From Nitrosopumilaceae archaeon (GTDB lineage: Archaea; Thermoproteota; Nitrososphaeria; Nitrososphaerales; Nitrosopumilaceae): DNA of 64,000 bases. The stretch is from assembly GCA_965207375.1 (NCBI GenBank), contig OZ242274.1, positions 1,184,001 through 1,248,000 of the forward strand. Reading direction: 5' to 3'. A program made the position numbers and the translations under genes. Positions within the stretch are counted from its first letter, which is position 1. Each line of letters begins with the position of its first letter. A model generated the notes under the pieces. It had not been told where the DNA came from. It saw only the letters and a program-made list of their open reading frames with translations, and made no database searches. Shown here in pieces: positions 1 to 64,000 of the stretch.

Positions 1-1
1 T

Positions 2-3000
2 CACAAATTTGGTCCATCAGGAAACTATCTTGGTGATCTTGATATTGTAGGTACGGACAAGATTGCTGTACCACGTGGAATCCATTTTGATTCTAATGGC
101 GACACTTACGTAGCAGATGCCGGAAATGATCAAATCTACATAGAGCGTGATGGATTCACTTTTGAAGTAGTAAACGTACAAAACGGTCAACTGACTGTAA
201 CCATACCTCTAAATGCTGTAACCGATCTTGCCGGTAACAGAAACACTGGCACAGGTACAGGACAACACACAGTGACCGTAGCTATAAATCCAGATCCGCC
301 TACAAACCTGATTGCATCCCCTGGCAACGGTCAAGTCACACTATCATGGACTGCACCTGCAAATACCTATGGAACTCCACTTACTGATTATATCGTAGAA
401 CGTAATAGAGATGGCGTCTGGACTAATGTTAATGATGGCGTCTCTACTGACACATTTACTACAGTAACTGGTCTCTCAAACGGAATCACCTACCAATTTA
501 GAGTCAGCGCTGTAAACAGTATAGGAACCAGTCTTTTATCTAATATTGCTAGTGCCACTCCTAATCCTGCACCTGCAGCACCGGCAGTACCAACAGGACT
601 TTCAGCAACAGCAGGCAACGGTATTGTTACACTATCATGGACTGCACCTGATTCAAACAGGTCACCACTTACTGATTATACTATACAATACAAACTAAAC
701 ACGGCAAACACTTGGACTGTATTCAATGACGGTACAGTTAATCAAACCTCTACTACTGTCACCGGTCTAACAAACGGTGTACCGTATCAGTTTAGAGTGG
801 CAGCCACAAATGGTATAGGAACAGGTCTTTTCTCTAGTCCCTTTGATTTTACAATACCTAGTACAATTGACACTGTAGCACCATCTGTGGTAATATCTGC
901 CCTATCACCTGCTCGTACATCTCTTTCATCTATACCATTTAGTATAGCATTTAGCGAAAACGTCACAGGATTTGAGGCATCAGATATTTCAGTATCTTCT
1001 GGAACTGTAACGAATTTAGTTGGTTCATTTACCGGCTTTTTTGGTGAACTAGGCAGCAAAGACGGACAGTTTAACACCCCAAGGGCAATAGCAGTCAATA
1101 GTACCGGTCACATATTCGTACTAGAAAACCACAACAGCCGCATTCAGATACTAGAGATTATAGACGGTGAGATACGTCATGCAGCCAATTTTGACATTGC
1201 ACCATTTAATGATCCTCAAAGAATGGCAATAAATTCAACAGGTCACATCTTTGTGACAGACAAAGGCAGTGATGGCGTTCATGTAATTGATCCAGCAGGC
1301 AAATATCTGACTCATCTTGGCACTGGTCAAGGTGATGAAAACGATGAGTTTGAGGATCCAATTGGAATTACAATAAATGGTACTGACCACATCTTTGTAG
1401 TAGACGCTTTTAACGAACGTGTCAAGATACTAGACTCTTCTGGAAAATACTTGGATCAGATTGATGACAACAGTACAGGTGATAACAGGTTACTTGCTCC
1501 AAGTGACATTGCAATAAATTCAGCAGGACACATCTTTGTAACAGACACTAGCTTTGACAGAGTTCAGATCTTCAACAATGTCGGTCACCTTGTTGGTACG
1601 TTTGGTACGGCCGGTCCAGGTAATGGTCAATTCAATGATCCAAATGGAATAGCAATAAACAGTGACGACCAGATTTATGTGGCAGACCGGAATAACAACC
1701 GCGTTCAGATATTTGATAGTGCAGGAAACTATCAAAGTAAGTTTAACGGTACAGGTTCAGGTGATGATATATTGAGATACCCCACAGATATTGCGCTAGA
1801 TTCTATGGGCGGCATTTATGTAACGAGTCTTACAAATAATCAAATCTATGTAGAGCGTGACACGCACTCTTTTGCGGTACAAAATCCTGGAAATGGAAGA
1901 CTTACAGTATCCATACCTGCAAATTCCGTACATGATGCAGCAGGCAACGGCAACCCTGCATCAAATACTGTATCTGTAACTGTAACTGGATCTTCGGTTG
2001 TAATACCGACTGTAACTGCACCTGGTGTACCAACCAGTCTTAGTGCAACAGCAGGTGACGGTCAAGTTGTACTATCTTGGAGAGCACCAAATAATGACGG
2101 AAATTCACCAATTACCAGATACACCATTGAACAAAGTACCAACGGTGGCACCTCATGGACTGCTTCTACTCCTTCAACATCAACTGGAACGACAGTTACA
2201 GTAACAGGTCTTACAAATGATCAAGTCTATCACTTTAGGGTAAGTGCCACAAACAGTATCGGAACAGGTGCAGCATCAGGTACTGCACAGGCAACGCCAA
2301 CAGGGCAACAAACGCCAATAGTACAACCACCTCCAACAGTGCAGGACAACACACGACCTACAATTACAATCAATGGTGCAAATCCTATTACCATATCTTT
2401 AGGCGATACATACAATGATGCAGGCGCTACATGTACAGATAATGTAGATTCTACTCCTACACTTACTGATACAAGTACAGTTGATGCCTCCACTAGAGGT
2501 TCATACACAGTAACGTACACATGTACTGATGATGCAAATAACTCTGCACAAGCAGTTCGAACAGTCAATGTGGTTACAGTACCAAGTGCAACAACAAATC
2601 TTAGAGCATCAGCAGGTGACGCTCAAGTTATACTAAGATGGACTGCACCTGATAATGGAGGATCTACAATTATAGATTATATCATAGAATATAGTGCAAA
2701 CGCAGGCACATCATGGAGCACCGTCAATGACGGTACATCCGCTAGTGCCGCTAGTACCGTAACCGGTCTGACAAACGGACAAAACTATCAGTTTAGAGTC
2801 AGTGCTGTAAATGGTGAAGGGACAGGGACTACATCCAATGTTGCTACTGCAACTCCGCGTGTAACAGTACAACCAGTAATTACAGCACCAGGTGCCAACA
2901 GGTCTTAGTGCAACAGCAGGCGATGGTGAAATCACACTGACTTGGACTGCACCAGCAGATAATGGAAATTCACCAATTATCGATTATGTCATTGAACAAA

Positions 3001-4706
3001 GTACAGATGGCGGCACCACTTGGGGTGATTCGACTCCTGCAACATCTGTTGGAACAACTGTTACTGTCACAGGTCTTACAAACGATATACTATACCAGTT
3101 TAGAGTAAGTGCAACAAATGTACAAGCACCAGGAGTACCATCTGATGTCGTTTCTGCAACTCCAACTGCAACCGTACAACCTGTAATTACAGCACCAGGA
3201 GCACCAACTAATCTTTCAGTAGATGCCATAAGCGAGACCACAGTAACACTGTCTTGGACTGCACCTGTAGATAATGGTGGATCTGCAATTATTAATTATA
3301 ACATTGAACAAAGTGAGGATGGCGGTACCACTTGGAACAACTCCAATCCGGTCGCATCTATCACGTCACCTGTCACCGTAACCGATCTCACAAGCGGTCA
3401 AGAATATCAGTTTAGAGTAAGCGCAACAAATGTACAAGAACTAGGACCTACATCCAATGTTGTTACTGTAACTACAACTGCAAGCGCACAACAGGGAACT
3501 GAAACTGTAATTACAGCACCTGGAGCGCCAACAGGTCTTAATGCAACAGTAGGTAACGGTATTGTTACACTGTCATGGATTGCACCTGCAAATAATGGAA
3601 GTTCTGCCATCATCAGTTATACCATACAACAAAGCACAAACGGTACTGTTTGGGTTAATTCAACTCCTGCTACAGCAACTGAACTGACACAGATTGTAAC
3701 AGGGCTTACAAACGGTGTACAGTATCAGTTTAGAGTTAATGCTACAAATACAGAATTGACAGGTGATGCCTCTGCGGCTGTATCTGCCACACCAGACGCT
3801 TCAATACCAACTGTACCTGACGCACCAATATATCCATCATTTTGGATAACAGATGATGCAACTGAAGTAAGATTGTTTTGGAATGCACCAGCAGATAATG
3901 GTGGGTCTGATATTACTGTATACAAGACACAATACAAAATAGCAACTGATTCTGATTGGACAAACGGTCCAGACTCTACAACAATTCCTGTAACTATATC
4001 AAACCTTACACCGAATCAACCATACGAGTTTAGAGTATTTGCAGTAAATGACATAGGAACCAGTGAACCGTCCCTTGTTACATTTGCAACGCTAGTACCA
4101 ATACAGGCTACAGTACCTGGCGCTCCAACTGCTCTTGTAGCAACACCTCGCAATGCACAGGTGGCTCTATCTTGGACTGCACCATCTGACGGCGGTTCAT
4201 CAATTACTGGTTATACCGTACAACAAAGCGTTGATTCTGGTACTACTTGGACTGCTTCTACCTTTACTTTATTTGGAACGACTACAACAGTAACCGGTCT
4301 TACAAACGATATACAGTACAGCTTCCGAGTGCTTGCAGTAAACAGTATAGGAATCAGTGAACCCTCCAATGTTGTTACTGCAACACCTACAGCACAGCAA
4401 ACGCCAACTGTACCTGACGCACCAATATATCCATCATTTTGGATAACAGATGATGCAACTGAAGTAAGATTGTTTTGGAATGCACCAGCAGATAATGGTG
4501 GGTCTGATATTACTGTATACAAGACACAATACAAAATAGCAACTGATTCTGATTGGACAAACGGTCCAGACTCTACAACAATTCCTGTAACTATATCAAA
4601 CCTTACACCGAATAAACCATACGAGTTTAGAGTATTTGCAGTAAATGATATAGGAACCAGTGAACCGTCCCTTGTTACATTTGCAACGCTAGTACCAATA
4701 AATTAA
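2..4706 (+). CDS. Large surface protein (FN3 repeats, Ig-like domains with inserted NHL beta-propellers, DUF5011-like domain); 5' end outside the window; split by a frameshift at ~2894
   Basis: Frame 2 is open from base 2 into ORF 272..2908. It contains FN3 motifs (LSWTAP...YQFRVSAxN) and NHL repeats (GQFNxPxGIAIN...IYVAD). ORF 2892..4706 continues the same FN3 repeat in another frame. Confidence 0.85.
3807..4700 (+). repeat. Two near-identical 297-bp FN3 modules (3807-4103, 4404-4700)
   Basis: Both encode PTVPDAPIYPSFWITDDATEVRLFWNAP...VTFATLVPI and differ at only a few bases. Confidence 0.95.
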
Positions 4707-4743
4707 CCGCTTTGATGTTTCACCGTTTACTAATTAAAAAATG

Positions 4744-4844
4744 GTAAGTGTTAACGTCACGTTTGAATTTTTATTCTATTTTTTGACGGCAAAGTAATTT
4801 CGTAGCTAAAATTATCATAATTTTAAAACAACGTTAACAGATAC
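4744..4844. mobile_element. IS66-type MITE (101 bp) with 8-bp target-site duplication
   Basis: Ends GTAAGTGTTAACGT and ACGTTAACAGATAC form an imperfect inverted repeat. AAAAAATG flanks both sides (4736-4743, 4845-4852). Confidence 0.8.
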
Positions 4845-4923
4845 AAAAAATGTAAATAAGCATGCCGCAATCAAATGTAATTAGTTATATAACCACAATT
4901 ATGCATATGAGCTATACAAAAAA

Positions 4924-7900
4924 ATGACATTATTTACAGTAACATCAATTTTAGTTGCACTTTCAGTAGCATCTGTATCTGGTCTTGTTATAGATGATGC
5001 ATTTGCACTGCACGATGACGATGATGGTGATTTATGGGTAGGACATCCGACCTTGAATCATACTTTTATTCCTACACTAGATGTAGCAACAAATGAATTT
5101 ACATTTGCCTTTGATATGCGAACACAGCTTTTTCGTGCCGCTAAGGTTTCATTGGTTAGTCCAGGTTCTAGTGAGGTTATACCTCTTTCAGATTCTAAGG
5201 TGAAAAAGCATGATGGTTATGCTCGATACACGCTGACACTGCCTGATGAAACAGTATACAGGGTTTTATCTTGGGATTCACCCGGCTCTTTTCAGACTGC
5301 AAAAGGCGCAGCTCTCAACTATAACTATGATCCAGACCATCCTCATGTGGGTCAATATAGCAGGAGTGCATCAAGTTCCTATGATGTAATCAGTACAAAT
5401 CCCATCACGCCTGTGGTGAGTATATCTTCAGCTACAGGTGGTGGTACAGGTGGTAATGTGACCTTTACCCTACAGGCAAATCCCGCTCCATCATTTCCAC
5501 TACCCGTAATCATAAATGTCACTACAGTAGGTGAGTATGGTATAACAACCGGCAGACAAGTCACGCCCATACATGAGAATGGATTTGGCACAATAAGCTT
5601 GTTAATTGATGATACAACCCATAATGGTAACGGTTCAGTTACTATACAGATAGACAAAGGTGTGGGTTATACTCGTGGTGCAGATGTGATTAAAACGGTA
5701 GATGTGTTGGATTCGCAACAACCAACTGTACCAAGCACACTATCAAATAGTACACAATCTACACCAATACAGCAAGATGCTATACTGCTAGATACTGTGC
5801 CACCTGTAATTACTGTACCTGGTAAGAATCCAATTATCATCAATCTAGGCACTACCTACAATGATGCAGGCGCCACATGCACTGATAATGTAGATACAAA
5901 TCCTACACTTGTACAAAGTAGTACAGTTGATGCTTCTTCTAGAGGTTCATACACAGTAACATACACATGTACTGATGATGCAAACAATTCTGCACAAGCA
6001 GTTCGAACAGTTAACGTGGTTACAGTACCAGGCGCACCAACTGGTCTTCGTGCAATAGCAGGTGACGCTCAAGTTGAACTATCTTGGACTGCTCCATCTG
6101 ATACCGGAGGCAGAGCAATTACTGATTATAAAATCGAATATAAAACATCAGGTGGTTCATGGACTGTATTCAATGACGGTACATCCACTCGTACCTCTGC
6201 AACTGTTACCGGTCTAACAAACGACCAAGCATATCACTTTAGAGTAAGTGCTACAAACAGTATCGGAACAGGAGCAGTATCAAATACTGCACAGGCAACG
6301 CCAACAGGACAACAAACGCCAATAGTGCAACCGCCTCCAATAGTACATGACAACACACCACCTACAATAGTACATGACAACACACCACCTACAATTGTAA
6401 TTACAGATTCCAATCCTATTACGATATCTTTAGGCACTGTTTACAATGATGCAGGCGCCACATGTACTGATAATGTAGATACAAATCCTACACTTGTACA
6501 ACGTAGTACAGTTGATGCTTCTTCTAGAGGTTCATACACTGTAACATACACCTGTATTGATGATTCTAATAATGAGGCACAAGCAGTTCGAACAGTCAAT
6601 GTGGTTACAGTACCAGGCGCACCAACTGGTCTTCGTGCAATAGCAGGTGACGGTCAAGTTGAACTATCTTGGAGAGCACCAGATAATGGAGGAGATGCAA
6701 TTACAGATTATATCATACAATACAGTGTAAACGCAGGAGCATCATGGAGCACCTTCAATGACGGCACATCAACTAGTACCTCTACTACTGTCACAGGTCT
6801 CACAAACGGAAATACTTACCAATTTAGAACAAGTGCTGTAAACGCACAGGGAACAGGGTCTACATCTAATGTTGCTTCTATAACTCCAACTGTAACCGTA
6901 CAGCCTGTAATTACAGCACTAGGAGCACCAACTAATCTTTCAGCAATAGCAGCTGATGGTGAAATCACATTATCTTGGACTGCACCTGCAAATGACGGAA
7001 ATTCACCAATTACCAGTTATACTATACAACAAAGTACTAATGCTGGCACCACGTGGGTTGCTTCGACTCCTTCAACATCTACTGGAACAACTGTTATCGT
7101 AACCGGTCTGACAAATGATCAAATCTATCACTTTAGAGTAAGTGCGGTAAATGCACAAGGAACAAGCCCAGCATCTAATGTTGATACAGCAACGCCTACT
7201 GCACCTGCACAACAGTCTACTGCACCTGGAATCCCAACAGATCTTTCAGCTACTATAGGTAATACTCAAGTAACACTATCATGGGCAGCACCCACAAACA
7301 TCGGAAGTTCTGCCATCATTAGTTATACCATACAACAAAGCACAGATGGTACTGCTTGGGTTAATTCAACTCCTGCTACAGCAACAGAATTGACACAGAT
7401 TGTAACGGGTCTGACAAACGGTGTACAGTATCAGTTTAGAGTTAATGCTACAAATACAGAATTGACAGGTGATGCCTCTGCGATTATATCTGCCACACCA
7501 GACGCTTCAATACCAACTGTACCTGACGCACCAATATATCCTTCATTTTGGATAACTGATGATGCAACTGAAGTAAGATTGTTTTGGAATGCACCAGCAG
7601 ATAATGGTGGCTCAGACATTACAAGCTACAAGCCACAATACAAAATAGCAACTGATTCTGATTGGACAGCTGGCCCTACGGGATTGTCTATACCTGCAAC
7701 TATATCAGGTCTTACACCGAATCAACCATACGAGTTTAGAGTATTTGCAGTAAATGACATAGGAACCAGTGAACCGTCCCTTGTTACATTTGCAACGCTA
7801 GTACCAATACAGGCTACATCAGTACCTGGTGCTCCAACAAACCTTCAAGCAACGGCAGGTAATGGTATTACTACATTATCATGGAATGCACCATCTGATG

Positions 7901-8412
7901 GCAGATCATCAATTACTGGTTATATCGTACAGCAAAGTATAGACGGCACCACTTGGACTAATTCTGCCTTTACTATATCTGGAACGACTGCAACAGTAAC
8001 GGGTCTGAGCAACGGGGTACAGTACAGCTTCCGAGTGCTTGCAACAAACGCTGTAGGTAACAGTGAACCCTCCAATGTTGATATGACTACACCTGTAGCA
8101 CAGCAAACAAAAACCGCACCTGACGCACCAATATATCCTTCATTTTGGATAACTGATGATGCAACTGAAGTAAGATTGTTTTGGAATGCACCAGCAGATA
8201 ATGGTGGGTCTGATATTACTGTATACAAGACACAATACAAAATAGCAACTGATTCTGATTGGACAAACGGTCCAGACTCTACAACCATTCCTGTAAATAT
8301 CCCAAACCTTACACCGAATAAGCCATACGAGTTTAGAGTATTTGCAGTAAATGATATAGGAACCAGTGAACCGTCCCTTGTTACATTTGCAACGCTAGTA
8401 CCAATAAATTAA
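4924..8412 (+). CDS. Secreted FN3-repeat surface protein with two DUF5011-like Ig domains
   Basis: Hydrophobic signal-like N-terminus (..VIDDAFA), about seven FN3 modules, two YNDAGATCTDNVD...YTVTYTC modules. The C-terminus is nearly identical to that of the upstream gene. Confidence 0.9.
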   Translation: MTLFTVTSILVALSVASVSGLVIDDAFALHDDDDGDLWVGHPTLNHTFIPTLDVATNEFTFAFDMRTQLFRAAKVSLVSPGSSEVIPLSDSKVKKHDGYARYTLTLPDETVYRVLSWDSPGSFQTAKGAALNYNYDPDHPHVGQYSRSASSSYDVISTNPITPVVSISSATGGGTGGNVTFTLQANPAPSFPLPVIINVTTVGEYGITTGRQVTPIHENGFGTISLLIDDTTHNGNGSVTIQIDKGVGYTRGADVIKTVDVLDSQQPTVPSTLSNSTQSTPIQQDAILLDTVPPVITVPGKNPIIINLGTTYNDAGATCTDNVDTNPTLVQSSTVDASSRGSYTVTYTCTDDANNSAQAVRTVNVVTVPGAPTGLRAIAGDAQVELSWTAPSDTGGRAITDYKIEYKTSGGSWTVFNDGTSTRTSATVTGLTNDQAYHFRVSATNSIGTGAVSNTAQATPTGQQTPIVQPPPIVHDNTPPTIVHDNTPPTIVITDSNPITISLGTVYNDAGATCTDNVDTNPTLVQRSTVDASSRGSYTVTYTCIDDSNNEAQAVRTVNVVTVPGAPTGLRAIAGDGQVELSWRAPDNGGDAITDYIIQYSVNAGASWSTFNDGTSTSTSTTVTGLTNGNTYQFRTSAVNAQGTGSTSNVASITPTVTVQPVITALGAPTNLSAIAADGEITLSWTAPANDGNSPITSYTIQQSTNAGTTWVASTPSTSTGTTVIVTGLTNDQIYHFRVSAVNAQGTSPASNVDTATPTAPAQQSTAPGIPTDLSATIGNTQVTLSWAAPTNIGSSAIISYTIQQSTDGTAWVNSTPATATELTQIVTGLTNGVQYQFRVNATNTELTGDASAIISATPDASIPTVPDAPIYPSFWITDDATEVRLFWNAPADNGGSDITSYKPQYKIATDSDWTAGPTGLSIPATISGLTPNQPYEFRVFAVNDIGTSEPSLVTFATLVPIQATSVPGAPTNLQATAGNGITTLSWNAPSDGRSSITGYIVQQSIDGTTWTNSAFTISGTTATVTGLSNGVQYSFRVLATNAVGNSEPSNVDMTTPVAQQTKTAPDAPIYPSFWITDDATEVRLFWNAPADNGGSDITVYKTQYKIATDSDWTNGPDSTTIPVNIPNLTPNKPYEFRVFAVNDIGTSEPSLVTFATLVPIN
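6338..6395 (+). repeat. In-frame 27-bp tandem duplication (IVHDNTPPT x2)
   Basis: caatagtacatgacaacacaccaccta at 6338 and 6365. Confidence 0.9.
7513..8406 (+). repeat. Third and fourth copies of the 297-bp FN3 module (7513-7809, ~8110-8406)
   Basis: Same module as 3807-4103; copy 3 has a divergent internal patch at ~7612-7710. Confidence 0.93.
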
Positions 8413-8514
8413 CCAGTAACTTTTTGATATTCCACCAACCGTTGACGCTTTTCAAACACCTATCAAGTCAACAAAAAAGTAACTTTAGAATTTATTAGAT
8501 GTGATGATATAGAC

Positions 8515-8715
8515 ATGACAATGAAACTTGAAGACGCAAAATACAATCCTATCTATACTGCAATACTCCGTGATGAGAATTACGAACTCGTCTCTCCGGA
8601 TGACCCAAAGGCAAAATATGCTGAACAATATAGAAACATAGATGGAGAACTAACACATGTTGTATTTAGACTAGATACCGGTAAACCTGAAATAGATGAC
8701 AATACCATCACATGA
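8515..8715 (+). CDS. Hypothetical protein
   Basis: 66-aa ATG ORF preceded by a GTGA-type motif; no recognisable domain. Confidence 0.45.
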   Translation: MTMKLEDAKYNPIYTAILRDENYELVSPDDPKAKYAEQYRNIDGELTHVVFRLDTGKPEIDDNTIT

Positions 8716-8880
8716 GATACACTAGAGTGCAGCCTTGATTCAGTTCCTACAGACGTAGACTGGGGTAAATGGGTAGAGAATAATGAATAATATAGAATAG
8801 AAATCCATCAAGTGTAACATGAAAGAAACTAGTGAAGAAAATAATAAAACTAAAGACAGTGCCCGTACGGATGAAGAAAC

Positions 8881-8955
8881 AGCTAAGCAAAATGTGGCCC
8901 AAATTCTTACCTCACCTCTGTTTGCATTTTAGGATAGATTTTGGCCTATTTTACA
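8881..8955. mobile_element. Internally deleted copy of the AGCTAAG MITE-like element
   Basis: Left end agctaagcaaaatgtggcccaaattcttacctc is joined almost directly to right-end sequence tctgtttgcattttaggatagattttg; both match the ends of 13237-13589. Confidence 0.65.
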
Positions 8956-9330
8956 CACATTTCGTTTAACTGGTAATCATGCAAAAATCATAAAAAAATC
9001 AATGGGGTATTGTAAGTGCTCAATTTGCTTCCTGTCGTCTATGATGGACTTATTCGACTAGGTTTCAAACCAGTGCGATTTGGTCCCAGAGATAACACAC
9101 AAAGGAAAAAACTTGTCAGAAAAGTTTCCAAATCCCTGCAAATTCCCACAAGAGACATCACAAGACAGTATGGATCTCATACACTACAAAAAATTCATTT
9201 TGTTCCTAAAAATATCAGACCGTATTATAAAATCAGTTTGCAGCTGTGACAGTTTCTAAAATATCGTAATGTCATTTTTTAGATTAAACATTCTTAGTTT
9301 AAATTGAGGGATTTTTAATTTTTGAATATT

Positions 9331-10353
9331 ATGGTAACTGCTAAAAAAACCACAAAAAAAGTGACTAAAAAGACAAAGAAAACCAAAATAGTGTGTGTCT
9401 CTCACAAGGAGGATTGTGACGGTATCAGTTCAGCAGCCCTGATTCATCAGGCCTTTGGTGCAGATTCTGTTCTTGTTGACTATATAGGACAAATGGATGC
9501 AATAGAGCAGTTATCAAATGACGAAAAACTAAAGGCCTTATACATTTGTGATTTGGGACTAAGCAAAAAGAATCAGGATCAATTTGTCGAAATTATGACA
9601 ACGCTTCGAAAGCGAAAGGTTGCTGTAACTTATATCGATCATCACGATATTGATCCCGCTGTGACTAGAAAATTAAAAAAACTCAAAGTTAAAATGATTC
9701 ACGATATCAACGAATGTACCGCAGTTCAAGTTTACAACGCTTACAAATCCAAGTTAAATGATCATGCATCCTTTGTTGCTGCATGTGCTGCAATTACTGA
9801 CTATATGGAAGATAGGCCTCTTGGCTCCAAGTTACTTCACATCTACGATAGGCAGTTTGCTCTAATTAGTGCTACAGTTCTTACATACAATATTGTAGGT
9901 CATCAAAAGGATGACGATTATCTAGTGTATCTAGTTGAAGAATTGGCAGCATCCAAGTATCCGCATGAACTGCCAAACACTTTTGAGTTTGCACAAATCC
10001 AGGTTGAAAAATTGGCAAGCATCATAGCCACAGTTAAAAAAAGTATGAAAAAAATGTCAAATATTGGACACATGGAAATCCTAGATGCAGGTGCAAGTGG
10101 GGCAGTTAATTTCGTCTTAGGTTTATCCGGAAAAGACGTAGGAGTAGCTTACAAAGAAAGAGTTGATCACGGAATCTATGCAGTTTCTATAAGAGGAGCT
10201 AAAAGCTGTAAAATCCATTTGGGAAAAATTGTCAATGTTTTGGCCACAGAATTAGGTGGGTCAGGAGGCGGTCATGACAGAGCATGTGGCGCTGCCATTC
10301 CAAAAGCAAAAATGAAGACATTCCTAAGAGAATTTAATAAAAAGTTAGGCTAA
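9331..10353 (+). CDS. DHH/DHHA1 family phosphoesterase (RecJ-like)
   Basis: HKEDCDG, ICDLG, IDHH and GGSGGGHDRACG motifs. Confidence 0.9.
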   Translation: MVTAKKTTKKVTKKTKKTKIVCVSHKEDCDGISSAALIHQAFGADSVLVDYIGQMDAIEQLSNDEKLKALYICDLGLSKKNQDQFVEIMTTLRKRKVAVTYIDHHDIDPAVTRKLKKLKVKMIHDINECTAVQVYNAYKSKLNDHASFVAACAAITDYMEDRPLGSKLLHIYDRQFALISATVLTYNIVGHQKDDDYLVYLVEELAASKYPHELPNTFEFAQIQVEKLASIIATVKKSMKKMSNIGHMEILDAGASGAVNFVLGLSGKDVGVAYKERVDHGIYAVSIRGAKSCKIHLGKIVNVLATELGGSGGGHDRACGAAIPKAKMKTFLREFNKKLG

Positions 10354-10496
10354 ATGTGAGGCCTGCATCTAAGAAAATATCTGATTTAAAATTGCCTAGC
10401 TGATTTGTTAAATTTAGCTGTGGCCACATTAGACAGGTAAAAACAAATTTGATACTAGTTTTTAAAATAACGGTGTAAAAATAATGAAACTATACC

Positions 10497-11021
10497 TCAA
10501 AGGAATCTGCCATTGTTATCTAACCAATCCATCTTGTCCTCATAATCGGGCATGTATTTTCTCACAAGTTCCCAATATCTGCCAGAATGTCTACGTATCT
10601 TTAGTTTACATAATTCCTGAATTATGATATAATCTATTACATCCTTTGGTGCTTTAACAAGTCTGGCATTTAGTGTGATTACACTAGATCCGGTAACAGT
10701 TGACCATCTTGTTTTGAGTGGTTTTATAGCTGTTCTAGACGGAGCTACTTCAATTATTGAGGCAAGAGTTCTGACACGTTCTCTGATATATGACTCTTCT
10801 AGTTGGACAAATTGCTTGTTTCTTTCACAAAACTCTGAATACACTTCATACATCCACCTTTTATTACGATTGATTATTTTTTCAATGTCTTTATCTGATT
10901 TGTTAGATGGAACTCTAACCTCTATACTGCCACCGGTGATATGAATTTGCGATGATTGTCTCCTAGGACTTTTTACTACCCTGTAGGGGATAACAGTAGA
11001 TCTATACAATATGTTTTTCAT
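10497..11021 (-). CDS. YgjP/DUF45 (M48-like) metallopeptidase-fold protein lacking the HExxH histidines
   Basis: KTRWS..ITLNARL..AP..VIDYIII(QELCK)L...HS..YW.LV...MPDY pattern. Confidence 0.8.
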   Translation of the reverse strand: MKNILYRSTVIPYRVVKSPRRQSSQIHITGGSIEVRVPSNKSDKDIEKIINRNKRWMYEVYSEFCERNKQFVQLEESYIRERVRTLASIIEVAPSRTAIKPLKTRWSTVTGSSVITLNARLVKAPKDVIDYIIIQELCKLKIRRHSGRYWELVRKYMPDYEDKMDWLDNNGRFL

Positions 11022-11104
11022 AGATTGTTATTTGTATTTGTAATTTATATGACTTTTGGAATCTCAAACATTTGTTTTTTGTGAATTGTAAAACGCTAGA
11101 TCAA

Positions 11105-11188
11105 GTAACTGATCGATTTTATAAAGTGTCATACTTGAATCAAATATAAAAATCATATATGTGATATTTTGTACACACAAAGTGTTAC
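11105..11188. mobile_element. IS66-derived MITE-like repeat, copy 1
   Basis: Starts GTAACTGATCG, identical to the first 11 bp of the IS66 right TIR at 60217; ends AAGTGTTAC. Homologous to 48722-48809 and ~36010-36105. Confidence 0.7.
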
Positions 11189-11578
11189 CAATTTATGCAA
11201 ACTCATATAGAATTAAAGACTAAAACAAGGCGCAAATCTTTTCATAAATCTGACTTTTACACATAATGCCCAAACTAGGGCACATGATGAAAAGTTAGAT
11301 TTTTGGAGGTTTTGACATACTCGTATAGTTCAGGATTCAGATTTCCTACATAAGATACAAGTGTAAAAACACGAGAATAAAATATGTGATTTGTCAATGC
11401 AGCTTGCAAGAGACAGGCATGGCACAAAATCTGACTAAAGTCAAACATACTAGACTAAATTTACATTTTCTTTCAAAATCATGCATGAATTGTATATGAT
11501 ATATCTTTACACAAAATCAAGCAAACTCGTATCACGCGTGTTGCAAACTTTAAATGCGTTATAGCATTTTTTCAAAAC

Positions 11579-11995
11579 ATGCTACTTCCTGCAGAAATTG
11601 AATCCAAAACATTGATTCCCGCACTGCGTGCCATTTTGGCAAAAAAATTGGCCTTGGAACATAAAATTAGAGAGGATGAAATATCTAAAATGTTGGGAGT
11701 TACACAGGCAGCAATCAGCAATTATATTCGTGGCACTCGTGGCGACCCTAACCTGATAGCCAAACTAATGGCAGAAGAACAGGTCTCAAAATTACTAGAT
11801 GAATTAAGCGAAAGCCTTGCATCAGATATGGCATATACACCTTCTAGTCTGTCTAAATTCATTGGTCTTTGCAACTATATCAAATCAAGCTTGTTGATTT
11901 GTGACATTCACCATAATTTAGAAACTAACATTGACGAGCAAGTCTGCAAAGAGTGTGAAAACATGTTGCTAAAAGGTCCCGGCAGCGTTTACTGA
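11579..11995 (+). CDS. HTH transcriptional regulator (COG2522-like)
   Basis: LPAE..IPALRA..ISKMLGVTQAAISNY..GTRG helix-turn-helix with C-terminal Cys/His cluster. Confidence 0.85.
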   Translation: MLLPAEIESKTLIPALRAILAKKLALEHKIREDEISKMLGVTQAAISNYIRGTRGDPNLIAKLMAEEQVSKLLDELSESLASDMAYTPSSLSKFIGLCNYIKSSLLICDIHHNLETNIDEQVCKECENMLLKGPGSVY

Positions 11996-12300
11996 TTTCG
12001 TGTCAAGATAATCGCTATTGTAGATGTCATTTTGCCAATTCCTGGCGGGGCATCACTGTCTACTGTGATGTTTTCAACCCTTGCATCATGTATCATACCT
12101 TCTGTAAGAATATTTGCAACTGCAACTGCATTTGGAATTGCATCTCCTGTTGCCTTGAGAATCATTCGTCTTCCCTTTACAAACGTATGCAGTAGATCTA
12201 CTGCAACCTGCATTACGGGGTCAAATCGTACATCAATTAAAATGTCATCAGATTCTTTACGATTAACCATAGATGTTTTTATTATCTCTTCCATGTACAA
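11989..12300 (-). CDS. Alba-family DNA/RNA-binding protein
   Basis: ILKATGDAIPNAVAVA...STIAIIL matches the Alba KARG.AI..AVDVA...S.IEI.L pattern. Confidence 0.75.
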   Translation of the reverse strand: MYMEEIIKTSMVNRKESDDILIDVRFDPVMQVAVDLLHTFVKGRRMILKATGDAIPNAVAVANILTEGMIHDARVENITVDSDAPPGIGKMTSTIAIILTRNQ

Positions 12301-12354
12301 CAGCTAACCTGATCATTTTTTGTGTTCTTTTAAGTTTTATCGACAACTTGTCCA

Positions 12355-12825
12355 TTATTGAAAATAATCAATTGGTATATTTTGATAGTCTCCGTTTGGC
12401 AGTATTCGTTTGATGACAATTGGAATGATTTTTTGCTCCAATTCCTCCATTGCAATATCTAGTGACGTTTTTGCAGTTACTGGAATCTCAATAAATGGCG
12501 GTGCGCCCTGTGAGAGTTGTAGTGCACGCGCTCCCATTATTCTTGCTTTTTCAAATCTTGTCAATACAGGAGGCCCAATGGTAATATTGCCTTTTTCAGC
12601 CGGAATTTCTGTTGCAGTGTGGTCGGAGTTGGTTTCAATAATGTCTCTGTCCTCAATTGATTTGATTTTTCGTTCTAGTTCCTCTTGTTCTTTTTCTGTA
12701 AGCTCCTTTGACTCTACTAGTTTTCGATAGGTATCTACTGCCTTGGCAAGTCCAGCATTTGCAAGCGTTGCATCATCTGAAATTTCTGGATCCTGTACAA
12801 TTTCTGTTTCTTTGGGTTCTGACAA
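12355..12825 (-). CDS. rpoK: DNA-directed RNA polymerase subunit K (Rpo6)
   Basis: LTRFEKARIMGARALQLSQGAP motif. TTG start at 12825 chosen because a TTATATAA box lies ~25 bp upstream. Confidence 0.93.
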   Translation of the reverse strand: MSEPKETEIVQDPEISDDATLANAGLAKAVDTYRKLVESKELTEKEQEELERKIKSIEDRDIIETNSDHTATEIPAEKGNITIGPPVLTRFEKARIMGARALQLSQGAPPFIEIPVTAKTSLDIAMEELEQKIIPIVIKRILPNGDYQNIPIDYFQ

Positions 12826-13236
12826 GTGTTGTATTTTGCTAAAAGCGGTTATATAATCCAATGACTGAGCTGGACCTTCTGATTTGAGAGGCACTTTTGG
12901 CATAAAAATACAAACACATACCAGTCATTTGTTTGCTTTTCTCCATTTGGCTGCAAACTCGTCTACAGCATATATCCTATTGCCAATTAGTCTCCTAGTC
13001 TGTAAATGTACTCCCAATTGCCTCTTCTGCTTGCAAGAACTCGAGGATCTGCAGGCCATACATGAACTTGAGTTTTACATGCAATGATTCATGGTGTCTG
13101 TTCTGCTGAGGCGTCTTGCACTAGATGAAATCATGTGTGGGTTTTAACTCTCTGACTGCTTGAATTGAATTCCTTAAAAGTATAGCAATAGTAAATAATC
13201 TCACAAGATGTAAAATAAAATACTTGTCACTATGTC

Positions 13237-13589
13237 AGCTAAGCAAAATGTGGCTCAAATCCTACCTCTAGTGGCGGCTTGAACTAGTACATCAACTCAA
13301 AATCCATTTGTACTTTGAAAACTAGCATGGTCATAATACTCTGACTTGCTGTATCATCACCCAACATTCCTGTACTGAGATCATAAATTCCGTATACCGT
13401 ATTGCTCTTGACTGACATAGTGCATGCAAGCACGTTTTTGGCACCAGATGCGTGGCATCTTGATATAATTGCAGATTGTTTAATAGTCCACTGTTCTAGT
13501 TTTTTGTTTAGTCACTGAAAATCATCTAGAGCCGTCCTATTGATCTGTTTGCATTTTTGGGGTAGATTTTGCCCATATTTTGTTTAGCT
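13237..13589. mobile_element. MITE-like or degenerate IS element with ~30-bp terminal inverted repeats
   Basis: Left agctaagcaaaatgtggctcaaatcctacc; reverse complement of the right end agctaaacaaaatatgggcaaaatctaccc. Confidence 0.7.
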
Positions 13590-13634
13590 ATGAACTTGTC
13601 AACTTTTAAAAACTAATGATACTTTTTACAAAGC

Positions 13635-13850
13635 ATGAATCAAACACTAAAATATAAAAAGTCATTCACAACAGATGACGACCAAATACCATTTACGATA
13701 CGCATAAGCTTTTCCACACCGTCTACACACATTTTAGATGAAAAATCACAAATTGCTTCATTGGGAATTCCAGATAATGAATCATTAGAGGATGCAGAAA
13801 AAGACATGGAACAATTTGCCAAAAACAGTACTAGTCACTGGGAAGATTAA
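13635..13850 (+). CDS. Hypothetical protein
   Basis: 71-aa ATG ORF with a TTTTAAA box ~25 bp upstream. Confidence 0.5.
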   Translation: MNQTLKYKKSFTTDDDQIPFTIRISFSTPSTHILDEKSQIASLGIPDNESLEDAEKDMEQFAKNSTSHWED

Positions 13851-14019
13851 ATCCCATTGATATCAAAATACGACATTCATTCCAAAGAAATAGTATTGGG
13901 AAATCCAATGGTACAAACTCAGGTCGTAAATTTCAGGCACGAAATTTTCATGTATGTTCAAAAACAAGGCATAGAGTCAGATGCAACCTGAGTATGTGCC
14001 TGCAGCTTTGCTACAAGTT

Positions 14020-14269
14020 TTTAGTTGAATAATTTTTGCTTTTAGCTGTTTGTTTTCTGCAATCATCTATTTGTTTTTTTGCAGATCTTTCATTTGTTTA
14101 TCCATTTGATCAAATTGTTCAGTAAGAATCTCGAAAAGCTTGTTGACATCGGGATTCTTCCAGTCTATTTACTCAAGATCAAATCCTGGTATCATAATTT
14201 TATGCTGATGATAGTGATCCTTATGTTTTACTGCCTCTGATTATATCAGGAACTAAATCAGAATGTTAC
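14020..14269 (-). pseudogene. IS66 left-end remnant with degenerate transposase N-terminus
   Basis: Minus strand reads MIPGFDLE*IDWKNPDVNKLFE...*MIAENKQLKAKIIQL, homologous to IDWNNPDVVKLFE...SENEQLRAQIAKL at 58527. A GTAAC end at 14269 lies 74 bp before the ATG. Confidence 0.8.
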
Positions 14270-14330
14270 AAAAAAATTGTAGATCATTCCTCTAAAAACT
14301 AGACCTAGCACGACGAGGCAATATTTCTGT

Positions 14331-14516
14331 CTAATCTAATTTATTTGCTGCTTTTGCTAATATGCCTACATTTGATTCCATACAATTATCATAAAATGAT
14401 TTGCCATCAAGCTGCGTTTGTAAATCCAATTCTTGAATTTTTGCCAATTCCTCAGGCGTTGCATTAAAAATCAATTCATCAATATCTTTCATATGCTGTC
14501 GTTCTTGATATGACAT
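14331..14516 (-). CDS. Hypothetical protein
   Basis: 61-aa ATG ORF with protein-like composition. Confidence 0.6.
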   Translation of the reverse strand: MSYQERQHMKDIDELIFNATPEELAKIQELDLQTQLDGKSFYDNCMESNVGILAKAANKLD

Positions 14517-14674
14517 AATTTTGAATCAAAAATGATCTTATAGCGATCAACTTTACAAATTTAGACTAAATGCTAAATTTCCTGATAAATTTTGTAAAAA
14601 CATGACGAAATTCATATTTTTAGAATGCTTGCATGATTTAAAGACATAATAAGAATTTGACCCAAAAGTGAGTC

Positions 14675-15847
14675 ATGGAGACTAAAAATATCGGACTTCG
14701 GGGCATTCCTGTAGCAGATACGCGTGTCTCAAATATTGACGGCGAGCAGGGAAGGCTAATTTATAGAGGTTATGATATTTGTGATCTAGTAAAAAACTCT
14801 AATTTTGAAGAAACTGCATATCTTTTACTTCATGATGTATTGCCTACCAAAACACAGTTGACTGATTTTACAGATAAACTACAAGAGGCTAGATGGATTC
14901 CAAAACAAATGCAAGCAAATATGGGAAACTGGAGAAAGGACGCCGATCCCATGGATATGCTACAGGCCTTTGTTGCAGCACTAGCAGGATACTATGACGA
15001 AGAATTTCACAACAAAGAATCAAGCTATGATAAGGCAATCAATCTGATTGCCAAGGTGTCAACCATTGTGGCAAGTTGGCAGCGCATACGAAACGGTTTA
15101 GAAATCATAGATCCAAATCCAGACTTGAACCATGCTGCAAATTTTCTCAACATGTTAACGGGTCAGATTCCAGATGAGGAAACGGCCAAGATATTTGACA
15201 CCTGTTTAATCTTACATGCAGATCATACCTTTAACGCATCAACCTTTGCAGCAAGACAGGTAGCATCCACTCGTGCACACATGTATTCTGCTGCTAGTGC
15301 GGCAATTGGTGCCCTAAGTGGAGAGTTGCATGGGGGAGCAAATTATGAGGTAATGAAGATGCTTTTGGATATTAAAACGGTGGAAAATGTGCAACCTTGG
15401 ATTAAGAAACGAATGAGTGAAGGAGGCAGAGTCATGGGCATGGGTCATGCAGTTTACAAAACATATGATCCTAGGGCGCAAATTCTAAAAGAGCTTTCAA
15501 GAAAGCTGGCAAAAAAAACAAATCAACAATGGTTTGACATTACAGAGCAGGTAGAAAAAACTACAATCCAAGAAATGAAAGAACAAAAAGGTATGGATAT
15601 TTATCCAAACGTTGATCTTTACAGCGCATCAATTTACTACATGTTGAACATTCCAATGGATCTTAACACTCCGATATTTGCAATGTCTAGAGTTGTGGGA
15701 TGGGCAGCACATATTATAGAGGAAAAGTTTGCCGAAGCTGCACCAAAGCCTGCCTTGTATAGGCCAAAGGCAGTATATGTTGGAAAATATTGCGGTCCAG
15801 AGGGCTGCAAATACCAGGAACTAGATCTGAGAAAAGAGTTTTCTTAA
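14675..15847 (+). CDS. gltA: Citrate synthase
   Basis: LHADHTFNAST, GELHGGAN, GMGHAVYKTYDPRA and YPNVDLYS motifs. Confidence 0.96.
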   Translation: METKNIGLRGIPVADTRVSNIDGEQGRLIYRGYDICDLVKNSNFEETAYLLLHDVLPTKTQLTDFTDKLQEARWIPKQMQANMGNWRKDADPMDMLQAFVAALAGYYDEEFHNKESSYDKAINLIAKVSTIVASWQRIRNGLEIIDPNPDLNHAANFLNMLTGQIPDEETAKIFDTCLILHADHTFNASTFAARQVASTRAHMYSAASAAIGALSGELHGGANYEVMKMLLDIKTVENVQPWIKKRMSEGGRVMGMGHAVYKTYDPRAQILKELSRKLAKKTNQQWFDITEQVEKTTIQEMKEQKGMDIYPNVDLYSASIYYMLNIPMDLNTPIFAMSRVVGWAAHIIEEKFAEAAPKPALYRPKAVYVGKYCGPEGCKYQELDLRKEFS

Positions 15848-16065
15848 TTTCTAGAGTTCATCCATTTTCTGGCTTTGGAATTTACATCGTGTTTGTAAAG
15901 TACCTCAAAGACCATGTCATAAAATGTAATGCCTTTTTTTTGTGCCTGTTCATCTAGCCATTTTATTCCATCAGCTAGTTCAGGATCGTACTCTGAACAT
16001 TGTACTAATTCGTCAACCATTTTTGTGAAAAACACTTGGGATTCTAACATAACACAAAGTTTCAA
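15844..16065 (-). CDS. Small hypothetical protein
   Basis: 73-aa ORF convergent with gltA; start uncertain. Confidence 0.65.
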   Translation of the reverse strand: MKLCVMLESQVFFTKMVDELVQCSEYDPELADGIKWLDEQAQKKGITFYDMVFEVLYKHDVNSKARKWMNSRN

Positions 16066-16409
16066 ACTTTGATCATAAGTAATCTATTCAAATTATATAG
16101 ACAAAAGACCCTTTTTTGATTGACTTGGCACGCTTGGGACCTTGAGAAAGGCCATTATCATACAATATAGGTGGACATTTCATCAGTATCTGAGACAATT
16201 GTTAAGATAGGTTGTATTGGTTTGTTAGTATTTGCAATTATAGTATAGTAGGTTTTGTGCTCAATCAAATTTATGAATTAAAAATGATTAATTTCTAACT
16301 GTAAACTAGCAATTCTACCTAGTTTTTGACCTGTACCATTACCACTGGGACGTGATTTTTTGCCATTTTAGACGATAATACCACAAAATGATAACCACTA
16401 ATCTGTTAA

Positions 16410-16520
16410 CCCCCTCTCAAAAGATGGATCAGTTGTCCATTTGGCTTTTATCCTGTGTATTGTATCATTATTCCTAGATGATCCCCCTCTCAAAAAATAG
16501 ATCAGTTGTCCATTTGGCTT
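16410..16520 (+). promoter_or_regulatory. Duplicated 38-bp upstream element of the S-layer gene; the second copy runs into a TATA box
   Basis: 16410-16447 and 16483-16520 match at 36/38 positions; TTATATA at ~16519-16525, ~30 bp before the ATG. Confidence 0.7.
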
Positions 16521-16553
16521 ATATAGTTAGTTTTCAGTTAGAAATTAATAACT

Positions 16554-19500
16554 ATGTACAACAATCAAAAAAACGAAATATACAAAAAATTAACTAGTCT
16601 AACACTAATGACAATAATGGTGGCTGGCGGAATGACCTTTGCAGTACCAGGAATGGTTCCAGAGGCCTATGCTGCCAATGCAAACCTGTTTGTCTCCGCA
16701 GAAAACTCAAAATTTGACAATTACATGTCCGGACCTCAAGTAATTGAGGTGGCAATAATTGATTCATCTATATCTGACACAGATGAGGGCAAAGGAGAAC
16801 CTGACGTTACTGTAAATGGCAACAACCTGAGAATGGTTCAAGCCACTGACGGTAATTGGTACGGTTACTTTGCTGATAAAACAATGGCAGAAAGAGCTGA
16901 TTCACAAGATAATGGATTGGACTTTGGTACATCTGGTTCTGTTGTAAATATTCTTCCTTCAGATGCTGAATTTGAAGCTGATGGACTCTTTTTCAACGAA
17001 AACAATGTTAACGTTGTAAGAGAACCAAAGAACGTAAACACAAACCTACGTATCGATGACGGTCAAATTGGCATTACTGCCGATACATGGCCATTTATCC
17101 AACTATACACTCTAAATCCGACAGGCAATGTTGTGGTACAGTACAACAAGGGAGGCGGTGCACAAAGCACTACATTAACCTTTGATACTGTTGACGACTT
17201 TGCAGGTATAGAACTGGACAGGGCTTCTTATCCACAAGGAGCTGAAGTTCATGCAACTATTACTGATGCATGGTTAAACATTGACCCAACTGACGAAGAT
17301 TCATGGACGTTTAACACTGTAAGTGGTGACGCCTTCTATCATGTCTATAATGACAATGGTGGAATTGGTGAGAATACTTCCCTCGAAAAAGATGGCACTG
17401 GCCTTCAATCTGTAAGCGTTGGAGATTTGATGTGTTCAGATTGTGCCTTGATACTAAAGCCTAATGTTCAAGGTGATGATAAACACGTCATTACAATCCA
17501 AGGTAATGCAGATTCTAGAATTGCTAACGATGGCGATACTGCTCTCACAGCAGACGCTTGGGTTAAACAAAATGTAGTAATTACCGTCTTAGATCAGAAA
17601 ACTCAGCCGGTTACTATCACAGAACAAGGACCTAACAGCGGAATCTTTGGTACTTATGACGAGTCTGACACATCTATACTCAAAATTATAGATGATGCCG
17701 ATAGAGGCACGTCAGCTACTTTAGATTACAATGATAGTCCAGTATCTGTCCTAGTAACTCACGCATTTGCTGAAATCGACATACAACCAGTATCTGACGT
17801 TTGGAACAGTGGTGAACTAATACCAGTCGTTCTTGTCGATTCTGATATTAATAAAAATACCAGAGCAGACGAGGACATTTCACTAAGCGATCCTAGCTAC
17901 AAAATAATTCCAAGTCTTAGGACTGGAAGCCCAATTACATTGGGTAGTGGTGAATTGACGGTAGATGCACGATCAGCAGATGGAAATTCAGCACCACAAA
18001 CAAATGCAACAGTAGACGCCTTCAGTGACAGAGCAATACTTGAAATTAAAAACGATGAAGAGGTAAAATCTCTGTTGATTGACCTTGGTATTACCGGAAA
18101 AGAATTGAAAAGTTCTTTGGTTGATACTAATGACGGCAACTATGGATATAACCTATTCAACTATGACATTCGTTCACTAGTCGAAGGAGAAAAAGATTCT
18201 CTAGGCACGGTAAAAATATCATTGGTTAACACCACTAATGGTGTAAAAATCAATGTTCCTCTAGCCTGTGATAAATCAGACAGACAAGGTCTAGGGTTAT
18301 TACCTGCTGGAGATTGTACATTACCCGATCCAGAAGACACAACTCCAGCACCAACTTCAATAGTAATTCCATTACTATACAACTCTGGTAGTGCTTACGA
18401 AATGCAACACTTTGGAACAGCATTTGATGAAGCAGTTTCAGACTATAACGCCGCTTCTTCCAAAGCATTTAGCTCACAAAAGCTACCTTTGGGAACAACT
18501 GCTATATCGTCTGTACTAGATACAGGCGCTAAAGGAGCAGTCGGTACTTATACTTCTGAACAGTTGAGGACTCTTAGCCAAACCGGCAAGATCGGTACAG
18601 ACGATGGAGACATTGTCTTGTTAAGTTACTCTTCTACAGCAACATCATTTGCAGAATCAGGCGATGGCATCTTTAGATTGACTACAGATACATCTCGTCA
18701 GGTGGACAGTATAGTAACACAATTGATTCCAACTAATGACTTTGACCAAATCATCTCCATACATCTCAACGATGCATGGAGCCAAGATTATGTTGCAGCA
18801 TTAAATGCAACATACGGTGACGCTCACAGCGAGATTAAATACGATCCTAAAGCAAGTAACATAACTACCGAGTTTAACACTGTTCTAAGAACAGGTTTGT
18901 CAGGTCTTGATGCACAAACTGCAATCGTGATTCTTGAATATGATCATGATAGACTTGATGCACTGGTAACAGAACTTGCTAGAACGAACGTTAATGCTTA
19001 TGCCGGAATCTCCACCACAAAGTTCATCATTCCTGATGTTCCAAGTGGTGCCTTTGGCGATAATCTAAACGCTGATGCTCTTGCATTACTTAAAGCCACA
19101 GACATGAAGACGATAAAGTTTGCACTAAGTGTTAACACTGACGGTCAGAACGCATTGAGAGATGCTCTAAACAAGACCACATTGACACAGGTCAACTTTG
19201 ACAGTGATGATAACATCTTTGACAGACATGCATATGCCGCATACGACGCAGGTCAGATTCTGACACGAGCTATAGATGCTCTTGGATCAGAATATACATC
19301 TGAACAATTAAACAACCGTATTCCACTCGCAGCAGAGGATTATAGTTCTGAGGCTTTGATATACAATACAAAGCTAAACGATAAAGGTGACCTGGCATGT
19401 ATGGTATATGACATATTTGAGATTGATGACGGATCCACAGGATTTGCACTTCAAACTCCAACACAAGAAACTACTGACCCTGTTAACTGTAAAAGAACTA

Positions 19501-22500
19501 TAACAGAACCTAACGCACCAACTGTTACTGAAATACACCAGAGGCCAGCATCAGCTGAGCTAACATGGACTCCAGCAACAGACGGTACTCCAGCAACAGA
19601 ATTTCAAGTACAATACAAACTTGCAACTGCTAGTTCATGGACAGACCATTCTACTGTATCTGCATCTACTACTCTAACTGTAACTATAAGTGGTCTCTCA
19701 AACGACCAAGAATACTACTTTAGAGTAATTGCAATAAACAGTATAGGAGGAAGTGAAGCATCTGTTGTAGTTAAAACTACTCCAAGAGCACAAGTCTTTG
19801 CACCAAACGCACCAACAGGTCTAACTGCAACATCACTCAATGCCACAGCAGTCACATTATCATGGGCTGAACCGGCAGATGATGGTGGCGCAGAAGTCAC
19901 TGATTACAAGGTAGAATACAAACTTGCAACTGCTACAAATTGGAACACATTTGCTGACGGTACATCTGACACTGTCTCTACAACTGTAACTGGTCTGACA
20001 GAAGGACAAGTATACCAGTTTAGAGTAAGTGCAACAAACGTACAAGCAACAGGAGCAGTATCTAATATTGATATTGCAACACCAACAGCACCAGCTCCAG
20101 TAGCAACAGTACCTAATGCACCAACAGGTCTAACTGCAACAGCAGGTGATACTACAGTCTTATTATCATGGACTGCACCAAGCACTGGTGATGCACCAAC
20201 AGGCTATACGGTACAACAGAGTACTGATGGAACTAGCTTCGCTGATTCTACTACTGTTACAGTAACTGGAACAACAGCTACAGTAACAGGACTCACAAAC
20301 GATCAACAATACACCTTTAGGGTATTTGCAACAAACGCTCAAGGACCAAGTGCAGCAGCATCTAATGTTGCTACAGCAACTCCAGCAGCAGCACAAACCA
20401 ACGGAGGCTCAACGCCAACCAACACCGCTCCAGTAATTGAAACAATTACTGCTCAAACATTCACAGTTGGCACAGCAGTATCTGTCCCCATAAATGCAAC
20501 TGATGCAGAAGGTGACACGATTATGTACAATGTAATGCTCGATCCGACACCAACAACACGACCTACCATATCAGGTAACGAACTCACTTGGCCTGCACCA
20601 GAAGCAGGTACATACGACGTAACGATCACAGCACGTGATGGGACTACCGACGGCAACACAGTATCGTTCACACTAACGATAAACCGCGCTCCAGTCTTAG
20701 CACCAATAGGTGCTCAATCAGGAACCGTAGGTGAACTATTGACAATCCCACTCTCTGCAACTGATGCAGATGGTGACAGGGTTACTTACACCATATCTCC
20801 TCCTCTAACAGGAGCAACACCAGGTAATTACGTAAAACTTGGCACCACAACAACTGCAACACTCACTTGGACACCAACTGTCGCAGACACATACGATGTA
20901 ATGATCATAGCACGTGACGGAAACATAGGCGGTATTGATCGTGAACCTATTACTATCACAATAACTGACCCAGCACCAACTCCAGTGGTATATCCACCAA
21001 GAGTAAACTTTGATGCAGGCGATACTGTTGAAATTCCAATGATACTAGACAACGATGTGCTTTACGAAAGTAACTTCTTTGGTTGGTTTGGTCAATCTGT
21101 AGGCGACTATGCTCAAAATGCAATCCAAAGCAACGTTACATATAGTGACGTGCCTTATGACATTAGTTCAAATGCAACAGAAGACATTGAGCGTATTGTT
21201 GACGCAGGTAACAAAGCTGCTGTAGGTACTTATACCTCACAACAGTTGAAAGACCTAAACGACACAGGAAAAGTCGGTACAGATATTGTCCTGTTAAGCT
21301 ATGCCTCAACTGCTTCAACATTGACTGGAACCGATGGTATATTCAGACTCACTACGAACAATCAACATCAGGCAGATAATGTCTTAAAGCCAGAGTTGTC
21401 TGGATTTGCAAACATCATATCCATACATCGTAACGATACATGGAGTATTGATTATGTCACTATACTAGAAAACCAGTATGGTGCTAATCATGAGATAATT
21501 GCATACGATTCAACTCTATCAGGTGACATAATGACCAAGTTACGTGATTCTTCTACAGGTCTACACAGCATTGCAGCAGACACTGCAATTGTGATTCTAG
21601 GATTTGGTGAAGTTAAAGATGTACTCATGGAGTTATCTGTTCAAGGACAAAACGGTTACAACTATACAGGCATTGAAACAACAAAGTTCTTCATTCCTGA
21701 CCTTGCAGCAAGCGTTGCAGATGATCTTGATGATCAACATGCGATTGCATTGCTTAAAGCCACAGATATGAAGACGATAAAGTTTGCACTAAAGAACGAC
21801 AATACAAGAGCCGATCTAAACGATAAGGTACGTGACGGCACTGACTCAGACGAAAGACACGTCTATGCCGCATACGATGCAGGTAAAATCTTGGCAAGAG
21901 CCATAGATGAACTTGGAAAGGACGGTACAGTAGAACAACTAAAGACAAAGATTCCAGAAGTAGCTCGTGCATACAATTCTGAGGCTCTCATACACAGTAC
22001 GATACTAGGTCCAAATGGTGACCTTGAATGTACTACCTATGACGTGCTTGAGATAAACGACACTGCAAGCAGTGTTGGTACAATTGTATTCGAGAACAAT
22101 TCTACTCAGAGAAACACTTGTGCTTCTACATCATCTGTACCAATGTTGAATAGCCCACAGTTAGTATCATGTATTGACTGTGCAATCAACTCATTTGGTG
22201 AAATCTTTGGACAAACAGTTCAGGTACAATCTACAACACAGCAAGCAACAACAATCACAAACATCTTGGAAATTCCTGACGACAGCAAATTAGCAATACT
22301 CATTGAATATCAGAACCCAGTCACAACAGATAGTGAAGATGATCCAATTGTATTGGACTTTTTCGCATTTGGATTTGGCGATGACGGAAGAACAGCTAAT
22401 CAAATTGTCAGACTTGAATTGGAAGAAACTGGTGATAACACTGACACCTTTGTAGGTGGCTTGGAATACACTATGTTAAACCAACTCAACATTCTGAAAG

Positions 22501-25211
22501 CATCTACTTACACTGGACTAAGTCCAATATCTGACGAGCCAACATTTATCGTAATGGAGGACTTGACAGACGAAGACTCTCCTCGAGTCAATTATCTTGA
22601 CCTAGGAGCAGACGGTGTAGCAACACAGATTGCTGACCAACAAGAGGCACCATCACACTCTGGTGTAGTAGCACTTGATTCAGACAACTACAAGGTTGCT
22701 GATACAGTGATTATCACACTGACTGATGCTGACCTAAACGTGGACAGTGACTTGATTGATATTTTCACTACAGTCGCACCTGGAAACTATACCATGTCTG
22801 ATACAGTAGGTGATAACGTAATGTTTAATGGTAAATCTGTCGAAATTGACGATGCTCCATTAGGACGATTACTTGATGTTACCTTTAACGACGAGAAATG
22901 GACTGTAAACGAATGTACTCCAGACGACAATATTGATGACGGCTTGCATGAGACAGGTTTCACATTAATTGAAACCGAGACTGCAAGTGGTGTCTTTATG
23001 GGATCATTCCAGATTCCAACAATGTATTGTCCAGAAGGTGAAACAGAACGAGAATCTGTCACTGGTACTGACATTGAGGTAAACTATGTCGACTATAGAG
23101 ACGCATCTGGTGAAATCATCGAAGTAGGTGATTCAGCAGGTGTTCGAGCCAGCACTGGTTCAGTATCTCTAGACAGAACGGTTTATCCAGTTCCATTCGC
23201 AGGTAGCACATTCGCATATCATGATGCAGCAGGCAGTGGATATTTGGACCAAGGTAATGTAACAATCCACGTTAGGATTTCAGATCCTGACTATGATGTT
23301 TCAGCCTCTGGTGAAGATAAAATCGCACAGAATAACTCAACCAATGCAGGTAAAGGAGTCGCAAAAGACGTAGGACCTATCAAGGTGACAGTCTTAAGAG
23401 GACAAGCATCTGAGATCGTTGCAACAGCAGGTGGAGAAAACGTAATTGAGGCTACAAGTACTACTGCAAAGGAGTACGGACCAATATTAGAAACTGCACC
23501 TGATTCTGGAATATTTGAAGCAGACATTGCAATCGGCTACAATAGTGGACCCGCAGATGAATGCCCAACCATATATTCTAACGGATGTGTTCTACAAGGT
23601 GATATTCTCACTGTAGAATACACAGATCCAACAGATGCATCTGGTGAGCCAAACTCAGTTACCGATTCAGCTACATTTGACCTAAGAAACGCAGTGCTAC
23701 AATCTGATAAATCAGTCTACATCATTGGAAGTGACATGATCTTGACTCTAATAGAGCCAGACTTTGATCTTGATAATGATAGTGCTGAAACCTATTCACT
23801 TGATCTAATCGAGTGGGATTCAGATGCAGACACTACAAGTATGGGTGAACGTGGTGGAGACAATGCAGCAGCATTTGACCCAGAACCAAACGCCTTTAGA
23901 GAAACAGGCGACAGCACTGGAATCTTCCAGGTTGTAGTCGAAATTCCTGAAGCACTTGGCGGCGACAAACTCGAAAGAGGCGAAGAAATCGAACTAGAGT
24001 ATACCGATTTGGGACCATCTGGTTCTGACTATGTTGGTGAAGAAGAAGAAGACATTAATCTTACTATCTTTACATCAAACTTTGGCAGTACCATTGAATT
24101 GGACCAAAAGGTTTACACTTGGACTGATAAGGTCTACATAACTATAGTAGCACCTGATCACAACTTCGATTCTGACTTGATAGATGAAATTGGTGACAGT
24201 GATGAAGACCCAATAAGGATTGCCACTAGAGATAAAGATCTTGACAATTACAAATTGGTCGAGACCGGTACCGATACTGGAATCTTTACTGGTGAGATAA
24301 TCTTAACTGGATTTGCACACGATGCTAATGGTGACGGAAAAACTGATGATACAAACCCACGTACCGGTGACGGCACAGGTAAAACTAAAGACTTGGGTCC
24401 AACAAACGGATTCCTAGAAGCTGAGGACGATGACGGCCTTTCAGTATCCTTTGAATTTTCAGAGGATGAAACTGTAATAGCTTCATCATTAATCAGATGG
24501 AATATCGGTGAGGCTCAATGGCTTGAAGCAAGCTATGCAGCAAGCGGTACAGGTTTGGTAAGAATAGTAGATCCAGACATGAATTTGAACCCAGAATCAG
24601 TTGACAACTTTGAGATTGATATTTGGTCAGATACACATGCTGGAGGTATTGACTTGACTGTAACTGAGACAAACCAGGCTACGGGAATCTTTGAGGGAAC
24701 AGTATTCTTTACTGTGACTGACGAGTCTTCCGGACACAGACTGCGAGTCTCAGAAGGTGACACTGTCACCGCAGAATATGAAGACCGTACACTACCTGAC
24801 CCACACGATACAAGAGACACGATTGATATTACTGCCACAACCCAGATAGGCTCAATCATACCTCCACTCGAGAGAGCACCAGCTACCAATTTGAGAATAG
24901 TTGATGCATTTAGCAATACGCTAGACACTCTAGACGTGGATCAACAGGTACAGATTACAGCCGACTTGGCAAACGGACAGGATAACGATCAGCCATTTGC
25001 ATACATCGTACAGATTCAGGATAGCAGCAGTGTAACTGTAGCCCTTGCATGGGTTTCAGGAACATTGACACCTTCACAGTCGTTTAGTCCAGCATTATCA
25101 TGGACCCCATCAGAGGCAGGCAAATATACTGCAACTGCATTTGTTTGGGAATCTGTAGATAATCCAACTGCACTATCACCACCAAACGAGTTAACAATAA
25201 CTGTCAACTAG
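16554..25211 (+). CDS. slaA: Nitrosopumilus-type S-layer protein with a large internal insertion (2 PBP-I-like, 3 FN3, 2 Ig-like domains)
   Basis: N-terminus KKLTSLTLMTIMVAGGMTFA..ANANLFVSAENS..GPQVIEV, repeated ETGxxTGIF motifs and C-terminus FVWESVDNPTALSP are typical of thaumarchaeal S-layer proteins. Confidence 0.9.
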   Translation: MYNNQKNEIYKKLTSLTLMTIMVAGGMTFAVPGMVPEAYAANANLFVSAENSKFDNYMSGPQVIEVAIIDSSISDTDEGKGEPDVTVNGNNLRMVQATDGNWYGYFADKTMAERADSQDNGLDFGTSGSVVNILPSDAEFEADGLFFNENNVNVVREPKNVNTNLRIDDGQIGITADTWPFIQLYTLNPTGNVVVQYNKGGGAQSTTLTFDTVDDFAGIELDRASYPQGAEVHATITDAWLNIDPTDEDSWTFNTVSGDAFYHVYNDNGGIGENTSLEKDGTGLQSVSVGDLMCSDCALILKPNVQGDDKHVITIQGNADSRIANDGDTALTADAWVKQNVVITVLDQKTQPVTITEQGPNSGIFGTYDESDTSILKIIDDADRGTSATLDYNDSPVSVLVTHAFAEIDIQPVSDVWNSGELIPVVLVDSDINKNTRADEDISLSDPSYKIIPSLRTGSPITLGSGELTVDARSADGNSAPQTNATVDAFSDRAILEIKNDEEVKSLLIDLGITGKELKSSLVDTNDGNYGYNLFNYDIRSLVEGEKDSLGTVKISLVNTTNGVKINVPLACDKSDRQGLGLLPAGDCTLPDPEDTTPAPTSIVIPLLYNSGSAYEMQHFGTAFDEAVSDYNAASSKAFSSQKLPLGTTAISSVLDTGAKGAVGTYTSEQLRTLSQTGKIGTDDGDIVLLSYSSTATSFAESGDGIFRLTTDTSRQVDSIVTQLIPTNDFDQIISIHLNDAWSQDYVAALNATYGDAHSEIKYDPKASNITTEFNTVLRTGLSGLDAQTAIVILEYDHDRLDALVTELARTNVNAYAGISTTKFIIPDVPSGAFGDNLNADALALLKATDMKTIKFALSVNTDGQNALRDALNKTTLTQVNFDSDDNIFDRHAYAAYDAGQILTRAIDALGSEYTSEQLNNRIPLAAEDYSSEALIYNTKLNDKGDLACMVYDIFEIDDGSTGFALQTPTQETTDPVNCKRTITEPNAPTVTEIHQRPASAELTWTPATDGTPATEFQVQYKLATASSWTDHSTVSASTTLTVTISGLSNDQEYYFRVIAINSIGGSEASVVVKTTPRAQVFAPNAPTGLTATSLNATAVTLSWAEPADDGGAEVTDYKVEYKLATATNWNTFADGTSDTVSTTVTGLTEGQVYQFRVSATNVQATGAVSNIDIATPTAPAPVATVPNAPTGLTATAGDTTVLLSWTAPSTGDAPTGYTVQQSTDGTSFADSTTVTVTGTTATVTGLTNDQQYTFRVFATNAQGPSAAASNVATATPAAAQTNGGSTPTNTAPVIETITAQTFTVGTAVSVPINATDAEGDTIMYNVMLDPTPTTRPTISGNELTWPAPEAGTYDVTITARDGTTDGNTVSFTLTINRAPVLAPIGAQSGTVGELLTIPLSATDADGDRVTYTISPPLTGATPGNYVKLGTTTTATLTWTPTVADTYDVMIIARDGNIGGIDREPITITITDPAPTPVVYPPRVNFDAGDTVEIPMILDNDVLYESNFFGWFGQSVGDYAQNAIQSNVTYSDVPYDISSNATEDIERIVDAGNKAAVGTYTSQQLKDLNDTGKVGTDIVLLSYASTASTLTGTDGIFRLTTNNQHQADNVLKPELSGFANIISIHRNDTWSIDYVTILENQYGANHEIIAYDSTLSGDIMTKLRDSSTGLHSIAADTAIVILGFGEVKDVLMELSVQGQNGYNYTGIETTKFFIPDLAASVADDLDDQHAIALLKATDMKTIKFALKNDNTRADLNDKVRDGTDSDERHVYAAYDAGKILARAIDELGKDGTVEQLKTKIPEVARAYNSEALIHSTILGPNGDLECTTYDVLEINDTASSVGTIVFENNSTQRNTCASTSSVPMLNSPQLVSCIDCAINSFGEIFGQTVQVQSTTQQATTITNILEIPDDSKLAILIEYQNPVTTDSEDDPIVLDFFAFGFGDDGRTANQIVRLELEETGDNTDTFVGGLEYTMLNQLNILKASTYTGLSPISDEPTFIVMEDLTDEDSPRVNYLDLGADGVATQIADQQEAPSHSGVVALDSDNYKVADTVIITLTDADLNVDSDLIDIFTTVAPGNYTMSDTVGDNVMFNGKSVEIDDAPLGRLLDVTFNDEKWTVNECTPDDNIDDGLHETGFTLIETETASGVFMGSFQIPTMYCPEGETERESVTGTDIEVNYVDYRDASGEIIEVGDSAGVRASTGSVSLDRTVYPVPFAGSTFAYHDAAGSGYLDQGNVTIHVRISDPDYDVSASGEDKIAQNNSTNAGKGVAKDVGPIKVTVLRGQASEIVATAGGENVIEATSTTAKEYGPILETAPDSGIFEADIAIGYNSGPADECPTIYSNGCVLQGDILTVEYTDPTDASGEPNSVTDSATFDLRNAVLQSDKSVYIIGSDMILTLIEPDFDLDNDSAETYSLDLIEWDSDADTTSMGERGGDNAAAFDPEPNAFRETGDSTGIFQVVVEIPEALGGDKLERGEEIELEYTDLGPSGSDYVGEEEEDINLTIFTSNFGSTIELDQKVYTWTDKVYITIVAPDHNFDSDLIDEIGDSDEDPIRIATRDKDLDNYKLVETGTDTGIFTGEIILTGFAHDANGDGKTDDTNPRTGDGTGKTKDLGPTNGFLEAEDDDGLSVSFEFSEDETVIASSLIRWNIGEAQWLEASYAASGTGLVRIVDPDMNLNPESVDNFEIDIWSDTHAGGIDLTVTETNQATGIFEGTVFFTVTDESSGHRLRVSEGDTVTAEYEDRTLPDPHDTRDTIDITATTQIGSIIPPLERAPATNLRIVDAFSNTLDTLDVDQQVQITADLANGQDNDQPFAYIVQIQDSSSVTVALAWVSGTLTPSQSFSPALSWTPSEAGKYTATAFVWESVDNPTALSPPNELTITVN

Positions 25212-25227
25212 ACTAGAAAACAACACA

Positions 25228-25247
25228 TTTCCCCTTTTCTTTTTATT
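25228..25247 (+). terminator. Pyrimidine/T-rich archaeal terminator
   Basis: tttccccttttctttttatt shortly after the S-layer stop codon. Confidence 0.5.
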
Positions 25248-25258
25248 CTGAAAAAAAA

Positions 25259-25882
25259 TTGCAACTATCTACATACACAAAACAACATCAAGAATATTAT
25301 CAGAAAAATAAAGAGAGAATAAAGGAAAACCACAAAAAACGCCACAACGAACTCAGAGAACAAGAAAACCAGTATACTGTCACATATTATCAGAAAAATA
25401 AAGAGCAAATAAAAAAAAAGAATAGAAACAACTATGCAAATGACAAGGAGAAATTCAAAAAAAGCAGTAGAGAGTACAGGGAGAAAAATAAAGATAAAGT
25501 CACAAAGAGAGAAAAGCGATACTATGAAAGGAACAAGGTCGAATTAAGTGCCAGAAAAAAAGCACAGTACGAGGCAAACAAGGAAGAATTTACAAAGCGC
25601 GCAAAGGAATACTATAAGAAAAACAAGGCTAAATTTGCCAAACGTGCAAAGGCATACTATCAAAAGAACAAGGAAACATTTGCAAAGCGAGAACAGAGAT
25701 ATTATCAGAGTAACAAGGAAAAGATTACAAAACGTGCAAAGGAATACTATCAGAATAACAAGGGCAAAGTTGCCAAACGTGCAAAGAAATACTATGAAAA
25801 AAACAAAGAAAAGATTGCCAAACGAGCAAAAGCCAACCGTCAAAAGATCAAAGAAGAAATCATCAAACAAACGTCGAGGTGA
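25259..25882 (+). CDS. Lys/Arg/Tyr-rich 15-aa repeat protein (YYxxNKE repeats)
   Basis: 207-aa ORF with periodic xxKRAKEYYQKNKEK units. Confidence 0.75.
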   Translation: MQLSTYTKQHQEYYQKNKERIKENHKKRHNELREQENQYTVTYYQKNKEQIKKKNRNNYANDKEKFKKSSREYREKNKDKVTKREKRYYERNKVELSARKKAQYEANKEEFTKRAKEYYKKNKAKFAKRAKAYYQKNKETFAKREQRYYQSNKEKITKRAKEYYQNNKGKVAKRAKKYYEKNKEKIAKRAKANRQKIKEEIIKQTSR

Positions 25883-26328
25883 GATGCATGTCTACCTACA
25901 CACAAACCCACCAAATTTACTATCAGAAAAATAAAGAAAAAATCAAGGAAAACCGCAAAAAGCATTACAGAGCAAATAGAGAGCAGGAAAATCAAATCAG
26001 CGCCGATTATTACCAGAAACATAAAGAGCAAATCAAGGCAAACCACAAAGAACTGTATGAAGGGGACAAGGAACGATTCAAGGAATACAATAAACAGTAC
26101 AATATAAAGAACAAAAAGAAGGTCTTAGAGCAAAAAAAGGAATACTATCAAAAAAATAAAGAAAAGTTACTAGCCAAATACAAAAAACGTTATCGATTAA
26201 ACAGAAAAAAGATACTAGCAGATAAAAAGAAAAAATACGAATCAAACAAGAAAAAATCTTCCAAGAAAACCAAGAAACCGGTACCTGCAAAACAAAAAAT
26301 TAAAAAAATAACGTCTACAAAAAAATAA
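25879..26328 (+). CDS. Paralogous Lys-rich YYQKNKE repeat protein
   Basis: The N-terminal ~75 aa align with the preceding ORF (STYT..HQ.YYQKNKE.IKEN.KK....REQENQ). Confidence 0.75.
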   Translation: MRCMSTYTQTHQIYYQKNKEKIKENRKKHYRANREQENQISADYYQKHKEQIKANHKELYEGDKERFKEYNKQYNIKNKKKVLEQKKEYYQKNKEKLLAKYKKRYRLNRKKILADKKKKYESNKKKSSKKTKKPVPAKQKIKKITSTKK

Positions 26329-26936
26329 ATTCAAAATTTATTAGATGTAATAATTGATACCTGAAAATGAATCAAAAGAATCGCAAGTGTTAATATAATT
26401 TTTATCTATTCTAGTTTGTACCTGACATCTTCCATAAAGCAGCTGATAAAGGCAATCAGGACTACAGTCCTGATACACGTAGATGATATATCACTGCATC
26501 TAAACTGCAAAAACGTGTAGATGTGAGTGTTTTACATTTCGGGTACTAACAAGGCGCAGTATATGCTACGTCCTAGCATTAGGTGATGTAATTTGGGCAA
26601 TAGGTTCTGACTGGAATGAAACAATTGACTGTAACAGACACAAACCGTATAAAACTGCACATATCACAGATGTGCGGCGCAAAAAACACAATCTTAGTAT
26701 GCTGAAGATTATTAATGTATACCATACAATCTTAAAAGATTCATGATAAACTTGGTTCAACAAACCTCATTTCATCAGCACATACTCAGGTCGCCTCTGA
26801 TTCTATGCCTAGTTTTTGAACATACATGAAAAATTTATGCCTGAAAAATTTACGACCTGAGTTTGTACTTTCATCAATCAATTACAAATATTTACAACAT
26901 CGAAGAGAATTTAGCCTTGAATCTAATTTGAATGTC

Positions 26937-28679
26937 ATGAGACAAAACATATCTTTTAGTTTGGATAAAAAACTCATACTCTTAGTTCTTACCGTATCTT
27001 TAATTGCAATTGTGGCTACTGCTGCACTGTCTCTGAATCTAATTGATGGGATACTAAAAGAAAGAATTAACGATCAACTCATAGAAGAATCTACAACTAG
27101 GGGAAATACAATAAAATTATTACTTGACAACAGAATCAGGGAGGTTTTTATTTTGTCATCTGTTCCGCTGATAAAAAACACCATATCTCAGCTAAACCAG
27201 TACTCTGATGATACCATACTAGATTCAAAAATTGCAGAAAAAAAGACTTTGATTTTTACAGAAATTAAAAACTTTCAGACCCGAGAAGGACATCAAATAG
27301 AGCTAGTCGATGTTGCGTTTTTTGGAAAAAATCTAAAAAAATACTTTACACTAGAAAATGGAACTGAATTTCCTTCAAAAGAGAGAATAGCTCAGATAGC
27401 TAGCCGTCATCTAATGGAATTTATGCAAAATTCACAAGGAACAAGGCAGTTGATTGTGGCAATACCCATCAAAGACGAACAAAATCAAGACGTCATAGGC
27501 ATCATTGCAGCAGTAATGAGAACAAACAATCTAGATGCAATATTGCAAAACAGAGAAGGATTGCAAAATACGGGCGAGGCTTATATGGTAAATCAAGACA
27601 GACTAATGATTTCAAAATCAATTTTTGTACAAAATGCAGAATTTAATCAAAAGATACAAACACTTCCTGTGTCTGCCTGCTTTGATGATCACAAATCAAT
27701 TACGGGCATAGTTTACAAAAATTACAAAAACCAAGACATCTTTGGCACATCGCACTGTCAGAGTGGATACGGATACGTTGTTCTAACAGAGATAGACGAA
27801 GGCGAAATCCTAATACCCTTATTTGATTTACAGGCAAAAATCATTACCGTAAGCATAATTATCATGCTAGGAATAAGCAGCACCGCATACTTGTTATCAA
27901 AAAGACTTTCAAAACCAATCAGAAAACTTATAGATGCAGTACATGAAATTTCTAAAGGAAACTTTGATGTAAAAACAAACATCAAAACCAGTGACGAGAT
28001 TGGTGATCTATCTGATTCCTTTGATTTTATGGCAAAAAAATTACGCGAATCTGAAATTGCATTGACCAAACAAAAAGAAATTATCAACCAGCAAGAAAAC
28101 ATCTTATTGCAATTCTCAGATCATACAGAAAATGCATGTGTGTGTTTTATTGACATTGAAAACTCTACAAAAATTTGCGCAAAATTATCTGAATCTGAGG
28201 CAAGCAGTCTGTATAGTGAATTTTTGAATTCTATGGCCATTATAATAAAACGGTATAATGGAATAGTTGTCAAAAATATAGGGGATGCATTACTATTTTA
28301 TTTTAAAATAGATAACATTCAAGATGAAAATGAATTCAGAAATGTTTTAGAATGTTGTACGAAATTACGAGAACATCATGATGAACTGTGCATATTGCTC
28401 AAAAAGAAAAACTTGCCTTGCGTCAATTACAGAACCAGTTCCACATTTGGTACGGTAAGTATTGCAAATGTGTCTACATCAGAGGTAAATGATGTGTTTG
28501 GCTCCACTGTGAATCTGTGCTCAAAAATCAACTCATTTGCGCCCTCCAACGGCCTAGTTATAGGGGAGAGATTCTATGAAAAGGCCAAAAAAATTACCGG
28601 ATTTGAGTTTGTCAATATCAGTGATTTTCAGATTTCAGAAAATCAAGATCTCAAAATATTTTCTGTAACTCGTACATGA
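26937..28679 (+). CDS. Membrane sensor: Cache-like + HAMP + class III adenylate/guanylate cyclase
   Basis: Two TM segments, HAMP (KPIRKL..ISKGNF..DEIGDLSDSF), cyclase motifs FIDIENST, VKNIGDA, DVFGSTVN. Confidence 0.88.
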   Translation: MRQNISFSLDKKLILLVLTVSLIAIVATAALSLNLIDGILKERINDQLIEESTTRGNTIKLLLDNRIREVFILSSVPLIKNTISQLNQYSDDTILDSKIAEKKTLIFTEIKNFQTREGHQIELVDVAFFGKNLKKYFTLENGTEFPSKERIAQIASRHLMEFMQNSQGTRQLIVAIPIKDEQNQDVIGIIAAVMRTNNLDAILQNREGLQNTGEAYMVNQDRLMISKSIFVQNAEFNQKIQTLPVSACFDDHKSITGIVYKNYKNQDIFGTSHCQSGYGYVVLTEIDEGEILIPLFDLQAKIITVSIIIMLGISSTAYLLSKRLSKPIRKLIDAVHEISKGNFDVKTNIKTSDEIGDLSDSFDFMAKKLRESEIALTKQKEIINQQENILLQFSDHTENACVCFIDIENSTKICAKLSESEASSLYSEFLNSMAIIIKRYNGIVVKNIGDALLFYFKIDNIQDENEFRNVLECCTKLREHHDELCILLKKKNLPCVNYRTSSTFGTVSIANVSTSEVNDVFGSTVNLCSKINSFAPSNGLVIGERFYEKAKKITGFEFVNISDFQISENQDLKIFSVTRT

Positions 28680-28745
28680 TATATAGTAAAAGTCAGATTA
28701 TCAAAGACTAGCTTTATTTATGGAAAATATGTTTGCAGATCAAAC

Positions 28746-29576
28746 ATGGCTGGTATAGACAAGGCAGCAATTGGTTGGACAATTGCAATTGTTATAGCAG
28801 GTGTAGGTATTGCAGTAATAGGACCTGGTTTGGAATCTGGTTCTTCAATAACTGCACCAGCAATATCTGATGACAAAATTGCTGCAGCTAAAGAAACTAT
28901 TTCTCAAGAGCAACAGGAAATGATCAAGCCAGATGTAATGAAGGAAACAGAAGTAATGGTTGAAGACACCATGACCGAAGACACTATGGAATCTGAAGAC
29001 ACCATGACCGAAGACACTATGGAATCTGAAGACACCATGACCGAAGACACTATGGAATCTGAAGACACCATGACCGAAGACACTATGGAATCTGAAGACA
29101 CCATGACCGAAGACACTATGGAATCTGAAGACACCATGACCGAAGACACTATGGAATCTGAAGACACCATGACCGAAGACACTATGGAATCTGAAGACAC
29201 CATGAAAACAGAAGACGCTCAAGACACACATCAAGAATCTACTTTAGAACCTCAAACACATACAGTAAGCATGCCTGAAGGATCAAGTAATCTTGATTGT
29301 GAGACAGATAACACCTGTTACATTCCAGCTGATATTACCATCAATGTAGGTGACACAATAGTCTGGGTAAATGATGACTCTCCACTTTTACATACTGTTA
29401 CCTCAGGTGACTTGAAGCAAGATGCAAACCTTGTAGGAACTGACTATCCCGATGGATTTGACAGTCAAATTATGGCAGCAGGGGCAACATTTGAGCACAC
29501 CTTTGATACTGCAGGTACATATCCTTACTTTTGCACATTACATCCGTGGATGAAAGGCATAGTCCAAGTAAACTAG
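28746..29576 (+). CDS. Membrane-anchored blue copper (plastocyanin/cupredoxin) protein
   Basis: N-terminal TM; HTVTSG and YFCTLHPWM type-1 copper ligands. Confidence 0.92.
   Translation: MAGIDKAAIGWTIAIVIAGVGIAVIGPGLESGSSITAPAISDDKIAAAKETISQEQQEMIKPDVMKETEVMVEDTMTEDTMESEDTMTEDTMESEDTMTEDTMESEDTMTEDTMESEDTMTEDTMESEDTMTEDTMESEDTMTEDTMESEDTMKTEDAQDTHQESTLEPQTHTVSMPEGSSNLDCETDNTCYIPADITINVGDTIVWVNDDSPLLHTVTSGDLKQDANLVGTDYPDGFDSQIMAAGATFEHTFDTAGTYPYFCTLHPWMKGIVQVN
28962..29205 (+). repeat. Perfect 33-bp tandem repeat x7 plus a partial unit (EDTMTEDTMES)
   Basis: gaagacaccatgaccgaagacactatggaatct repeated from 28962 to 29192. Confidence 0.97.
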
Positions 29577-31174
29577 GCCCCTTTCTTATTTTTTAAATTC
29601 ATACTGCGTATTTTGCGATTATACGCAACACCAAATCTGTGCGCCTCATCTCTTGCATACTGTAATATTTTGATAGATTCCTTTGATTTTGATATGATTA
29701 TGGGTGTTTTTTTATTGGGCAAAAACACCTCCTCGTTTTCTTTGGCCAAAGATGCACAGGCAATATCTGTACTTATACTTTCTAATGCATCTAGTGCAGA
29801 ATGCAGCTGTCCTTTTCCACCATCAATCAAAATTAGATCAGGCAACTCTTTTTTCTCCTCTAATAACCTGACGTATCTTCGCTTTACAACCTCGTTTATC
29901 ATTGCAAAGTCGTCCCTGCCTATGACAAACTTTATTTTGAATTTGCGATATCCTGATTTATCTGGTCTGCCATCTACAAATCTAGACATGGCACCTACTG
30001 CAAAAGACGCACCATGATTTGATATGTCAAAACATTCTATTATTTTTGGATAGTTTGCCAATTCTAGATATTTTTGTAGCTCCTCTAGGGCAGGATTTTT
30101 GCCACTTGCATGTATTAGATCAATATTTTTCAAAATTAACTGAATCATTTCTTTGTGTTTTCCGTGCCTTGGCACCTTGATTTTAACCTCATATCCTGCC
30201 TTTTCTGAGAGCATTTTGATCAAAAGTTCAAGATTTTCAGGAATCTGACTAGTTAAAATCTGCCTTGGAATCTTTCTTGTGGTATAGTACTGGTACAAAA
30301 AATTACCAAAATTGTTATCTGCCATCACATCAAACATGAATTTGTCACTGTCGCGAATCACACCGTTAATTTTTCTAAAGGTCATAACCACTGCATACTG
30401 ATTTTTTATAGATATTCCAAAATATTCCTCATCGGAGCTTTCTATATAGTCCATTTTTTGGCTTGTCTGCAAACCCTCTAACCTCTTTAATGTGTCACGA
30501 ATCTCCATTGCGCGCTCAAACTCTTGTGAATCTGATGCAGTATACATTTCATTGGCAAGTTTTTGTACAAAGGTTTTCATCTGATCCTTTCCCCTTAGAA
30601 CATCTTTTAAATCAGAAACATGTTTTGGATAATTTTCTACAGCTTTTGCAAATTCACATGGACCCTCACAATTTCCAAGATGATACTCTAAACATACTTG
30701 TTTTGGAAGCGTCTTGCAAATTCTGATCTTAAACGCCTTGCGCAATGAGCCAATGGTGAGCAGTTTGGAGCTTCCGTGTGTGAATGGCCCAAACGTTTTT
30801 CCCTTGCCCAGAAATTTACCATTTCGCGTACGCCTTGCTACAAGTAGTCTAGGAAATTTTTCATCACTTAGTCTCAGATACGTGTATCTTTCCTGGTCTT
30901 TTAGTTCGATGTTGAATCTTGGACGGTATTTTTTAATCATGTTTGATTCTAAAATAAAGGCCTCACCTTCGTTGTCAGTTAAGACAAATTCAATGTCTGA
31001 AATGTTTTCAACCAATTTTTTAGTTTTGTAATCTACATTTTTTACAAAATAAGAGCGAATCCTGTTTTTAATATTCTTGGCCTTTCCTACGTATATTACT
31101 TGACCATCTTTACCTTTCATGAGATATATCCCAGAACTTGTAGGAATGCAAAGCCCCGACACAGAAAACGTCAT
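29573..31174 (-). CDS. uvrC: Excinuclease ABC subunit C
   Basis: GIY-YVG (GIYLM..IYVGKAKN), IECFDISN, LILIDGGKGQ, RDEAHRF. ATG at 31174 overlaps the uvrA stop (ATGA). Confidence 0.95.
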   Translation of the reverse strand: MTFSVSGLCIPTSSGIYLMKGKDGQVIYVGKAKNIKNRIRSYFVKNVDYKTKKLVENISDIEFVLTDNEGEAFILESNMIKKYRPRFNIELKDQERYTYLRLSDEKFPRLLVARRTRNGKFLGKGKTFGPFTHGSSKLLTIGSLRKAFKIRICKTLPKQVCLEYHLGNCEGPCEFAKAVENYPKHVSDLKDVLRGKDQMKTFVQKLANEMYTASDSQEFERAMEIRDTLKRLEGLQTSQKMDYIESSDEEYFGISIKNQYAVVMTFRKINGVIRDSDKFMFDVMADNNFGNFLYQYYTTRKIPRQILTSQIPENLELLIKMLSEKAGYEVKIKVPRHGKHKEMIQLILKNIDLIHASGKNPALEELQKYLELANYPKIIECFDISNHGASFAVGAMSRFVDGRPDKSGYRKFKIKFVIGRDDFAMINEVVKRRYVRLLEEKKELPDLILIDGGKGQLHSALDALESISTDIACASLAKENEEVFLPNKKTPIIISKSKESIKILQYARDEAHRFGVAYNRKIRSMNLKNKKGA

Positions 31175-33984
31175 TTTACCAATTTTTTGAGATATTTTCC
31201 AGTATAGCTGCCAGGCGAGATTGAGATTTGCTTTGGGGTACCACATGCAACTAGCTTGCCTCCCTCATCTCCTCCTTCTGGGCCCAAATCTATTATCCAG
31301 TCTGCGTTTTTTATGACATCCATGTTGTGCTCAATTACTAGTACTGTATTGCCCAAGTTACAAAGTCGGTTAAGCACATCTAGTAACTTTTGCACATCTG
31401 CAAAATGAAGCCCGGTTGTGGGCTCGTCTAAAATGTAAAATGTTTTTCCGGTTCCTCTTTTTGATAGCTCAGATGCAAGTTTTACGCGTTGGGCCTCTCC
31501 TCCAGACAATGTAGTTGAGGACTGTCCAAGCTTGATATATCCCAAGCCCACATCATGTACTGTTTGTAGTTTTCGTTGTATCGCAGGAACATTTTCAAAA
31601 AACTGCAATGCCTCAAAAACAGTCATCTCCAAAATATCTGCAATATTTTTGCCTTTGTATAACACCGATAGTGTTTCAGTATTGTATCGCTTGCCCTTGC
31701 ATTCATCACACTTTACAAAAACATCTGATAAAAACTGCATTTCAATCTGTTTGACCCCGTCACCCTCACATGCAAAACACCTACCATCTGCAACATTAAA
31801 TGAAAACTGACCCGGTGCATAACCTCGCTCTTTGGATAGTTCTGTACTTGCATATAGTTCTCGTATTGGGGTAAAGGCACCAATATAGGTTGCAGGATTT
31901 GATCTGGGTGTTCTTCCAATGGGGGACTGGTCTATGGCAATTACCTTGTCTATATCTTTGAGTCCTAAAATTTTATCGTGCTTTCCAGGTTTTGTGTTGG
32001 TTTTGTAAAAGTTTTCATTTAGAGCTTTTAACAGTATGTCATTTACAAGAGTGGATTTGCCAGAACCTGAAACTCCTGTAACTGCAACAAACAGTCCGAG
32101 GGGAAACTCGACATTTATGTTTTTTAAATTATTTTGAGCTGCCCCCTTGACTGTAATGAACCCTTGCTTGTTTCTTGTTTTGTTTTCTAGCCGTATCAGA
32201 GAACTGTCTTTGAGATATTTGCCAGTAACTGAAGAGTTCCCTGTTAAGATGTTTTTTATCGTACCTTCAAAGACTATGCTGCCCCCGTGTATGCCTGCAC
32301 CGCGGCCCAAATCTATTATCCAGTCCGAATTTCGTATTATTTCCTCGTCATGCTCTACAACAATTACGGTATTTCCTAGATTTCGCAGCTTGTTTAGTGT
32401 CTTTATCAATCTTGCATTGTCGCGTTGATGCAGTCCAATTGTTGGCTCGTCTAAAACATATAACACTCCTGTGAGATTAGAACCAATCTGAGTTGCTAGC
32501 CTGATTCTCTGAGATTCGCCTCCAGACAGTGTGGCACTTGCTCGATTAAGTGTCAGATAATTTAGCCCAACATTTTTTAAAAATTCTAGTCTTTCTTTGA
32601 TCTCTTTGAGAACGTCTCGTGCTATGTATTGTTCTGTTTCATTTAATTTCAAGGTAGAAAAAAAATCATAACAGTCATCAATTGATAGATCACATGACTC
32701 CATAATGTTTTTGTCGTTGATTTTGACTGCTAGAGCCTCTGGCCTAAGCTTTTTACCATCGCACTCCTTGCAGGGCGTATCACTCATGAACTGTTTTAGC
32801 CATTCGCGTTTTGATTCAGATTCTGTTTCTAAAAACTTTCTTTGCAGATTTTCAAGCACACCTTCAAACGCATCTGTGTACTGCCAAGCAGAATCTCCAG
32901 ACTTTGATTTGTAATTAAAATCAATCAAGGTTTCTGTTCCGTACAGTATGATATTTTGATTCTTTTTGCTTAGTTTGTTTATCGGCGTCAGCAAATCAAA
33001 TCCAAACGTCTTGCCTACTGCTCGCAGTGACTGCCGCTTAAACGAGGAAAACCGTCCACTCCATGGGACAATGGCCCCATCAAGAATTGTTTTTGTCTTG
33101 TCTGGAATGACTAGGTCTGCATCAAACTCTAATTTTATTCCCAAGCCGTTGCATGCCTTGCACATTCCAAACGGCGAGTTAAATGAAAAGGTCCTAGGCT
33201 CTAGCTCTCCTATGCTTATTCCGCAGTGAGGACATGCATTATTTTGGGAAAAGACTCTGTCATTTTTTTCAGCAGATATCATTACATCCCCTTTTGCAGC
33301 CTTGAGTGCAGTCTGGATTGCTTCAAACAGACGTGAGCGTTGTGATTTTTGTACACCTAATCTGTCAACTATAATCTCAATGTTGTGCCATTTTTGCTTG
33401 TCAAGGGCTACAATGTCTTCTAGTAGAATAATTTCTCCGTCTAGTCTGATCCTAGAATAGCCGTCCTTTTTTATCTGCTCAAACAGCTTTTCATAGGTTC
33501 CTTTTTTGTGTTGTATTACTGGTGCCAAAACTAGAATTTTTGCACCAGAAAATTCCTTGAGTATCGTGTCGCAAATTGTATCTATTGACTGACTGGAAAT
33601 TTTTCTGCCACAATTGGCACAATGTGGAATTCCAATCCTTGCATAAAGCAACCTGAGATAATCGTAAATCTCTGTGGTGGTGCCTACTGTGGAGCGGGGA
33701 TTCTTGCTGGTAGTTTTTTGCTGAATTGAGATGGCAGGGGAGAGGCCCTCGATGGAATCAACATCTGGCTTGTCCATCATTTCTAAAAACTGTCTAGCAT
33801 AGGCAGACAGTGATTCTACATAGCGCCTTTGTCCTTCGGCATATATTGTATCAAAGGCTAGTGTTGATTTTCCAGAACCTGACAGTCCACTAATTACAAC
33901 GAGCTGATTTTTTGGAATGTTTACGTCTATGTTTTTTAAATTATGATGCCTTGCCCCGCGAATTTTTAGCTGTTCATTTTTCAT
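31171..33984 (-). CDS. uvrA: Excinuclease ABC subunit A
   Basis: Two ABC ATPase modules (GLSGSGKS, GVSGSGKS, LSGGE) and zinc fingers. Confidence 0.98.
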   Translation of the reverse strand: MKNEQLKIRGARHHNLKNIDVNIPKNQLVVISGLSGSGKSTLAFDTIYAEGQRRYVESLSAYARQFLEMMDKPDVDSIEGLSPAISIQQKTTSKNPRSTVGTTTEIYDYLRLLYARIGIPHCANCGRKISSQSIDTICDTILKEFSGAKILVLAPVIQHKKGTYEKLFEQIKKDGYSRIRLDGEIILLEDIVALDKQKWHNIEIIVDRLGVQKSQRSRLFEAIQTALKAAKGDVMISAEKNDRVFSQNNACPHCGISIGELEPRTFSFNSPFGMCKACNGLGIKLEFDADLVIPDKTKTILDGAIVPWSGRFSSFKRQSLRAVGKTFGFDLLTPINKLSKKNQNIILYGTETLIDFNYKSKSGDSAWQYTDAFEGVLENLQRKFLETESESKREWLKQFMSDTPCKECDGKKLRPEALAVKINDKNIMESCDLSIDDCYDFFSTLKLNETEQYIARDVLKEIKERLEFLKNVGLNYLTLNRASATLSGGESQRIRLATQIGSNLTGVLYVLDEPTIGLHQRDNARLIKTLNKLRNLGNTVIVVEHDEEIIRNSDWIIDLGRGAGIHGGSIVFEGTIKNILTGNSSVTGKYLKDSSLIRLENKTRNKQGFITVKGAAQNNLKNINVEFPLGLFVAVTGVSGSGKSTLVNDILLKALNENFYKTNTKPGKHDKILGLKDIDKVIAIDQSPIGRTPRSNPATYIGAFTPIRELYASTELSKERGYAPGQFSFNVADGRCFACEGDGVKQIEMQFLSDVFVKCDECKGKRYNTETLSVLYKGKNIADILEMTVFEALQFFENVPAIQRKLQTVHDVGLGYIKLGQSSTTLSGGEAQRVKLASELSKRGTGKTFYILDEPTTGLHFADVQKLLDVLNRLCNLGNTVLVIEHNMDVIKNADWIIDLGPEGGDEGGKLVACGTPKQISISPGSYTGKYLKKLVK

Positions 33985-35920
33985 CTTTTGACTCTATCTC
34001 CTTTTTAATTCTGCTTATTTTATCTCTGCATTGGATGGCTTTTTCAAAATCTAAATCTTCTGCATATTTTTTCATCAACGCATCTAACTCTATTATAGCA
34101 GTATTCAAATCGTGATGAGATTTGTGTTTTATGTCATCTAGTGTGGCAACCTGTTTTGGAATTGATTTGATGATGGTTTTTGGAATTATGTTGTGTCTAT
34201 CGTTGTATATGTTCTGCTTTTTTCTGCGTCTGTCAGTCTCCTCTATGGCAGACTTCATAGAGCCTGTAACTGTATCTGCATACATGATTACTGCACCGTT
34301 TGCATTTCTTGCGGCACGCCCAAAACTTTGAATCAAACTAGTATTGTTTCTCAAAAACCCCTCCTTGTCTGCATCAAGTATTGCAACAAGGGACACTTCT
34401 GGAATGTCTAGGCCCTCTCTTAACAGGTTGATTCCGACTAGGACATCAAACTCACCTAGGCGAAGCTGTCGTATCAACTCTGTCCTCTGTAGTCCCTCAA
34501 TCTCTGAATGCATGTATCTGACACGCACCTGTTTTTTTGCAAGATATTCTGCCAGGTCTTCGGCCATTCTTTTTGTCAGGGTAGTTACCAAGACCCGTTC
34601 ATCTTTTGTGACTCTTTTTTTAATCTCTTTAATCAAATCATCCATCTGGTTTTTTGTCTGCCTGATCTCAACTGTAGGATCAACTAATCCGGTAGGTCTG
34701 ATCAGCTGCTCTACGATATTTTTTGATAATTGCTTTTCATATTGACCAGGGGTGGCAGATGTAAAAATTGTATTTTGTATGTACTTTTCAAATTCCTCGT
34801 ATTTTAAGGGCCTGTTATCGTGCGCACTAGGTAGTCTAAAGCCATAATCGACTAGGTGTTTTTTTCTAGAAAAATCTCCCTTGTACATGCCGTGCAGTTG
34901 GGGCAGTGTAACATGAGACTCGTCAATGACTAGCAGATAGTCATTACCAAAAAAATCAATCAAACAAAATGCTTTTTCTCCGGGCCGTCGTCCATCAAAA
35001 TGTCTAGAATAGTTTTCAATTCCTGAACAGTATCCTAACTCTTCTATCATCTCAATGTCATATTTGGTTCTCATCTCTAGTCTCTGCCTTTCCAACTCGT
35101 TTAGCTGAGGCAGTCTTTGTGCAAGTTCTGCTTTTATTGATTTTAGGGCACGCTTGCGCACATCTTTGGCAATAAGATAGTGCTTTGCAGGAAAAATTCT
35201 AATCTGGGAGAGATTCTGCTTTTCCTTCAATGATACATGATCAAGAATGGATATCTTTTCAATGTCCTCATCAAACATGGAGATTCGAATCAAATCTTCT
35301 GAATAGGCAGGAACAATATCTATTGTGTCGCCTTTGACTCTAAAGTTTCCTGGTGCAATTTCTATATCATTTCTTTGATATCTTGCATTGATGAATTTTT
35401 TAATAATGTCATTTCGTTTGATTTTGTCATTTACTTTTACTGTAATTGCCATATCTTTCCAATCTACAGGATTACCAAGTGAGTAAATACAAGATACGGT
35501 AGCTACAACAATTGTAGGCTCGCCAGATAAAAGCATTGCAGTAGCCTCTAGCCGCATCTTTTCAATTTTTTCGTTAATCTGAGTGTCTTTTTCTATGTAT
35601 GTGTCAGTTTGCGGCAAGTAACTTTCTGGCTGATAATAGTCATAGTATGATACAAAATAACCTACATTGTTGTGTGGAAAAAACTGTTTTAACTCTGCGT
35701 ATAGTTGTGCTGCTAGTGTCTTGTTGTGAGATATTACTAGGGTGTTTTTTTTGGTTTGTGCAATGACGTTTGCTATAGAAAATGTTTTTCCACTTCCTGT
35801 AACTCCAAGTAGCGTTTGCACGTTTCTTTTTTTTACGCCGCGTATGAGTGAGTCAATAGCCTGAGGCTGATCTCCGGTGGGAGAAAAATCAGAAATCAAT
35901 TGAAATTTTGATTCAGGCAT
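33974..35920 (-). CDS. uvrB: Excinuclease ABC subunit B
   Basis: PTGDQPQAI, GVTGSGKT, YYDYYQPE, GINLLREGLD. Confidence 0.98.
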   Translation of the reverse strand: MPESKFQLISDFSPTGDQPQAIDSLIRGVKKRNVQTLLGVTGSGKTFSIANVIAQTKKNTLVISHNKTLAAQLYAELKQFFPHNNVGYFVSYYDYYQPESYLPQTDTYIEKDTQINEKIEKMRLEATAMLLSGEPTIVVATVSCIYSLGNPVDWKDMAITVKVNDKIKRNDIIKKFINARYQRNDIEIAPGNFRVKGDTIDIVPAYSEDLIRISMFDEDIEKISILDHVSLKEKQNLSQIRIFPAKHYLIAKDVRKRALKSIKAELAQRLPQLNELERQRLEMRTKYDIEMIEELGYCSGIENYSRHFDGRRPGEKAFCLIDFFGNDYLLVIDESHVTLPQLHGMYKGDFSRKKHLVDYGFRLPSAHDNRPLKYEEFEKYIQNTIFTSATPGQYEKQLSKNIVEQLIRPTGLVDPTVEIRQTKNQMDDLIKEIKKRVTKDERVLVTTLTKRMAEDLAEYLAKKQVRVRYMHSEIEGLQRTELIRQLRLGEFDVLVGINLLREGLDIPEVSLVAILDADKEGFLRNNTSLIQSFGRAARNANGAVIMYADTVTGSMKSAIEETDRRRKKQNIYNDRHNIIPKTIIKSIPKQVATLDDIKHKSHHDLNTAIIELDALMKKYAEDLDFEKAIQCRDKISRIKKEIESKDEK

Positions 35921-36009
35921 AGTTTAAATTAAAAAAATTCAGCCCTTTTATTTCATTCTTAAGTTTGCAAATTTTTTCAGTTCTATTTTTTAGAAATAAG
36001 TTACCTGTC

Positions 36010-36105
36010 GTTAATTGATGAATTTTATAAAGTGCCATACTTGAATCAAATATAAAAATCATCGATTTGGAACTTTATGCACACGACTTAAAGTCAAAGT
36101 GTCAG
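36010..36105. mobile_element. Degenerate copy of the IS66-derived MITE-like repeat
   Basis: ttttataaagtgccatacttgaatcaaatataaaaatcat is nearly identical to 11117-11156. Confidence 0.65.
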
Positions 36106-36243
36106 CTTTCAATACTTTTTTAAAATTATTATACATGGTCTATATTGTCTAAACGACATATGTGTGATCTACAATCAAGTACTGAAATGTGGAAAAAAAT
36201 TATCTATTATTAACTAGGTTTGTTGTATAATTGGAGCAAATGA

Positions 36244-36481
36244 TCATGTGTCAAATACAATTCTAAATGCGTTCTCAAATTCTTCCATGCTCAAATTAAT
36301 CTTTTTTAATATTTCTTCAACATATGCATCACTCATATTGTTACTTTTCGAAAGCGTTACACATTGAATTACCCGTAGAGATAGTTAGGATATTATCAAT
36401 TCCCCATCTAATTTCAAAATGAAAATACTCTTTCATTATTGTTTGAAATTGATACCAATTATAATGTTTAGAATATGTCAT
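36244..36481 (-). pseudogene. Frameshifted HicA-like toxin
   Basis: ATG overlaps the upstream stop. After a 1-nt frame change it ends SNNMSDAYVEEILKKINLSMEEFENAF, resembling HicA C-termini. Confidence 0.55.
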
Positions 36482-36687
36482 GCTGGAATCTCTATGGATA
36501 AAAGTTTCTTGACCGCTGTTGGATTGTGAATAAGACATGTCGTAACAGCCTTGACGATATCCTTTTGCATTTGCTCTTCTGTAGGGGATTCTACTACAAT
36601 GGGTAACTCTTCGACGATTCCTATAATTCCTTGTCCGCTGTCTTTTATAGTTACATATATGCTACCATTAATTGTAAATTCTGTCAT
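36478..36687 (-). CDS. HicB-like antitoxin (short form)
   Basis: IYVTIK....IIGIVEELPIVVESPTEEQMQKDIVKAV resembles the HicB partial RNase H fold. Confidence 0.6.
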   Translation of the reverse strand: MTEFTINGSIYVTIKDSGQGIIGIVEELPIVVESPTEEQMQKDIVKAVTTCLIHNPTAVKKLLSIEIPA

Positions 36688-36849
36688 AGTACATTATTAC
36701 TAAAGTAATTTATTTAGTTTGTGTTCTACGGTTCGTAATCTTATGTGTCCTGATCAAGGAAATTAGATGATGGCACTAGTCCAAGTTCTACAAGATCCCA
36801 CTCAAGAAACAATGCAAACAAACACAAAACCGTAAAATTGAGAATATCT

Positions 36850-36946
36850 GTGGAACCTTGTTTTGTAGGTCTAGATGTTTCACAAAAATGCCATTCAAAC
36901 ATCTATCCTGGATGTAGACGGCAATGAACTAAGACATGATTCGTAA
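36850..36946 (+). pseudogene. IS110-family transposase N-terminal remnant
   Basis: With one frameshift it reads FVGLDV/HKNAIQTSILDVDGNEL, the DEDD first-aspartate motif. Confidence 0.65.
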
Positions 36947-37187
36947 TTAGATCTGGACACAGATTTTTGCTCTTGTTAGGCGTGGTTTTCTAATCTCGAA
37001 TCACCTATAACATGTTGTTTTGAAATTATGACGATTCTTGACACAAATTTTTGTCATTATCAAAAACAGATAAAAATTCAGGAGTGATGATAATCTTCAA
37101 AATTTCTACTAGTCAATAAAATAGGACCGTATCCAATCCTTAAATGTCGATAAAATCCTTAAAATAGGATTATTAGATGCTAAAACC

Positions 37188-37799
37188 ATGACACAACATG
37201 TATCATTTCGTTCAACTGTGGCATATCCACAACTATACTACATGTTAGAGCACGGAGATTTTAAACAACGACAGATGGCACGAGACTTGGACATACCGCA
37301 CGGTTTACGAGTCAGTGGATTTGTAAACTGGTTGATATCTCTAAAATTTGTTGAAAAGGTACGAAATAGAAAACACGGATTAAACGTCTATAGGGTAGTT
37401 TCCCCGTTATCGTTAATCAAATTTTATAGCAACTTTCGAAAAATGGAAAAATACAAAATAACTAGGGACTGGGGAGTTGATAGAAACAAAGTCATCAAAT
37501 ATCTTAAAGATCAGGGCGTAGTTTTTTGCCTGACTACTGCACTAGAGCATTACACTGACTATGTCCGTGATCCTATGATTAATGTTTATGTAAAACAAGA
37601 TTTTTGGAACGAGATGCAAAAAAAGGAAACATCAGGAACAGTACGTGTCAACATGTATCCGTTTGATTCCTTTTGTCAGGACAACAGTATTGAAAAGGAT
37701 GGTTTGAGGATCACTACAAAGCTTAGAACTTTGATAGACCTATACTGTGATGACAAAGCATACACTGTAGAGCCTTTAATAAAGCAATTATGGCCATAG
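37188..37799 (+). CDS. wHTH + AbiEi-like antitoxin (type IV TA-like)
   Basis: N-terminal HTH (FKQRQMARDL); C-terminal TAL..Y....INVYV...DGLRITT..RTLIDL. Overlaps the downstream NTase gene. Confidence 0.65.
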   Translation: MTQHVSFRSTVAYPQLYYMLEHGDFKQRQMARDLDIPHGLRVSGFVNWLISLKFVEKVRNRKHGLNVYRVVSPLSLIKFYSNFRKMEKYKITRDWGVDRNKVIKYLKDQGVVFCLTTALEHYTDYVRDPMINVYVKQDFWNEMQKKETSGTVRVNMYPFDSFCQDNSIEKDGLRITTKLRTLIDLYCDDKAYTVEPLIKQLWP

Positions 37800-38539
37800 A
37801 GGGAGACAGGTATGTGCCTGAGCTGACAAGCAAGAGTAAGGCGGAGTTGCAAAGATTTGCAAAATGGTTTAACATCAATCAGGGTGGTAGTTGGCCTACG
37901 GTAATAGGAGGATGGGCGGTGTGGTCATATAACGACCAAGGATTTGGATCACGTGATATTGATTTGATTCTTCCCTCAGACAAGTGGATTGAAGATATGA
38001 TGATTAAAACATATTTTCCTGCAAGTGGTTTTCAACAATATAAAATAGGTGACCCAGTTTTTGGCGAACCACATTATGGCAAACAGGTAGATGATGACAT
38101 TATCTTTTTTGATTTGATTTCGGCAGAAACTTGTAGGAATGACTCTGTCAATATGGGTGTAACTGTGGATTGGAACTGGGTTTATGATGATCAGCAGGTA
38201 CGATCCATTGGATGTGATGCATCAATCAATGTACCTTCATTGGAGATGCTCATAACATTGAAGATAATTGGTTGCATATCAAGACGCAGGAATATGATAA
38301 GAGCTGATGATGTGTCATACTTTATGTCTAAAATTTGGAAGGACTGTTATGATATTGCAAACTTGACAAACCATTTGTTTCCGGATGGTAAAAAACTGCG
38401 GTATCATTTTGCAAGAACCGGCCTAAATAAGACGTTGATTCAAGAATTTTTGGAAATTTGTGATGGACAAAAAAGTGCACTAGAGGCGGGCAACTCAAAA
38501 GCAGAGCCATTAGAGGATTTACTTGATTTGTTAAAGTGA
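37790..38539 (+). CDS. Pol-beta nucleotidyltransferase, AbiEii-like toxin
   Basis: VIGGWAV, GSRDIDL, LITLK and KDCYDI motifs. Confidence 0.75.
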   Translation: MAIEGDRYVPELTSKSKAELQRFAKWFNINQGGSWPTVIGGWAVWSYNDQGFGSRDIDLILPSDKWIEDMMIKTYFPASGFQQYKIGDPVFGEPHYGKQVDDDIIFFDLISAETCRNDSVNMGVTVDWNWVYDDQQVRSIGCDASINVPSLEMLITLKIIGCISRRRNMIRADDVSYFMSKIWKDCYDIANLTNHLFPDGKKLRYHFARTGLNKTLIQEFLEICDGQKSALEAGNSKAEPLEDLLDLLK

Positions 38540-39040
38540 TAATTAGACAAATTAGGGCATTGCAGGCATAAATTTGAACTTTACAATTTGTGGATGATGC
38601 AATTGCTAATTTACTAGTGTCAAGACAATGCTCTGGATTTTTGTCTCTTTTATGATGTATCAAATTCGTGCCTAAAGTCATCATTATTTTTACAATGTTA
38701 ACACTAATTTTGACAATGTTTTACAACTTTTTGTAAAACCACAGGTTAGTCATTAAACACATGTCAAATTATTAAACACAATTTCAAACTTACTATATTA
38801 TTCTATATTGATTTTCCCCCTTGATCCTGTTTTTATAGATTTTGCAAATGCTGATGACTTTGCACTTTTTGATTTGAACATGTATGTATTTGTTCGTTAA
38901 TTTACACAAATCACTATAACTTGCATATTTTGTAATATTTGTAAAATACCAAAACATGTAGATTGTGCAATTCAATTTAGAGGTCAAGCACTTTGTAAAT
39001 TTGACTCGTTATGAATCATTTAAATTTTAAACAATACTGT

Positions 39041-39676
39041 TTACCATACTGGCTCATCTATCATCTTGAGGCCTTGAGGGGTTATCTCAAAGCCCATGAT
39101 ATGAAGTGTCTCCTTTGCAGTAGGTGTATTTCGGTTTTTGATTTTTTGTGCAAGATCCATGCGTTCGTTTTGCCTCATATGTTGGCCGATTTTGTATTTT
39201 CCATGAATGCTTTGTGCAAGTATCTTGATTACTGCTACGTGATTTAAAACATCCATTTTGTGATGTAATGGTTCATATCTTCCTTCGGGCTGATATTTTT
39301 GCATAAGTGCATTTAGTGCAAGAGCCTTTTCTTGAGGATCCTGCACTAGTATCGATCTTCCTTTGATTACAACACTGATGTAAAGTGTGTCAGCTAAAGA
39401 TGCATCGGTGGGGCTAGAAAAGTAAGATGGCAAAAATTCAAGCTCCCTATCCACCTCAAAACCTGATTTTGGATTTACCTTCATGTTTTCTAGTTTCTCA
39501 CCCCTTGTATGGGAGTGCATGTAAATTGCATTGTTAAAAAAGACAAAATTCATTGGAATGATCTGAGGATAACCGTTTGAATCAATGGTTGCAATTCTTC
39601 CAACATGTTCATGGTTTAAAAATTCGATGATTTTTTTGCTGGATTGGATTTGTAGGCGCCCTACTAGCTGCATCAA
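39041..39676 (-). CDS. Pyridoxamine 5'-phosphate oxidase-like / NimA flavin-binding protein
   Basis: VGRIAT..GYPQIIPMNF..IYMHS..GEK..NP..FEVD..YISVVIKG. Confidence 0.88.
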   Translation of the reverse strand: MMQLVGRLQIQSSKKIIEFLNHEHVGRIATIDSNGYPQIIPMNFVFFNNAIYMHSHTRGEKLENMKVNPKSGFEVDRELEFLPSYFSSPTDASLADTLYISVVIKGRSILVQDPQEKALALNALMQKYQPEGRYEPLHHKMDVLNHVAVIKILAQSIHGKYKIGQHMRQNERMDLAQKIKNRNTPTAKETLHIMGFEITPQGLKMIDEPVW

Positions 39677-39703
39677 GTAAAGGTGGCAATCATGGTATAA
39701 AAA

Positions 39704-39937
39704 TCAAGAATCCGATTCAGACTGCCGTCTCAAAAAGTCACGCTCTGCCTTTTTGATTTTAGCATTTTTTGCAACATCTTCACCCATATCCATTAACTCA
39801 TACAGGCCGACATCTGCTACTAGTTCATCTTCGCCTTCTTCATCTAAATCATACTCGACATCAGTTAAAATCTCGATATTTTCATCTAGCATGTCTAGGC
39901 ATTTTGTAAGGTCTTCTTTGAAATCCTCAGAGTCCAT
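39704..39937 (-). CDS. Acidic hypothetical protein
   Basis: Short ORF co-oriented between two genes. Confidence 0.55.
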   Translation of the reverse strand: MDSEDFKEDLTKCLDMLDENIEILTDVEYDLDEEGEDELVADVGLYELMDMGEDVAKNAKIKKAERDFLRRQSESDS

Positions 39938-39968
39938 TATTGTTATCTTGTGTAATTTGTTTTTCAAA

Positions 39969-41066
39969 TTAGAGGTTCATTTCTTTTGCTTTTTGACGCA
40001 AATGTGGCATTACATGTGTAGCAAATTTGTCAATAGAACCAAAATAGTTTTTGCCCCAGAACCTGATTACAAAGTGGTTTACTCCTGCCTTCATGAATCG
40101 CTCAAATGTTGGGATCATATCATCAGGCGTACCTACTGCTGTAGATGATCTTGCAATGGATTCTGGAATCTTAGTGGCAGCCTCTCTCATCTTTACTATC
40201 CAATCCTGATTTGACATTGAATACTCTGTAAAGTATTTGACAAAATCAAAGCCCTCGATTTCTTTTAGCTGGTGAACTCGGAGAATCTCTGGTTTGAACA
40301 GGCTGACCTTTACTGCCTCTTTCATTCTAGCCCAAGACGCTTCTGCATCCTCAGAAAAATAGACATCAATATCTAATGCAAATTGGAATTTGTCCTTTTC
40401 TTCTTGTGTTCGTTGATACTTGTTCATAGAATCTTGGATCTGTTTTTTATGATCTTCAAATAATTCTGGAGTGTATCCAATTGGTAGCCAGCCTTCGCCA
40501 AGCTTTCCAGTCAATGCCAATGTTCTTTTGCCCCCTGATGCCATGTATGTGGGTGGATGGGGTTTTCTAATTGAAGGTGCCTGTAGGCATGCGCCTTTTA
40601 GTTTGTAGTACTTGCCCTCGTAATCTACTGTATTATCTGGCGTTGATTTGTACAGTGTTTTGATAAGCTCAATTTGTTCTGCCCACTTTGAAACGGGTTT
40701 CTCAAATGGTATGCAAAACTCTTTTAGATTCTGCGCCTCTCCTGCACCAATTCCTAAAATTGCTCTGCCCTTAGAAACTCTGTCTAGGGTAATTGCTGCA
40801 AGTGCAATGTTTGATGGATGGCGTCTGATGGCATCTGTAACACACGTTCCTAATTCCACGTTGTTTGTAACTGCTGCAATGGCAGATAGCATGACCCACG
40901 GGTCTAGCACTGTGGCATTTTTCCATTGTGGCACATTTGTATGATCCATATAGAAGATAGAATCATATCCTGTTTTGTCAGCTAACATGCAGGCAGTCAA
41001 TATCTGATCTTCTGTATATCCTGCTCTTGCAACATTGAGACCATTTTGAATTCCAAATTTTATCAT
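39969..41066 (-). CDS. LLM-class (luciferase-like, probably F420-dependent) oxidoreductase
   Basis: GYDSIFYMDH, LDPWVMLSAIAAVT, TLDRVSKGRAILGIGAG; start at MIKFGIQ. Confidence 0.92.
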   Translation of the reverse strand: MIKFGIQNGLNVARAGYTEDQILTACMLADKTGYDSIFYMDHTNVPQWKNATVLDPWVMLSAIAAVTNNVELGTCVTDAIRRHPSNIALAAITLDRVSKGRAILGIGAGEAQNLKEFCIPFEKPVSKWAEQIELIKTLYKSTPDNTVDYEGKYYKLKGACLQAPSIRKPHPPTYMASGGKRTLALTGKLGEGWLPIGYTPELFEDHKKQIQDSMNKYQRTQEEKDKFQFALDIDVYFSEDAEASWARMKEAVKVSLFKPEILRVHQLKEIEGFDFVKYFTEYSMSNQDWIVKMREAATKIPESIARSSTAVGTPDDMIPTFERFMKAGVNHFVIRFWGKNYFGSIDKFATHVMPHLRQKAKEMNL

Positions 41067-41242
41067 GATTGCCCTTACCTTTTGTTGATATGTACTGTGC
41101 ATAAATAAGTTTAATCTAGATTTTTGTGACTGTGGTTTTGTTTGTACTTGCATGATCCGAATATCGCAAAAAGTGCAATTATCTGAAAAAACACTATTCA
41201 TCTGTATTGCTGCATTTGCAAAAAACAAAAAGGGAAAAAGGA

Positions 41243-42187
41243 TTACAAATTTCCTGCTTTGATGTCTTTGAGACACTTTACGACATCTTCTTTGGCAATT
41301 GGAATCGGATTTGGATCTAGGTGACCTTTATCTGTCATGACTATGTCTGCTGCCTCATCTGGGTCTGCCTTGAGTTCAAGTCTGTCAAATCCTAACTTTT
41401 CCATGCATTCTTTGAATTTGTCATAGAAAATTGACTTGTTATGTTTGTGTGCAACTGTTGTACACGAAGACAAAGAGTATCCGTGTGGCACGCCCTCATT
41501 TGAGAACACATATGATAATGCATGTCCTAATGTGGTAGAACAGTTACCAAATCCCATTCCGGACAACATAGAACCATACGGATAGTTTTCTGGCTTGTCA
41601 TTGATAATTGCATCATAAAGAATTTCAAATGCCTGTTTGCAAAGTGTTTTTGTCAGGTCGTTGCCTAGTTTGCTATCATAGCCTTCAGTAGCTTGAGCGC
41701 ATGCATCACAGACGGAGTTTTTGATTACCTGTTCTGGTGTTCCGTCCATAAAGTACGAGTCAACAACTGCCATGTCGGCTAGGAATTTGTCTTCTCTTAG
41801 TAGTTTCTTTTTGCCATCAAATTTTAAGACGCAATAAGTTGTCATTTCTGCCCCTGTGCCAAAGGTTGTAGGAATAAGGATTTTTTCCTTGCCCATTTCT
41901 GGTGCTGCGTATTTTACAACGTCCATGGAACTTCCACCACCTAATCCGATTAGTACAGACGGGTTTTTGTCCTTGAATTGTGAAATCACAGAATTGACGT
42001 CATCAATTGATGGTTCTGGTTTTACTTGGTCATATAACATATAGTCATTAATGCCCATTTTTGCCAACCACTTGTCAGATAATTCTGGCGGAACAGTTGT
42101 AACTATTAGGGCATTTTTTGGATATTCTGTTTGACCTAGTGCGTTTTCTCCAAAGTTGATAACCTTTGGAATGCGTACTGTGTGCAT
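41243..42187 (-). CDS. Iron-containing alcohol dehydrogenase, malonic semialdehyde reductase-like (3HP/4HB cycle)
   Basis: GLGGGSSMDVVK, IPTTFGTGAE, LGHALS..VPHG. Specific function inferred from recalled resemblance to the Nitrosopumilus enzyme. Confidence 0.85.
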   Translation of the reverse strand: MHTVRIPKVINFGENALGQTEYPKNALIVTTVPPELSDKWLAKMGINDYMLYDQVKPEPSIDDVNSVISQFKDKNPSVLIGLGGGSSMDVVKYAAPEMGKEKILIPTTFGTGAEMTTYCVLKFDGKKKLLREDKFLADMAVVDSYFMDGTPEQVIKNSVCDACAQATEGYDSKLGNDLTKTLCKQAFEILYDAIINDKPENYPYGSMLSGMGFGNCSTTLGHALSYVFSNEGVPHGYSLSSCTTVAHKHNKSIFYDKFKECMEKLGFDRLELKADPDEAADIVMTDKGHLDPNPIPIAKEDVVKCLKDIKAGNL

Positions 42188-42230
42188 GGATATTGACCCT
42201 AATTGATTATTATTATATCTTACAAAATTA

Positions 42231-43502
42231 TTGAAAAAACACTTGAGTGATTCTATTAGGACAAATGAGACAAAAGAGAATGATGCTGCATTAATCTTGG
42301 AGGCAGGCATTGCTGCTGCCATGCCTTTTGCCATCCTGACTAAAATTCTCAAAAGAGGCAAAATCATCATAGGCAAAAATGTCATCAACACAGGCAGTTA
42401 CTGTGCAGTCCGAATAATCTCCTTTGGCAAGGCAGGTCTTTTGATGGCAAATGCATTTGACAGTAAAGTAAGGGTCAAAGATGGAATCGTGGTAATTCCA
42501 GAAGGAATTGAGATTCCTAAAAAATCAAAGTTTAAAATTATTTGCTCTACCCATCCTGATCCCGGAAAAAACAGCGTACAGGCTGCAAAGGCAATCCTCT
42601 CATTTATCCAAAAAACCAATCGCGACGAGCTTGTCGTATTTTTGGTCTCAGGAGGAGCCTCTGCACTAGTTGCGCTACCTGACAGAATCACACTTTATGA
42701 AAAAATTCAGACCGGCAAATTATTATTAAGATCTGGTGCAAACATTGCAGAAATCAACTGTGTGCGAAAACATCTATCAAAAATTAAAGGTGGCCACATG
42801 GTATCTGCACTTTGTTGTGATGCAGTTGCATTGTTGATGTCTGATGTAAAATCAAATGACATGACAACTATTGCCTCGGGTATGACATACTGTGATAAGA
42901 CGACATTTTCTGATGCATTAAAAGTGATTAAAAAATACAAATTATACACCAAAGTCCCAAAGGGGGTAATCACACATCTAAAGGCAGGCACAAGAAACAA
43001 GATTCCAGAAACTCCAAAAAATGCACAAATTAGAAATTTTGTGATTGCTTCAAACAAAAATTGCATCAATGCAATGAAAAAAAAGGCAAAAAAACTAGGA
43101 TACAATACAAAAACAACTACAATATTTGGCAAGGTTGAAAAGCAGGCAAAGGCATTGGCAAAGATTGCACCTAAAAAAAATATGTCATGTGTGATTTTTG
43201 GCGGAGAAACCACCGTACTTGTACGGGGCAACGGACGAGGAGGAAGAAATCAGGAGCTAGTGTTGCGCATTGCAGATAAAACACAGCATGATTTAATCAT
43301 AGGCTCGATTGGGACAGACGGAATTGACGGCAATACAAAATATGCAGGAGCCATGATACGCACATCAGAAATTGACAAATCCAAAATCGTGACATATCTA
43401 AAAAGTAACAATTCAAATGCATATTTTAAAAAGTTTGGCGGCCTGATTGAAACTGGTCCAACACAGACCAATCTGCTAGATATTGGAATCATGTTGTCAT
43501 AA
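42231..43502 (+). CDS. Glycerate 2-kinase (DUF4147 + MOFRL)
   Basis: FGKAG, LVSGGASAL, RKHLSKIKGG, GGETTV, GRGGRNQE, GTDGIDG. Confidence 0.92.
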   Translation: MKKHLSDSIRTNETKENDAALILEAGIAAAMPFAILTKILKRGKIIIGKNVINTGSYCAVRIISFGKAGLLMANAFDSKVRVKDGIVVIPEGIEIPKKSKFKIICSTHPDPGKNSVQAAKAILSFIQKTNRDELVVFLVSGGASALVALPDRITLYEKIQTGKLLLRSGANIAEINCVRKHLSKIKGGHMVSALCCDAVALLMSDVKSNDMTTIASGMTYCDKTTFSDALKVIKKYKLYTKVPKGVITHLKAGTRNKIPETPKNAQIRNFVIASNKNCINAMKKKAKKLGYNTKTTTIFGKVEKQAKALAKIAPKKNMSCVIFGGETTVLVRGNGRGGRNQELVLRIADKTQHDLIIGSIGTDGIDGNTKYAGAMIRTSEIDKSKIVTYLKSNNSNAYFKKFGGLIETGPTQTNLLDIGIMLS

Positions 43503-43724
43503 AGTCATGTCTTGGTATAAATTGACCAAATACAAGTAATTAGGATTCATGTCATATATTAAAAATTTGTTTCATTAAAAATAATAAAAGCAAACACTTT
43601 TTGATAAAAATCAGAATATACTTCATATACATTGATAACTAAATTATATCATGATGCAACAAAAAACACGACGTACCGATTTGTATGCCTACAAATCTCA
43701 AGACATCAAAAGGAGGCATATGCC

Positions 43725-43973
43725 ATGACTCAGACAGTTTACGTGCTGATTCAGTGTGATCTTGGATCTGAGATTGATATTATCAAAAACATTGCAGATC
43801 TTGCAGAGGTCAACGAGGTTAGGGGAACATATGGAATTTACGATATTTTTTGCAAGGTGACAGCAGACACAAAAGAGGCAATAGACAAAATCATAACTGA
43901 AAAAATCAGGAGAGTACCTTATGTAAGGTCAACTATAACGTTGCACTCAATACCTTCACAAGGTGGAAAATAA
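43725..43973 (+). CDS. Lrp/AsnC ligand-binding-domain protein
   Basis: YVLIQC..G.E...EV..TYGIYDI..KV...IR....VRSTITL. Confidence 0.85.
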   Translation: MTQTVYVLIQCDLGSEIDIIKNIADLAEVNEVRGTYGIYDIFCKVTADTKEAIDKIITEKIRRVPYVRSTITLHSIPSQGGK

Positions 43974-44213
43974 TTGATAGAAAAAAAATTCGATACAAAC
44001 AAACTATACAGCAAAATCATACATTACTATGTTGACAAAAAAGGATATAACAAACAAAAGGCCAACAGAATTGCACAATATGTAATAAAACGGGAAATCA
44101 ACAAAAGAATCTGCAAAAACCCTGACTGTAGCCATCTTTTTGAGGATCACATACGAAATGTGGAAACGTGTCTGATGCTTGATTGTGATTGTAGAGAATT
44201 TGTGAAACATTAA
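43974..44213 (+). CDS. Hypothetical Cys/His-containing protein
   Basis: 79 aa with CKNPDCSH...H...C...C.C. Confidence 0.65.
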   Translation: MIEKKFDTNKLYSKIIHYYVDKKGYNKQKANRIAQYVIKREINKRICKNPDCSHLFEDHIRNVETCLMLDCDCREFVKH

Positions 44214-45187
44214 ATAAATCCGTCTAGAGTGTTTTGTTGTAATGGCTGTGCATCGATATCGTGTTTCCTGAGATAAGCTGCAAATTCGTTGACAAACCCG
44301 TGTATAGTGTACACCTTTTCGGCTTTGGATTTGATTACCATGTCTACTAGTTCGGCAAAATCACAATGATCACTTAGTGCAATAGAATAATCTCCACGTC
44401 TTCCAAACTGACAGCTGGTAGATTTTGCCCACCCTGTAAATCCAATTGTCAGTGCCCCATATTTTGACTTCATGTGTTTTACAAACTCGTTTTTTTCTGA
44501 CATCATGGGGGCTACCATTATCCATGGTTTTTTATCTAGCAATCCTTGTTTTTCGGCATCAGAATGTCCCATGGATTCTTTTAATTTCACTCCAAAACTT
44601 TTGTGTATTTCATTTACTTTCTTTACCGAATCGTGCAGATAAAACGGCTCCCAGTGTTGAAATAACTGTGTGATAGTTTGAGCCTTTCCTAACTGATACC
44701 CCATCAAGATTACAGGTATACCCTTAGAGTACAAATCAGAAATTATTCCATTGACCTGTTTTTGAATAACATTTATTGGAGGAAAGGAAAACTCTGGCAG
44801 CCCAAACGTACACTCTGTAATCAGAGTTTTGCATTTGGGGACACTACCTCCTGGCAAAAATCCTCTCTTTCTTGTACAGATATCGCCTGTATAATACACT
44901 CCCTTAAACAACAGCCCCCTAGCTCCAAGAATGTGGCCCGTGTCGTATAGTGACACATTGTCAAATTTAGCCACATGATTTTCCATAGTAAAGCCGCGCA
45001 AGCCTGCAATGTCTCTAGTTTCATTTGAGGCAAGAATTGTTCCTCCATTTTTACTCGGAAGATGATCCATATGTGCATGGGATACAAAATTCAGTCCGGG
45101 ACCTGCAGTTTTTGGATCCAAGGCTATCTTGATATTGTCTGCCTCACAGACAATTCCGTTTTCAGTCATCAGTACTTTTGCACTCAC
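44210..45187 (-). CDS. MBL-fold / beta-CASP-like exonuclease
   Basis: SHAHMDH, GHILGA, YTGD, LITECTFG, LSDHCDF, TIHG. Confidence 0.9.
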   Translation of the reverse strand: MSAKVLMTENGIVCEADNIKIALDPKTAGPGLNFVSHAHMDHLPSKNGGTILASNETRDIAGLRGFTMENHVAKFDNVSLYDTGHILGARGLLFKGVYYTGDICTRKRGFLPGGSVPKCKTLITECTFGLPEFSFPPINVIQKQVNGIISDLYSKGIPVILMGYQLGKAQTITQLFQHWEPFYLHDSVKKVNEIHKSFGVKLKESMGHSDAEKQGLLDKKPWIMVAPMMSEKNEFVKHMKSKYGALTIGFTGWAKSTSCQFGRRGDYSIALSDHCDFAELVDMVIKSKAEKVYTIHGFVNEFAAYLRKHDIDAQPLQQNTLDGFI

Positions 45188-45310
45188 AAAATCATGGCAA
45201 ATTAAATTTGATATAAACTGCAAGGTTGATTTGTTATACACAAATACTCAATGACATTTTGTAATTGATCTGTGTGGGCATATAATCAAGTGTCTTTTCT
45301 GTTGGCAGTA

Positions 45311-46310
45311 TAGTAAATTGAGTTGATATTAGTTAATTTTATAGACAGATCTAAATAGGAGAACTGTACTATTATAGGTGTGAAGAAAAAATTCCTTCCA
45401 AACATATCAAAAAATCGTTTGCGCAAGATGGAAAAGAACGAAAAAGATCCCAAAGCAAAAAAGATTCTACTTGCATGTATAGCAAAAAAAGAAAAAAAGG
45501 AATTAAAAGAAATTGCTCAAACGTTAAACACACCATATAATACGATCAGAGGATGGCTTCACCGTGTTTCAGAAGATGGATTAAAACACAGACATGACAT
45601 AAAAAACAAAGGAGCGGAATGTAAGCTTGATGACAAACAAATTGAAAAATTACTAAAGACGCTTGACAATGGACCAAAAGCAGCAGGTTACGAGTCAAAC
45701 CTATGGACATTGAGGCTGATAAACATGTACATCAAAAAAGAATTCAAAGCAGACTATCATGATGAATCAATATGGCAGTTGCTACGCCGACTCAAATGTA
45801 GACCTATTGTTCCTAGGCCACGCCATCCAAAATCTGCAACACCTAAAAAACGCAAGGCATTCAAAAAAAAGCTCATAGGGCAGCTACATATTGGACCAAT
45901 AAGGGATATACCGTCTAGTACAAGATGAAGCTCACGTGCAGATGAAAATCGTGCCCAGAAAGACATGGACCAGACAAAAAAACCCCTCAATATCTACCAA
46001 GGGCATGTGGGGAAACAAAAGAATCACCATTATGGGCGTTATCGGCAAAGACGGCAAACATTGTTTTGATTTTTACAATTCGGGAAACTGGGACAACACA
46101 AAGGATTTTCTTCTCAAGGTCTATAAACAATTTGGTCCCGTACTGATCTTTATGGATAATGCCTCTTACCATAAAAAACATGAACTCAGAGCTTTGACTC
46201 GCAAATTCAAGGGCAAGATGCAGTTTAGATTCCTGCCAAAACATACACCCGAACTTAATCCCATTGAACCGCAATGGAAAGGCTGTAAGGGTTGGGTGCA
46301 CAGTACCACT
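45311..46310 (+). mobile_element. IS630-family element, inactivated and 3'-truncated (boundaries approximate)
   Basis: HTH ORF 45380.., A8G slippery site at 45863-45871, then VQDEAH, FMDNASYH, FLPKHTPELNPIE. Extra frameshift at ~45915; no right end found. Confidence 0.88.
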
Positions 46311-46322
46311 AATACTCAGATT

Positions 46323-46838
46323 TTAATCCTCTATATCTGAATCAATATCTTCTGTGGAACGCAGAAATTTATCTGAATATGATGCTCCAAATCCTTTGAA
46401 GGAATTTCCTGATTTATCGGAAAATCGTTTTAACATGTCAGAATAAAACCATACATTGTCAAACGTGTAGCGTTGTTCTTTTGTTAATAGATCGATAATT
46501 CTATTGACGTCTTCTGATTTGTGATTTGTGTGCAAAATAAAAAATCGCTTATCACTGACATATAAGAAAAATTCATACACAGCGTTGGCAAAGTTGATTC
46601 GTAAAATTTTCATGTGTTGCAAACCTGTATCTGATACTTTACACGACATTTCATTTGTGTCTAATAGTGACGGAAATCCTTCATCTGATTCAAGTATGTA
46701 TGTCTTTAATTCTCGTAAACGTCCCTTTGTGGAATATTCTTTATCTTCATATTTTGGGGAATAAATTGTATTTTCCAAGTAATCCATAAACTCTTTGTTT
46801 GTTTGTACTAGTGGAAGTTTAGTAATGGTTGTTGACAA
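46323..46838 (-). CDS. Hypothetical protein, probably 3'-truncated
   Basis: 171-aa ORF preceded by a GGTGA RBS; ends tail-to-tail against the truncated IS630. Confidence 0.6.
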   Translation of the reverse strand: MSTTITKLPLVQTNKEFMDYLENTIYSPKYEDKEYSTKGRLRELKTYILESDEGFPSLLDTNEMSCKVSDTGLQHMKILRINFANAVYEFFLYVSDKRFFILHTNHKSEDVNRIIDLLTKEQRYTFDNVWFYSDMLKRFSDKSGNSFKGFGASYSDKFLRSTEDIDSDIED

Positions 46839-47092
46839 TATTTATCACCATAAATTAAATTTTTGAATGGGTACTTTAATCCTAAGTGTAGATTTCAAAT
46901 CATATGTCGTCTAACATACATCGTCTTGCTTTTCTGATTGCCCACCTGCTGTGTTTTTGTAGTATGTCTACTGGCATATTCTTAATTTCAACTTTTATCT
47001 TAGAAAATTTAATCTAACTTGATATCTGTAATACTTACATTTTACTACCTAAATATATGAAAAACTTTAGAAAATCCACATGTTGTAAAATT

Positions 47093-47374
47093 TTAAAATT
47101 TTGGTAGATTGAGCAGACTATCGTATGGGGAATCTGTACGCTCGGTTCTAATGTATGTAGGCTCTGCATTTTCAGGGGCAAGTTTTATCGAAACTCTAAT
47201 TCCTTCGGCTTCGATATAGAATGTATGGTGTAGTTTGTCCCTTCCCTTACCCTGTATCATTTTGATAATGTCTTCAACGGGAACTGATTTGCCATCCATT
47301 TTGACATTGGTGATTATTTGGCATTTTTTTTCAAGTCCTTTTTTACGAATGTGGGTGATTTTATGTCCGGTCAT
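47093..47374 (-). CDS. DUF3892-like protein
   Basis: HKITHIRK ... YIRTERTDSPYDSLLNLPKF pattern. Confidence 0.7.
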   Translation of the reverse strand: MTGHKITHIRKKGLEKKCQIITNVKMDGKSVPVEDIIKMIQGKGRDKLHHTFYIEAEGIRVSIKLAPENAEPTYIRTERTDSPYDSLLNLPKF

Positions 47375-47454
47375 ACAATATGTCAGTATATGCAAGAATA
47401 AGAACTGTTCATTTACCGTATGAATTAATTGCAGGTCAAAATACGATAAAATAG

Positions 47455-48072
47455 TTGCTACAGTTGGGAATTTTAATATCGGGCCGTGGAAGTAATATGG
47501 AATCAATCTTAAAGGCAATAAAAAAGAAAAAAATCCAGGTTGCACCTGCCGTAGTTATTTCAAACAAAGTAGATGCAGCAGGCCTGAAAACTGCCCAAAA
47601 ACTAGGAGTTACCACCGAAATAATTCAAAGCAAGGGATTTGCAGGGTCTAGAACAGACTATGATATGGAGGTTATCCAGATACTCAAAAAACATGGCGTC
47701 ACCCCAAATAACGGACTAGTATGCTTGGCTGGATTTATGAGAATACTCAGCTCAGAGTTTGTAAAAAAATACAAAAACAGAATACTAAATATTCATCCTG
47801 CACTATTACCTGCATTTCCGGGACTAGATTCACAAAAACAGGCACTTGACTATGGTGTAAAATATTCTGGATGTACAGTTCATTTTGTTGATGCTAGAAC
47901 AGATACGGGTCCAATAATTCTCCAATCTGTTGTAAAAATAAAACAAAATGACACCGATAAAACACTATCTAAAAGAATACTACAGCAGGAACACAAAATC
48001 TATCCTCAGGCAATTGATCTTTTTGCAAAAAAAAGAATCAAAGTAATTGGCAGAAGGACAGTCATCATCTAA
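47455..48072 (+). CDS. purN: Phosphoribosylglycinamide formyltransferase
   Basis: ISGRGSNM, LAGFMRIL, NIHPALLP, GCTVHFV. Confidence 0.96.
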   Translation: MLQLGILISGRGSNMESILKAIKKKKIQVAPAVVISNKVDAAGLKTAQKLGVTTEIIQSKGFAGSRTDYDMEVIQILKKHGVTPNNGLVCLAGFMRILSSEFVKKYKNRILNIHPALLPAFPGLDSQKQALDYGVKYSGCTVHFVDARTDTGPIILQSVVKIKQNDTDKTLSKRILQQEHKIYPQAIDLFAKKRIKVIGRRTVII

Positions 48073-48389
48073 GAATCAGAACCTCCAAAAAAATACAAGA
48101 CACGCAGCTCTTTTTTGTTACCATGAAAATAATGTCTTGTGTTTTTTGCAACAAAAAATATCTTGCCAGGAAAAACGGAATAGTCTCTATCTCTTATTCT
48201 CAGGTAGCCATCCCCTGATACAACATGGTAAATTTCGTCACTGTCATGTGGTTGCTGGGTGTCTTTTTGGCCTGGTTTTAAAACAAGTATGCCTGCAGCT
48301 AGATTCTGGCGGTTGATAAAGGTATGAAAATAAGAGTTGTCTTTTTTGATTTTATCAACATAGTCGTTGATGTTAAAATCTAATTTCAT
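48069..48389 (-). CDS. Cupin domain protein
   Basis: DTQQPHDSDEIYHVVSG ... PG.IFFV..NTRHYF. Confidence 0.85.
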   Translation of the reverse strand: MKLDFNINDYVDKIKKDNSYFHTFINRQNLAAGILVLKPGQKDTQQPHDSDEIYHVVSGDGYLRIRDRDYSVFPGKIFFVAKNTRHYFHGNKKELRVLYFFGGSDS

Positions 48390-48670
48390 TGTGCAACTAC
48401 TTGATAAAATCGCGGTGTCGGCATTTGAGCCATGTGAAAAGTCATCTGTTTGTGCCATTTTGCATGAATCTGACTTTGATGCATCTTCTCAAAGGTATCT
48501 CTACTGTCGTGTTCTACTATGATACGAAAAGAGCCGTCTCCTGATTTTAAGAGTCGTCTGCTTACAAATCCCTCACATTGGCAAAGCTCCACATTGGCAT
48601 CTGAAAATGATTTTTCAAAATTCTTTTCTGCTCCCGGCTTTAGTTGAATGTCTACTATTGCAATAAACAT
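48386..48670 (-). CDS. Antibiotic biosynthesis monooxygenase (ABM) family protein
   Basis: LKPG.E..FE...GFVSRRLL pattern, 94 aa. Confidence 0.85.
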   Translation of the reverse strand: MFIAIVDIQLKPGAEKNFEKSFSDANVELCQCEGFVSRRLLKSGDGSFRIIVEHDSRDTFEKMHQSQIHAKWHKQMTFHMAQMPTPRFYQVVAQ

Positions 48671-48721
48671 AATGTATCACTTTGGAGCTCTAATAATTGC
48701 GTTTGCAAACGCGTCTTTTTG

Positions 48722-48809
48722 GTAACTGATCGATTTTACACGTGCTATGCCTGAATCAAATGTAAAATTATAAATTTGACATTTTTTACACATGCTAGGC
48801 AAGTGTTAC
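48722..48809. mobile_element. IS66-derived MITE-like repeat, copy 2
   Basis: GTAACTGATCGATTTTA ... TGAATCAAAT ... AAGTGTTAC, as at 11105-11188. Confidence 0.7.
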
Positions 48810-49021
48810 TAGAATAATTCAAGTTTACAGGTGGGTTTTTTTACCTAAATTCGTACAAATTGCAGGCGACGAAGGTAGATGTTGTATAACTATTAGATCG
48901 TCAATGGACCATGATTTGTTTTTGTTGGCTCAAAATTGAACCTGATTGTTAAACTCTTCTCAATTTTTAGTTATTTTGAAAGTTTCTTGATCAAGGAATT
49001 TCTATGATATTAGGTAGAACG

Positions 49022-49086
49022 TGGACCAGACGGGATTTGAACCCGTGACCTGCAAGTTCTTAGGTTGCTGTGCTGCCAGACTACAC
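49022..49086 (-). pseudogene. tRNA-like sequence lacking the 5' acceptor strand
   Basis: D arm GTGT/GCAC, anticodon arm GCAAC-ctAAGaa-CTTGC, T arm ACGGG-TTCAAAT-CCCGT, 3' CTGGTCCA. No complementary 5' strand. Confidence 0.7.
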
Positions 49087-49494
49087 CGGCACACAATCTT
49101 TATAAAATTAAGTCTTGTATTAAAATTAAGTTTTCGGCTTATTGCGCTAGGTTACACTAGCCTATTTTTTTAATTTCTGCCTATGTGTCTAACCTCATGC
49201 CGGTTCTTTTGTATTAATTGTTGATGGCAAGCAGGCCATAATTTACTCGAGTTGTCTCCGCCTAGATTACAATTTGGATATACATATCAATTACAGTAAA
49301 CAGGACCTAACGAATTTTACCAACATCTGATACAAAAAATCTTGAGTTTTGTTATTTTGTATATTTCTTGCAAATCAGTGCAGAAAAATAATAATGTGAT
49401 ATTGTGAATTTTTGCAAAAATTAAACACAAAAAACAAACAAATGTTAATTTTGTCCTAAACCATCTTTATCTTTTAGTAAATATACATTTTGAC

Positions 49495-49857
49495 ATGTCA
49501 ATTTTGATGCATGACGAATTTGAAGAAAACCGAACCCAAAAGGCATTGACAATGTTATACATTGACAGAAAAAATGAATTCAAAGAGCTTGCAGAAGCAA
49601 TAATGCACAAGGATCCAACCGTTGAACCAATAAAGGACTGGGAATATTTTATTCTCAACTTTTGTCTTGATGTAAGCAAGGAATTCAAATCTTGGATAGG
49701 CCAAACCGGAATTTTAAGGAATTCTGATCTCAAAGCCTTGACCATACTAAGACAGGTTGGCAAAGGGAAAACCTCAATGAATCAACTAACTCGGCTACTT
49801 AATGTGTCATATGATTTAGCAGAGGAATTTAAGGTAATTTATCGCAGAATAGAGTGA
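49495..49857 (+). CDS. Hypothetical protein
   Basis: 120-aa ATG ORF with a TAAATATA box upstream. Confidence 0.75.
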   Translation: MSILMHDEFEENRTQKALTMLYIDRKNEFKELAEAIMHKDPTVEPIKDWEYFILNFCLDVSKEFKSWIGQTGILRNSDLKALTILRQVGKGKTSMNQLTRLLNVSYDLAEEFKVIYRRIE

Positions 49858-50042
49858 CTATTCCATTTAGATTTGTTTTTCAATTAAATTGTTTTTTTGA
49901 GCATGTGTGCTTTTGATATACTCGATACATCTTGACTCTGAATTTGGTGTAAGACTTGAAATCTTGTAATATCATTGGATACTTGATGTTTTTTGATAGA
50001 TCTTTTTCAAGAATTAAATAGCAAACTGCCACAATTTATCTC

Positions 50043-50900
50043 ATGGTTGGAATAAAAATTGACGGCAAGCTAATTGCACAATCTGTAAAGGATAGAGTAA
50101 AACAGGCAGTAATACAATTAAAAAACCAGGAAGTGCAACCGTGTCTGGCTACTGTACTAGTTGGAAGTAATTGTGCCTCTGCCACATATGTTAGAAACAA
50201 ACACAATGCGTGTGCAGAGGTAGGCATTGCGACCCAAGATCACAAACTTGATGCAGACATTTCCCAGTCTCAATTAGATGAATTAATCTCAAAACTAAAC
50301 AATGACAAATCCGTTCATGGCATACTAGTACAGCTGCCATTATCCAAACAGTTAGACGAGTTTGTTACCGTTTCAAGAATTTCACCGCTCAAAGATGTTG
50401 ATGGCCTAACGCCACACAATGTGGGTCTGTTGGCAATGCAAAAGGCAGCACTAGTTGCATGCACACCCTCTGGAGTGATGGAGATGTTTGATTATCACAA
50501 TATTGACCTGCGTGGAAAAAACGTGGTGGTAATTAACCGGAGCAATTTGGTTGGAAAACCCCTGTATCACTTGTTGCTGGCAAGAAACGCCACAGTAATT
50601 ACATGTCATTCACAAACATCAAATTTAAAACAGCAATGTGTCAATGCAGATATTATAATTACTGCTGTAGGAGACCGGACAAAATTTACGCTTGTACCTG
50701 ATATGATAAAACAGGGGGCAGTTATTATCGATGTAGCAATTACGCGTCATAACGAAAAACTTGTAGGTGACACAAATTATGATAGCATAATACAAAAGGC
50801 ATCTTATGCCACACCGGTACCCGGAGGCGTAGGCCCAATGACTGTTGCAATGCTTTTAAAAAACACAGTTACTGCAGCCTCGCTTAGTCGACTTGGCTAG
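50043..50900 (+). CDS. folD: Methylenetetrahydrofolate dehydrogenase/cyclohydrolase
   Basis: HGILVQLPL, KDVDGL, CTPSG, RSNLVGKP, TPVPGGVGPMT. Confidence 0.96.
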   Translation: MVGIKIDGKLIAQSVKDRVKQAVIQLKNQEVQPCLATVLVGSNCASATYVRNKHNACAEVGIATQDHKLDADISQSQLDELISKLNNDKSVHGILVQLPLSKQLDEFVTVSRISPLKDVDGLTPHNVGLLAMQKAALVACTPSGVMEMFDYHNIDLRGKNVVVINRSNLVGKPLYHLLLARNATVITCHSQTSNLKQQCVNADIIITAVGDRTKFTLVPDMIKQGAVIIDVAITRHNEKLVGDTNYDSIIQKASYATPVPGGVGPMTVAMLLKNTVTAASLSRLG

Positions 50901-51447
50901 TGTACAAAAGGCAGCGCTAAGAAAGATGCTGCTAGAAAAACGTGACAATACGTCTCATGATTTGATGGAGATTGCTTCGCGCAAAATTCACAACAATTTG
51001 CGCAAAATTTCTGAATTCCGACTGGCAACAAAAATCGGAATGTATTATCCTCTAGGAAGTGAAACCTTTACACAAAGAATAATGCAAGAGGCAATAAGCA
51101 AGGGTCTTGGGGTGTATTTGCCAAAGGTTATCCGAGACGATTTAGAATTTAGGCAGATCAGCGGATTTTCCAGCCTAGAATCTGGAAGCTTTGATATTAT
51201 GGAACCAAAAGACCGGTGCCCTATAGCTCCTAAAATGGAAACAGTTCTCATACCTGCAATAGGTGCCTCCGTAGACCGATACCGACTAGGATATGGACGG
51301 GGATTTTATGACCGGTTTTTGGCAAAAAATCAAACGGTCAAAATTGTACTGTGTTTTCAAAAGCAGATTGTAAAAACAATTCCAAAAGAGCCTCACGACA
51401 TACAGATGGACTATATAGTTACAGAACAAAGAATTTACAAATCATAA
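50893..51447 (+). CDS. 5-formyltetrahydrofolate cyclo-ligase
   Basis: K..LRK, RLGYGRGFYDRFL, EPHD..MD.IVTE. Confidence 0.93.
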   Translation: MASVQKAALRKMLLEKRDNTSHDLMEIASRKIHNNLRKISEFRLATKIGMYYPLGSETFTQRIMQEAISKGLGVYLPKVIRDDLEFRQISGFSSLESGSFDIMEPKDRCPIAPKMETVLIPAIGASVDRYRLGYGRGFYDRFLAKNQTVKIVLCFQKQIVKTIPKEPHDIQMDYIVTEQRIYKS

Positions 51448-51546
51448 CTCTAGTCCGAGGGTGTGCAAAACTTGGTCTTTTAGGTAGATTTGCCATTGAT
51501 TCATTTAGCTTAATTATGGCCTGTATTGTATCAGAAAAAGCAGAAA

Positions 51547-54500
51547 ATGACCCTATACGAAGAGTTTGACTCAAAAAAGATAGAATCTCACATACGTAAT
51601 TATCTGCAAAATTTAGACATCAAAGGTCTAATCTTTGATTCAGACAAGCCTGGAAAAATGCGATTCATAGAGGGTCCGCCGACAATGAACGGAACCCCAC
51701 ATGCAGGACACCTGCGAGGCAGGGTAATCAAAGACCTATGGTATAGATATCATACTTTACAGGGAAACAAAATCGAATTTAATGCAGGATGGGACACTCA
51801 AGGATTGCCAATAGAACTACAGGCAGAAAAGGAGTTGGGCATAACGGGTGGAAAAACAGAAGTTATCAAAAAAATAGGCGTTGAAAGGCTTGTATCACAA
51901 TGCAAAAGTTTGGTTCAAAAATATAATCAGATATGGGTCAAAGTCGATGACCTACTTGGAATGTCGTTTAATTATAAAAAAGCATACTGGACCTACAAGG
52001 ACGAGTTTATTGAAAAAGAATGGCAGGTTTTAAAAAAGGCAAAGGAAAATAAAATACTACAACCAGATAATACCGTAATTGCATACTGCCCAAGCTGTCA
52101 GACATCCCTTAGTCATGCCGAGGTAAATCAAGGATACGCAGAGGTAAAAGACCCCTCACTATACTATAAGGTGAAACTTTGCGATGAGCAGGCATACTTG
52201 ATTGTCTGGACCACAATGCCATTTACACTAGTCACTGATGCCATGGTTGGATTAAATCCGGATGAAAATTACAATTACGTCAATGTTGAAAATGAAATCT
52301 GGATTGTAGGTAATACTCGAATGACTGAATTTTTTGCAGAAATTGGCATCACAGATTACACGGTACAAAAAACTGTTAAAGGCTCAGAATTTGAGGGCAA
52401 AAAATACATCCACCCGTTAGTTGATGAGATACCTGCACTTGCCCAGTGTGCAAAGGATGCAAACTATCATGTTGCCGTATCTGAGAAATTCGTTGATGCT
52501 AGTACCGGAAGTGGACTGGTGCATCTTTCACCTGCAAATGGTGAGGAAGACATTCGAATTGCAAACAAACGTAGAGTAAAAATCTTCAATCCTATAGATG
52601 ATGAGGTAAAGTTTACTGCAGATGCAGGAAAATACCAGGGTCTGTTTGTGCGTGATGCAGACAGTATTATAGCAGATGACCTCAAGCCAAAAAATGCCCT
52701 AGTCAAAATTGGAAAAATCAAACACAAGTATCCGCTGTGCTGGCGCTCCCATCACCGAATCGTGTGGCTTGCAAGAAAGGGCTGGTTTTACAAACTAGAC
52801 CGACTAGATCAAAAGGCAATAGAGGCTGCACAAAATGTAGAATACTTTTACGAGCAGCCAAAAAACCGATTTTTGGGAATCATCAAAGAAAAGCACCCGT
52901 GGTGTATATCTCGTGAAAGAATTTGGGGATGTCCTCTACCTGTTTGGATGTGTCAGGATTGTGCAGGCCAGACATGGTGTTTTTCAAGAAAAGAAATAAT
53001 AGAATCTGCACACAGTCTGCCAGATGGAAAAAACTTTGAACTCCACAAACCCTGGATTGACAATGTCGTTTTAAAATGCAAACAGTGCGGAGGCACAAAC
53101 ACAAAACGAGAACAATACGTCTTAGACACTTGGCACAACAGTGGCTCTGCACCATTTTCGTCACTATCTGATGATGCCTATAGACAGGAAATACCTGCAC
53201 CGTTTTTCACAGAAGGCATTGATCAGACGCGTGGATGGGCATATACTTTGCTAATTGAAAATGTAATTTTAAACAACGCACCCATCTCGCCATACAAGGC
53301 ATTTTTGTTCCAGGGACATGTCTTGGATGAAAAGGGAAACAAGATGAGTAAAAGTCAGGGCAATGTTTTAGACGGGGAGACTCTATTAACAAAATATCCT
53401 GTGGATTTGGTTCGATTCTATTTTATTTGGAAGTCAAGTCCGATTGAGCCGCTAAACTTTGATACTATAGAACTCATGTCTAGACCGTACCAGATTGTAA
53501 GTACTTTATATCATCTGCATCTGTACTATACACAAAATAGCCAATATGACAAATTCGATGTTACAACTAGTATAATCTGGGCCAAAGAAAACGACCTGCT
53601 AACATCAGCAGATATCTGGCTATTATCAAAATTGCAAAACCTAGTCAAAAATATGACCGATCTCAACGACAAATGTCGCCTACACGAATCAGCAAAATCT
53701 CTCGAGGATTTTGTTATAAATTCGCTTAGCCAGACCTATATCCCAATTACGCGCCGTGAGTTGTGGGATGAGGGCGAATCAAAAAAGGACAGGCGCTGTG
53801 CCATATATGCTGTTTTACACAATGTACTAAAAACACTAGACGTACTCATTCATCCAATGTGTCCGTATACGAGTGAATATTTGTACCTCAATACATTTGC
53901 AGATAACAAATCAATACTTTTGGAGAGCTGGCCCAAGCCGCAAGAGTCCCTAGTGTATCCTTTAATGGAGGAAAAATTTGACTTGATGAGGCAGTGCGTA
54001 TCGGTTTCAGCAGCCGCTCGAATGAAGGGCAAACTAAAACGAAGATGGCCCATACGTGAGGCAATAATTTGTTTGCCAAAGGGACAGGGCCAAAAACTAG
54101 AATCACTATCTGATTTTTTAATTTCACAGCTTAATGTGTCAAATTATACCATTTGTGAATTGGAAAATCACGATGGTATAGCTCAGGTACTAGAAATGAA
54201 GGAAAAATCTTTACCAATTGTGCCAATAGTTGATCTAAAAAGAAAACAAATTGGACCAAAAGCAAAACAGCACATGACACAGCTCCTCAAAAGATACCAG
54301 GAAACTGACCACCAGGAATTTATCACATCACTGCAAGAAAAAAAACAGTATACCTTTGAATTAGAACAAAACATAACGCTAGATGCAGATGACTTTGATG
54401 TCTCATTTGGGCCAGCAGATGGATATGCTATTTCACAGCGTGACAAAATTATCGTCATCATTCCGACTATACGAGACAGGCAGACTATTGCAGAAGGCCT

Positions 54501-54741
54501 CTTAAAAGATGTTGCAAGAAGGATTCAGACACTGAGAAAGGAAAAAGGATACAATCCTACAGATGTCTTAGATGCCGTATCTGTTTTGGACCTAGATGAA
54601 GAGTCAAAACAAATGCTACAAGAAAAGGTAAAGGATCTTGCGTTTTTGGTACGTGTAAAAAAGATAGACTTTGCCAGATCTTGTCAGGATTATACACAAT
54701 ACGACATTGATGGCAAAAAAATATCCATAGGCATAAAATAG
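51547..54741 (+). CDS. ileS: Isoleucine--tRNA ligase
   Basis: EGPPTMNG.PHAGH, GWDTQGLP, WTTMPFTL, EGIDQTRGW, KMSKS. Confidence 0.96.
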   Translation: MTLYEEFDSKKIESHIRNYLQNLDIKGLIFDSDKPGKMRFIEGPPTMNGTPHAGHLRGRVIKDLWYRYHTLQGNKIEFNAGWDTQGLPIELQAEKELGITGGKTEVIKKIGVERLVSQCKSLVQKYNQIWVKVDDLLGMSFNYKKAYWTYKDEFIEKEWQVLKKAKENKILQPDNTVIAYCPSCQTSLSHAEVNQGYAEVKDPSLYYKVKLCDEQAYLIVWTTMPFTLVTDAMVGLNPDENYNYVNVENEIWIVGNTRMTEFFAEIGITDYTVQKTVKGSEFEGKKYIHPLVDEIPALAQCAKDANYHVAVSEKFVDASTGSGLVHLSPANGEEDIRIANKRRVKIFNPIDDEVKFTADAGKYQGLFVRDADSIIADDLKPKNALVKIGKIKHKYPLCWRSHHRIVWLARKGWFYKLDRLDQKAIEAAQNVEYFYEQPKNRFLGIIKEKHPWCISRERIWGCPLPVWMCQDCAGQTWCFSRKEIIESAHSLPDGKNFELHKPWIDNVVLKCKQCGGTNTKREQYVLDTWHNSGSAPFSSLSDDAYRQEIPAPFFTEGIDQTRGWAYTLLIENVILNNAPISPYKAFLFQGHVLDEKGNKMSKSQGNVLDGETLLTKYPVDLVRFYFIWKSSPIEPLNFDTIELMSRPYQIVSTLYHLHLYYTQNSQYDKFDVTTSIIWAKENDLLTSADIWLLSKLQNLVKNMTDLNDKCRLHESAKSLEDFVINSLSQTYIPITRRELWDEGESKKDRRCAIYAVLHNVLKTLDVLIHPMCPYTSEYLYLNTFADNKSILLESWPKPQESLVYPLMEEKFDLMRQCVSVSAAARMKGKLKRRWPIREAIICLPKGQGQKLESLSDFLISQLNVSNYTICELENHDGIAQVLEMKEKSLPIVPIVDLKRKQIGPKAKQHMTQLLKRYQETDHQEFITSLQEKKQYTFELEQNITLDADDFDVSFGPADGYAISQRDKIIVIIPTIRDRQTIAEGLLKDVARRIQTLRKEKGYNPTDVLDAVSVLDLDEESKQMLQEKVKDLAFLVRVKKIDFARSCQDYTQYDIDGKKISIGIK

Positions 54742-54791
54742 GCTCAAAATGATAATGATGTTTTATTAAACGGTTTAGGGCTATACCATAC

Positions 54792-55376
54792 ATGTCAGAC
54801 TCTGAGAAAATCAATATAGTTGGCGTAAATATTCTCAAACAAAACGGCATAAATGTAGAGGAGCTAATTGAGGCCCTAGTTACAAATGCTGCAGTAGAAT
54901 TTACTGCATACTATTATTTTACAAATCTGAGAACTCATTGTACGGGAATGCAGGGCGAAGGCGTCAAGGGAATCATTGAGGATGCAAGGCTAGAGGACCT
55001 CAGCCACTTTGAATCTTGTATAGAGAGAATCCATCAATTGGGAGGCTCGCTTCCAACCGATGCAGTTGACTTTATCAAAATGTCAGGCTGTGAATTTTTG
55101 CAACTGCCTCCAAACCCCACTGATCTCAAGGCAATTTTGGAAAAATGCCTAAAGGCAGAACAGGGAGCAATTGTAAACTGGGATAAAATCTGCAAGATGA
55201 CCCATGGCAGGGATCCGGCAACATATGATATTGCAAAGGATATTCTAGCCGAGGAAATCGAACACGAATCATGGTTTTTGGAGCTGCTATACGGCAGACC
55301 TTCAGGACACATGAGAAGAAGATATTCTGGCGAAAGACCGCATACCAAAAAGCATTCGCGTGCACTTGACATGTAA
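54792..55376 (+). CDS. DPS-like (DPSL) ferritin-family protein
   Basis: EFTAYYY, EDARLED..HFE, AEQGAI, ILAEEIEHESWF, PSGH. Confidence 0.9.
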   Translation: MSDSEKINIVGVNILKQNGINVEELIEALVTNAAVEFTAYYYFTNLRTHCTGMQGEGVKGIIEDARLEDLSHFESCIERIHQLGGSLPTDAVDFIKMSGCEFLQLPPNPTDLKAILEKCLKAEQGAIVNWDKICKMTHGRDPATYDIAKDILAEEIEHESWFLELLYGRPSGHMRRRYSGERPHTKKHSRALDM

Positions 55377-55477
55377 ATGGGAAAATATCCCATCAAAATT
55401 TTTTATTTAATTACACCGATTTGTTAGTAAGGGGCAAAAGTCTGAAGTTAAATAGAAAATACGGACAATAATATATC

Positions 55478-55807
55478 ATGGTAAAGCAGATTAGTTTGGA
55501 TGCGTGGCAGATTAATCATCTTGCAGGCCTGCTTAGAAAGGGATCAAAAATAGTCAAACAAACAAACAAGCCTATTGTGCTGTATAGGCAGACTCTAGAG
55601 GAGGAGGAGCAAAGCTATGAAGAAATCATCTGCTCGCTTGCCGGAGATTATGTTGTAGAGCAGCTAGTAACATATGGTGGAATGATCGTGCCTACCTTTC
55701 AGCAGCAACACGTCTATCTGATTGATGACTATCCTCAAATAATACTTGAAAAAAGCAAAGAGCGGTTTTTAGAAATAATAGACCTGCTTGAAACTCAAAT
55801 CCAATAA
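55478..55807 (+). CDS. Hypothetical protein
   Basis: 109-aa ATG ORF co-oriented within the core gene run. Confidence 0.75.
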   Translation: MVKQISLDAWQINHLAGLLRKGSKIVKQTNKPIVLYRQTLEEEEQSYEEIICSLAGDYVVEQLVTYGGMIVPTFQQQHVYLIDDYPQIILEKSKERFLEIIDLLETQIQ

Positions 55808-55854
55808 TTACATCCTACAGTTAATAAAGAACATTGTGGGCACGTTTTTTGCAC

Positions 55855-56958
55855 ATGCGTTTATTAGAGTATCAGGCAAAGGAGCTATTTGACGAATTTA
55901 ACATTCCGATACCTCCTAGCAGGGCATCAAAGGATGTAGATAAGGGCAGACAGGATGCACAGGAGCTAGGCTTTCCGTTTGTGATAAAAATTCAGGTTCC
56001 TGTAGGAGGACGAGGCAAGGCAGGAGGAATTGTAAAGTGTCACAATACAGACGAATTTGATATCAGGTATAAGCAGGTTTTAGACCTAGAGATTAAGGGT
56101 GAAAAGGCGCGTGCTATTTTGTTAGAAAAGATGGTAGATATCAAAAAGGAGCTGTACCTTTCGTTGTTTTTGAATCGTAGCAAGAGGTGTTATACTATTA
56201 TTGCCTCCTCTGATGGAGGCGTAGAAATTGAATCTGTAAAAAATCAAATCATAAAAGAGGTGGGTCTAGGTGATGTCGATGAGGCAACTGCGCAAGAGAT
56301 AGCAGCCCAGATGGGACTAGAGAAAAAGGCAGCCGATGATTTTGTAGATATTTTACAAAAGCTATCTCAAATTACAACACAAAAGGAGGCAGAGCTTGCA
56401 GAGATTAATCCGTTGGCAATTACTCAGGACGGCTCGCTTTTGGCTTTGGATGGCAAGATAATAACTGATGATAATGCAAACTTTAGACACGATGAACTGC
56501 AAAAATATCAGGAAAAAACACAAATCGAGGAGCGTGCAGAAAAGGCAGGATTTAGTCTAGTTGAACTAGACGGAAATATTGCAGTAGTTGGAAACGGTGC
56601 AGGACTAGTAATGTCTACACTTGATATGTTATCAGATAACGGTGGCAAGCCTGCATGCTTTCTTGATGTGGGGGGAGGTGCAACCACTGAATCAGTTTAT
56701 GAAGCACTGACCCTTATTAGCAAAATGGATAGAGTAAAGGCAATTTTGGTCAATCTGTATGGTGGGATTGTTAAAACAACGACGGTGGCATCTGCATTTA
56801 TTCAGGCTTATCAAACCGGATTAATTGACTTGCCCGTATATGCAAGATTAAAGGGAACAGAATCAGAAAAGGCACGACAAATGCTACAAGACTCTAAGAC
56901 TAAAATGTATGATTCTGTAGAGGATGCAATAAACTCTGCAGTAATGGGGGTAAACTAG
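55855..56958 (+). CDS. sucC: Succinate--CoA ligase beta subunit
   Basis: MRLLEYQAKELF, GGRGKAGG, EINPL, GNGAGLVMSTLD. Confidence 0.96.
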   Translation: MRLLEYQAKELFDEFNIPIPPSRASKDVDKGRQDAQELGFPFVIKIQVPVGGRGKAGGIVKCHNTDEFDIRYKQVLDLEIKGEKARAILLEKMVDIKKELYLSLFLNRSKRCYTIIASSDGGVEIESVKNQIIKEVGLGDVDEATAQEIAAQMGLEKKAADDFVDILQKLSQITTQKEAELAEINPLAITQDGSLLALDGKIITDDNANFRHDELQKYQEKTQIEERAEKAGFSLVELDGNIAVVGNGAGLVMSTLDMLSDNGGKPACFLDVGGGATTESVYEALTLISKMDRVKAILVNLYGGIVKTTTVASAFIQAYQTGLIDLPVYARLKGTESEKARQMLQDSKTKMYDSVEDAINSAVMGVN

Positions 56959-57864
56959 TTGGCAAATGTCTTTGAGCTGTTGCGGGGCAATGTCACAGAT
57001 GCAGATTATGGAAAAAAACCGGTAATTGTTCAGGGAATTACAGGGGCATATGGCTCTATACATACAAGAAACATGATATCATATGGAACAAACGTGGCAG
57101 CAGGTGTGACTCCTGGCAAGGGAGGACAGCAATTTGAAGGTGTGCCTATACATGATACGATACAAGATGCAGTAGATGCAACAGGTGCAAAGATTTCAAT
57201 TATTTTTGTTCCTGCAAAATTCTTTCTTGATGCTGCAACTGATGCGTTGCAGGCAGGCATAAAACTACTAGTTGCAATACCTGAACATGTTCCAATTCTA
57301 GATACGATGCGCGTTTTGGATTTGGCAGGCAAAAATGACGCAATTGTAATTGGTCCAAATACGCCTGGAATCATGATTCCTGAAATAATCAAGATAGGAA
57401 TTATGCCGCCTATGCCGTTTAAGGCAGGAAAAATTGCGGTTCTTTCAAAAAGTGGAACTCTGCTTTATGAAATTTCAGATGCGCTAACTAGTGCAGGATT
57501 CGGACAGGCAATTACAATAGGTATAGGTGGAGATCCGGTCAATGGGACAAGGCTTGTTGATGCCTTTGATATGGTAAAAGACTCAGATATAGATGGACTT
57601 GTTGTGGTAGGTGAGATTGGAGGAGACTCTGAGGAGATTTTAGCTCAGAGAATTATTGATTCTGGATTTGACAAGCCTACTGTGGCATACATTGCAGGAC
57701 GTGCAGCACCCAAAGAAAAGAGAATGGGACATGCAGGTGCGATTATAATGGGAACATATGGTTCAGCAGAATCCAAAATTTCAATGTTTAACAAGGCAAA
57801 TATTCCTGTAGCCAAAAGGCCTGCAGAAGTACCTGTACTTTTGGCAGGAAAGATGAAGGAATAA
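56959..57864 (+). CDS. sucD: Succinate--CoA ligase alpha subunit
   Basis: VIVQGITG, GVTPGKGG, IGPNTPG, SKSGTL, RMGHAGA. Confidence 0.96.
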   Translation: MANVFELLRGNVTDADYGKKPVIVQGITGAYGSIHTRNMISYGTNVAAGVTPGKGGQQFEGVPIHDTIQDAVDATGAKISIIFVPAKFFLDAATDALQAGIKLLVAIPEHVPILDTMRVLDLAGKNDAIVIGPNTPGIMIPEIIKIGIMPPMPFKAGKIAVLSKSGTLLYEISDALTSAGFGQAITIGIGGDPVNGTRLVDAFDMVKDSDIDGLVVVGEIGGDSEEILAQRIIDSGFDKPTVAYIAGRAAPKEKRMGHAGAIIMGTYGSAESKISMFNKANIPVAKRPAEVPVLLAGKMKE

Positions 57865-57888
57865 AAGAGAGTGGCTTTGAGGTAGACC

Positions 57889-58056
57889 ATGCCCATTACA
57901 GATCCTGAAAAAAAACGAATTGCACAGCAGGCAAGACTGCACATGAGAATCTGCTTTAACTGTGGGGCAAGAAACGATATCAATGCGACAAGATGTCGCA
58001 AGTGCAAAAATCCGTATCTTCGACTTAAAAACAAGACACTTGGCGCAAAGAAATAG
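57889..58056 (+). CDS. rpl40e: 50S ribosomal protein L40e
   Basis: Manually translated (not in the ORF track): MPITDPEKKRIAQQARLHMRICFNCGARNDINATRCRKCKNPYLRLKNKTLGAKK. Confidence 0.95.
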   Translation: MPITDPEKKRIAQQARLHMRICFNCGARNDINATRCRKCKNPYLRLKNKTLGAKK

Positions 58057-58095
58057 ACCTAAAGACAAAAAAACTCTTAATGTTTGTCTATTATT

Positions 58096-58190
58096 GGACC
58101 GGTCGTCTAGCTTGGTTTGGATGACGCACTCACACTGCGTAAGGAATTAATTTCCCGCAAAGGTCGTGGGTTCAAATCCCATCCGGTCCA
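58096..58190 (+). tRNA. tRNA-Val(CAC) with a 20-nt non-canonical intron (58142-58161)
   Basis: Acceptor GGACCGG/CCGGTCC-A, anticodon arm ACGCA-ctCACac-TGCGT, T arm GTGGG-TTCAAAT-CCCAT, BHB motif in the variable region. Confidence 0.93.
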
Positions 58191-58457
58191 TTTTAATTGT
58201 AGAGTATTGATGTTGCGTCTTGATTTTGTCTGTACTGATTTTTGATTGATTGTAATTTACATGTCAAAATCATCGGTTAGGGGTTTTCTGTTCAAAATTT
58301 AGCTGTGATAATTTCTGTATTTGCCTTGTTTAATTCTGATATGATTTTCAAAAATTTTTACGGGTTTTGCATCTTTAGAAAATCGACATGCTACAAATTA
58401 TTGTCAAAGAGGTTTATGTGCAAACCCTGCTTTTGTGTTGTCTTTCTGTCTCTTGAG

Positions 58458-60217
58458 GTAACAGTTCGGTCTCTGGAAGTTACCTGACAGAAACGGTTAA
58501 AGATCATAAAATCCTATATTGTGTAGTTGATTGCCAAATCTGAACTGCCAAACATAGATTGGAACAACCCAGATGTGGTAAAATTATTTGAATACGTCAC
58601 AGGACGGTTTGAACGTGTAGAACGTGACAACAAGCAGCTAAACAAAGTAAATCATCAGCTTGAGATGAAATACCGTATATCGCAGAGTGAAAACGAGCAG
58701 CTCAGAGCACAGATAGCCAAATTGATGGGCAGTCAAGACTCAAAGACTGTTGCAAATGCCCCTCTCAAAGATGCGACAAATACAGACTCGACACCTGTAG
58801 AGGAGTGAAACACACTACCCAAAAAAGGATTCATCTCAAAAGGCGCGAAGCTACAACAAGCGCACATTTACAGGATATCCACATATAGAATCTCCCAAAA
58901 AGCCGATTCCTTCAAGTGTCACACCGCAAGAATATCAGAGTACTGTAGATCAAGAATTCTGTCATGTGTGCGGCAGTAGGGTCTCAGAATGGTGTGAAAC
59001 ACACCAAAGAACCATTCGCGATATTGTAGGTGGTAAATGGAGTCACACCACATACGGTATAACAAGACGCTACTGTAAAAAATGCCGCAAAAAGCAGGCA
59101 CCTCCAATCAAGGGAGCACTGCCAAGCGAATTGTATGGAACCAACATCATCTCAATGTTTGTCTTTCTCAGATGTCTTGGAATTTCCTTTGAGCACATGC
59201 AGGAAATTATACATACGTTACATGGAGTATACGTTCAAAGGTCAGTTATCGTGCAATTGTGTCACAAGGCAGCAATGATGCTTAATCCGGTACGTGAAAA
59301 TATTCTAGAGGATATCAAGAACAGTCCACAAATAGGCGGCGATGAGACAGGATGGTTCCTAAACGGAGTAAATCATTGGGTATGGATAGTGGTGACAAAA
59401 ACATCTGCATACTATCACATTTCCCAGTCACGCTCAAAGATGGTAATTGAAGCCATAATGGGCCAGTTTGAGGGAATCACGCTGTCTGACTCGTATCCCG
59501 GATGGAATGATATAGGTCTTTTACATCAGAGATGCCTATTGCATTATTTTCGCGACATGTATCGTACACTACAAAATAATGCAAGTGCAGAATACTGTAT
59601 ATTGTTTAACAAGTTGTACGATATTTTACATGATGCCATAGATACTGCTACCTGTAGCCCTGAGGAGGTAAAGTGCTTCCTGTACAGGATAGATGAAATA
59701 ATAGGTAATTCATGGCAGGATTCAGACTGTACACGGTATGTAAAGCGACTCAAAAGGGAAAGGGAACAGTTGTTTACGTTTCTTACAAACCCTGTAGACT
59801 ATCACAACAATGCAAGCGAGCGTGGAATAAGATGCATATCAAGGATGCGCAAGATTCTGTACGGTAGTCGTTCTGAATCCGGTATTGAGACTACTGAGAC
59901 TCTCATGACCGTATACTCTACGTGCAAGCTGCGAGATGTCAACTTTTACAAGTTTGTCAAACAGTATCTAGACGGTGACGTGCAAAAGATTCCAATGCCT
60001 GAGACTGTACCTGAGACTGTACCTGAGATTGCAGCAGCATAATTGTATCAATTACTAGGCAGAAAAGAGATTTCTGGTGACATGATACAGTCAAGCCTTG
60101 GATTATTGCAATGATTCTATGAAATAATGTAAAGATATGGTAGCGTCATCTCACATATTTTGAACAATGATGATTTTTGTACGCCTAGATTATCGCTTCC
60201 ACAGACCGATCAGTTAC
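58458..60217 (+). mobile_element. IS66-family element (single-ORF, ISBst12-like)
   Basis: 22-bp TIRs gtaacagttcggtctctggaag and gtaactgatcggtctgtggaag (19/22). No TSD seen. Confidence 0.9.
58527..60042 (+). pseudogene. IS66 transposase split by one frameshift at ~58801-58806
   Basis: Coiled-coil N-terminus (58527-58808). The next frame opens at 58801 and contains CHVCG/CKKC, GDETGW, SDSYPGW, QRCLLHYFRD and NNASERGIR. Confidence 0.88.
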
Positions 60218-60422
60218 CGATATTTGGATCTTTTTGGTATTGCTAGGTGTGAAAATTAGGGAAATTGGCTAATTACGAATCAACTCTATGGTAGGATCAA
60301 AGAGCTTTGGCATATCTTTGTATACCTTTTATCAAAATTATTTCAACCTTGATTTGGGAGACCTGAGTATGTACGTCCGTATTTATCAAATCCTTAATAG
60401 CAAATCTCAAAGCTATGGTGCA

Positions 60423-61925
60423 ATGGTACAAAAAACAAAACTGCTCATATTACCACTTGTTCTGACGCTGATATCAGTACCGTTAGCATTTGGACAAGAT
60501 ACATCAGATACCATGCAAGGTCTTGATGATGTAGAGTCTTATGTGATATCGCCACTAAAGCAATACAATGCAGGTGTACTAGCAGAACAAATTATCTGTG
60601 AAAATAACAAAACATTGATGCAGCGACCAAATTCAGAACCTGCATGTGTCTATGAGACATCTGTAGAAAAGCTAGAGATACGCGGATGGGTTGTACTGTA
60701 CACACAGGACACTGTTTCATTATCTCCGGAACGTGATACCTCGTATACAGTATCAGAATCATCGGATGTTACTTTTAGTGCACCGTGTCTTTTCTGTTCC
60801 ACCCTAGATCTGTCCAGTTTCCCAAAGATTGGTGAGATAGCTACTGCTACACTTCATGTACCTAGCAGTACGCATATCAGTATTCCAGAAGATTGGGGTA
60901 TGAATGTGTATTTTTATTCTACTGATCCTGATGCCGTAGAATTTCTAGATGTGGAACCGACAACAGTCATATCCAAAAACGATGGTTCTGTACAGGATAT
61001 CTATAGAATGCCATTTGTAACAGAAAGCAACAAACCTACAACATTCTCAATCCAGTTCAAGATTATAAAAACTGGTCAGTTTTCCATACACGGTGGAATT
61101 ACAGATAATGAATCAAATTTTGTTACTCTTTTGGTAACAGAAGATGGCACTGAGGAATTTGTTCCACAATATGCTCCTCCACCTGTTCTAACCGAACTGT
61201 ACGCCAAAGAAATCAAGGAATTGCGTGTCATAATTGACAAGAGAGGCGGCGTTGGACCTGAGATGATAAACGTTAGAGACAGTGAAATTCTGATGGATAT
61301 AATACGATTTGAGGGACTGTTAACTGAACAGGAAGCTGAAAAATATTTGTCATTTGTATTACTAAATACAGAGAGACTATACGGGGAAGAATCCCTTACA
61401 TGGCGTCAAGTAGAACAGATTCTCTTAACTGATGAATATCTTGCAGAATACATAGATCATAAAACACGTCAGGATAACCGACCACTACAGGTTCCTACAG
61501 TATACTATTCTGATTGGGGTGCAGACGGATGGAATGACGGCTATGACAGTACACTTGAGGACATTAGAAGATATCTAGCACAGGGCAACTATATGACGCA
61601 ATCCCAGATAGACCAATACATCAAGGATTATATCGCAGACGATTTCCTTGATGTCCAAAATTTTTCTTTTTCATTTTTGCCCAAGGCATATGCTGCAACT
61701 ACCATACATCTAAAGGGATGGATATTAGCAGATCCCTCATTTAGTGACAAGACCGATGACCGTATCAGTGGCATTGAAGTATGTGGGCAAAAAAAGATCC
61801 CAAATGGTTACATGACACTAAAAACCACGCGTAATATCCTTGCGTGTGATATTACTGATGAAAATGGTAAATTTGGTAAGTGTTTACGTCGTGAACACAT
61901 GATAACCACCCCTGCGCTGTACTAG
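60423..61925 (+). pseudogene. Secreted thaumarchaeal protein (SPLKQ..C domain), truncated by insertion at ~61875
   Basis: Signal peptide, ISPLKQYNAGV..IIC...PACV...LEIRGW motif. The last ~16 codons derive from MITE/IS110 sequence. Confidence 0.7.
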
Positions 61926-61929
61926 TGAT

Positions 61930-62040
61930 GAATCGACCCCTGATTAGGTATGGGCTACGCGCCCTTGGTCGTGAATGGGGCAATCCGAGCTGCTGTGTAA
62001 TTGGGCTACGCGCCCTGATAGATGTGTGCAGCTTCCGATC
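61930..62040 (+). ncRNA. Predicted bridge/seek RNA of the IS110 element
   Basis: Two stem-internal loop-hairpin units capped by identical GGGC-TACGC-GCCC hairpins; loop strands match the target and donor junction sequences. Transcript ends are unknown. Confidence 0.8.
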
Positions 62041-62074
62041 CGTCAAAACATCCGTAAGGAGGTGAAAAGAAAGG

Positions 62075-63166
62075 ATGAAAACATACATTGGAATAGACAT
62101 TGGAAAGAAAAAGTGTGACGTATGCGTCATAAATGGTACAGGACGAGTACTTGAGACCTGTCAGTATATGAACACGGTAGCAGATGCTAAAAAGTTTGCA
62201 GAAACCATGGCACGAAAATACACGGGAAATAAAAAAACATGCAGTGCTGCATGTGAAACTACAGGCAACATGTGGAATGTTACCTATGCTAAATTTGAGG
62301 CAGCAGGTATACCAATCAAGCTTGCAAATACGTACAAGATGGCCATAATTGCCAAGACTGGTAAAAAGACAGACAAGGTGGATGCACAAAAGATAGCACA
62401 GGTATTACGAATGGATATGATTCCAGAATGTTATGTACCAAAACCGGACATACGAGGAATACGTGCAATGATACGACAGCATATCAAGATAGTACATGAT
62501 AGGACACGAGTGATAAACAGAGTACGCAGTCTTTTAGACAGACATGATGTCTCAATTGATACAGTACAAGTATATGCAGTAAAGACAATGCAGTATCTAG
62601 AGTCTGTATCTCTTGATGAAATACATGATGAAATAATTCTGCAGCAATATGTCCGACAGATCAGACATCTGACCGAAGAGTTGACCAAAATGAATGATTA
62701 CATAGAACAAGAGGCAGCAAACAACGAGTATGCCAAACTATTGACAAGCATGACAGGGATGGGAACATATACTTCATTGTTGCTAGCAGTCGAAATTGCA
62801 GACATTTCAAGATTTGATAATCCAAAGAAACTTGTTGCATGGGCAGGTCTGTGTCCTACCATACACCAGTCAGGAGATCAAAAATATCTTGGAAGGATGA
62901 AGAAACTAGACACCAACAGTATAGTGAATTGGGCAATGTGCGAGGCAGCAAATGTGGCAGTAACACATGACCCTAGGATGAAATCAATATACGAATCTGC
63001 AAAAAGGCGACATGCAGACAAGCATGCACTTGCAGTTGTTGTAGTTGCAAACAAGATGATAACAATATCATGGCACATTCTGAACACAAAGACACCATAT
63101 TCGTCACACAATACAAGATTGTATCAGCGCAAGCTTGCTAAATTGGAAAAGGCACGTCAGAAATGA
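62075..63166 (+). CDS. IS110-family DEDD recombinase/transposase
   Basis: YIGIDIGK, ACETTG, KTDKVDA, AWAGLCP..HQSG. GGAGGTGA RBS upstream; intact 363 aa. Confidence 0.96.
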   Translation: MKTYIGIDIGKKKCDVCVINGTGRVLETCQYMNTVADAKKFAETMARKYTGNKKTCSAACETTGNMWNVTYAKFEAAGIPIKLANTYKMAIIAKTGKKTDKVDAQKIAQVLRMDMIPECYVPKPDIRGIRAMIRQHIKIVHDRTRVINRVRSLLDRHDVSIDTVQVYAVKTMQYLESVSLDEIHDEIILQQYVRQIRHLTEELTKMNDYIEQEAANNEYAKLLTSMTGMGTYTSLLLAVEIADISRFDNPKKLVAWAGLCPTIHQSGDQKYLGRMKKLDTNSIVNWAMCEAANVAVTHDPRMKSIYESAKRRHADKHALAVVVVANKMITISWHILNTKTPYSSHNTRLYQRKLAKLEKARQK

Positions 63167-64000
63167 TTTGTACCTGTCAAATCCGGTATTAAGCTTGCTA
63201 GCGTTAGCTATAAATGATATACTAAATAATTAGGCACGGAACGGAAACGCAATAGGGATACATCAAGGTACGCGCCGGGGTGGTTAACATAGATGTCTAA
63301 AATTACCATAAATTCAAAACAACGTTAACAGATACATCTGTTTTCATGTGTGGTATCGTGGAGCAATGCCGGACTAAATTATCTAGAAGAGATGATAAAA
63401 TACCTCTAGATGGGTAAAAACGATGTTAACCCTTACTAAAATTTTAGTCACAACAAGTACAAAGCGATTAAGAACCATTTTCAGGCCCCTAATCACAATT
63501 ACCTTTGAGTAATCGACTATCATAGTATGTAATGTAATAATTGTAATTAAAAGTTATAATATTTTCAGGCATAAAAAATACATAAAATAGGATTTGAACC
63601 CACGAAACCCTACGGTAATCAATTGATAGTCGATCTATTTTGACTAGGTTCACAAATCCATGCAATGTTGAATCTAAAGGCATGTAATTTATTTCCAAAA
63701 GATTTTTGATTCTGGATTGAAAAGTTTGCAAATAAGCTTGATCAAAGACCATTGACAATAGGCAAGTCATGGGGAAAGATTACAACATATGCTTCACCAG
63801 AAACTGATCTTGTAGCAAATCTAACTAATCATCAATAGTTTTTCACATGTTTTTAAAAATTTCACACATATTTTTACTTTTTAAAAATTTTCAAATACTA
63901 GACCATATTATAAAAAAATCATGATAATTGGCAAATTACAAAACAACCAAAAGGCAATCAAATTAGACGTTGAGCTTTATTGCATCAATTGCAACAAAAA

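Follow-up and report, generated by a model that had tools for sequence, protein, structure and literature searches.

An S-layer protein with a cargo between its halves

A gene in the window, by which we mean the whole 64,000-nucleotide stretch of DNA analysed here, encodes a 2885-residue protein that homology confirmed as an S-layer protein of the NmSLP family carrying a cargo of about 1360 residues, with two type I periplasmic-binding-protein-like domains (PBP1 and PBP2) at its ends. To our knowledge, NmSLP is the sole AOA S-layer solved to date, and its plain lattice is viewed as a charged sieve for ammonium. Its structure (PDB 8c8k) was described by von Kügelgen et al. 2024 (PMC11153153). 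The gene, delimited by its open reading frame and by homology, is unbroken and occupies 16554..25211 (+), stop codon included. In a phmmer search of PDB sequences, its best match was 8c8k_A, a 'Cell surface protein' of 1734 aa (E = 0, 1758.6 bits).

The N-terminal S-layer part (aa 1-571, 16554..18266, +) aligned over aa 6-565 to 8c8k 2-649, in the three stretches 6-126, 117-467 and 482-565 (8c8k 2-126, 158-518 and 567-649, respectively), with 183.9 and 307.1 bits for aa 6-467 against 8c8k 2-518. It comprises a signal- or anchor-like N-terminus, NmSLP domains 1-2 and the first half of domain 3, together with the opening portion, shortened here, of the region that we assigned to domain 4. The C-terminal S-layer part (aa 1929-2885, 22338..25208, +), which runs from the second half of domain 3 to the end of domain 10, corresponded to NmSLP 715-1733 (query 1929-2884, 1259.6 bits). 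The identity to NmSLP was 48% on the N side (reference residues 1-648) and 62% on the C side. Both lattice parts are acidic (D+E 16.2% and 19.4% vs K+R 6.0% and 4.6% for the N and C side); the net charge per 100 residues is -10 to -15 in the lattice parts and -4 to -8 in the insert. The original prediction of two S-layer halves around a long insert was therefore borne out by phmmer.

The insert, all of it on the + strand, is preceded by a loop between Cys572 and Cys588 at the entry junction (18267..18317). This is followed by PBP1, a LivJ/ANF-receptor-like domain recognised by profile, AF2 and Foldseek (aa ~600-980, 18351..19493), three FN3 domains (aa ~983-1280, 19500..20393), two Ig-like domains of the He_PIG type (aa ~1292-1478, 20427..20987), and PBP2, recognised by Pfam and by its similarity to PBP1 (aa ~1495-1860, 21036..22133). 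Just after PBP2, a CxxC segment (Cys1873, Cys1876; 22170..22181) marks the exit junction. In the Pfam search of the whole protein, fn3 (PF00041) scored 123.6 bits vs a cut-off of 25 in three stretches, and He_PIG (PF05345) 25.8 bits vs 24 in two stretches from aa 1292, where a direct repeat at 279-nt spacing was also seen. The FN3 region also matched FN3 domains of titin and of receptor phosphatases among PDB sequences (phmmer). Giant proteins rich in FN3, NHL and Ig domains are encoded elsewhere in the window, at 2-8412. The domain content named beforehand (two PBP-like, three FN3 and two Ig-like domains) was recovered by Pfam, profile and AF2, and the N. maritimus-type reference of 1734 aa is, as had been stated, without such domains.

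The Cys pairs expected at the end of each PBP and at the borders of the insert could be located: 572/588 before the insert, 949/979 at the end of PBP1, 1826/1856 at the end of PBP2 and 1873/1876 after PBP2. The entry-junction pair is present in the five paralogues and absent from three uninserted relatives and from the single-PBP relative G014.

Insertion site and orientation

Alignment to NmSLP located the insertion at a fixed site: in all insert-bearing copies and in G014, similarity to the 1734-aa reference stops at ~632-648 and resumes at ~693-718, so that in the window protein residues ~650-714 are replaced. For the divergent paralogue E, whose N side aligns only to reference residue 514, the junction was read from the junction alignment. 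As judged from sequence, this spot lies in the variable, sequon-rich region that we assigned to NmSLP domain 4, with boundaries inferred from conservation and sequons, not from coordinates; 10 of the 26 N-x-S/T sequons of the reference fall between residues 526 and 670. The NmSLP paper describes domain 4 as nested in domain 3, glycan-rich and projecting to the extracellular milieu (PMC11153153), and the insert would thus probably face outward.

PBP1 directly adjoins the entry junction and PBP2 the exit junction. The FN3/Ig array is therefore a distal loop between the two PBPs and not a stalk, and the earlier picture of a stalk lifting the PBPs away from the lattice did not hold.

Fold and ligand-site positions of the embedded domains

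PBP1 and PBP2 are 42% identical (E 3e-83). The Pfam search of the whole protein at E 0.01 reported no PBP family; when the PBPs were searched alone, both narrowly passed the cut-off of ANF_receptor (PF01094; 26.0 and 27.3 bits vs 25.4), and Peripla_BP_6 (PF13458) reached 26.2 bits on PBP1, under its cut-off of 31.7. A profile of 21 domains matched Leu/Ile/Val-binding proteins with E-values of 1e-20 (4n0q), 9e-17 (2lbp) and 1.5e-15 (1z15), and 42 distinct sequences in all at E 0.01 or better. The structure prediction suggested at the outset gave an AF2 model of PBP1 with strand-helix alternation (pLDDT 88.5, pTM 0.89), for which the top-ranked Foldseek matches included natriuretic-peptide receptor, mGluR and LivJ-type chains (probability 1.00, TM 0.58-0.66). 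The profile and the model give solid support for the two-lobe type I fold. The domain is nevertheless very divergent from LivJ/LivK-type proteins: among 1.84 billion representative proteins, an E-value of 1e-30 was reached by only seven, six of them from this S-layer family.

We take Ser79, Thr102 and Tyr150 of LivK to be ligand-contact positions in LivJ/LivK. The columns aligned to Ser79 and Tyr150 hold an invariant Ser and Trp, respectively, in 21/21 domains; at the Thr102 column both window PBPs have Thr, and three of the four paralogues have Ala there in their first PBP. This comparison covers these three columns; the C-lobe ligand positions were not alignable. The family motifs AVGTYTS, LLSY.STA, GIFRLT and YAAYDAG.IL.RAI each have a single occurrence per PBP, as originally noted. 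The motif N..GD, also claimed for both domains, was found only in PBP1 (aa 942) and, away from both PBPs, at aa 304; the NGD of PBP2 is too short by one residue. PBP2 also carries eight N-x-S/T sequons. The near-identical block noticed in both PBPs is real and slightly longer than the 40 bp first given: 54 nt at 19075..19128 (+) in PBP1 and at 21739..21792 (+) in PBP2, 93% identical and encoding the same 15 residues.

Copies in the genome and in other assemblies

The genome (4.3 Mb, 99.95% complete, 4 contigs) contains four diverged insert-bearing paralogues of 2885, 2956, 2939 and 2763 aa at four loci of contig C1; with PBP1, their first PBPs share 68-75% identity. The paralogues vary in how many beta-sandwich domains they have and in what order: the insert of paralogue B begins with FN3 domains, paralogue C has an extra Ig-like domain ahead of PBP1, and paralogue E has Big_9 and cadherin-like domains in place of FN3. 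A fifth copy (D, 1663 aa) retains a PBP1 stub of ~119-128 aa (68-70% identical), continues with sequence matching the window protein from aa 1859 onward, and is without the last ~90 aa. Copy D, with its retained stub, is thus a collapsed derivative of an insert-bearing form. A separate, uninserted slaA had been raised as a possible true S-layer gene; in searches of the genome with the N- and C-terminal S-layer parts no canonical uninserted slaA was found, and the five N-terminal and C-terminal matches were all accounted for by these five genes.

Beyond this genome, we found 12 further two-PBP proteins in other public assemblies (top alignments with 62-72% identity to the nearest paralogue) and a single-PBP version in G014, a genome of the same genus. 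Contigs of a second study match 18142-18378 and 19402-20679 exactly, and these pieces bridge the entry junction and the PBP1-to-FN3 boundary.

The lattice parts showed dN/dS of 0.25-0.47 (0.25-0.37 in the long copies, 0.28-0.47 in copy D), PBP2 0.29-0.40 and PBP1 0.45-0.75; the PBPs are under purifying selection. The FN3/Ig array is the fastest-evolving part (0.59-0.94), and the dead PBP stub of copy D gave 0.91. Between segments of one gene pair, dS ranged from 0.19 to >2. This spread, together with the 93% identity of the 54-nt block, indicates recombination or gene conversion among the copies. In the tree, the second PBPs split into several deep lineages.

Possible function of the cargo

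On balance, we favour the reading that the protein forms a lattice-wide coat capturing amino-acid-like ligands, with the outward region assigned to domain 4 as the display site. In such a coat, the chain of a lattice-forming protein would exit through the Cys-bracketed loop, run through PBP1, the three FN3 domains, the two Ig-like domains and PBP2, and return through the CxxC segment to the rest of domain 3 and domains 5-10. Since the chain leaves and re-enters one small domain at a single site, the PBPs would be placed side by side on the outer face, with the five beta-sandwich domains presumably arching outward as a distal loop. If every subunit carried the cargo, a hexamer would present 12 binding domains. 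These might bind a small amino-acid-like ligand, retain it at the cell surface, and so make it more locally available for uptake by LIV-I (livKHMGF) or for other surface processes; we propose this by analogy to ammonium trapping by the plain NmSLP lattice.

The genome has a complete liv-type operon (C1:1998-2003 kb), which encodes two permeases (BPD_transp_2), two ABC ATPases and a LivK-like protein of 442 aa with 27% identity to PBP1 (E 3e-14). According to the NmSLP paper, the pores of the lattice measure only ~5 Å (PMC11153153). From a fixed position outside the lattice, a binding domain cannot reach a membrane permease to dock on it, and any hand-over would therefore proceed by release and diffusion. 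Also counting against a capture coat are the marginal Pfam scores of the PBPs, the Ala in the Thr102 column of the first PBP in three of the four paralogues and the lack of adjacent liv genes, none of which were found at 8 kb or less from the five S-layer loci. A more specific version, which we put forward tentatively, is a two-tier S-layer, in which an ammonium-sieving lattice would carry a LivK-like pair on every subunit (12 per hexamer) and amino-acid capture would feed the LIV-I system of a mixotrophic ammonia oxidizer, with the FN3/Ig loop as the variable outermost face.

The main rival, which we consider rather unlikely, is that the cargo forms a variable coat that serves to adhere, to recognise a host or partner, or to shield the cell from viruses, with PBPs that are protein-binding or merely structural. 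The four full-length paralogues, diverged and differing in beta-sandwich number and order, would supply alternative surface types, and the rapid evolution of the FN3/Ig array, the signs of recombination or gene conversion and the deep lineages among the second PBPs point in the same direction. So do the same-fold peptide-hormone receptors among the nearest structural matches and the FN3/NHL/Ig-rich giant proteins in the same window. Adhesion or recognition roles were suggested for the expanded S-layer families of sponge AOA (PMC6790972). A host association of the present organism had been assumed at the outset; only hints consistent with it were found. However, the PBPs evolve under purifying selection and keep the family-invariant positions, including the LivK Ser79 and Tyr150 columns, and we saw no sign of phase-variable expression.

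It is less probable still that the long paralogues are minor or silent, like Nmar_1201 beside NmSLP, and that the lattice is built from the 1663-aa copy D, the long proteins being sparse or unincorporated. Of two similar paralogues in N. maritimus, one predominates in the lattice (PMC11153153). The frame of copy D is intact, its lattice parts are constrained, and its upstream TATA-like element is the same as in copies A and B; copy D could therefore be the main lattice protein. On the other hand, copy D itself derives from an insert-bearing form and is without the last domain, a possible anchor of the layer according to the NmSLP authors. Moreover, the lattice parts of the long copies are under equally strong purifying selection, and the architecture persists in the 12 proteins of other assemblies. 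Finally, an assembly artefact fusing an S-layer gene to unrelated surface-protein genes, as might be suspected in a repetitive region where short-read contigs of public runs are fragmented, has a negligible probability and was rejected, because the same junction site recurs in four independent, diverged copies of a four-contig genome and the same layout on other contigs in 12 more proteins, with the single-PBP version in G014 and the exact second-study pieces across two boundaries.

The outward-assigned region tolerates a 150-kDa cargo not only in the four paralogues but in a dozen relatives as well. This would make the lattice a natural, evolvable display platform, and it marks a site where insertions for engineered S-layer display should be permitted. 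The architecture also suggests that some AOA may bind organic ligands with their whole surface, which would fit recent evidence of amino-acid mixotrophy in symbiotic AOA. If the two-tier version were true, this would be the first instance in nature of solute-binding proteins forming part of an S-layer lattice subunit, and the domain-4-assigned region would be a general, evolvable display site, since other lineages carry ice-binding-like and unknown cargo there.

Comparison with known systems

In the literature searched, which for the NmSLP paper means its text, we found no account of this architecture. The closest relative is NmSLP (Nmar_1547), which is homologous over the N-terminal 565 and C-terminal 957 residues and shares the acidic composition and the same N-terminus. 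It differs in that its residues ~650-714 are replaced here by ~1360 aa of PBP/FN3/Ig cargo, flanked by new Cys pairs, and in that the sequon-rich first part of the domain-4-assigned region is shorter in the window protein. Variable inserts at the same site, for which a survey had been proposed, were found in other Nitrosopumilaceae: NmSLP homologues in G111 and P0113 carry an Ice_binding-like insert, and one in G119 has an insert of 595 aa that is unassigned; the cargo of all three falls in the same variable region (reference ~518-605). Those inserts, however, are much smaller (~260-600 aa), of a single domain type and without a PBP.

The PBPs have the two-lobe fold and family motifs in common with LivJ/LivK-type (HAAT) proteins and with the ANF-receptor/mGluR fold. 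LivJ/LivK-type proteins are free or membrane-tethered transporter subunits, whereas here the domains are embedded twice in an S-layer protein and have an added C-terminal Cys pair. The nearest relatives outside the S-layer (22-31% identity) are secreted proteins of Nitrosopumilaceae with tandem type I PBPs (~800-2400 aa, matches in 42 of the 151 family genomes searched), which are without S-layer parts. In our tree, all 34 S-layer-embedded PBPs grouped in a single clade that excluded the 12 sampled free domains (100/100 support).

Decorated S-layers are also known from Staphylothermus marinus, with its tetrabrachion and bound protease, and from the SLH- and CWB2-anchored surface-protein families of Firmicutes. 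There, too, a lattice or anchor module serves as the platform, but the functional part is bound non-covalently or resides on other proteins that have the anchor in common, whereas in the window protein it is placed inside the lattice subunit itself.

Results

S-layer protein A and its insert

Gene A is a single unbroken ORF of 2885 aa (16554-25211, + strand), whose product matched the Nitrosopumilus maritimus S-layer protein NmSLP (8c8k_A, 'Cell surface protein', 1734 aa) with E = 0 in a phmmer search of PDB sequences. On the N-terminal side, residues 6-126, 117-467 and 482-565 of A were aligned with residues 2-126, 158-518 and 567-649 of NmSLP, the last being a weak stretch of 15.8 bits, and on the C-terminal side residues 1929-2884 were aligned with residues 715-1733 (1259.6 bits); about 1360 residues separate the two S-layer parts. 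In the middle of this insert, Pfam recognized FN3 three times (123.6 bits) and the Ig-like He_PIG domain twice. The two periplasmic-binding-like stretches, PBP1 and PBP2, each searched alone, narrowly exceeded the ANF_receptor gathering score of 25.4 (26.0 and 27.3 bits), PBP1 also matched Peripla_BP_6 under the family cut-off, and the identity between PBP1 and PBP2 is 42% (E 3e-83). The original prediction of an S-layer protein with a large insert of two PBP-like, three FN3 and two Ig domains thus agrees with the phmmer, Pfam and fold evidence. Four of its five PBP motifs were present once in each PBP; the fifth, N..GD, was found among the PBPs in PBP1 only, PBP2 having NGD, which is one residue shorter. 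The predicted Cys pairs were located at residues 572/588, 949/979, 1826/1856 and 1873/1876, and the near-identical block common to PBP1 and PBP2 proved to be real, with a length of 54 nt rather than 40 bp (19075-19128 and 21739-21792, 93% identity).

To characterize the PBPs further, we aligned 21 domains: eight from the four insert-bearing paralogues of the genome (G000) from which the window comes, one from a genome of the same genus, and 12 from relatives in the family, in proteins other than S-layer proteins. As a profile, the alignment matched Leu/Ile/Val-binding proteins (4n0q, E 1e-20; 2lbp, 9e-17; 1z15, 1.5e-15), followed by the ligand-binding domains of GABA-B, plant glutamate and mGluR receptors. 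The structure prediction proposed for the PBPs gave a type I PBP fold: the AlphaFold2 model of PBP1 based on the 21-domain alignment had pLDDT 88.5 and pTM 0.89, and among its top-ranked Foldseek matches were the natriuretic-peptide receptor, mGluR and LivJ-type structures (probability 1.00, TM 0.58-0.66). By profile and fold, the binding domains of the insert are genuine type I PBPs. In a comparison with the leucine-binding protein that covers the N-lobe only, the C-lobe being not alignable, the columns of Ser79 and Tyr150 held Ser and Trp in all 21 domains. In the Thr102 column, both PBPs of A have Thr, and three of the four paralogues have Ala in their first PBP. In LivJ/LivK, the residues at these three positions contact the ligand.

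The embedded PBP domain is very divergent. A search of 1.84 billion representative proteins returned 132 at E 0.001, 22 at 1e-10 and seven at 1e-30, six of the last being members of the same S-layer family or its fragments. PBP1 had homologues with 22-31% identity in 42 of the 151 genomes of the family, frequently within secreted-looking proteins that carry PBPs in tandem arrays. A Cys pair at the C-terminal end was found in seven of the eight embedded PBPs of the G000 paralogues, and the free PBPs are without it. In a maximum-likelihood tree of 46 domains, the 34 S-layer-embedded PBPs, including that of the family genome G014, formed one clade against the 12 free domains with 100/100 support; the first PBPs were tightly grouped, and the second PBPs fell into several deep lineages, three of them sister to the first-PBP group.

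Paralogues, relatives and assembly integrity

The G000 genome (4.30 Mb, four contigs, 99.95% complete) encodes five full-length NmSLP homologues, every one on contig C1. Besides A, copies B (2956 aa), C (2939 aa) and E (2763 aa) are insert-bearing, and copy D is short (1663 aa; locus L030, G000:C1:1401242-1406248). Each of A, B, C and E has two PBP domains, and the first PBPs of B, C and E share 68-75% identity with PBP1 of A. Copy D follows A to about residue 718, including the first 119-128 residues of PBP1 (68-70% identity), then resumes with sequence like that of A from about residue 1859, and ends about 90 aa early, with the last Ig-like domain missing. Since it keeps a PBP1 stub before continuing in this way, D descends from an insert-bearing gene that has collapsed, and is not an uninserted one. 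A canonical plain slaA was not found in G000 with N- and C-terminal S-layer queries, which speaks against a separate uninserted slaA, one of the alternatives raised with the original prediction.

A word-indexed search covered 5.8 billion proteins; 27 of the 7994 scored had E 1e-10 or better. Twelve of these (P0003-P0014, 2227-3066 aa, one truncated) came from contigs of 34-44 kb in other assemblies, each with two PBP-like domains. Their top alignments to the nearest G000 paralogue were 62-72% identical; they are therefore distinct genes, and their source is probably related organisms. Contigs from public runs of a second study contained exact pieces of 18142-18378, over the entry junction on the N-side of the insert, and 19402-20679, from the end of PBP1 through FN3, this support coming from short assembled contigs that are fragmented by the paralogues; among the contig pieces listed, none bridged the exit junction from PBP2 to the C-terminal part. 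The word depth of contigs with exact matches in the public DNA runs X2 and X3 is about 50-60. Given the four insert-bearing copies in G000, the 12 outside proteins and the exact pieces over the entry junction, the insert-bearing S-layer gene is neither an assembly chimera, as had been considered, nor a lone oddity.

Insertion site and topology of the insert

For residue numbering we used a 1734-aa protein of genome G131 (the ruler), which matches 8c8k along its entire length (3781 bits). In A, B, C, D and the single-PBP protein of G014, which is of the same genus, similarity to the ruler ends at residues ~632-648 and restarts at ~693-718. This locates the insertion loop, which the original prediction had proposed to find by alignment to the N. 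maritimus protein. On the N side of E, the BLAST alignment reaches ruler residue 514 only, and its junction was taken from the multiple alignment. The strongly conserved blocks of the ruler end at 518 and begin again at 713-718, and ten of its 26 N-x-S/T sequons lie within residues 526-670. The text of PMC11153153 describes domain 4 of NmSLP as nested in domain 3 via short connectors and raised to the extracellular milieu, with glycans mainly on domains 1, 2 and 4, and mentions refinement in separate blocks of residues 35-455 and 466-1498. From the limits of the conserved blocks, the sequon cluster and these statements on domain 4, which come without residue ranges, we infer that domain 4 corresponds roughly to residues 520-715 and that the insertion is in its distal third. 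A Cys pair lies just ahead of the insert in the insert-bearing copies, and is present neither in three uninserted relatives nor in the G014 protein; in A, a CxxC follows PBP2.

PBP1 begins about 10 residues past the entry Cys loop and PBP2 finishes about 15 residues ahead of the exit CxxC. As an insertion in one small domain exits and re-enters it near the same point, the two PBPs would be immediate neighbours on the surface of the lattice, and the five beta-sandwich domains would form a distal loop. The PBPs had been pictured on an FN3/Ig stalk; with PBPs adjoining both junctions, the FN3/Ig array is instead the probable distal loop. Complex prediction from both alignments, run with no controls, gave a score of 0.00 for PBP1-PBP2 pairing, which speaks neither for nor against it.

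Variation among the copies

The inserts differ in composition: that of B opens with FN3 domains, C has an additional Ig-like domain ahead of PBP1, and in E, Big_9 and cadherin-like domains are present and Pfam FN3 is absent. Pairwise dN/dS values (Nei-Gojobori, A versus B, C, D and E) were 0.25-0.47 for the lattice parts, 0.29-0.40 for PBP2, 0.45-0.75 for PBP1, 0.59-0.94 for the FN3/Ig array and 0.91 for the PBP1 stub of D, in the lattice parts of which purifying selection persists. Values of dS differed up to about eightfold among segments of one gene pair (A versus E, 0.26 for PBP1 and 2.15 for the N-terminal part). This unevenness, together with the 54-nt block of 93% identity in otherwise 42% identical PBPs, is a sign of recombination or gene conversion between copies of the S-layer gene. 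A TATA-like element is common to A, B and D among the five upstream regions compared, with variants in C and E, and gives no indication of the copy expressed. Among the public sequencing runs listed as containing the sequence, none was of RNA.

Cargo in other S-layer proteins

The C-terminal S-layer query had matches in 148 of the 151 family genomes, a tally that counts the unpublished genomes G077, G092 and G093. Among the approximately 150 matches listed, beside 377 further ones, open frames were mostly 1.6-1.98 kaa; frames of more than 2700 aa occurred in G000 only, and of more than 2000 aa in three others, G111, G119 and G052. The G111 homologue (L035, G111:C13, 2264-8689; 2141 aa from the first start codon), from a genus other than that of G000, has an Ice_binding-like domain (PF11999, 223 bits) at ruler residues ~518-571 and about 235 extra aa near residue 220. 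The G119 homologue (L034, G119:C2, 4969-11880; 2303 aa) has a 595-aa insert of no recognized family at ~523-605. The 2393-aa protein of G052 has only the middle NmSLP domains in common and was set aside as a different architecture. In a large protein collection, 645 of the 7992 proteins scored, 1676-4785 aa in length, had E 1e-50 or better; of the best 120 of the 645, 106 were newly returned, and 103 of these were 1600-1999 aa long. The three exceptions were a protein of 2212 aa with a beta-propeller family match, one of 2192 aa with an RTX-type match, and the 3724-aa P0030 of a public assembly, in which two near-complete NmSLP-type proteins stand head to tail in one ORF. P0113 (1929 aa), likewise from a genus other than that of G000, has an Ice_binding-like insert at ruler residues 529-566. 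The proposed survey for variable inserts at the site, run on the family genomes and the protein collection rather than on a host-associated set, revealed other cargo in G111, G119 and P0113. With Ice_binding-like and 595-aa inserts in it, the variable region is a recurring cargo site; among the matches listed, the double-PBP cargo was seen in the G000 lineage only.

Genes neighbouring A

Directly downstream of A are two small ORFs (25259-25882 and 25879-26328, + strand), with equivalents downstream of C and E; two or three such ORFs are present at three of the five S-layer genes, 77-85% identical between loci. They are extremely basic, with ~13-aa repeats around a YYQKNKEK motif, and had neither a Pfam match nor a counterpart adjoining the reference S-layer gene. 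As basic repeat proteins with no match beside that gene, they were rejected as SlaB-like partners; very basic small proteins beside very acidic envelope genes are an odd pairing. A gene 1.6 kb downstream of A (26826-28679, + strand) encodes a membrane sensor that combines dCache_1 and HAMP domains with an adenylate/guanylate-cyclase domain. About 8 kb upstream of A, at 2-8412 (+ strand), a second repeat-rich surface-protein set comprises large ORFs, three in succession (968 aa with the 5' end open, 604 aa and 1162 aa), dense in FN3, NHL, Bact_surface_Ig-like and Big_12 domains. Genes for IS66-family and IS110-family transposases lie at 58966-60042 and 62075-63166 (+ strand). These transposases and the size of 4.3 Mb, against mostly 1-2 Mb in the family genomes searched, suggest that the genome is mobile-element-rich and expanded for its family.

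Discussion

The outward display of this architecture is a much stronger claim than the class of its ligand. Our preferred reading, somewhat more probable than not, is that the insert would capture or retain an amino-acid-like ligand over the whole cell surface. In G000, C1:1998-2003 kb carries a complete ABC transporter of the liv type: ATPases and permeases, two of each, and a LivK-like protein of 442 aa with 27% identity to PBP1. The operon (L039, G000:C1:1994500-2004500), of livK-livM/H-livG/F type, adjoins an IS66-family transposase. Several points count against a capture layer: the promoter-like element of D is that of A and B, a binding domain held outside the lattice is unable to dock on a permease, and the lattice pores of NmSLP are given as ~5 Å in the text of PMC11153153.

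The main competing explanation, which we judge rather unlikely, is that of a variable coat for adhesion, recognition or shielding. The FN3/Ig loop, being fast-evolving and shuffled, and the mosaic nature of the paralogues both argue for it. According to PMC6790972, S-layer families are expanded and expressed in a sponge AOA, with adhesion or recognition roles suggested. PMC13552627 places LIV-I in ~80% of sponge-associated AOA genomes, with absence in 93% of free-living ones. The liv operon, the FN3/NHL-rich giants at 2-8412 and several window transposases are only consistent with host association of G000.

In the literature searched, the cartoon of AOA S-layer architectures in PMC11153153 (Extended Data Fig. 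5) aside, we found no AOA S-layer protein into which solute-binding domains are built. What is new is the joining of a known S-layer family to a known binding fold, in an architecture and copy number previously undescribed in that literature.

Follow-up and report, generated by a model that had tools for sequence, protein, structure and literature searches.

An IS1111-type insertion sequence with a predicted upstream guide RNA lies within IS66-family TIRs and MITEs of a Nitrosopumilaceae archaeon

Introduction

Near the right end of the 64,000-nucleotide stretch of Nitrosopumilaceae DNA analysed here (the window; contig OZ242274.1), a recombinase gene lies between the two halves of a small IS66-type element, which raises the question of how one mobile element came to sit inside another and what selected the site. 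Our analyses indicate that 61894-63295 very probably represents an IS110-superfamily insertion sequence, autonomous and 1402 bp long, whose ends are of IS1111 type and which is directed by a guide RNA into the TIRs of IS66-family elements and MITEs. A preliminary description of this DNA had proposed an IS110 element programmed to insert into an IS66-type MITE of an archaeon, and the archaeal assignment was borne out by the assembly's sole SSU rRNA, which scored 1444.9 bits against the archaeal model vs 1086.2 against the bacterial one.

Results

The element and its recombinase

When the genome's four full copies were compared with empty IS66 ends (GTAAGTGTTTACGTCGTG|CCTAGATTTT), the boundaries fell at 61894-63295, with tips AACACATG...ACATAGATG and a TG core (Table 1). 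The insertion first reported at 61896-63296 is real, but those limits were 1-2 nt off: the AA taken as host is part of the element, and the T taken as element, at 63296, is part of the host. All four copies are 1402 bp long, differ from the window copy by 0, 1, 22 and 27 nt and share 98-100% identity. Among the ends found in the genome, TG precedes 8/9 left ends and closes 5/5 right ends, and insertion is site- and orientation-specific at this short core with no other duplication, as in the IS110 superfamily, vacant sites having the sequence ..GTCG-TG-CCTAG...

Table 1. Coordinates of the features discussed, in window positions
Feature	Position	Strand	Basis or remark
545-aa ORF	60288..61925	+	Final 16 codons come from the TIR tip plus the inserted element
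IS66-type TIR tip GTAAGTGTTTACGTCGTG, left half of interrupted mini-element	61876..61893	+	Left target GTCG and core TG make up its final 6 nt
IS1111-type member of the IS110 superfamily	61894..63295	+	1402 bp, core TG counted at right end (equivalently 61892-63293)
Left subterminal inverted repeat ATGATAACCACCCC	61899..61912	+	Read directly; preceded by 7-nt extension TGAACAC (61892-61898, core included)
Structured core of bridge/seek RNA (predicted)	61927..62044	+	MFE fold and comparative support; basal stem round two hairpins
Target loop 5' side UGAUUAGGUAU, predicted right-target guide	61941..61951	+	AUUAGGUA pairs with top strand TG+CCTAAT
Target loop 3' side UUGGUCGUGAAU, predicted left-target guide	61965..61976	+	GUCGUG reproduces left target and core
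Donor loop 5' side UGUGUAAUU, candidate right-donor guide	61994..62002	+	UGUGU pairs with ACACA, left-end positions 2-6; read directly
Donor loop 3' side UGAUAGAUGUGU, predicted left-donor guide	62016..62027	+	AUAGAUG equals right end ATAGA plus core TG
Transposase/recombinase gene, 363 aa	62075..63166	+	Pfam and phmmer
Conserved block of right non-coding end: CTAGCGTTAGCTATAAAT, about 15 nt, TAGGCACGGA	63198..63240	+	Found in 6/9 aligned right ends
Right subterminal inverted repeat GGGGTGGTTAACAT	63277..63290	+	Read directly; followed by 3-nt extension AGA, then core TG (63294-63295)
Right 40 nt of host mini-element, ending in TIR tip ...AACGTTAACAGATAC	63296..63335	+	Starts with right target TCTAA
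Fragment of IS66-type end B, 101 nt, tip at 63436	63336..63436	-	Adjoins mini-element; 84% identity to 1528-bp IS positions 1-101
Uninterrupted 101-bp MITE	4744..4844	+	8-bp duplication AAAAAATG either side; read directly

The 363-aa product matched DEDD_Tnp_IS110 (E 1.6e-27) as well as Transposase_20 (E 4.7e-21), each match exceeding its curated Pfam cut-off, and phmmer against PDB returned the ISCro4 (E 1.1e-15) and IS621 (E 5.1e-14) transposases. Acidic catalytic residues are recognizable in the translation at IGID (D8), E61 and KTDKVDA (D100, D103), together with HQSG (S266, G267), and the DEDD and SG blocks align with the ISCro4 transposase. Judged by motif position rather than by structural alignment, D8/E61/D100/D103/S266 may be equivalent to the IS621 catalytic residues, given as D11/E60/D102/D105/S241 in the available text of PMC11208158.

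Pfam supports the IS110 label at the level of the superfamily, and on its ends and guide order we class the element as IS1111-type rather than IS110-type. IS1111 elements, in the portion of PMC11187229 that describes them, have subterminal repeats of ~11-13 bp with extensions of 7 bp on the left and 3 bp on the right, and here the ends read TGAACAC + ATGATAACCACCCC ... GGGGTGGTTAACAT + AGA, with 14-bp repeats complementary at 13/14 positions, the right one being conserved in relatives. The right-target guide precedes the left-target guide (top-strand complement first), the order given for IS1111 elements in the same portion of that paper. Of its account of IS1111 transposases, 330-350 aa with a GL-P----S(T)G motif, the motif is present in our translation as G258-L259-x-P261-x4-S266-G267, whereas the length of 363 aa lies just beyond the quoted range. 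The long non-coding region downstream of the transposase that typifies IS1111 elements was not found; the guides lie in the 181-nt upstream region (61894-62074), the downstream one measuring 129 nt (63167-63295), and rare IS1111 exceptions with an upstream non-coding region are mentioned in the text of PMC11187229 at hand.

IS66-derived hosts of the four copies

All four full copies (4/4) sit within IS66-derived elements, none in an unrelated context, and the target can be written GTCG-TG-(C/T)CTAR, 18 nt inside the IS66-family TIR. One host is a full-length IS and three are mini-elements, so the idea that MITEs are the target holds in that mini-elements are hit, but the motif is subterminal and common to full-length IS66-type ISs. 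The hosts are a 58-bp mini-element in the window, an intact 1528-bp IS66-type IS (IS66A) with a 449-aa ORF (copy 2), a ~85-bp MITE of a different TIR type (copy 3) and a ~80-bp MITE entered at an internal site (copy 4). For copies 3 and 4 the host assignment draws on paralogues and motifs, both hosts being short and diverged and undetected by BLAST with four reference TEs at E<=1e-4. A loose TIR motif was discarded as too permissive (background 15% of positions).

Membership of IS66A in the IS66 family follows from its 449-aa ORF (DDE_Tnp_IS66, PF03050, E 6.4e-39), for which zf-IS66 reached 26 bits, below the 27.3 cut-off; a second IS66-type family of 1495 bp likewise matched PF03050 (E 1.4e-33). 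Perfect 8-bp duplications flank 6/7 uninterrupted 1528-bp copies. According to the ORF list the 1528-bp element has a single ORF without tnpA/tnpB partners, which may be the arrangement called 'ISBst12-like'.

Every host type has uninterrupted paralogues that display the empty site: GTCGTG|CCTAGATTTT at end A of three IS66A copies, ..TCGTG|CCTGATGTTTCAG.. in a 70-bp MITE related to the host of copy 3, ..TTAATTTGTG|CCC.. in ~80-bp MITEs related to that of copy 4, and an internal ..TTTCGTG|CCTAAAATTA in six 101-bp MITEs. Exact GTCGTG is present in four of the eight full-length IS66A elements, one of them occupied, while the other four carry 1-2 substitutions and none is occupied.

Such a distribution might also arise by hitch-hiking, if the element had been captured once in an IS66-type element and then spread as a passenger by the IS66 transposase; copies 1 and 2 do share an identical 18-nt left flank and differ internally by 1 nt. 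This account is largely refuted and we regard it as very improbable, as the four copies occupy four different hosts with right flanks that diverge immediately after the core, no copy shows an 8-bp duplication round host plus passenger, and the guide-flank covariation described below would not be expected of a passenger.

A possibly composite host at the window locus

All 18 nt of the left flank of the window copy agree with end A of the 1528-bp IS, whereas 63297-63335 corresponds to positions 63-101 of the 4744-4844 MITE at 92% identity. The excised host had been given as ~59 bp and assigned to that MITE family; its size is 58 bp (18 + 40), and the right flank sustains the family assignment. 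This 101-bp family (43 genomic BLAST matches, every one on contig C1) qualifies as a MITE by its TIRs GTAAGTGTTAACGT / GTATCTGTTAACGT and the AAAAAATG duplication. The copy at 4744 had been called empty and mismatched, and both of its candidate sites indeed differ from the target (GTCACG-TT-TGAA and TTCG-TA-GCTAA). Upstream, the 545-aa ORF that ends within the element, at 61925, had no Pfam match.

With a left part of IS66A type and a right part of 101-bp-MITE type, the window locus may have been rearranged after insertion. A chimeric origin would go further, invoking recombination between two element copies or two target-like sites, proposed to be the TIR-tip site and the internal ..TTCGTG|CCTAAAATT.. 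of the 101-bp MITE, with deletion of the intervening DNA. In its left 18 nt the host is an exact match to IS66A end A (GTTTACGTCGTG), unlike the left end of the 101-bp MITE (GTTAACGTCACG), and the right flank begins precisely at the internal target-like site of that MITE; the strict site search revealed no further 58-bp copy of such a structure, none of its six empty sites occurring in that context. Nor does the window host have a clean 8-bp target-site duplication, whether read as 58 bp (TAAATTTG vs ATCTGTTT) or as 159 bp ending at 63436 (TAAATTTG vs TAAAATTT), and the IS66A that hosts copy 2 also has none (GAATCCTT vs AAAATAAC), in contrast to most uninterrupted copies. The data accommodate both readings, a chimera seeming to us the less likely; the 101-bp MITE has in its right 56 nt what looks like a degenerate mini-element, which makes a 58-bp ancestor plausible. 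Under simple insertion and chimera alike, the element is at a guide-matched site.

A predicted bridge/seek RNA whose guides follow the flanks

The upstream region (61927-62044) is predicted to fold into two hairpins; each of them has an internal loop and is capped by an inner hairpin (GGGCUACGCGCCC). Support for this structure comes from comparative data because the single-sequence fold was uninformative, being no better than shuffles (z-score -0.45). Across 12 sequences, which are relatives and hence not independent, 95.8% of cells were paired vs 32.5-46.9% in slid controls, and 13 of the 28 pairs were compensatory, having changed on both sides, a level that 0/500 shuffles attained. An Rfam scan of 61700-63500 gave 0 matches at E<=1. 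A two-loop non-coding RNA of this kind, matching both target and donor, is what the IS110 superfamily would lead one to expect.

The 5' non-coding region contains GUCGUGAA, identical to the left junction, and the AA that follows GUCGUG in the left-target guide corresponds to the first 2 nt of the element. In the four copies the right-target guide pairs by Watson-Crick at 4-5 (5-6 including G-U) of six right-flank positions. The left-donor guide changes together with the right end among relatives, the variants ATAGGTG, ATGGATG and ATAGATG each being matched by the loop of the same element. The right-donor guide is more weakly supported than the others, since as read it would pair with left-end positions 2-6 only, leaving the core unpaired; a compensatory change at one pair was seen in G079 (left end AATACA with guide AGUAU).

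Evaluating guides against flanks across 10 lineages with a known left flank and 10 with a known right flank revealed that left guides match their own flank at a mean of 4.3/5 positions vs 1.4 over 100 non-cognate pairings (2/100 with >=4 matches), and right guides at 4.4/6 vs 1.44 (1/100 with >=5 matches), with G099 excluded from the left set (left end not found) and G063_b from the right set (contig ends). Poor right-flank fits were G006_a (0/6) and, to a lesser degree, the G041 copies (only 4/6).

Copy 4 carries three substitutions in its left-target guide (GGUCGUG to UUUUGUG; positions 74, 75 and 77), and its left flank ..GATTTGTG (..TTTGTG) matches the altered guide, so that it documents natural retargeting within one genome. 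It also bears on whether the protein, by recognizing the shape or sequence of the IS66 TIR, mainly picks the target while the RNA matches are incidental. Three insertions lie equally 18 nt from a TIR tip, as such recognition would have it, but for copy 4 and fragment L011 the distance to a tip is 31 nt and the word is a different one, matched by the guide change, and relatives with other guides occupy unrelated sequences matching those guides; selection of the site by the protein is accordingly most improbable.

In the mechanism that we favour, the element encodes a DEDD/serine recombinase and, upstream, a predicted bridge (seek) RNA of ~120 nt with two internal loops, the first reading the target and the second the element's own joined ends (..ATAGA-TG-AACACA..). 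A circular form would recombine with the target at the common TG core, giving insertion in one orientation, at a point 18 nt inside the promoter-proximal TIR of IS66-family elements and their miniature derivatives. The TATA-box-like block at 63198-63240 faces the right tip and could act as a promoter.

Vacant targets and the placement of relatives

The RNA had been described as programmed for a site beside the TIR, and the IS66-type tip site is indeed matched by the guides. The sequence that had been named, the junction 12-mer GTCGTGAACTAA, is not the target and has 0 occurrences in the 4.3-Mb assembly; when sites inside and outside MITE/IS66 ends were counted with the corrected exact target, the strict search found 6 empty sites. 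MITEs had also been viewed as a 'safe-harbour landing pad', and a benefit from landing in other transposons is conceivable, but the sequence match alone may explain placement because 3 of these 6 sites lie outside TE ends.

It is possible, then, that placement is a by-product: the guides match an 11-nt word that is multi-copy through repeats, and opportunity plus survivorship would account for the hosts with no selection for safe harbours. Most relaxed 10-nt sites (37/48) do fall outside the TE mask, and G079 has a single-copy right flank. We hold this to be somewhat unlikely, as the 11 relaxed sites inside TEs amount to a 25-fold enrichment (11/48 vs 0.92% of the assembly) and relatives from other genomes, with other guides, also sit in repeats. 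One of these, in another genus, lies in the TIR of a different IS (G041, in a DDE_Tnp_1 IS, ~16 nt from the TIR tip), G063 lies where a 35-nt repeat of at least 40 copies ends, and the G061 right flank opens with 26 nt that are also present in 9 other places. Inverted copies of the empty-site models were not found within the loci, a weak test that likewise missed the existing TIR of G041. A wobble-tolerant target count (280 sites, 10 in TEs) was discarded as too permissive.

Tentatively, an entire IS1111-like clade in this archaeal family might keep its target loop on the terminal repeats of resident DDE transposons, retargeting by few substitutions as habitual hyperparasites, with the TATA-like block firing across the circle junction to express RNA and recombinase. 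Its marks would be the upstream RNA, the reversed guide order and the TG core, and its targets would be IS66-type here and IS4/IS5-like DDE_Tnp_1 in G041, while G063 and G061 would use the ends of high-copy repeats. If so, clade members would split the end of a host transposon from its transposase gene.

Comparison with known systems

Landing in other mobile elements is already known for IS1111-type elements of bacteria, and ours is an archaeal member. IS4321/IS5075 are reportedly IS1111-type elements in Tn21 ends. Like these, the element described here has subterminal repeats and enters another transposon's terminal repeat at a constant position and in a constant orientation; unlike these bacterial elements in a Tn3-family TIR, it has an archaeal host, uses IS66-family TIRs and MITEs and carries its RNA upstream of the transposase.

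The available part of PMC5896051 places 20/21 copies of Coxiella burnetii IS1111 in QMITE2, a MITE acting as hot spot. Copies of an IS1111-family element thus sit in MITEs in both cases, the QMITE2 target being a GTAG REP-like palindrome within the MITE as described there, whereas here it is a subterminal part of the TIR common to autonomous IS66-type elements. ISEc11-type seekRNA elements, as far as the text at hand of PMC11187229 covers them, share the 7-nt/3-nt extensions, the GL-P----S(T)G motif and natural reprogramming between close relatives, and the seekRNA IS1111 elements treated there differ in transposase length (330-350 aa vs 363 aa). As with the IS621 bridge RNA, in the portions available of PMC11208160 and PMC11208158, the predicted RNA lies upstream, has target and donor loops and would read both strands round a common 2-nt core; unlike IS621, guide order is reversed here, the core is TG rather than CT, and subterminal repeats are present.

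A literature search of partial coverage found no paper on this archaeal element, nor on IS66 ends as IS110/IS1111 targets; archaeal orthologues and their targets may figure in the supplementary tables of PMC11208160 and PMC11187229. Our observations extend the IS1111-type habit to archaea and to IS66-family elements, opening no long-standing question, and offer a clean natural case of bridge/seek-RNA targeting in an archaeon that includes retargeting by three guide substitutions and a new site. IS1111-type ends and guide order alongside an upstream RNA help to delimit fixed from free features, and compact 363-aa recombinases with a TG core are added to the catalogue.

Assembled contigs of public runs

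Among the assembled contigs of four public runs, none contained the circle junction (right end joined to left end) and none bridged the empty site (61893 joined to 63296). In runs X1 and X2 a contig joint leads from 62014 to 63305, its shorter side being 30 nt, and is unexplained. Contigs of X1 and X2 also stop at 61875, where the IS66-type repeat starts, and many contigs diverge at 63336.

The element and its copies

Boundaries were set by lining up the four full-length copies and their flanks with insert-free copies of the repeat that flanks them, which gave an element of 1402 bp (ends AACACATGATAACC...GGTTAACATAGATG) whose insertion point is a TG that occurs singly in the empty site (GTAAGTGTTTACGTCG-TG-CCTAGATTTT) and flanks the insert on both sides once the site is filled. 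The preliminary description, of an IS110 programmed to enter an IS66-type MITE (a miniature host element), was right in substance, but of its limits, 61896-63296, the left was two bases off and the right one base, because the alignment of copies and empty sites puts the element at window 61894-63295; the junction word it gave, GTCGTGAACTAA, occurs nowhere in the assembly. In all, 14 matches to the element occur in the assembly, and four of them are full length (98-100% identity), all on contig C1 (copy 1 in the window, copies 2-4 elsewhere), with differences from the window copy of 0, 1, 22 and 27 nt among the copies and an in-frame TAG in copy 3. Among solved structures, the nearest relatives of the transposase are those of ISCro4 (E 1.1e-15) and IS621 (E 5.1e-14).

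Features of the element, its predicted guide RNA and the hosts of its four copies
Feature	Position	Size	Description
Transposase gene	window 62075-63166	363 aa	domains DEDD_Tnp_IS110 and Transposase_20
Non-coding region upstream of transposase gene		181 nt	two hairpins enclosed by a basal stem
Loop 1, 3' side			GUCGUG then AA: left target and core, then the element's first two bases
Loop 1, 5' side			AUUAGGUA, complementary to TG+CCTAAT
Loop 2, 3' side			AUAGAUG: right end and core
Loop 2, 5' side			UGUGU, complementary to ACACA, left-end positions 2-6
Copy 1 (window) host			left, same 18-nt tip as copy 2; right, last 40 nt of 101-bp-type MITE
IS66 end-B fragment	window 63336-63436	101 nt	adjoins right part of copy 1 host
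Copy 2 host			otherwise intact IS66A; insert 18 nt inside end A
Copy 3 host		roughly 85 bp	MITE; insert 18 nt inside
Copy 4 host		about 80 bp	MITE; insert about 31 nt inside

Insertions lie in IS66-family ends

Evaluating the flanks of these copies revealed IS66-derived hosts in each case, beginning with the left flank of the window copy, GTAAGTGTTTACGTCGTG, which is the tip of end A (the end closest to the ORF start) of IS66A, a 1528-bp IS of the same genome with one 449-aa ORF carrying DDE_Tnp_IS66 (E 6.4e-39). IS66A has eight full-length copies, with perfect 8-bp duplications at six of the seven that are uninterrupted, and its terminal inverted repeat (TIR) pattern GTAnnnGTTnAC is common to a second IS66-family IS (1495 bp) and two MITE families (about 101 bp and about 80 bp). 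With the insert removed, the host of copy 2 has 12 mismatches along its 1528 nt, and its 449-aa ORF is retained. Empty sites were found for the MITE hosts of copies 3 and 4 as well (a slash marks the junction): an uninterrupted 70-bp paralogue for copy 3, ..GTACTTGTTTATCTCGTG/CCTGATGTTTCAG.., and for copy 4 four paralogues with a 16-nt right-flank signature in common, ..TTAATTTGTG/CCC.. or similar. As an independent check of junction flanks, a BLAST TE mask built from four reference TEs marked 4/14 junction flanks (vs 2% background): on the right those of copies 1 and 2, on the left those of two left-end fragments. It did not flag the hosts of copies 3 and 4, which are short and diverged.

Two IS66A loci, C1 609987-612916 (the copy 2 host) and C1 1526431-1527955, are without the 8-bp duplication, a possible sign that IS copies have recombined. 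Related elements have left short, diverged left-end remnants (CACATGATAACC...) at C1 620299, 733098 and 1997940, again at position +18 of IS66-type TIR tips (GTAAGTGTTAACGTCATG/AA, GTAAGGGTTAACATTGTG/AA and GTAAATGTTAACATCGTG/AA), a pattern that points to earlier rounds of such targeting.

A predicted guide RNA matches the flanks

Both hairpins of the upstream non-coding region combine an outer stem and internal loop with one and the same inner hairpin, GGGCUACGCGCCC. Single-sequence folding energy was unremarkable (z -0.45). Placed on an alignment of the window element with 11 further 5' regions (copy 4 and relatives found in seven further genomes of this family), the fold paired 95.8% of cells vs 32.5-46.9% with slid partners, and both sides changed in 13 of 28 pairs; none of 500 shuffles performed equally well. 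The aligned regions are related sequences, so that the pairing and covariation figures make them look more independent than they are. Variation is located in the loops.

Comparing guides with flanks across lineages, the five non-core bases of the left flank matched their cognate guide at a mean of 4.3/5 (10 lineages with a usable left flank), whereas 100 non-cognate pairings averaged 1.4/5 and reached at least 4 in only two. The six right-flank bases gave a cognate mean of 4.4/6 (again 10 lineages, those whose right flank was usable) vs 1.44 for non-cognate pairings, only 1/100 of which reached at least 5; the exceptions were G006_a (0/6) and G041 (4/6), both relatives in other genomes. Within this genome, four of the eight IS66A copies have the exact left target, the one occupied copy among them, and the four with a substituted left target are all empty; natural variants of end A read GCCGTG, GTTGTG, GTCATG and GCCATG. 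Copy 4 differs from the other copies at three positions of loop 1 (GGTCGTG to TTTTGTG) and has the left flank ..GATTTGTG in place of ..CGTCGTG, a paired change that amounts to natural retargeting inside a single genome.

The second copy in G006 (L038) has a left end without its first 8 nt (AACACATG), and its guides nonetheless match the left flank at 7/7 scored positions and the right flank at 5/6.

History of the window locus

The left part of the window host is of IS66A type and the first base of its right part coincides with a target-like site inside the 101-bp MITE family, ..TTTCGTG/CCTAAAATTA, which is present in six genomic copies and at loose contig ends of four runs. Such a mixed host is open to two readings: the element may simply have inserted into a short MITE, or, as seems rather unlikely, the locus arose when two guide-matched sites or two element copies recombined. 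The interrupted host measures 58 bp if it ends at 63335 and 159 bp if the adjoining end-B fragment is included, and a clean 8-bp duplication is absent either way.

A 545-aa ORF with no Pfam match (window 60288-61925) ends inside the element; its last 16 codons come from the TIR tip and insert, and its C-terminus has therefore been rewritten by mobile elements.

Classification and known systems

On sequence features we assign the element to the IS1111 type within the IS110 superfamily, its RNA being atypically placed, because its guide order, subterminal repeats with extensions and motif agree with that type whereas RNA position and protein length differ. According to Durrant et al. (PMC11208160), the IS621 loops have the bottom-strand-pairing guide on the 5' side, opposite to the order here; IS1111-family seekRNAs, according to Siddiquee et al. 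(PMC11187229), have the top-strand complement first, as this element does. The latter paper also gives IS1111 members subterminal inverted repeats, extended at the termini by 7 bp and 3 bp, as well as a GL-P----S(T)G motif, which correspond here to TGAACAC + 14-bp repeat ... 14-bp repeat + AGA and to G258-L259-x-P261-x4-S266-G267. It reports an RNA upstream of the gene, as here, for only a few IS1111 members and quotes proteins of 330-350 aa, shorter than ours.

The element is a new, well-documented case in an archaeon, with IS66-family ends as its targets, of an established phenomenon. IS4321/IS5075, which are IS1111-type elements, reportedly insert in Tn21-family TIRs. Coxiella IS1111 inserts in a MITE family (20/21 copies in QMITE2; PMC5896051), and RNA guidance and natural reprogramming are already published (PMC11187229, PMC11208160). 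No published account of the element was found in the literature searched, supplementary tables excepted.

Transposon ends as a possible habitual target

Relatives in other genomes of the family give a mixed but suggestive picture of landing in transposon ends. The two copies in G041, which belongs to another genus, have flanks in common over a stretch that starts 16 nt ahead of the insert and runs to about 1.26 kb beyond it; this stretch encodes a 324-aa DDE_Tnp_1 transposase and repeats the interrupted sequence, inverted, at its far end, so the insert lies in the TIR of that IS. For G063, the 35 nt before the insert were found again in the other 39 of 40 matches listed (88 candidates, of which 40 were scored), often at contig ends, and for G061 the first 26 nt after it are present in nine further places. 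G006_b and G099 had one weak extra flank copy only, and no further flank copy was found for G079. Relaxed 10-nt sites in this genome number 48, with 11 inside the TE mask (0.92% of the assembly), and three of its six empty exact 11-nt sites lie outside TE ends. Placement at transposon ends could reflect either selected 'safe harbours', as the preliminary description supposed of MITEs, or simply the most numerous matching words.

The remaining contigs

The IS66-type IS and MITE families are confined to C1, the mask covering 1.84% of it and 0 bases of contigs C2-C4. In support of an archaeal source, C1 carries one SSU rRNA, which reaches 1444.9 bits under the archaeal model vs 1086.2 under the bacterial one. 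C2-C4 (2.14 Mb) have a GC of 36.7-36.9% vs 38.2% for C1, and only 11-19% of their bases lie in stop-free frames of at least 150 codons vs 78% in C1; they carry their own repeat (GTACTTTATTACATCGTGAA...), but SSU rRNA matches and the transposon families of C1 are absent from them. Their appearance is not that of a prokaryotic chromosome, and they may be foreign to the archaeon despite the low contamination figure.

Non-coding ends and RNA deletions

The right non-coding end holds a conserved block (window 63198-63240), CTAGCG.TAGCT(A/T)TAAA(T/G), about 13-15 nt, then TAGGC(A/G)(C/T)GGA, found in 6/9 relatives. By its sequence it resembles an outward-facing archaeal TATA box, which could read over a circle junction into the RNA and gene. 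Two truncated copies, L009 (C1 555716) and L007 (C1 1740060), lack the 51-52 nt that separate the two identical inner hairpins (GGGCTAYGCGCCC), a deletion that leaves one hybrid loop, its 5' side from the target loop and its 3' side from the donor loop; such a loop is predicted to match the right junction (right end - TG - right target). A contig from another sample carries this deletion too (run X4, joint 61950 to 62002), and contigs of runs X1 and X2 have a joint from 62014 to 63305, leading from the second inner hairpin of the RNA to the right part of the MITE, with 1290 nt skipped and a shorter side of 30 nt.

Follow-up and report, generated by a model that had tools for sequence, protein, structure and literature searches.

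Does the left end of this archaeal insertion sequence carry an RNA whose loops choose its target and recognise its ends, and if so, in which register are the junctions read? The window analysed here is a 64,000-nucleotide stretch of a Nitrosopumilaceae genome, and its initial annotation described an IS110 element with a bridge RNA whose four guides all match its own junctions. We put the probability at roughly 85% that the locus is an RNA-guided IS110-family insertion sequence, though in a register corrected to a shared TG core. This reading draws on computational evidence for the borders and core, for the RNA structure, for covariation of the guides and handshake bases, and for an intact catalytic set.

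Recombinase gene and host

The protein-coding part of the element and its nearby expression signals are as follows.

62075..63166, + strand: recombinase gene, 363 aa, intact; matches DEDD_Tnp_IS110, Transposase_20 and NF033542
62056..62062, + strand: ribosome-binding-like motif GGAGGTG, 12 nt before the start codon, kept in 11 of 12 aligned homologues
63209..63214, + strand: candidate outward promoter TATAAA with TAGC before it, 82 nt from the right end, seen in closest-clade right ends

Both Pfam domains, DEDD_Tnp_IS110 (E = 1.6e-27) and Transposase_20 (E = 4.7e-21), score above the Pfam cut-offs, and the NCBIfam model NF033542, 'IS110 family RNA-guided transposase', gives 223.8 bits against a cut-off of 140. 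Residues D8, E61, D100, D103 and S266 align to D11, E60, D102, D105 and S241 of IS621 (chain numbering offset by 2), and all five are invariant in 10 homologues, in agreement with the earlier description of an intact IS110-family recombinase. The host carries archaeal amoA, as expected of the ammonia-oxidising archaeon that had been proposed. In the broad sense used by ISfinder and NCBI the element is a member of the IS110 family, having the domains, the DEDD and serine residue set, and site-specific insertion at a shared core. The recombinase scores 73 bits (26% identity) against IS621 and 42 bits (21% identity) against IS4321, the latter being the sole IS1111-type representative compared. 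The TATA-like box, read by eye from the right-end alignment, keeps its spacing in 13 closest-clade right ends, and the sequence adjacent to it varies. As a candidate archaeal promoter that reads outward, it would be directed across the circle junction into the RNA.

Borders, core and genomic copies

Comparison with empty sites places the borders at 61894-63295 (+), giving an element of 1402 bp, including the right-hand TG, that runs from AACACATG to AACATAGATG.

61892..61893, + strand: TG core, left copy; a single TG in empty sites, TG at both junctions when occupied
61899..61912, + strand: left subterminal inverted repeat ATGATAACCACCCC, with the 5-nt extension AACAC before it (7 nt with TG, TGAACAC)
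63277..63290, + strand: right subterminal inverted repeat GGGGTGGTTAACAT; the 3-nt extension AGA (63291-93) and then the TG core (63294-95) come after it

The genome holds four full 1402-bp copies between the same terminal motifs, and two exact empty sites are seen in it directly. When the flanks of copy L002 were joined as LT+TG+RT, they matched uninterrupted paralogues, the best at 100% over 168 nt without a gap, and 8 of the 11 spanning matches were gapless; for the window copy and copy L003, the same reconstruction gave no spanning match. Empty and occupied sites reveal no duplication beyond the shared TG, and since this TG is common to target and donor, whether 61892-61893 is assigned to the flank or to the element is arbitrary. 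In public runs, the contigs have their breaks at 61891 and 63295. Read as its reverse complement, 63277-63290 gives ATGTTAACCACCCC, which is identical to the left repeat at 13 of 14 positions, and this inverted-repeat arrangement is kept in homologues with different sequences. The cores GT, ATG and AA and an element start at 61876 were considered first and were ruled out by the empty sites. The 20-nt similarity shared by the left flanks was likewise rejected as part of the element, being the IS66 inverted repeat.

The initial annotation had the element run from CACA to GATGT (61896-63296) with no shared core, a target GTCGTGAA/CTAA and a circle junction ATAGATGT/CACA, read as ATAGATGTCACA. Every string and coordinate that it listed is present, namely the stems, the hairpins, TTAG (61944-47) with CTAA (63297-300), TGTG (61994-97) with CACA (61896-99), GTCGTGAA at both 61968-75 and 61888-95, and ATAGATGT at both 62018-25 and 63289-96. 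In favour of that register, both 8-nt identities occur in the window copy and all four copies read ..GTGAA before CACATG. The empty sites, however, read ..CGTCGTGCCTAG.. with no AA after the TG, every one of the 11 spanning matches takes an extra gap in this register, and the T of the window copy at 63296 is C in the other three. We therefore give it next to no credence: its borders are off by one or two bases, the empty sites give a target of ..CGTCG-TG-CCTAG.., and the circle junction is now predicted as ATAGA-TG-AACACA, i.e. ..AACATAGA-TG-AACACATG.. It follows that the junction proposed earlier for PCR would not be found and that those primers and that target would fail, so that testers need the corrected target and circle junction. 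A search of the assembly for a circle junction or tandem copy returned 0 matches for both the corrected and the earlier junction, neither of which an assembly is expected to show. No joint from RE to LE was present among the listed contigs of four public runs, and contigs reveal neither transcript starts, nor strands, nor rare circles. No RNA run appears among the public runs listed for the sequence, which speaks neither for nor against transcription.

The flanks of the window copy derive from other repeats.

61876..61891, + strand: left flank GTAAGTGTTTACGTCG, first 16 nt of an IS66-family left terminal inverted repeat, with the left-target arm ..GTCG
63296..63336, + strand: right flank TCTAAAATTACC...GATACA, right part of a MITE-like repeat of ~110 bp, recognised from repeat copies
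63337..63455, + strand: IS66-family 3' end and right inverted repeat, from the same kind of element as the left repeat at 61876

Uninterrupted copies of the left-flank repeat read GTAAGTGTTTACGTC(G/A)TGCCTAGATTTTGACC, and the element carrying it has an ORF that matches Pfam DDE_Tnp_IS66. The natural target seen in empty sites, ..ACGTCG-TG-CCTAG.., is the left inverted repeat of this IS66 family, and matching unoccupied targets are still present in the genome. On the right, dozens of copies of the MITE-like repeat read ..AATTTC(A/G)TG(T/C)CTAAAATTACC.., and the first 5 nt of the right flank pair with the right-target guide, with one G.U. At 85-91% identity, positions 63337-63455 match IS66 copies at their 3' ends, each such end lying ~1.4 kb downstream from the left repeat of the same copy. 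The two flanks of the window copy did not originally belong together, and it does not sit in a simple target. Its left junction is the original one and its right junction is secondary, most simply explained by a deletion between the right end and a half-matching site further downstream, TG-TCTAA in the MITE.

It could be argued from these mismatched flanks that the system was once RNA-guided but is now inactive here, with the window copy a rearranged relic. An in-frame TAG in one full copy and several element fragments in the genome, among them one that has lost its guides through a deletion from hairpin to hairpin, would fit such decay. Against it, the proteins of the window copy and L002 are 100% identical and open, and that of L004 (98%) is open as well, making three open copies of four; unoccupied targets remain, and guide variants occur in a public run. 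We consider inactivity unlikely.

The predicted guide RNA and its match to the junctions

Between the left end and the recombinase gene lies the predicted guide RNA.

61928..62043, + strand: predicted guide RNA (bridge/seek RNA), structured core; from the RNAalifold consensus, pair counts and covariance model R1 (130.8 bits)

An outer stem (61928-35/62036-43) surrounds two units, each made of stem, internal loop and hairpin, over ~116 nt. The target unit has the stem CCCC/GGGG (61937-40/61977-80) and the hairpin GGGC-TACGC-GCCC (61952-64), and the donor unit has the stem AGCTGC/GCAGCT (61988-93/62028-33) and the same GGGC-TACGC-GCCC hairpin (62003-15). Over 12 homologues and 25 base pairs, 97% of 300 cells are paired, and 15 of the 25 pairs are compensatory, with changes on both sides; 0 of 500 shuffles reach the observed level, and slid controls are 30-50% paired. 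The single-sequence fold also contains both units, with an energy that is not unusual (z = -0.47; 65 of 200 shuffles at least as stable). The pattern of pairing across homologues is beyond chance and indicates that the RNA at 61928-62043 is a real two-loop structure, which upholds the two-unit RNA first read from the left end. The covariance model puts it immediately 5' of the recombinase gene and on the same strand (33 matches from 48 sources and 59 matches from 80 metagenome loci); the right end (127 nt) gave no match, and one match is listed in the window. Rfam 15, searched at E up to 10 over 61000-64000, returned nothing relevant, a blank that means nothing because no bridge-RNA family was returned for a genuine IS621 locus either.

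The loop strands are assigned as follows.

61944..61950, + strand: target loop 5' strand; UUAGG pairs with (C/T)CTAA of the right target (+ strand), and UA with the TG core (A:T, U.G)
61968..61973, + strand: target loop 3' strand; GUCG+UG, in the sense of the left-target arm and core, pairs with the - strand
61974..61975, + strand: AA after the core, handshake-type; equals the element's first two bases (61894-95), not the target
61994..61998, + strand: donor loop 5' strand; left-end ACACA (61895-99) is the pairing partner of UGUGU
62018..62024, + strand: donor loop 3' strand; AUAGA+UG, in the same sense as the right end and core (63289-95)

Guides were compared with their own junctions and with those of other elements, and because the homologues are related, the own-versus-foreign and covariation counts that follow overstate independence. 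The reverse complement of the right-target guide agrees with the 6 nt directly after RE..TG at 5 or more positions in 22 of 33 own pairs versus 5 of 944 foreign pairs, and at 4 or more in 30 of 33 versus 38 of 944. Poor fits were noted for 3 of the 33 unique right guides (L065, 0/6; L057, 1/6, which fits when shifted by one; L084, 3/6). For the left-target guide, agreement with upstream DNA at 7 or more of 8 positions is seen in 28 of 46 own pairs but in just 52 of 1894 foreign ones. The dinucleotide that follows this guide tracks the element start across subfamilies, with AA accompanying starts in AA.., AC accompanying ACTTTATG (7/7) and GA accompanying GAAGCG (1/1). These comparisons also speak against the uncorrected register, as the right-target guide of homologues pairs from the base after the TG, with two inner bases pairing the TG itself, and in L062, L090, L104 and L108 guide and genome disagree at the two bases that follow the TG.

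In the donor loop, variants of the 5' strand track the left end (TGTAT/ATACA, TGCGT/ATGCA, TAAAG/CTTTA, GCCTT/AAGGC), and full 5/5 pairing is found in 12 of 32 own versus 95 of 922 foreign pairs. This guide is short, and its own-versus-foreign enrichment is about fourfold. The 7-mer of the 3' strand recurs 1050-1600 nt downstream in 35 of the 42 elements with enough downstream DNA, in five variants (ATAGATG, ATAGGTG, ATGAGTG, ACAGATG, ATGGATG). The dinucleotide after the donor-loop core, compared by eye with the target, shows no signal (9 of 33 identical at the first position).

In all, the four loop strands were seen to covary with the junctions across homologous sequences, each with support from the own-versus-foreign controls. 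The proposed roles also hold, the first loop reading the target and the second the element ends from an RNA upstream of the gene. That all four guides match their own junctions is literally true of the window copy, but the eighth base of ATAGATGT is derived from the flank. At 63296 the remaining copies carry C, and there is no family-wide signal (9/33); the match of the T at 62025 with the flank is coincidental. In each 8-nt identity, the first 6 or 7 nt are guide and core, and the last AA or T does not pair with the target or donor arm.

A sibling copy provides a comparison within one genome. L004, 98% identical, differs by three substitutions within its left-target guide, which reads UUUG-UG beside the flank ATTTG-TG. 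That flank comes from another family of repeats (..AATTTG-TG-..), and the L004 guide variant is also present in one public run, where guide variants coexist. The guide has thus been naturally retargeted. The same observation bears on the alternative that the structure is only a 5' leader regulating translation or stability of the recombinase, in which case the protein would choose the target and the flank identities would mark a protein-recognised site. A leader could make use of the pairing between GGAGGTG and the CCACC of the left inverted repeat, which forms only in the single-sequence MFE fold. It would not lead one to expect loops that change with the flanks over dozens of guide sequences while the stems stay paired, or two 98%-identical copies in one genome that differ in guide and target family, and relatives in the family are RNA-guided by experiment (available text of PMC11208160 and PMC11187229). 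A purely regulatory leader thus appears very improbable, if slightly less so than the uncorrected register.

For the RNA-guided element in its TG register, one can propose the following course, in which the RNA would be made and bound by the recombinase, with chemistry like that of IS621 and ISEc11. The RNA would be transcribed, possibly from the right-end TATA-like box across the circle junction. In its target loop, UUAGG-UA would pair with the + strand of TG-(C/T)CTAA and GUCG-UG with the - strand of GTCG-TG; in its donor loop, UGUGU would pair with the left-end ACACA and AUAGA-UG with the complement of the right end and core. At the shared TG the DEDD/Ser recombinase would then swap strands, and the AA following the target-loop core could afterwards pair with the first two bases of the donor. 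The circular form would in this way be joined to ..GTCG-TG-CCTA.. sites in IS66-family left inverted repeats and related MITEs.

Relation to IS621, the IS1111 group and other IS110-family elements

The mechanism was published in 2024 and has since been catalogued at scale, so that the value of this locus lies in its particulars. A single genome, with its empty sites, four copies and naturally retargeted sibling, allows each base of the guide code to be read; the host is a mesophilic archaeon and the recombinase is 363 aa long; and the element's mixture of features bears on the relationship between the IS110 and IS1111 groups.

As far as the available text on IS621 (PMC11208160, PMC11208158) goes, the two elements share the DEDD and serine set, an upstream RNA with the target loop before the donor loop, a loop layout of stem, guide, hairpin and guide, handshake bases after the 3' guide, and no duplication beyond the core. 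The core is CT in IS621 versus TG on the gene strand here, with CA on the opposite strand, the inverted repeat is 2-3 bp versus 14 bp, and IS621 is described there with a separate 5' stem-loop, whereas the outer stem here encloses both loops. The proteins are 26% identical, and the host here is an archaeon. The 5' strand of the IS621 loop runs in the left-flank sense, whereas here it is complementary to the right flank; the IS621 order was checked on a real copy (locus L166), in which the RNA ATCGGGCCT faces the flank ATCGGGTCT. The initial comparison with IS621 does not hold for guide order, which is the reverse of that in IS621 and equals that of IS1111 elements. Measured against the IS621/ISEc21 type of the IS110 group, then, the upstream RNA is present, but the guide order, short repeats and CT core are not.

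The IS1111 group (ISEc11, ISPa11, ISKpn4), as covered by the available text of PMC11187229, resembles the present element in its subterminal repeats of 11-13 bp with 7- and 3-bp extensions, in a guide order that puts the top-strand complement 5' of the bottom-strand match, and in natural reprogramming between relatives. Repeats, extensions and guide order of the IS1111 type are all found here, but the RNA of that group lies downstream of the gene and here it lies upstream. One exception in the group, ISMtsp17, has an upstream non-coding region whose RNA the available text does not describe (PMC11187229). The recombinase, for its part, is no closer to IS4321 (42 bits) than to IS621 (73 bits). 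Judged from sequence, the element is a hybrid of IS110-type and IS1111-type features, and RNA position and polarity are uncoupled in it. The proposal of Durrant et al. (PMC11208160) is that the RNA switched from one element end to the other. The hybrid arrangement was not found described in the portions of the literature at hand; the 2026 catalogue with 86 covariance models (bioRxiv 10.64898/2026.10.21.760802), Durrant Supplementary Table 5/Data 2 and Siddiquee Supplementary Fig. 2 may list the clade or the arrangement. The tally of 42 of 401 genomes includes the unpublished G282; no other claim rests on this tally, and no locus was taken from G282.

A known IS110-family element targets the inverted repeat of another mobile element; here the targets are IS66 and MITE repeats in an archaeon, and the guide code was read from covariation, not experiment. 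In ammonia oxidisers, insertion of one IS into another may influence which repeats the genome carries and where. Taken jointly, these comparisons allow the tentative proposal, somewhat short of even odds, that the clade, drawn from Nitrososphaeria genomes and from soil and sediment metagenomes, is a third architectural class of IS110-family elements. Such a class would combine an upstream two-loop RNA within an outer stem, the IS1111 guide order, long repeats, a TG core and a promoter lying entirely within the right end, so that a circle would have to form before guide RNA and recombinase were expressed. It would insert into IS66-family and MITE repeats, and might retarget between families by a few guide substitutions.

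Copies of the element and the TG core

The recombinase gene of the IS110-family element (62075–63166) encodes 363 aa with the Pfam domains DEDD_Tnp_IS110 and Transposase_20, and scores 223.8 bits against the NCBIfam model NF033542, ‘IS110 family RNA-guided transposase’. Alignment to solved structures identified IS621, with whose catalytic residues D8, E61, D100, D103 and S266 coincide. The nearest homologues are from Nitrosopumilus MAGs, and archaeal amoA is present in the host genome. This genome holds four full copies of the element and several fragments; in one full-length copy (L003, G000:C1:875835-876923) the recombinase gene has one in-frame TAG. At least seven more distant IS110-family genes (25–41% identity) occur in the same genome.

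All four copies read ..GTG-AACACATG.. at the left junction and ..AACATAGATG-(T or C)CT.. at the right, with T at the position equivalent to 63296 only in the window copy. The flanks of another full copy, L002, were joined by script in two registers, and each join was searched against the genome for uninterrupted copies. With the left flank taken through TG and the right flank directly after ..ATAGATG, the join matched such copies, the best of them with 100% identity over 168 nt and no gap; of 11 spanning matches, 8 were gapless. In the register of the initial annotation, which had placed the element at 61896–63296, all 11 spanning matches required one extra gap. A motif search of the genome found two exact empty sites, ..CGTCGTGCCTAG... 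Because the L002 join matches uninterrupted copies and exact empty sites exist, the TG core is common to target and donor. The element spans 61894–63295 (1402 bp including one TG); AA at 61894–61895 belongs to it and base 63296 to the flank. Contigs of public sequencing runs break at 61891 and 63295, consistent with TG-core borders. Every sequence string named in the initial annotation was found where it had been placed, but the border register is contradicted by the extra gaps and the empty sites, and the predicted target and circle junction were both corrected to contain the shared TG core. We also considered the 20 nt left of the formerly proposed start, which are alike between copies, as part of the element; this was rejected, as the similarity belongs to the target.

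RNA structure and guide strands

In a single-sequence fold both units of the predicted guide RNA are present, yet the energy is ordinary (z = −0.47). Public genomes and metagenomes supplied homologues with 36–69% protein identity, and the consensus of 12 aligned left ends shows an outer stem around two stem-loop-hairpin units. In this alignment 97% of 300 cells are paired, and in 15 of 25 pairs both sides have changed; among 500 shuffles none matched it on any measure, and slid controls were 30–50% paired. Searched with a covariance model derived from this alignment, 48 sources yielded 33 matches and 80 metagenome loci yielded 59, directly upstream of a recombinase gene and on the same strand. 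A joint second search of the 88 sources that had a match produced alignment A4, with 88 rows. Among the distant IS110-family genes of the host genome that were searched, the model matched one only (L036, 71.4 bits).

The four loop strands were taken from the 88 aligned RNA matches and compared with DNA at the element ends. For the left-target guide, the 74 of 88 matches with a parsable guide and 75 nt or more of upstream sequence yielded 46 unique 8-mers (6 nt plus TG); 28 of 46 matched their own upstream DNA at 7/8 or better, compared with 52 of 1894 foreign combinations, from which guide pairs differing by 2 nt or less were left out. The right end could be anchored by the element’s own donor 7-mer in 47 of 88, leaving 33 unique right-target guides, and the reverse complement of the 5′ strand, from its third base, was compared with the 6 nt directly after ..TG. 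Agreement at 5/6 or better was seen for 22 of 33 own and 5 of 944 foreign pairs, and at 4/6 or better for 30 of 33 and 38 of 944, the misses being L065 (0/6), L057 (1/6, fitting with a shift of one) and L084 (3/6). The two inner bases of this strand are mostly CA, otherwise TA, CG or UG, all of which can pair with TG, so the core is fixed independently. In the donor loop, the 5′ strand paired fully with left-end bases 2–6 in 12 of 32 own and 95 of 922 foreign combinations. Of the 42 elements with sufficient sequence, 35 have a 3′ strand identical to the final 5 nt of the right end followed by TG; this strand comes in five variants.

The two target-loop bases after the core track the element’s first two bases across subfamilies: AA with AA.., AC with ACTTTATG (7/7) and GA with GAAGCG (1/1). 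This dinucleotide differs from the genome in four homologues (L062, L090, L104, L108), as expected if it does not specify the target, and agrees with the published handshake guides of IS621. The corresponding donor-loop bases bear no relation to the target (9/33 for the first base, by visual count), and the eighth matching base, T, of the initial annotation is therefore a coincidence. The proposal that the guides match the element’s own junctions otherwise stands, and all four strands covary with the junctions in homologues. The check it suggested, folding the left end and modelling homologues, likewise bore out both units and guide–flank covariation. The general reading of an IS110 element with a guide RNA is supported.

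Target repeats and rearranged copies

The left end of a ~1.57-kb repeated element with an IS66-family transposase ORF reads GTAAGTGTTTACGTC(G/A)TGCCTAGATTTTGACC.., and this left repeat serves the IS110-family element as its natural target. The IS66-family element has at least eight copies, inverted repeats GTAAGTGTT(T/A)ACGT and a 469-aa ORF that matches DDE_Tnp_IS66 and, weakly, zf-IS66.

Repeats flanking the window copy
61876–61893 (left repeat) and 63337–63455: IS66-family element; uninterrupted example L013, G000:C1:1811522-1813060
63296–63336: MITE-like repeat, ~110 bp; dozens of sites in G000:C1, the source genome’s contig; ..AATTTC(A/G)TG(T/C)CTAAAATTACC..

A simple insertion does not describe the window copy: to its left lies the IS66 left repeat, to its right the right-hand part of the MITE-like repeat and, beyond this, the final ~110 nt of an IS66 element together with its right repeat. 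In the simplest history, insertion into the IS66 left repeat would have been followed by a deletion of the DNA between the element’s right end and TG-TCTAA, a site further downstream that matches the right-target guide only. Recombination at half-matching sites is reported for IS621 (bioRxiv 10.64898/2026.08.31.748434), and by analogy may have occurred at this locus. The ends of the MITE-like repeat resemble IS66 repeats, and two target-like sites, (A/G)TG(T/C)CTA(G/A)A, lie inside it. A 545-aa ORF without Pfam match (60288–61925) is interrupted at 61875 by the IS66 repeat; its paralogue at G000:C1:1349207 extends beyond this point. A minus-strand tRNA-like match at 63579–63663, with a long variable/insert region, scores 26.8 bits against an Rfam threshold of 29, and ARAGORN run on the window called no tRNA there.

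Copy L004, 98% identical, has the left-target guide UUUUUUG-UG versus UUGGUCG-UG in the window copy, and its flank is ..ATTTG-TG. Uninterrupted relatives of its site belong to a second MITE family, ..GTTAATTTG-TG-(C/T)C(C/T)A.. (..TTGTTCACGTAAGAGTTAATTTGTG..), and a left-end fragment occupies the same kind of site. All three guide substitutions also appear in contigs of one public run, alongside the window form. As judged from guides and flanks, the two copies are a case of natural retargeting.

A fragment copy (G000:C1:555713-556224; L005, L010) lacks precisely the 51 nt that separate the two identical hairpins and, with them, its left-target and right-donor guides; public run X4 has contigs with this joint (61950 to 62002). 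In contigs of runs X1 and X2, 62014 in the second hairpin is joined to 63305 in the MITE-like flank, with 1290 nt skipped. This joint may derive from a diverged left-end fragment, L008, which ends at the equivalent of 62014.

Relation to described IS110 groups

In IS621 the loop order is stem, left guide, hairpin, right guide, and the bottom strand pairs with the left guide (PMC11208160, PMC11208158). A genuine IS621 copy carried by an E. coli plasmid shows this layout: its 5′ strand ATCGGGCCT corresponds to ATCGGGTCT in the left flank, and GTAG complements CT-AC at the right junction. The guide order within the loops of the archaeal element is the opposite, which corrects the analogy with IS621 loop layout drawn earlier. 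Siddiquee et al. (PMC11187229) describe guide order as reversed between IS110 and IS1111 types, and define IS1111 by subterminal repeats of 11–13 bp that carry 7- and 3-bp extensions and by a non-coding region downstream of the gene, elements with an upstream one being rare exceptions. The archaeal element is IS1111-like in its 14-bp repeat (13/14), its extensions TGAACAC and AGA and its guide order, but unlike IS1111 in having the RNA upstream of the gene. The recombinase scores 42 bits against IS4321, the one IS1111-type representative compared, and 73 bits against IS621. Given these mixed features and a protein no closer to IS4321 than to IS621, the element is placed in the IS110 family in the broad sense, outside both described groups.

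In the nearest clade (13 right ends), TAGC-TATAAA lies at a fixed 82 nt from the right end. Transcription from this putative promoter would cross the circle junction and run on into both RNA and gene, an effect analogous to that of the junction promoter described for IS621.

The feature combination was not found in the literature consulted on IS110 and bridge RNAs. One survey counts 662 archaeal IS110 recombinases (bioRxiv preprint) and bridge RNAs are predicted for tens of thousands of loci, so the kind is already known, and the element is an archaeal variant of that RNA-guided recombinase system, clean and testable.

What the first reader, a model, noticed from the sequence alone, without database searches (positions are those of the whole stretch)
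61941..62027. Mirror-image guide architecture and a one-base core compared with IS621
Seen: order on the sense strand is right-target (4 nt), left-target (8 nt), right-donor (4 nt), left-donor (8 nt). IS621 has the long left guide on the 5' loop strand and a shared CT core. Here target and donor share only one C at the crossover and the guides abut. The base after each short guide fits the recombined product better than the substrate (TGTG-T with A-CACA at the left junction; TTAG-G wobble with T-CTAA at the right), like handshake pairing favouring insertion (inference). The element also combines an upstream non-coding region with long ATG-initiated sub-terminal IRs usually associated with IS1111. 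Whether this layout is already described for other IS110-group members needs a literature check.
Basis: partly seen in the sequence, partly recalled or inferred. Interest (0 to 1): 0.75.

Follow-up and report, generated by a model that had tools for sequence, protein, structure and literature searches.

The report
IS1111-type bridge RNA placed upstream
This stretch encodes the guide ("bridge" or "seek") RNA of an archaeal IS110/IS1111-family insertion sequence; its reversed guide order is real but already published for IS1111-type elements, and the crossover is an ordinary two-base TG core rather than a single C.

Summary
Window 61941-62027 lies inside a 118-nt structured non-coding RNA (61927-62044, + strand), upstream of a DEDD/IS110-family recombinase gene (62075-63166). 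The element is about 1.4 kb and has four copies in this genome.

The boundaries were misplaced:
- Four copies, 42 uninterrupted copies of the MITE-like target repeat and 39 related RNAs place the crossover at a 2-bp TG core (61892-61893 and 63294-63295), not one C.
- The two target guides overlap on that core rather than abut.
- The proposed handshake bases lie inside the ordinary right-donor and right-target guides.

The "mirror image" is the order published for IS1111-type seekRNAs: top-strand match 5' of bottom-strand match (Siddiquee 2024).

Other IS1111 hallmarks are present:
- a 19-nt sub-terminal inverted repeat, 89% complementary;
- 7-bp left and 3-bp right terminal extensions.

The RNA lies upstream of the gene, an exception class that the same paper notes. 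The nearest named relatives, ISHvo10/ISHvo9, show the same upstream layout.

Guide-to-flank covariation and stem covariation are strong. G·U pairs support the sense strand. No RNA data were found.

Verdict: a real, well-supported bridge RNA; a new member of a known kind; modest interest.

The parts
61876..61891 (+). Left flank: left end of a ~104-bp MITE-like repeat (GTAAGTGTTTACGTCG). Its last 4 nt, GTCG, are the left target.
   Evidence: the flank resembles the repeat's left terminus (consensus GTAAgTGTTAACgTCA). Among the four copies the flank is less conserved than the element itself.
61892..61893 (+). Left copy of the 2-bp TG core.
   Evidence: all four copies; the left-target guide strand carries TG in 31 of 32 unique related RNAs.
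61894..61898 (+). AACAC, the element's left terminal extension. With TG it makes the 7-bp left extension typical of IS1111. Positions 61895-61899 (ACACA) are the right-donor site.
   Evidence: RDG-RD covariation. Siddiquee 2024 section 4 gives 7 bp left and 3 bp right.
61899..61917 (+). Left sub-terminal inverted repeat (ATGATAACCACCCCTGCGC).
   Evidence: 19 nt, 89% complementary to 63272-63290.
61927..62044 (+). Bridge/seek RNA gene: an outer stem enclosing two stem, internal-loop, hairpin modules.
   Evidence: Covariance model R1 scores 132.9 bits here. Over 39 related RNAs, 94.5% of cells pair, 22 of 27 pairs show compensatory change and 0 of 500 shuffles reach this.
61941..61951 (+). Target-binding loop, 5' strand. 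[quoted passage not shown] UA (61949-61950) lies opposite the TG core, with a U·G wobble. U61951 is invariant and lies opposite position -1.
61952..61964 (+). Hairpin 1 (GGGCTACGCGCCC), identical to hairpin 2.
   Evidence: direct repeat D1, spacing 51. (helix 3: all 4 pairs compensatory).
61965..61976 (+). Target-binding loop, 3' strand. GUCG (61968-61971) plus UG (61972-61973) have the sense of left target plus core, so they pair the bottom strand. AA (61974-61975) is conserved.
   Evidence: the fourth copy changes this strand to TTTTTTG and its left flank to ...ATTTG. One search gives the permutation test.
61994..62002 (+). Donor-binding loop, 5' strand. UGUGU (61994-61998) pairs the top strand of ACACA at the element's left end.
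   Evidence: Relatives covary, for example UGUCU with AGACA and GCUUC with GAAGC.
62003..62015 (+). Hairpin 2 (GGGCTACGCGCCC).
   Evidence: helix 5: all 4 pairs compensatory.
62016..62027 (+). Donor-binding loop, 3' strand. AUAGA (62018-62022) plus UG (62023-62024) have the sense of the element's right end plus core.
   Evidence: 5 of 5 positions match in 11 of 11 elements. The variants ATAGA, ATAGG and ATGGA covary with the right end.
62075..63166 (+). Recombinase gene, 363 aa. Proposed catalytic residues D8, E61, D100, D103 and S266; motif GLCPTIHQSG at 258-267.
   Evidence: Pfam DEDD_Tnp_IS110 1.6e-27 and Transposase_20 4.7e-21. PDB matches ISCro4 1.1e-15 and IS621 5.1e-14, with the conserved motifs aligned. 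Residue positions.
63196..63215 (+). Conserved TGCTAGCGTTAGCTATAAAT, which looks like an archaeal TATA/BRE promoter and faces the right end. This is an inference.
   Evidence: the motif is conserved in 6 of 11 right ends aligned (5 elements from 4 genomes). It lies about 80 nt from the right end while the surrounding sequence diverges.
63272..63290 (+). Right sub-terminal inverted repeat (GCGCCGGGGTGGTTAACAT).
63291..63295 (+). AGA, the 3-bp right terminal extension, followed by the right copy of the TG core (63294-63295).
   Evidence: In one search, listed contig pieces from all 4 DNA runs end at 63295.
63296..63335 (+). Right flank: right part of the same MITE-like repeat. TCTAA (63296-63300) is the right target.
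   Evidence: loose ends of other repeat copies begin at 63293-63297 and end at 63335-63337.

Best explanation
The interval is the guide region of the bridge RNA (seekRNA) of an active or recently active IS110/IS1111-family insertion sequence. The element is about 1.4 kb and spans window 61892-63293 if one TG is counted with it.

The RNA is read from the + strand, co-directional with the recombinase gene. It folds into two look-alike modules, each a stem, an internal loop and a hairpin.

Target-binding loop (first loop):
[quoted passage not shown] Donor-binding loop (second loop):
- its 5' strand pairs with ACACA just inside the left end;

Proposed cycle:
1. The DEDD/Ser recombinase (D8, E61, D100, D103, S266) exchanges strands at the shared TG.
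2. The circular form (...CATAGA-TG-AACACATG...) integrates without target duplication, leaving TG at both junctions.
3. The natural target is a pair of similar half-sites inside a ~104-bp MITE-like repeat, of which I found 42 uninterrupted copies.
4. A conserved TATA-like motif in the right end would transcribe across the circle junction into the RNA and the gene.

Basis for each step:
- Shown here: the RNA structure, the four guide-DNA correspondences, the TG overlap and the target repeat.
- Inferred from IS621, ISEc11 and ISEc21 work: the circle, the chemistry and the order of strand exchange.
- Inferred from sequence conservation only: the promoter.
For: Copies and boundaries:
- Four full copies are 98-100% identical.
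- Their alignment fixes the common block and shows TG at both junctions.
- The fourth copy differs in the target loop's 3' strand and in its left flank in the matching way.

Target:
- 43 hits to a 27-nt piece of the repeat, 42 of them uninterrupted.
- Their consensus carries both half-sites with TG directly next to CCTAA/TCTAA.
- In a second genome (G004) the contiguous site predicted from another element's guides occurs 4 times exactly and 30 times with at most 1 mismatch, against 3 for the control.

RNA:
- RNAalifold on 10 relatives gives 26 pairs, 9 of them compensatory.
- The covariance model finds the RNA in 29 of 151 genomes of the taxonomic family (this includes G000 and the unpublished G094).
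- On 39 RNAs, 94.5% of cells pair, 22 of 27 pairs are compensatory and 0 of 500 shuffles reach this. Slid registers give 37-47%.

Guides:
- Permutation tests: 0 of 10,000 for LTG-LT, RDG-RD and RTG-RT; 4 of 10,000 for LDG-LD.
- TG is present in the LTG strand of 31 of 32 RNAs and in the LDG strand of 31 of 32.

Strand:
- My sum of the G·U/U·G entries's per-pair table gives about 91 of 955 paired cells, including one pair that is G·U in 25 of 36 rows. These would be A·C mismatches on the other strand.
- Several guide-DNA pairs are also wobbles.

Protein.

Literature: IS1111-type order, sub-terminal repeats and 7/3-bp extensions.
Against: - No RNA run holds the element, so transcription, RNA ends and strand are not observed.
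- Minimum free energy is no better than shuffles (z -0.36 sense, 0.00 antisense). The case for structure rests on covariation.
- In relatives I located left junctions by looking for TG[AG][AT] near a fixed offset, and right junctions by requiring TG. 'TG at every junction' is therefore partly built in. The independent support is the TG in the RNA strands, the four copies here, the repeat.
- Only 11 of 35 elements gave a locatable right junction.
- Among those 11, two (L078, L092) pair at only 3 of 7 right-target positions. The right flanks of L032 and L077 also do not fit their guides by eye.
- Position -1 of the left flank is G in all 4 copies, whereas the repeat consensus has A at the left half-site. 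No uninterrupted repeat copy with ...GTCGTG... was seen.
- The right-donor strand pairs the core in only 11 and 14 of 32 RNAs.
- Relatives are kin, not independent.
- No labelled IS110/IS1111 phylogeny was made.
Confidence: 0.85

Rival explanations
1. The element runs from about 61897 to 63296, target and donor share a single C, the guides are 4/8/4/8 nt and abut, and the next base of each short guide is a handshake base favouring the insertion product.
For: In the window copy alone, GTCGTGAA, C and TAA, and ATAGATGT, C and ACA, can be read this way. The conserved AA after the core in the target loop's 3' strand does match the first two bases of the element.
Against: - 3 of 4 copies have C, not T, after the right-hand TG.
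- The uninterrupted target repeats join ...TCGTG directly to CCTAAAA, with no GAAC.
- Relatives with unrelated left flanks all keep TGAA-type left ends, so that sequence travels with the element.
- The G004 empty-site test fits the TG model.
- Extension bases do not covary: the AA/AG/GA variants match the element's first two bases in 1 case and mismatch in at least 5. The donor-loop extension fits the right target at 12 of 22 positions and the right donor at 15 of 22.
Confidence: 0.03
2. The functional RNA is antisense. Read from the - strand, the loops would have the IS621 order (bottom/left guide on the 5' strand), with the donor loop first.
For: Reverse-complementing the loops formally gives IS621-like strand positions. 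No RNA data exclude it. Fold energies do not discriminate.
Against: - About 91 of 955 stem cells (my sum's table) are G·U on the + strand and would be A·C on the - strand.
- Guide-DNA wobbles such as U·G at the core would likewise become mismatches.
- The RNA is co-directional with the gene and with the outward-facing promoter-like motif in the right end.
- The + strand order matches what is published for elements with sub-terminal repeats.
Confidence: 0.04
3. The architecture is as in the best explanation, but the exchange region is not exactly TG. It could include the preceding purine (R-TG, 3 bp) at repeat sites that have A there, or the nicks could be offset from the dinucleotide.
For: Where the repeat reads ...TTTCATGTC..., three bases (ATG) are shared with the right end ...ATAGATG. 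Loose ends of repeat copies start at 63293 as well as at 63294 and 63297. The invariant U opposite -1 pairs with the donor's -1 purine in 11 of 11 elements.
Against: At the left junctions -1 is G (all 4 copies) while the donor's -1 is A, so identity beyond TG is not required. In relatives, target -1 is T or C in 6 of 11 elements while donor -1 is A or G.
Confidence: 0.1
4. The twin hairpins and loops are not an RNA guide. They would be DNA-level protein-binding sites or a translational leader of the recombinase gene, and the matches to the flanks would be incidental.
For: Rfam has no family for it. There is no expression evidence.
Against: Compensatory stem changes indicate a folded single strand. 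Loop strands covary with flanking DNA and element ends across 32 elements. Homologous recombinases are shown in print to use such RNAs.
Confidence: 0.02

Closest known systems
IS1111-family seekRNA elements (ISEc11, ISPa11, ISKpn4, ISPst6; Siddiquee et al. 2024)
   Same: - The top-strand match lies 5' of the bottom-strand match, and the two matches overlap in the target.
- Sub-terminal inverted repeats are present.
- Terminal extensions are asymmetric: 7 bp left and 3 bp right (TGAACAC and AGA here).
- DEDD recombinase with a GL-P----SG motif.
- Repeats serve as targets (ISPa11 targets REP sequences).
   Different: - The RNA lies upstream of the gene, not downstream.
- The inverted repeat is longer: 19 nt against the usual 11-13 nt.
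- The recombinase has 363 aa against about 340.
- The host is archaeal.
- The donor-binding part is a simple internal loop that twins the target loop. Durrant 2024 reports multi-loop donor binding in many IS1111 orthologues.
IS621 / ISCro4 (IS110 group; bridge RNA, solved structures)
   Same: - Upstream two-loop RNA with the target loop first and the donor loop second.
- Each loop reads the bottom strand on the left and the top strand on the right.
- 2-bp core included in the guides.
- Conserved DEDD and Ser motifs.
- No target duplication.
   Different: - Positions in the loop are swapped: here the top-strand/right guide is on the 5' strand and the bottom-strand/left guide on the 3' strand.
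- The core is TG, not CT.
- Sub-terminal repeats are long rather than 2-3 bp.
- Similarity is low (55-61 bits).
- Handshake guides could not be shown.
ISHvo10 / ISHvo9 (Haloferax volcanii pHV4; nearest named relatives)
   Same: - 31% identity, E 1e-45.
- ATG-initiated sub-terminal repeats and a ...CATAGG-TG right end.
- By eye, the upstream region has a loop whose 5' strand (UAUUC) complements the right flank (GAATA). Its 3' strand (GUGCUGACU) repeats the left flank.
- A downstream CAUAGGUG matches the right end.
- Siddiquee 2024 notes long non-coding regions on both sides of ISHvo10.
   Different: - The covariance model does not detect its RNA (best E 0.05).
- TG appears to lie directly against the repeat, with no AACAC.
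- All four copies share the same flanks, so I could not fix the exact ends.
ISMtsp17 (IS1111 family, upstream non-coding region; named in Siddiquee 2024 section 6)
   Same: An element with IS1111-type features whose long non-coding region is upstream of the gene.
   Different: I know it only from one sentence of the paper. Its sequence, guide order and relation to this element were not examined.

Membership tests
IS110/IS1111 superfamily (DEDD recombinase with bridge/seek RNA) | Recombinase with an N-terminal RuvC-like DEDD domain and a C-terminal Transposase_20 domain carrying the SG motif. | tested here: met
   Pfam PF01548 1.6e-27 and PF02371 4.7e-21. Aligned with IS621 and ISCro4 chains over GID, E, TDxxDA and SG. 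Positions D8, E61, D100, D103 and S266.
IS110/IS1111 superfamily (DEDD recombinase with bridge/seek RNA) | A structured non-coding RNA in an element end whose loops match both strands of the target and the element's own ends. | tested here: met
   (structure). (guide-DNA covariation and empty sites).
IS110/IS1111 superfamily (DEDD recombinase with bridge/seek RNA) | The RNA is expressed and bound by the recombinase; the element moves through a circle with abutted ends. | not testable with these tools
   No RNA run was listed. The contigs laid show no circle junction.
IS1111 family (Partridge & Hall; Siddiquee 2024) | Sub-terminal inverted repeats of sufficient length (usually 11-13 bp). | tested here: met
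   19 nt, 89% complementary: 61899-61917 with 63272-63290.
IS1111 family (Partridge & Hall; Siddiquee 2024) | Asymmetric terminal extensions beyond the repeats: 7 (or 6) bp left and 3 bp right. | tested here: met
   TGAACAC (61892-61898) and AGA (63291-63293) when the TG is counted on the left.
IS1111 family (Partridge & Hall; Siddiquee 2024) | In the RNA, the top-strand match lies 5' of the bottom-strand match. | tested here: met
IS1111 family (Partridge & Hall; Siddiquee 2024) | The long non-coding region lies downstream of the recombinase gene. | tested here: not met
   The RNA is upstream (61927-62044). The right end is about 130 nt and holds only the promoter-like motif and the repeat. 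The paper lists exceptions.
IS1111 family (Partridge & Hall; Siddiquee 2024) | The recombinase falls in the IS1111 clade of a labelled phylogeny and is about 330-350 aa long. | tested here: inconclusive
   No labelled reference set was available and no tree was made. Nearest named relative: ISHvo10, 174 bits. Others: ISAtu7 102, IS5708-like 64-65, IS621 55 and ISCro4 61 bits. Length is 363 aa. Placing ISHvo9 in IS1111 is my reading of a figure legend.
IS110 group (IS621-like) | The bottom-strand/left guide lies on the 5' loop strand and the top-strand/right guide on the 3' strand. | tested here: not met
   The order is the reverse in both loops.
IS110 group (IS621-like) | Long left end carrying the RNA, short right end, and only a 2-3-bp sub-terminal repeat. 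| tested here: not met
   The RNA is in the left end (met), but the repeat is 19 nt.

The most novel reading that the evidence does not exclude
This archaeal lineage could be a distinct third layout of RNA-guided DEDD recombinases, found in 29 of 151 genomes of its family.

It combines IS1111-type chemistry with an upstream, IS110-like position of the RNA. The IS1111-type features are the top-then-bottom guide order, long sub-terminal repeats and 7/3-bp extensions.

It adds three features of its own:
- both loops are simple twin modules, with identical hairpin stems in 17 of 32 elements;
- the target loop pairs the core while the donor loop mostly does not;
- a complete outward-facing archaeal promoter sits in the right end, instead of a split junction promoter.

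If so, guide order is tied to the recombinase and end type, not to where the RNA gene sits. The lineage would also offer compact recombinases with a TG core.
Probability: 0.3. Interest if true: 0.45.

Novelty: new member of a known kind. Interest (0 to 1): 0.3.

Why it matters
The finding gives a clean, covariation-backed map of a natural bridge RNA in an archaeal clade. Its closest named proteins in public sets are labelled Thaumarchaeota/Nitrososphaerales.

It shows that the IS1111-type guide order can go with an upstream RNA gene. That separates two features, order and position, which the two founding papers describe as going together.

It also documents a TG core, a MITE-like natural target and a probable circle-dependent archaeal promoter.

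For specialists this is a useful data point, not a surprise:
- reversed order and upstream exceptions are in print;
- a 2026 preprint reports 86 covariance models covering 32,190 bridge RNAs with many deviant structures (passages read).

Tried and rejected
- Rfam: no family matched the RNA. The only hits were a sub-threshold tRNA-like match and a chance hit elsewhere.
- Fold energies: no signal on either strand.
- Counting near-matches to the two rival empty-site strings in this genome: 6 and 40 hits with at most 1 substitution. By my rough estimate these are near chance for strings of that length, so I did not use them. The repeat consensus and the G004 test replaced them.
- RNA evidence: no RNA holder was listed. 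The four DNA runs laid are contigs and cannot show strand or expression. I used them only for where contigs break.
- Handshake pairing: the AA after the core in the target loop, the 2 nt after the core in the donor loop, and the invariant U at 61951 and 62002 showed no covariation. I claim neither presence nor absence of a handshake.
- Labelled phylogeny: I looked for named references among plasmid hits. I found ISHvo10, ISHvo9, ISAtu7, ISShdy1, IS5708 and IS1618, but no group labels and no IS621, ISEc11 or ISEc21 sequence that could be passed to a script. No tree was built.
- Control genomes gave tallies only.
- The covariance model does not detect the ISHvo10 RNA. The comparison is by eye.
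- Literature: searches were full-text searches. (IS5708) brought nothing useful. I saw no figures or supplements of any paper. The trees and RNA drawings in Siddiquee 2024 and Durrant 2024 may already show this layout.
- Rows dropped: of 39 RNAs, 3 had no TG[AG][AT] near the expected offset (L093, L094, L096). One lay at a contig end (L074). That left 35 rows, 32 of them unique. L070 and L055 were kept although my blind rule misplaces their junction, because their left end lacks 7-8 nt.
Full report
**What is there**

The interval 61941-62027 lies in the 149-nt gap between an upstream ORF and a 363-aa ORF at 62075-63166. The ORF carries DEDD_Tnp_IS110 (1.6e-27) and Transposase_20 (4.7e-21). It aligns with the solved ISCro4 and IS621 recombinases (1.1e-15 and 5.1e-14). 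The GID, E, TDxxDA and SG motifs are conserved, at D8, E61, D100, D103 and S266. Rfam has no family for the non-coding stretch.

**Boundaries**

The genome holds four full copies, 98-100% identical, and one of them carries an internal TAG stop. Aligned with their flanks, the copies are alike from GTGAACACATGATAACC... to ...GGTTAACATAGATG.

- Left flanks are only semi-conserved: two read ...GTTTACGTCG, one ...GTTCACGTCG and one ...GTAGATTTG.
- Right flanks begin CCTAG, CCTGA, CCTAA and, in the window copy, TCTAA.
- The only bases shared by the two junctions are TG (61892-61893 and 63294-63295).
- The base before TG is G on the left and A on the right. The base after is A on the left and C or T on the right.
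- Target and donor therefore share a 2-bp core.

The right flank belongs to a ~104-bp MITE-like repeat:

- A 27-nt piece of it has 43 hits, 42 of them uninterrupted.
- The consensus is GTAAgTGTTAACgTCAcGcCTAaATTTTT...AGTAATTTCgTGtCTAAAATTACC...AACAGATAC.
- It contains two similar half-sites in which TG (or CG) lies directly against CCTAA/TCTAA. Four copies read TTTCGTGCCTAAA.
- Listed contig pieces from all four DNA runs end at 63295, and other repeat copies join from 63293-63297.

**The RNA**

Homologues of the recombinase occur in 13 of 41 related genomes. Their upstream regions share the same design.

- RNAalifold on 10 of them gives an outer stem enclosing two modules, each a stem, an internal loop and a hairpin. 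It predicts 26 pairs, 9 with compensatory change.
- A covariance model finds 8 matches in this genome.
- The model finds matches in 29 of 151 genomes of the taxonomic family. That count includes G000 and the unpublished G094.
- On 39 RNAs, 94.5% of cells pair, 22 of 27 pairs show changes on both sides and 0 of 500 shuffles reach this. Slid registers give 37-47%.
- That alignment was fitted to the model, so the figures lean towards it. The independent alifold result agrees.
- Fold energy alone gives no signal.
- Summing the G·U/U·G entries's per-pair table gives about 91 of 955 paired cells. One pair is G·U in 25 of 36 rows. These would be A·C on the other strand, so the + strand is the RNA strand.

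**The guides**

Positions were checked.

- The 3' strand of loop 1 has the sense of the left flank plus TG. In the fourth copy three bases of this strand differ, and the left flank differs to match.
- Across 32 unique relatives the seven positions before TG fit their own flank at 4.78 of 7, against 2.77+-0.20 for permuted partners (0 of 10,000).
- The 5' strand of loop 1 is complementary to TG plus the right flank. For 11 elements with a locatable right junction the fit is 5.18 of 7 against 3.47+-0.40 (0 of 10,000).
- The 5' strand of loop 2 pairs the first bases inside the left end: 4.84 of 6 against 3.93+-0.13 (0 of 10,000). Examples are UGUCU with AGACA and GCUUC with GAAGC.
- The 3' strand of loop 2 repeats the right end plus TG: 5 of 5 in 11 of 11 elements.
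- TG stands in the two bottom-strand guides in 31 of 32 RNAs each. The right-target guide pairs the core in 24 and 29 of 32. The right-donor guide does so in only 11 and 14 of 32.

An independent check used genome G004. The contiguous site predicted from another element's guides occurs 4 times exactly and 30 times with at most 1 mismatch, against 3 for the reversed control.

Weak points:

- My junction rule looked for TG.
- Only 11 of 35 right junctions were located.
- Four right flanks (L032, L077, L078, L092) do not fit their guides.
- Relatives are not independent.

The order R-L-R-L is right. The one-C core and 'the guides abut' are wrong, because the two target guides overlap on TG.

The proposed handshake bases are ordinary guide positions. 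A-CACA is all donor, and C/T-CTAA is all target.

In IS621 the handshake guides sit next to the top-strand guides. They pair the last two left-side bases of the non-cognate DNA after exchange (Hiraizumi 2024, passages).

The equivalent position here is an invariant U at 61951 and 62002:

- it can pair the donor's -1 purine in 11 of 11 elements;
- it can pair the target's -1 base in 5 of 11 elements;
- it never varies, so it proves nothing.

The conserved AA after the core shows no covariation either.

**Comparison with what is known**

- Durrant 2024 (passages and section 12) reports that in IS621 the 5' loop strand pairs the bottom strand on the left and the 3' strand pairs the top strand on the right. 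The core is CT. The IS110 group has a long left end and 2-3-bp repeats. The IS1111 group has the RNA in the right end and long repeats.
[quoted passage not shown] The order is the reverse in the IS110 type, and the matches overlap in the target.
- The same paper describes sub-terminal repeats with extensions of 7 bp on the left and 3 bp on the right. The non-coding region is usually downstream, with exceptions: ISMtsp17 has it upstream, and ISHvo10 and ISAcp5 have long ones on both sides.

The element here has a 19-nt repeat, extensions TGAACAC and AGA, and the IS1111 order, but an upstream RNA.

The nearest named relative is ISHvo10 (31% identity, E 1e-45). By eye, its four copies (ISHvo10 and ISHvo9) show three shared features:

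- an upstream loop with the same order;
- a ...CATAGG-TG right end;
- an upstream CAUAGGUG.

Their exact ends remain open because all copies share the same flanks. I could not build a labelled phylogeny.

**Mechanism**

By homology with the published systems, the element probably excises as a circle joining ...CATAGA-TG-AACAC.... A conserved TGCTAGCGTTAGCTATAAAT-type motif lies about 80 nt from the right end. It appears in 6 of 11 right ends aligned (5 elements from 4 genomes). It looks like an archaeal BRE/TATA facing outward, so it would read across the junction into the RNA and the gene.

The RNA then aligns the donor junction with a repeat half-site, and the recombinase exchanges strands at TG. 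Only the RNA structure, the guide correspondences, the core and the target are shown here. The rest is inference.

**Verdict**

This is a genuine bridge/seek RNA of an IS1111-like archaeal insertion sequence with an upstream RNA gene. A feature already in print was taken for a new one.

Noticed in passing
window 61876-61891 and 63296-63335: The window copy is flanked on the left by the left half-site of the MITE-like repeat and on the right by the right half-site. About 50 bp of the repeat's interior is therefore missing. This fits a deletion between two target-like sites, or between two element copies once inserted in them.
   Followed up: partly
G000 C1:555749-555815 and C1:1740093-1740159; window joint 61950->62002 in run X4: Two degenerate copies give 67-nt matches spanning the whole RNA model, and one contig skips 51 nt. 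The DNA between the two identical hairpins is lost, leaving a one-loop hybrid with the right-target strand and the left-donor strand.
   Followed up: partly
window joint 62014->63305 in runs X1 and X2; G000 C1:2035597-2035745: One contig in each of two runs (X1, X2) joins the end of hairpin 2 to the right-flank repeat, skipping 1290 nt that include the recombinase gene. A degenerate left end plus RNA remnant without the gene also exists in the genome. The DNA encoding the left-donor guide repeats the element's right end (GATAGATG at 62017-62024 and 63288-63295), which might act as a pseudo-site. This is unexplained.
   Followed up: no
loci L045 and L055 (genome G010): Two copies lack 7-8 nt (AACACAT) at the left end, so TG runs straight into the sub-terminal repeat. 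It is as if the TG inside the repeat's ATG had served as the core. ISHvo10 also has TG directly before its repeat.
   Followed up: partly
window 61952-61964 and 62003-62015; 32 related RNAs: The two hairpins of one RNA tend to be the same while differing between elements. Stems are identical in 17 of 32 elements; examples are GGGC/GCCC, GUGC/GCAC and CGGC/GCCG. This suggests concerted change, or one protein surface reading both.
   Followed up: partly
window 60288-61925: A 545-aa ORF with no Pfam match runs through the repeat piece and ends inside the element's left inverted repeat (...MITTPALY*). Its C-terminus is therefore supplied by the insertion, and read-through could transcribe the RNA in the integrated state.
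   Followed up: no
window 63579-63663 (- strand): A tRNA-like match scores 26.8 bits, below Rfam's 29-bit threshold, with a 12-nt insertion. ARAGORN finds nothing. It may be an intron-bearing or decayed archaeal tRNA.
   Followed up: partly
window 58966-60042: An IS66-family transposase ORF (DDE_Tnp_IS66, 3.9e-30) lies 2 kb upstream. The genome also holds several other IS110-family genes of 343-404 aa that do not match this RNA model.
   Followed up: no
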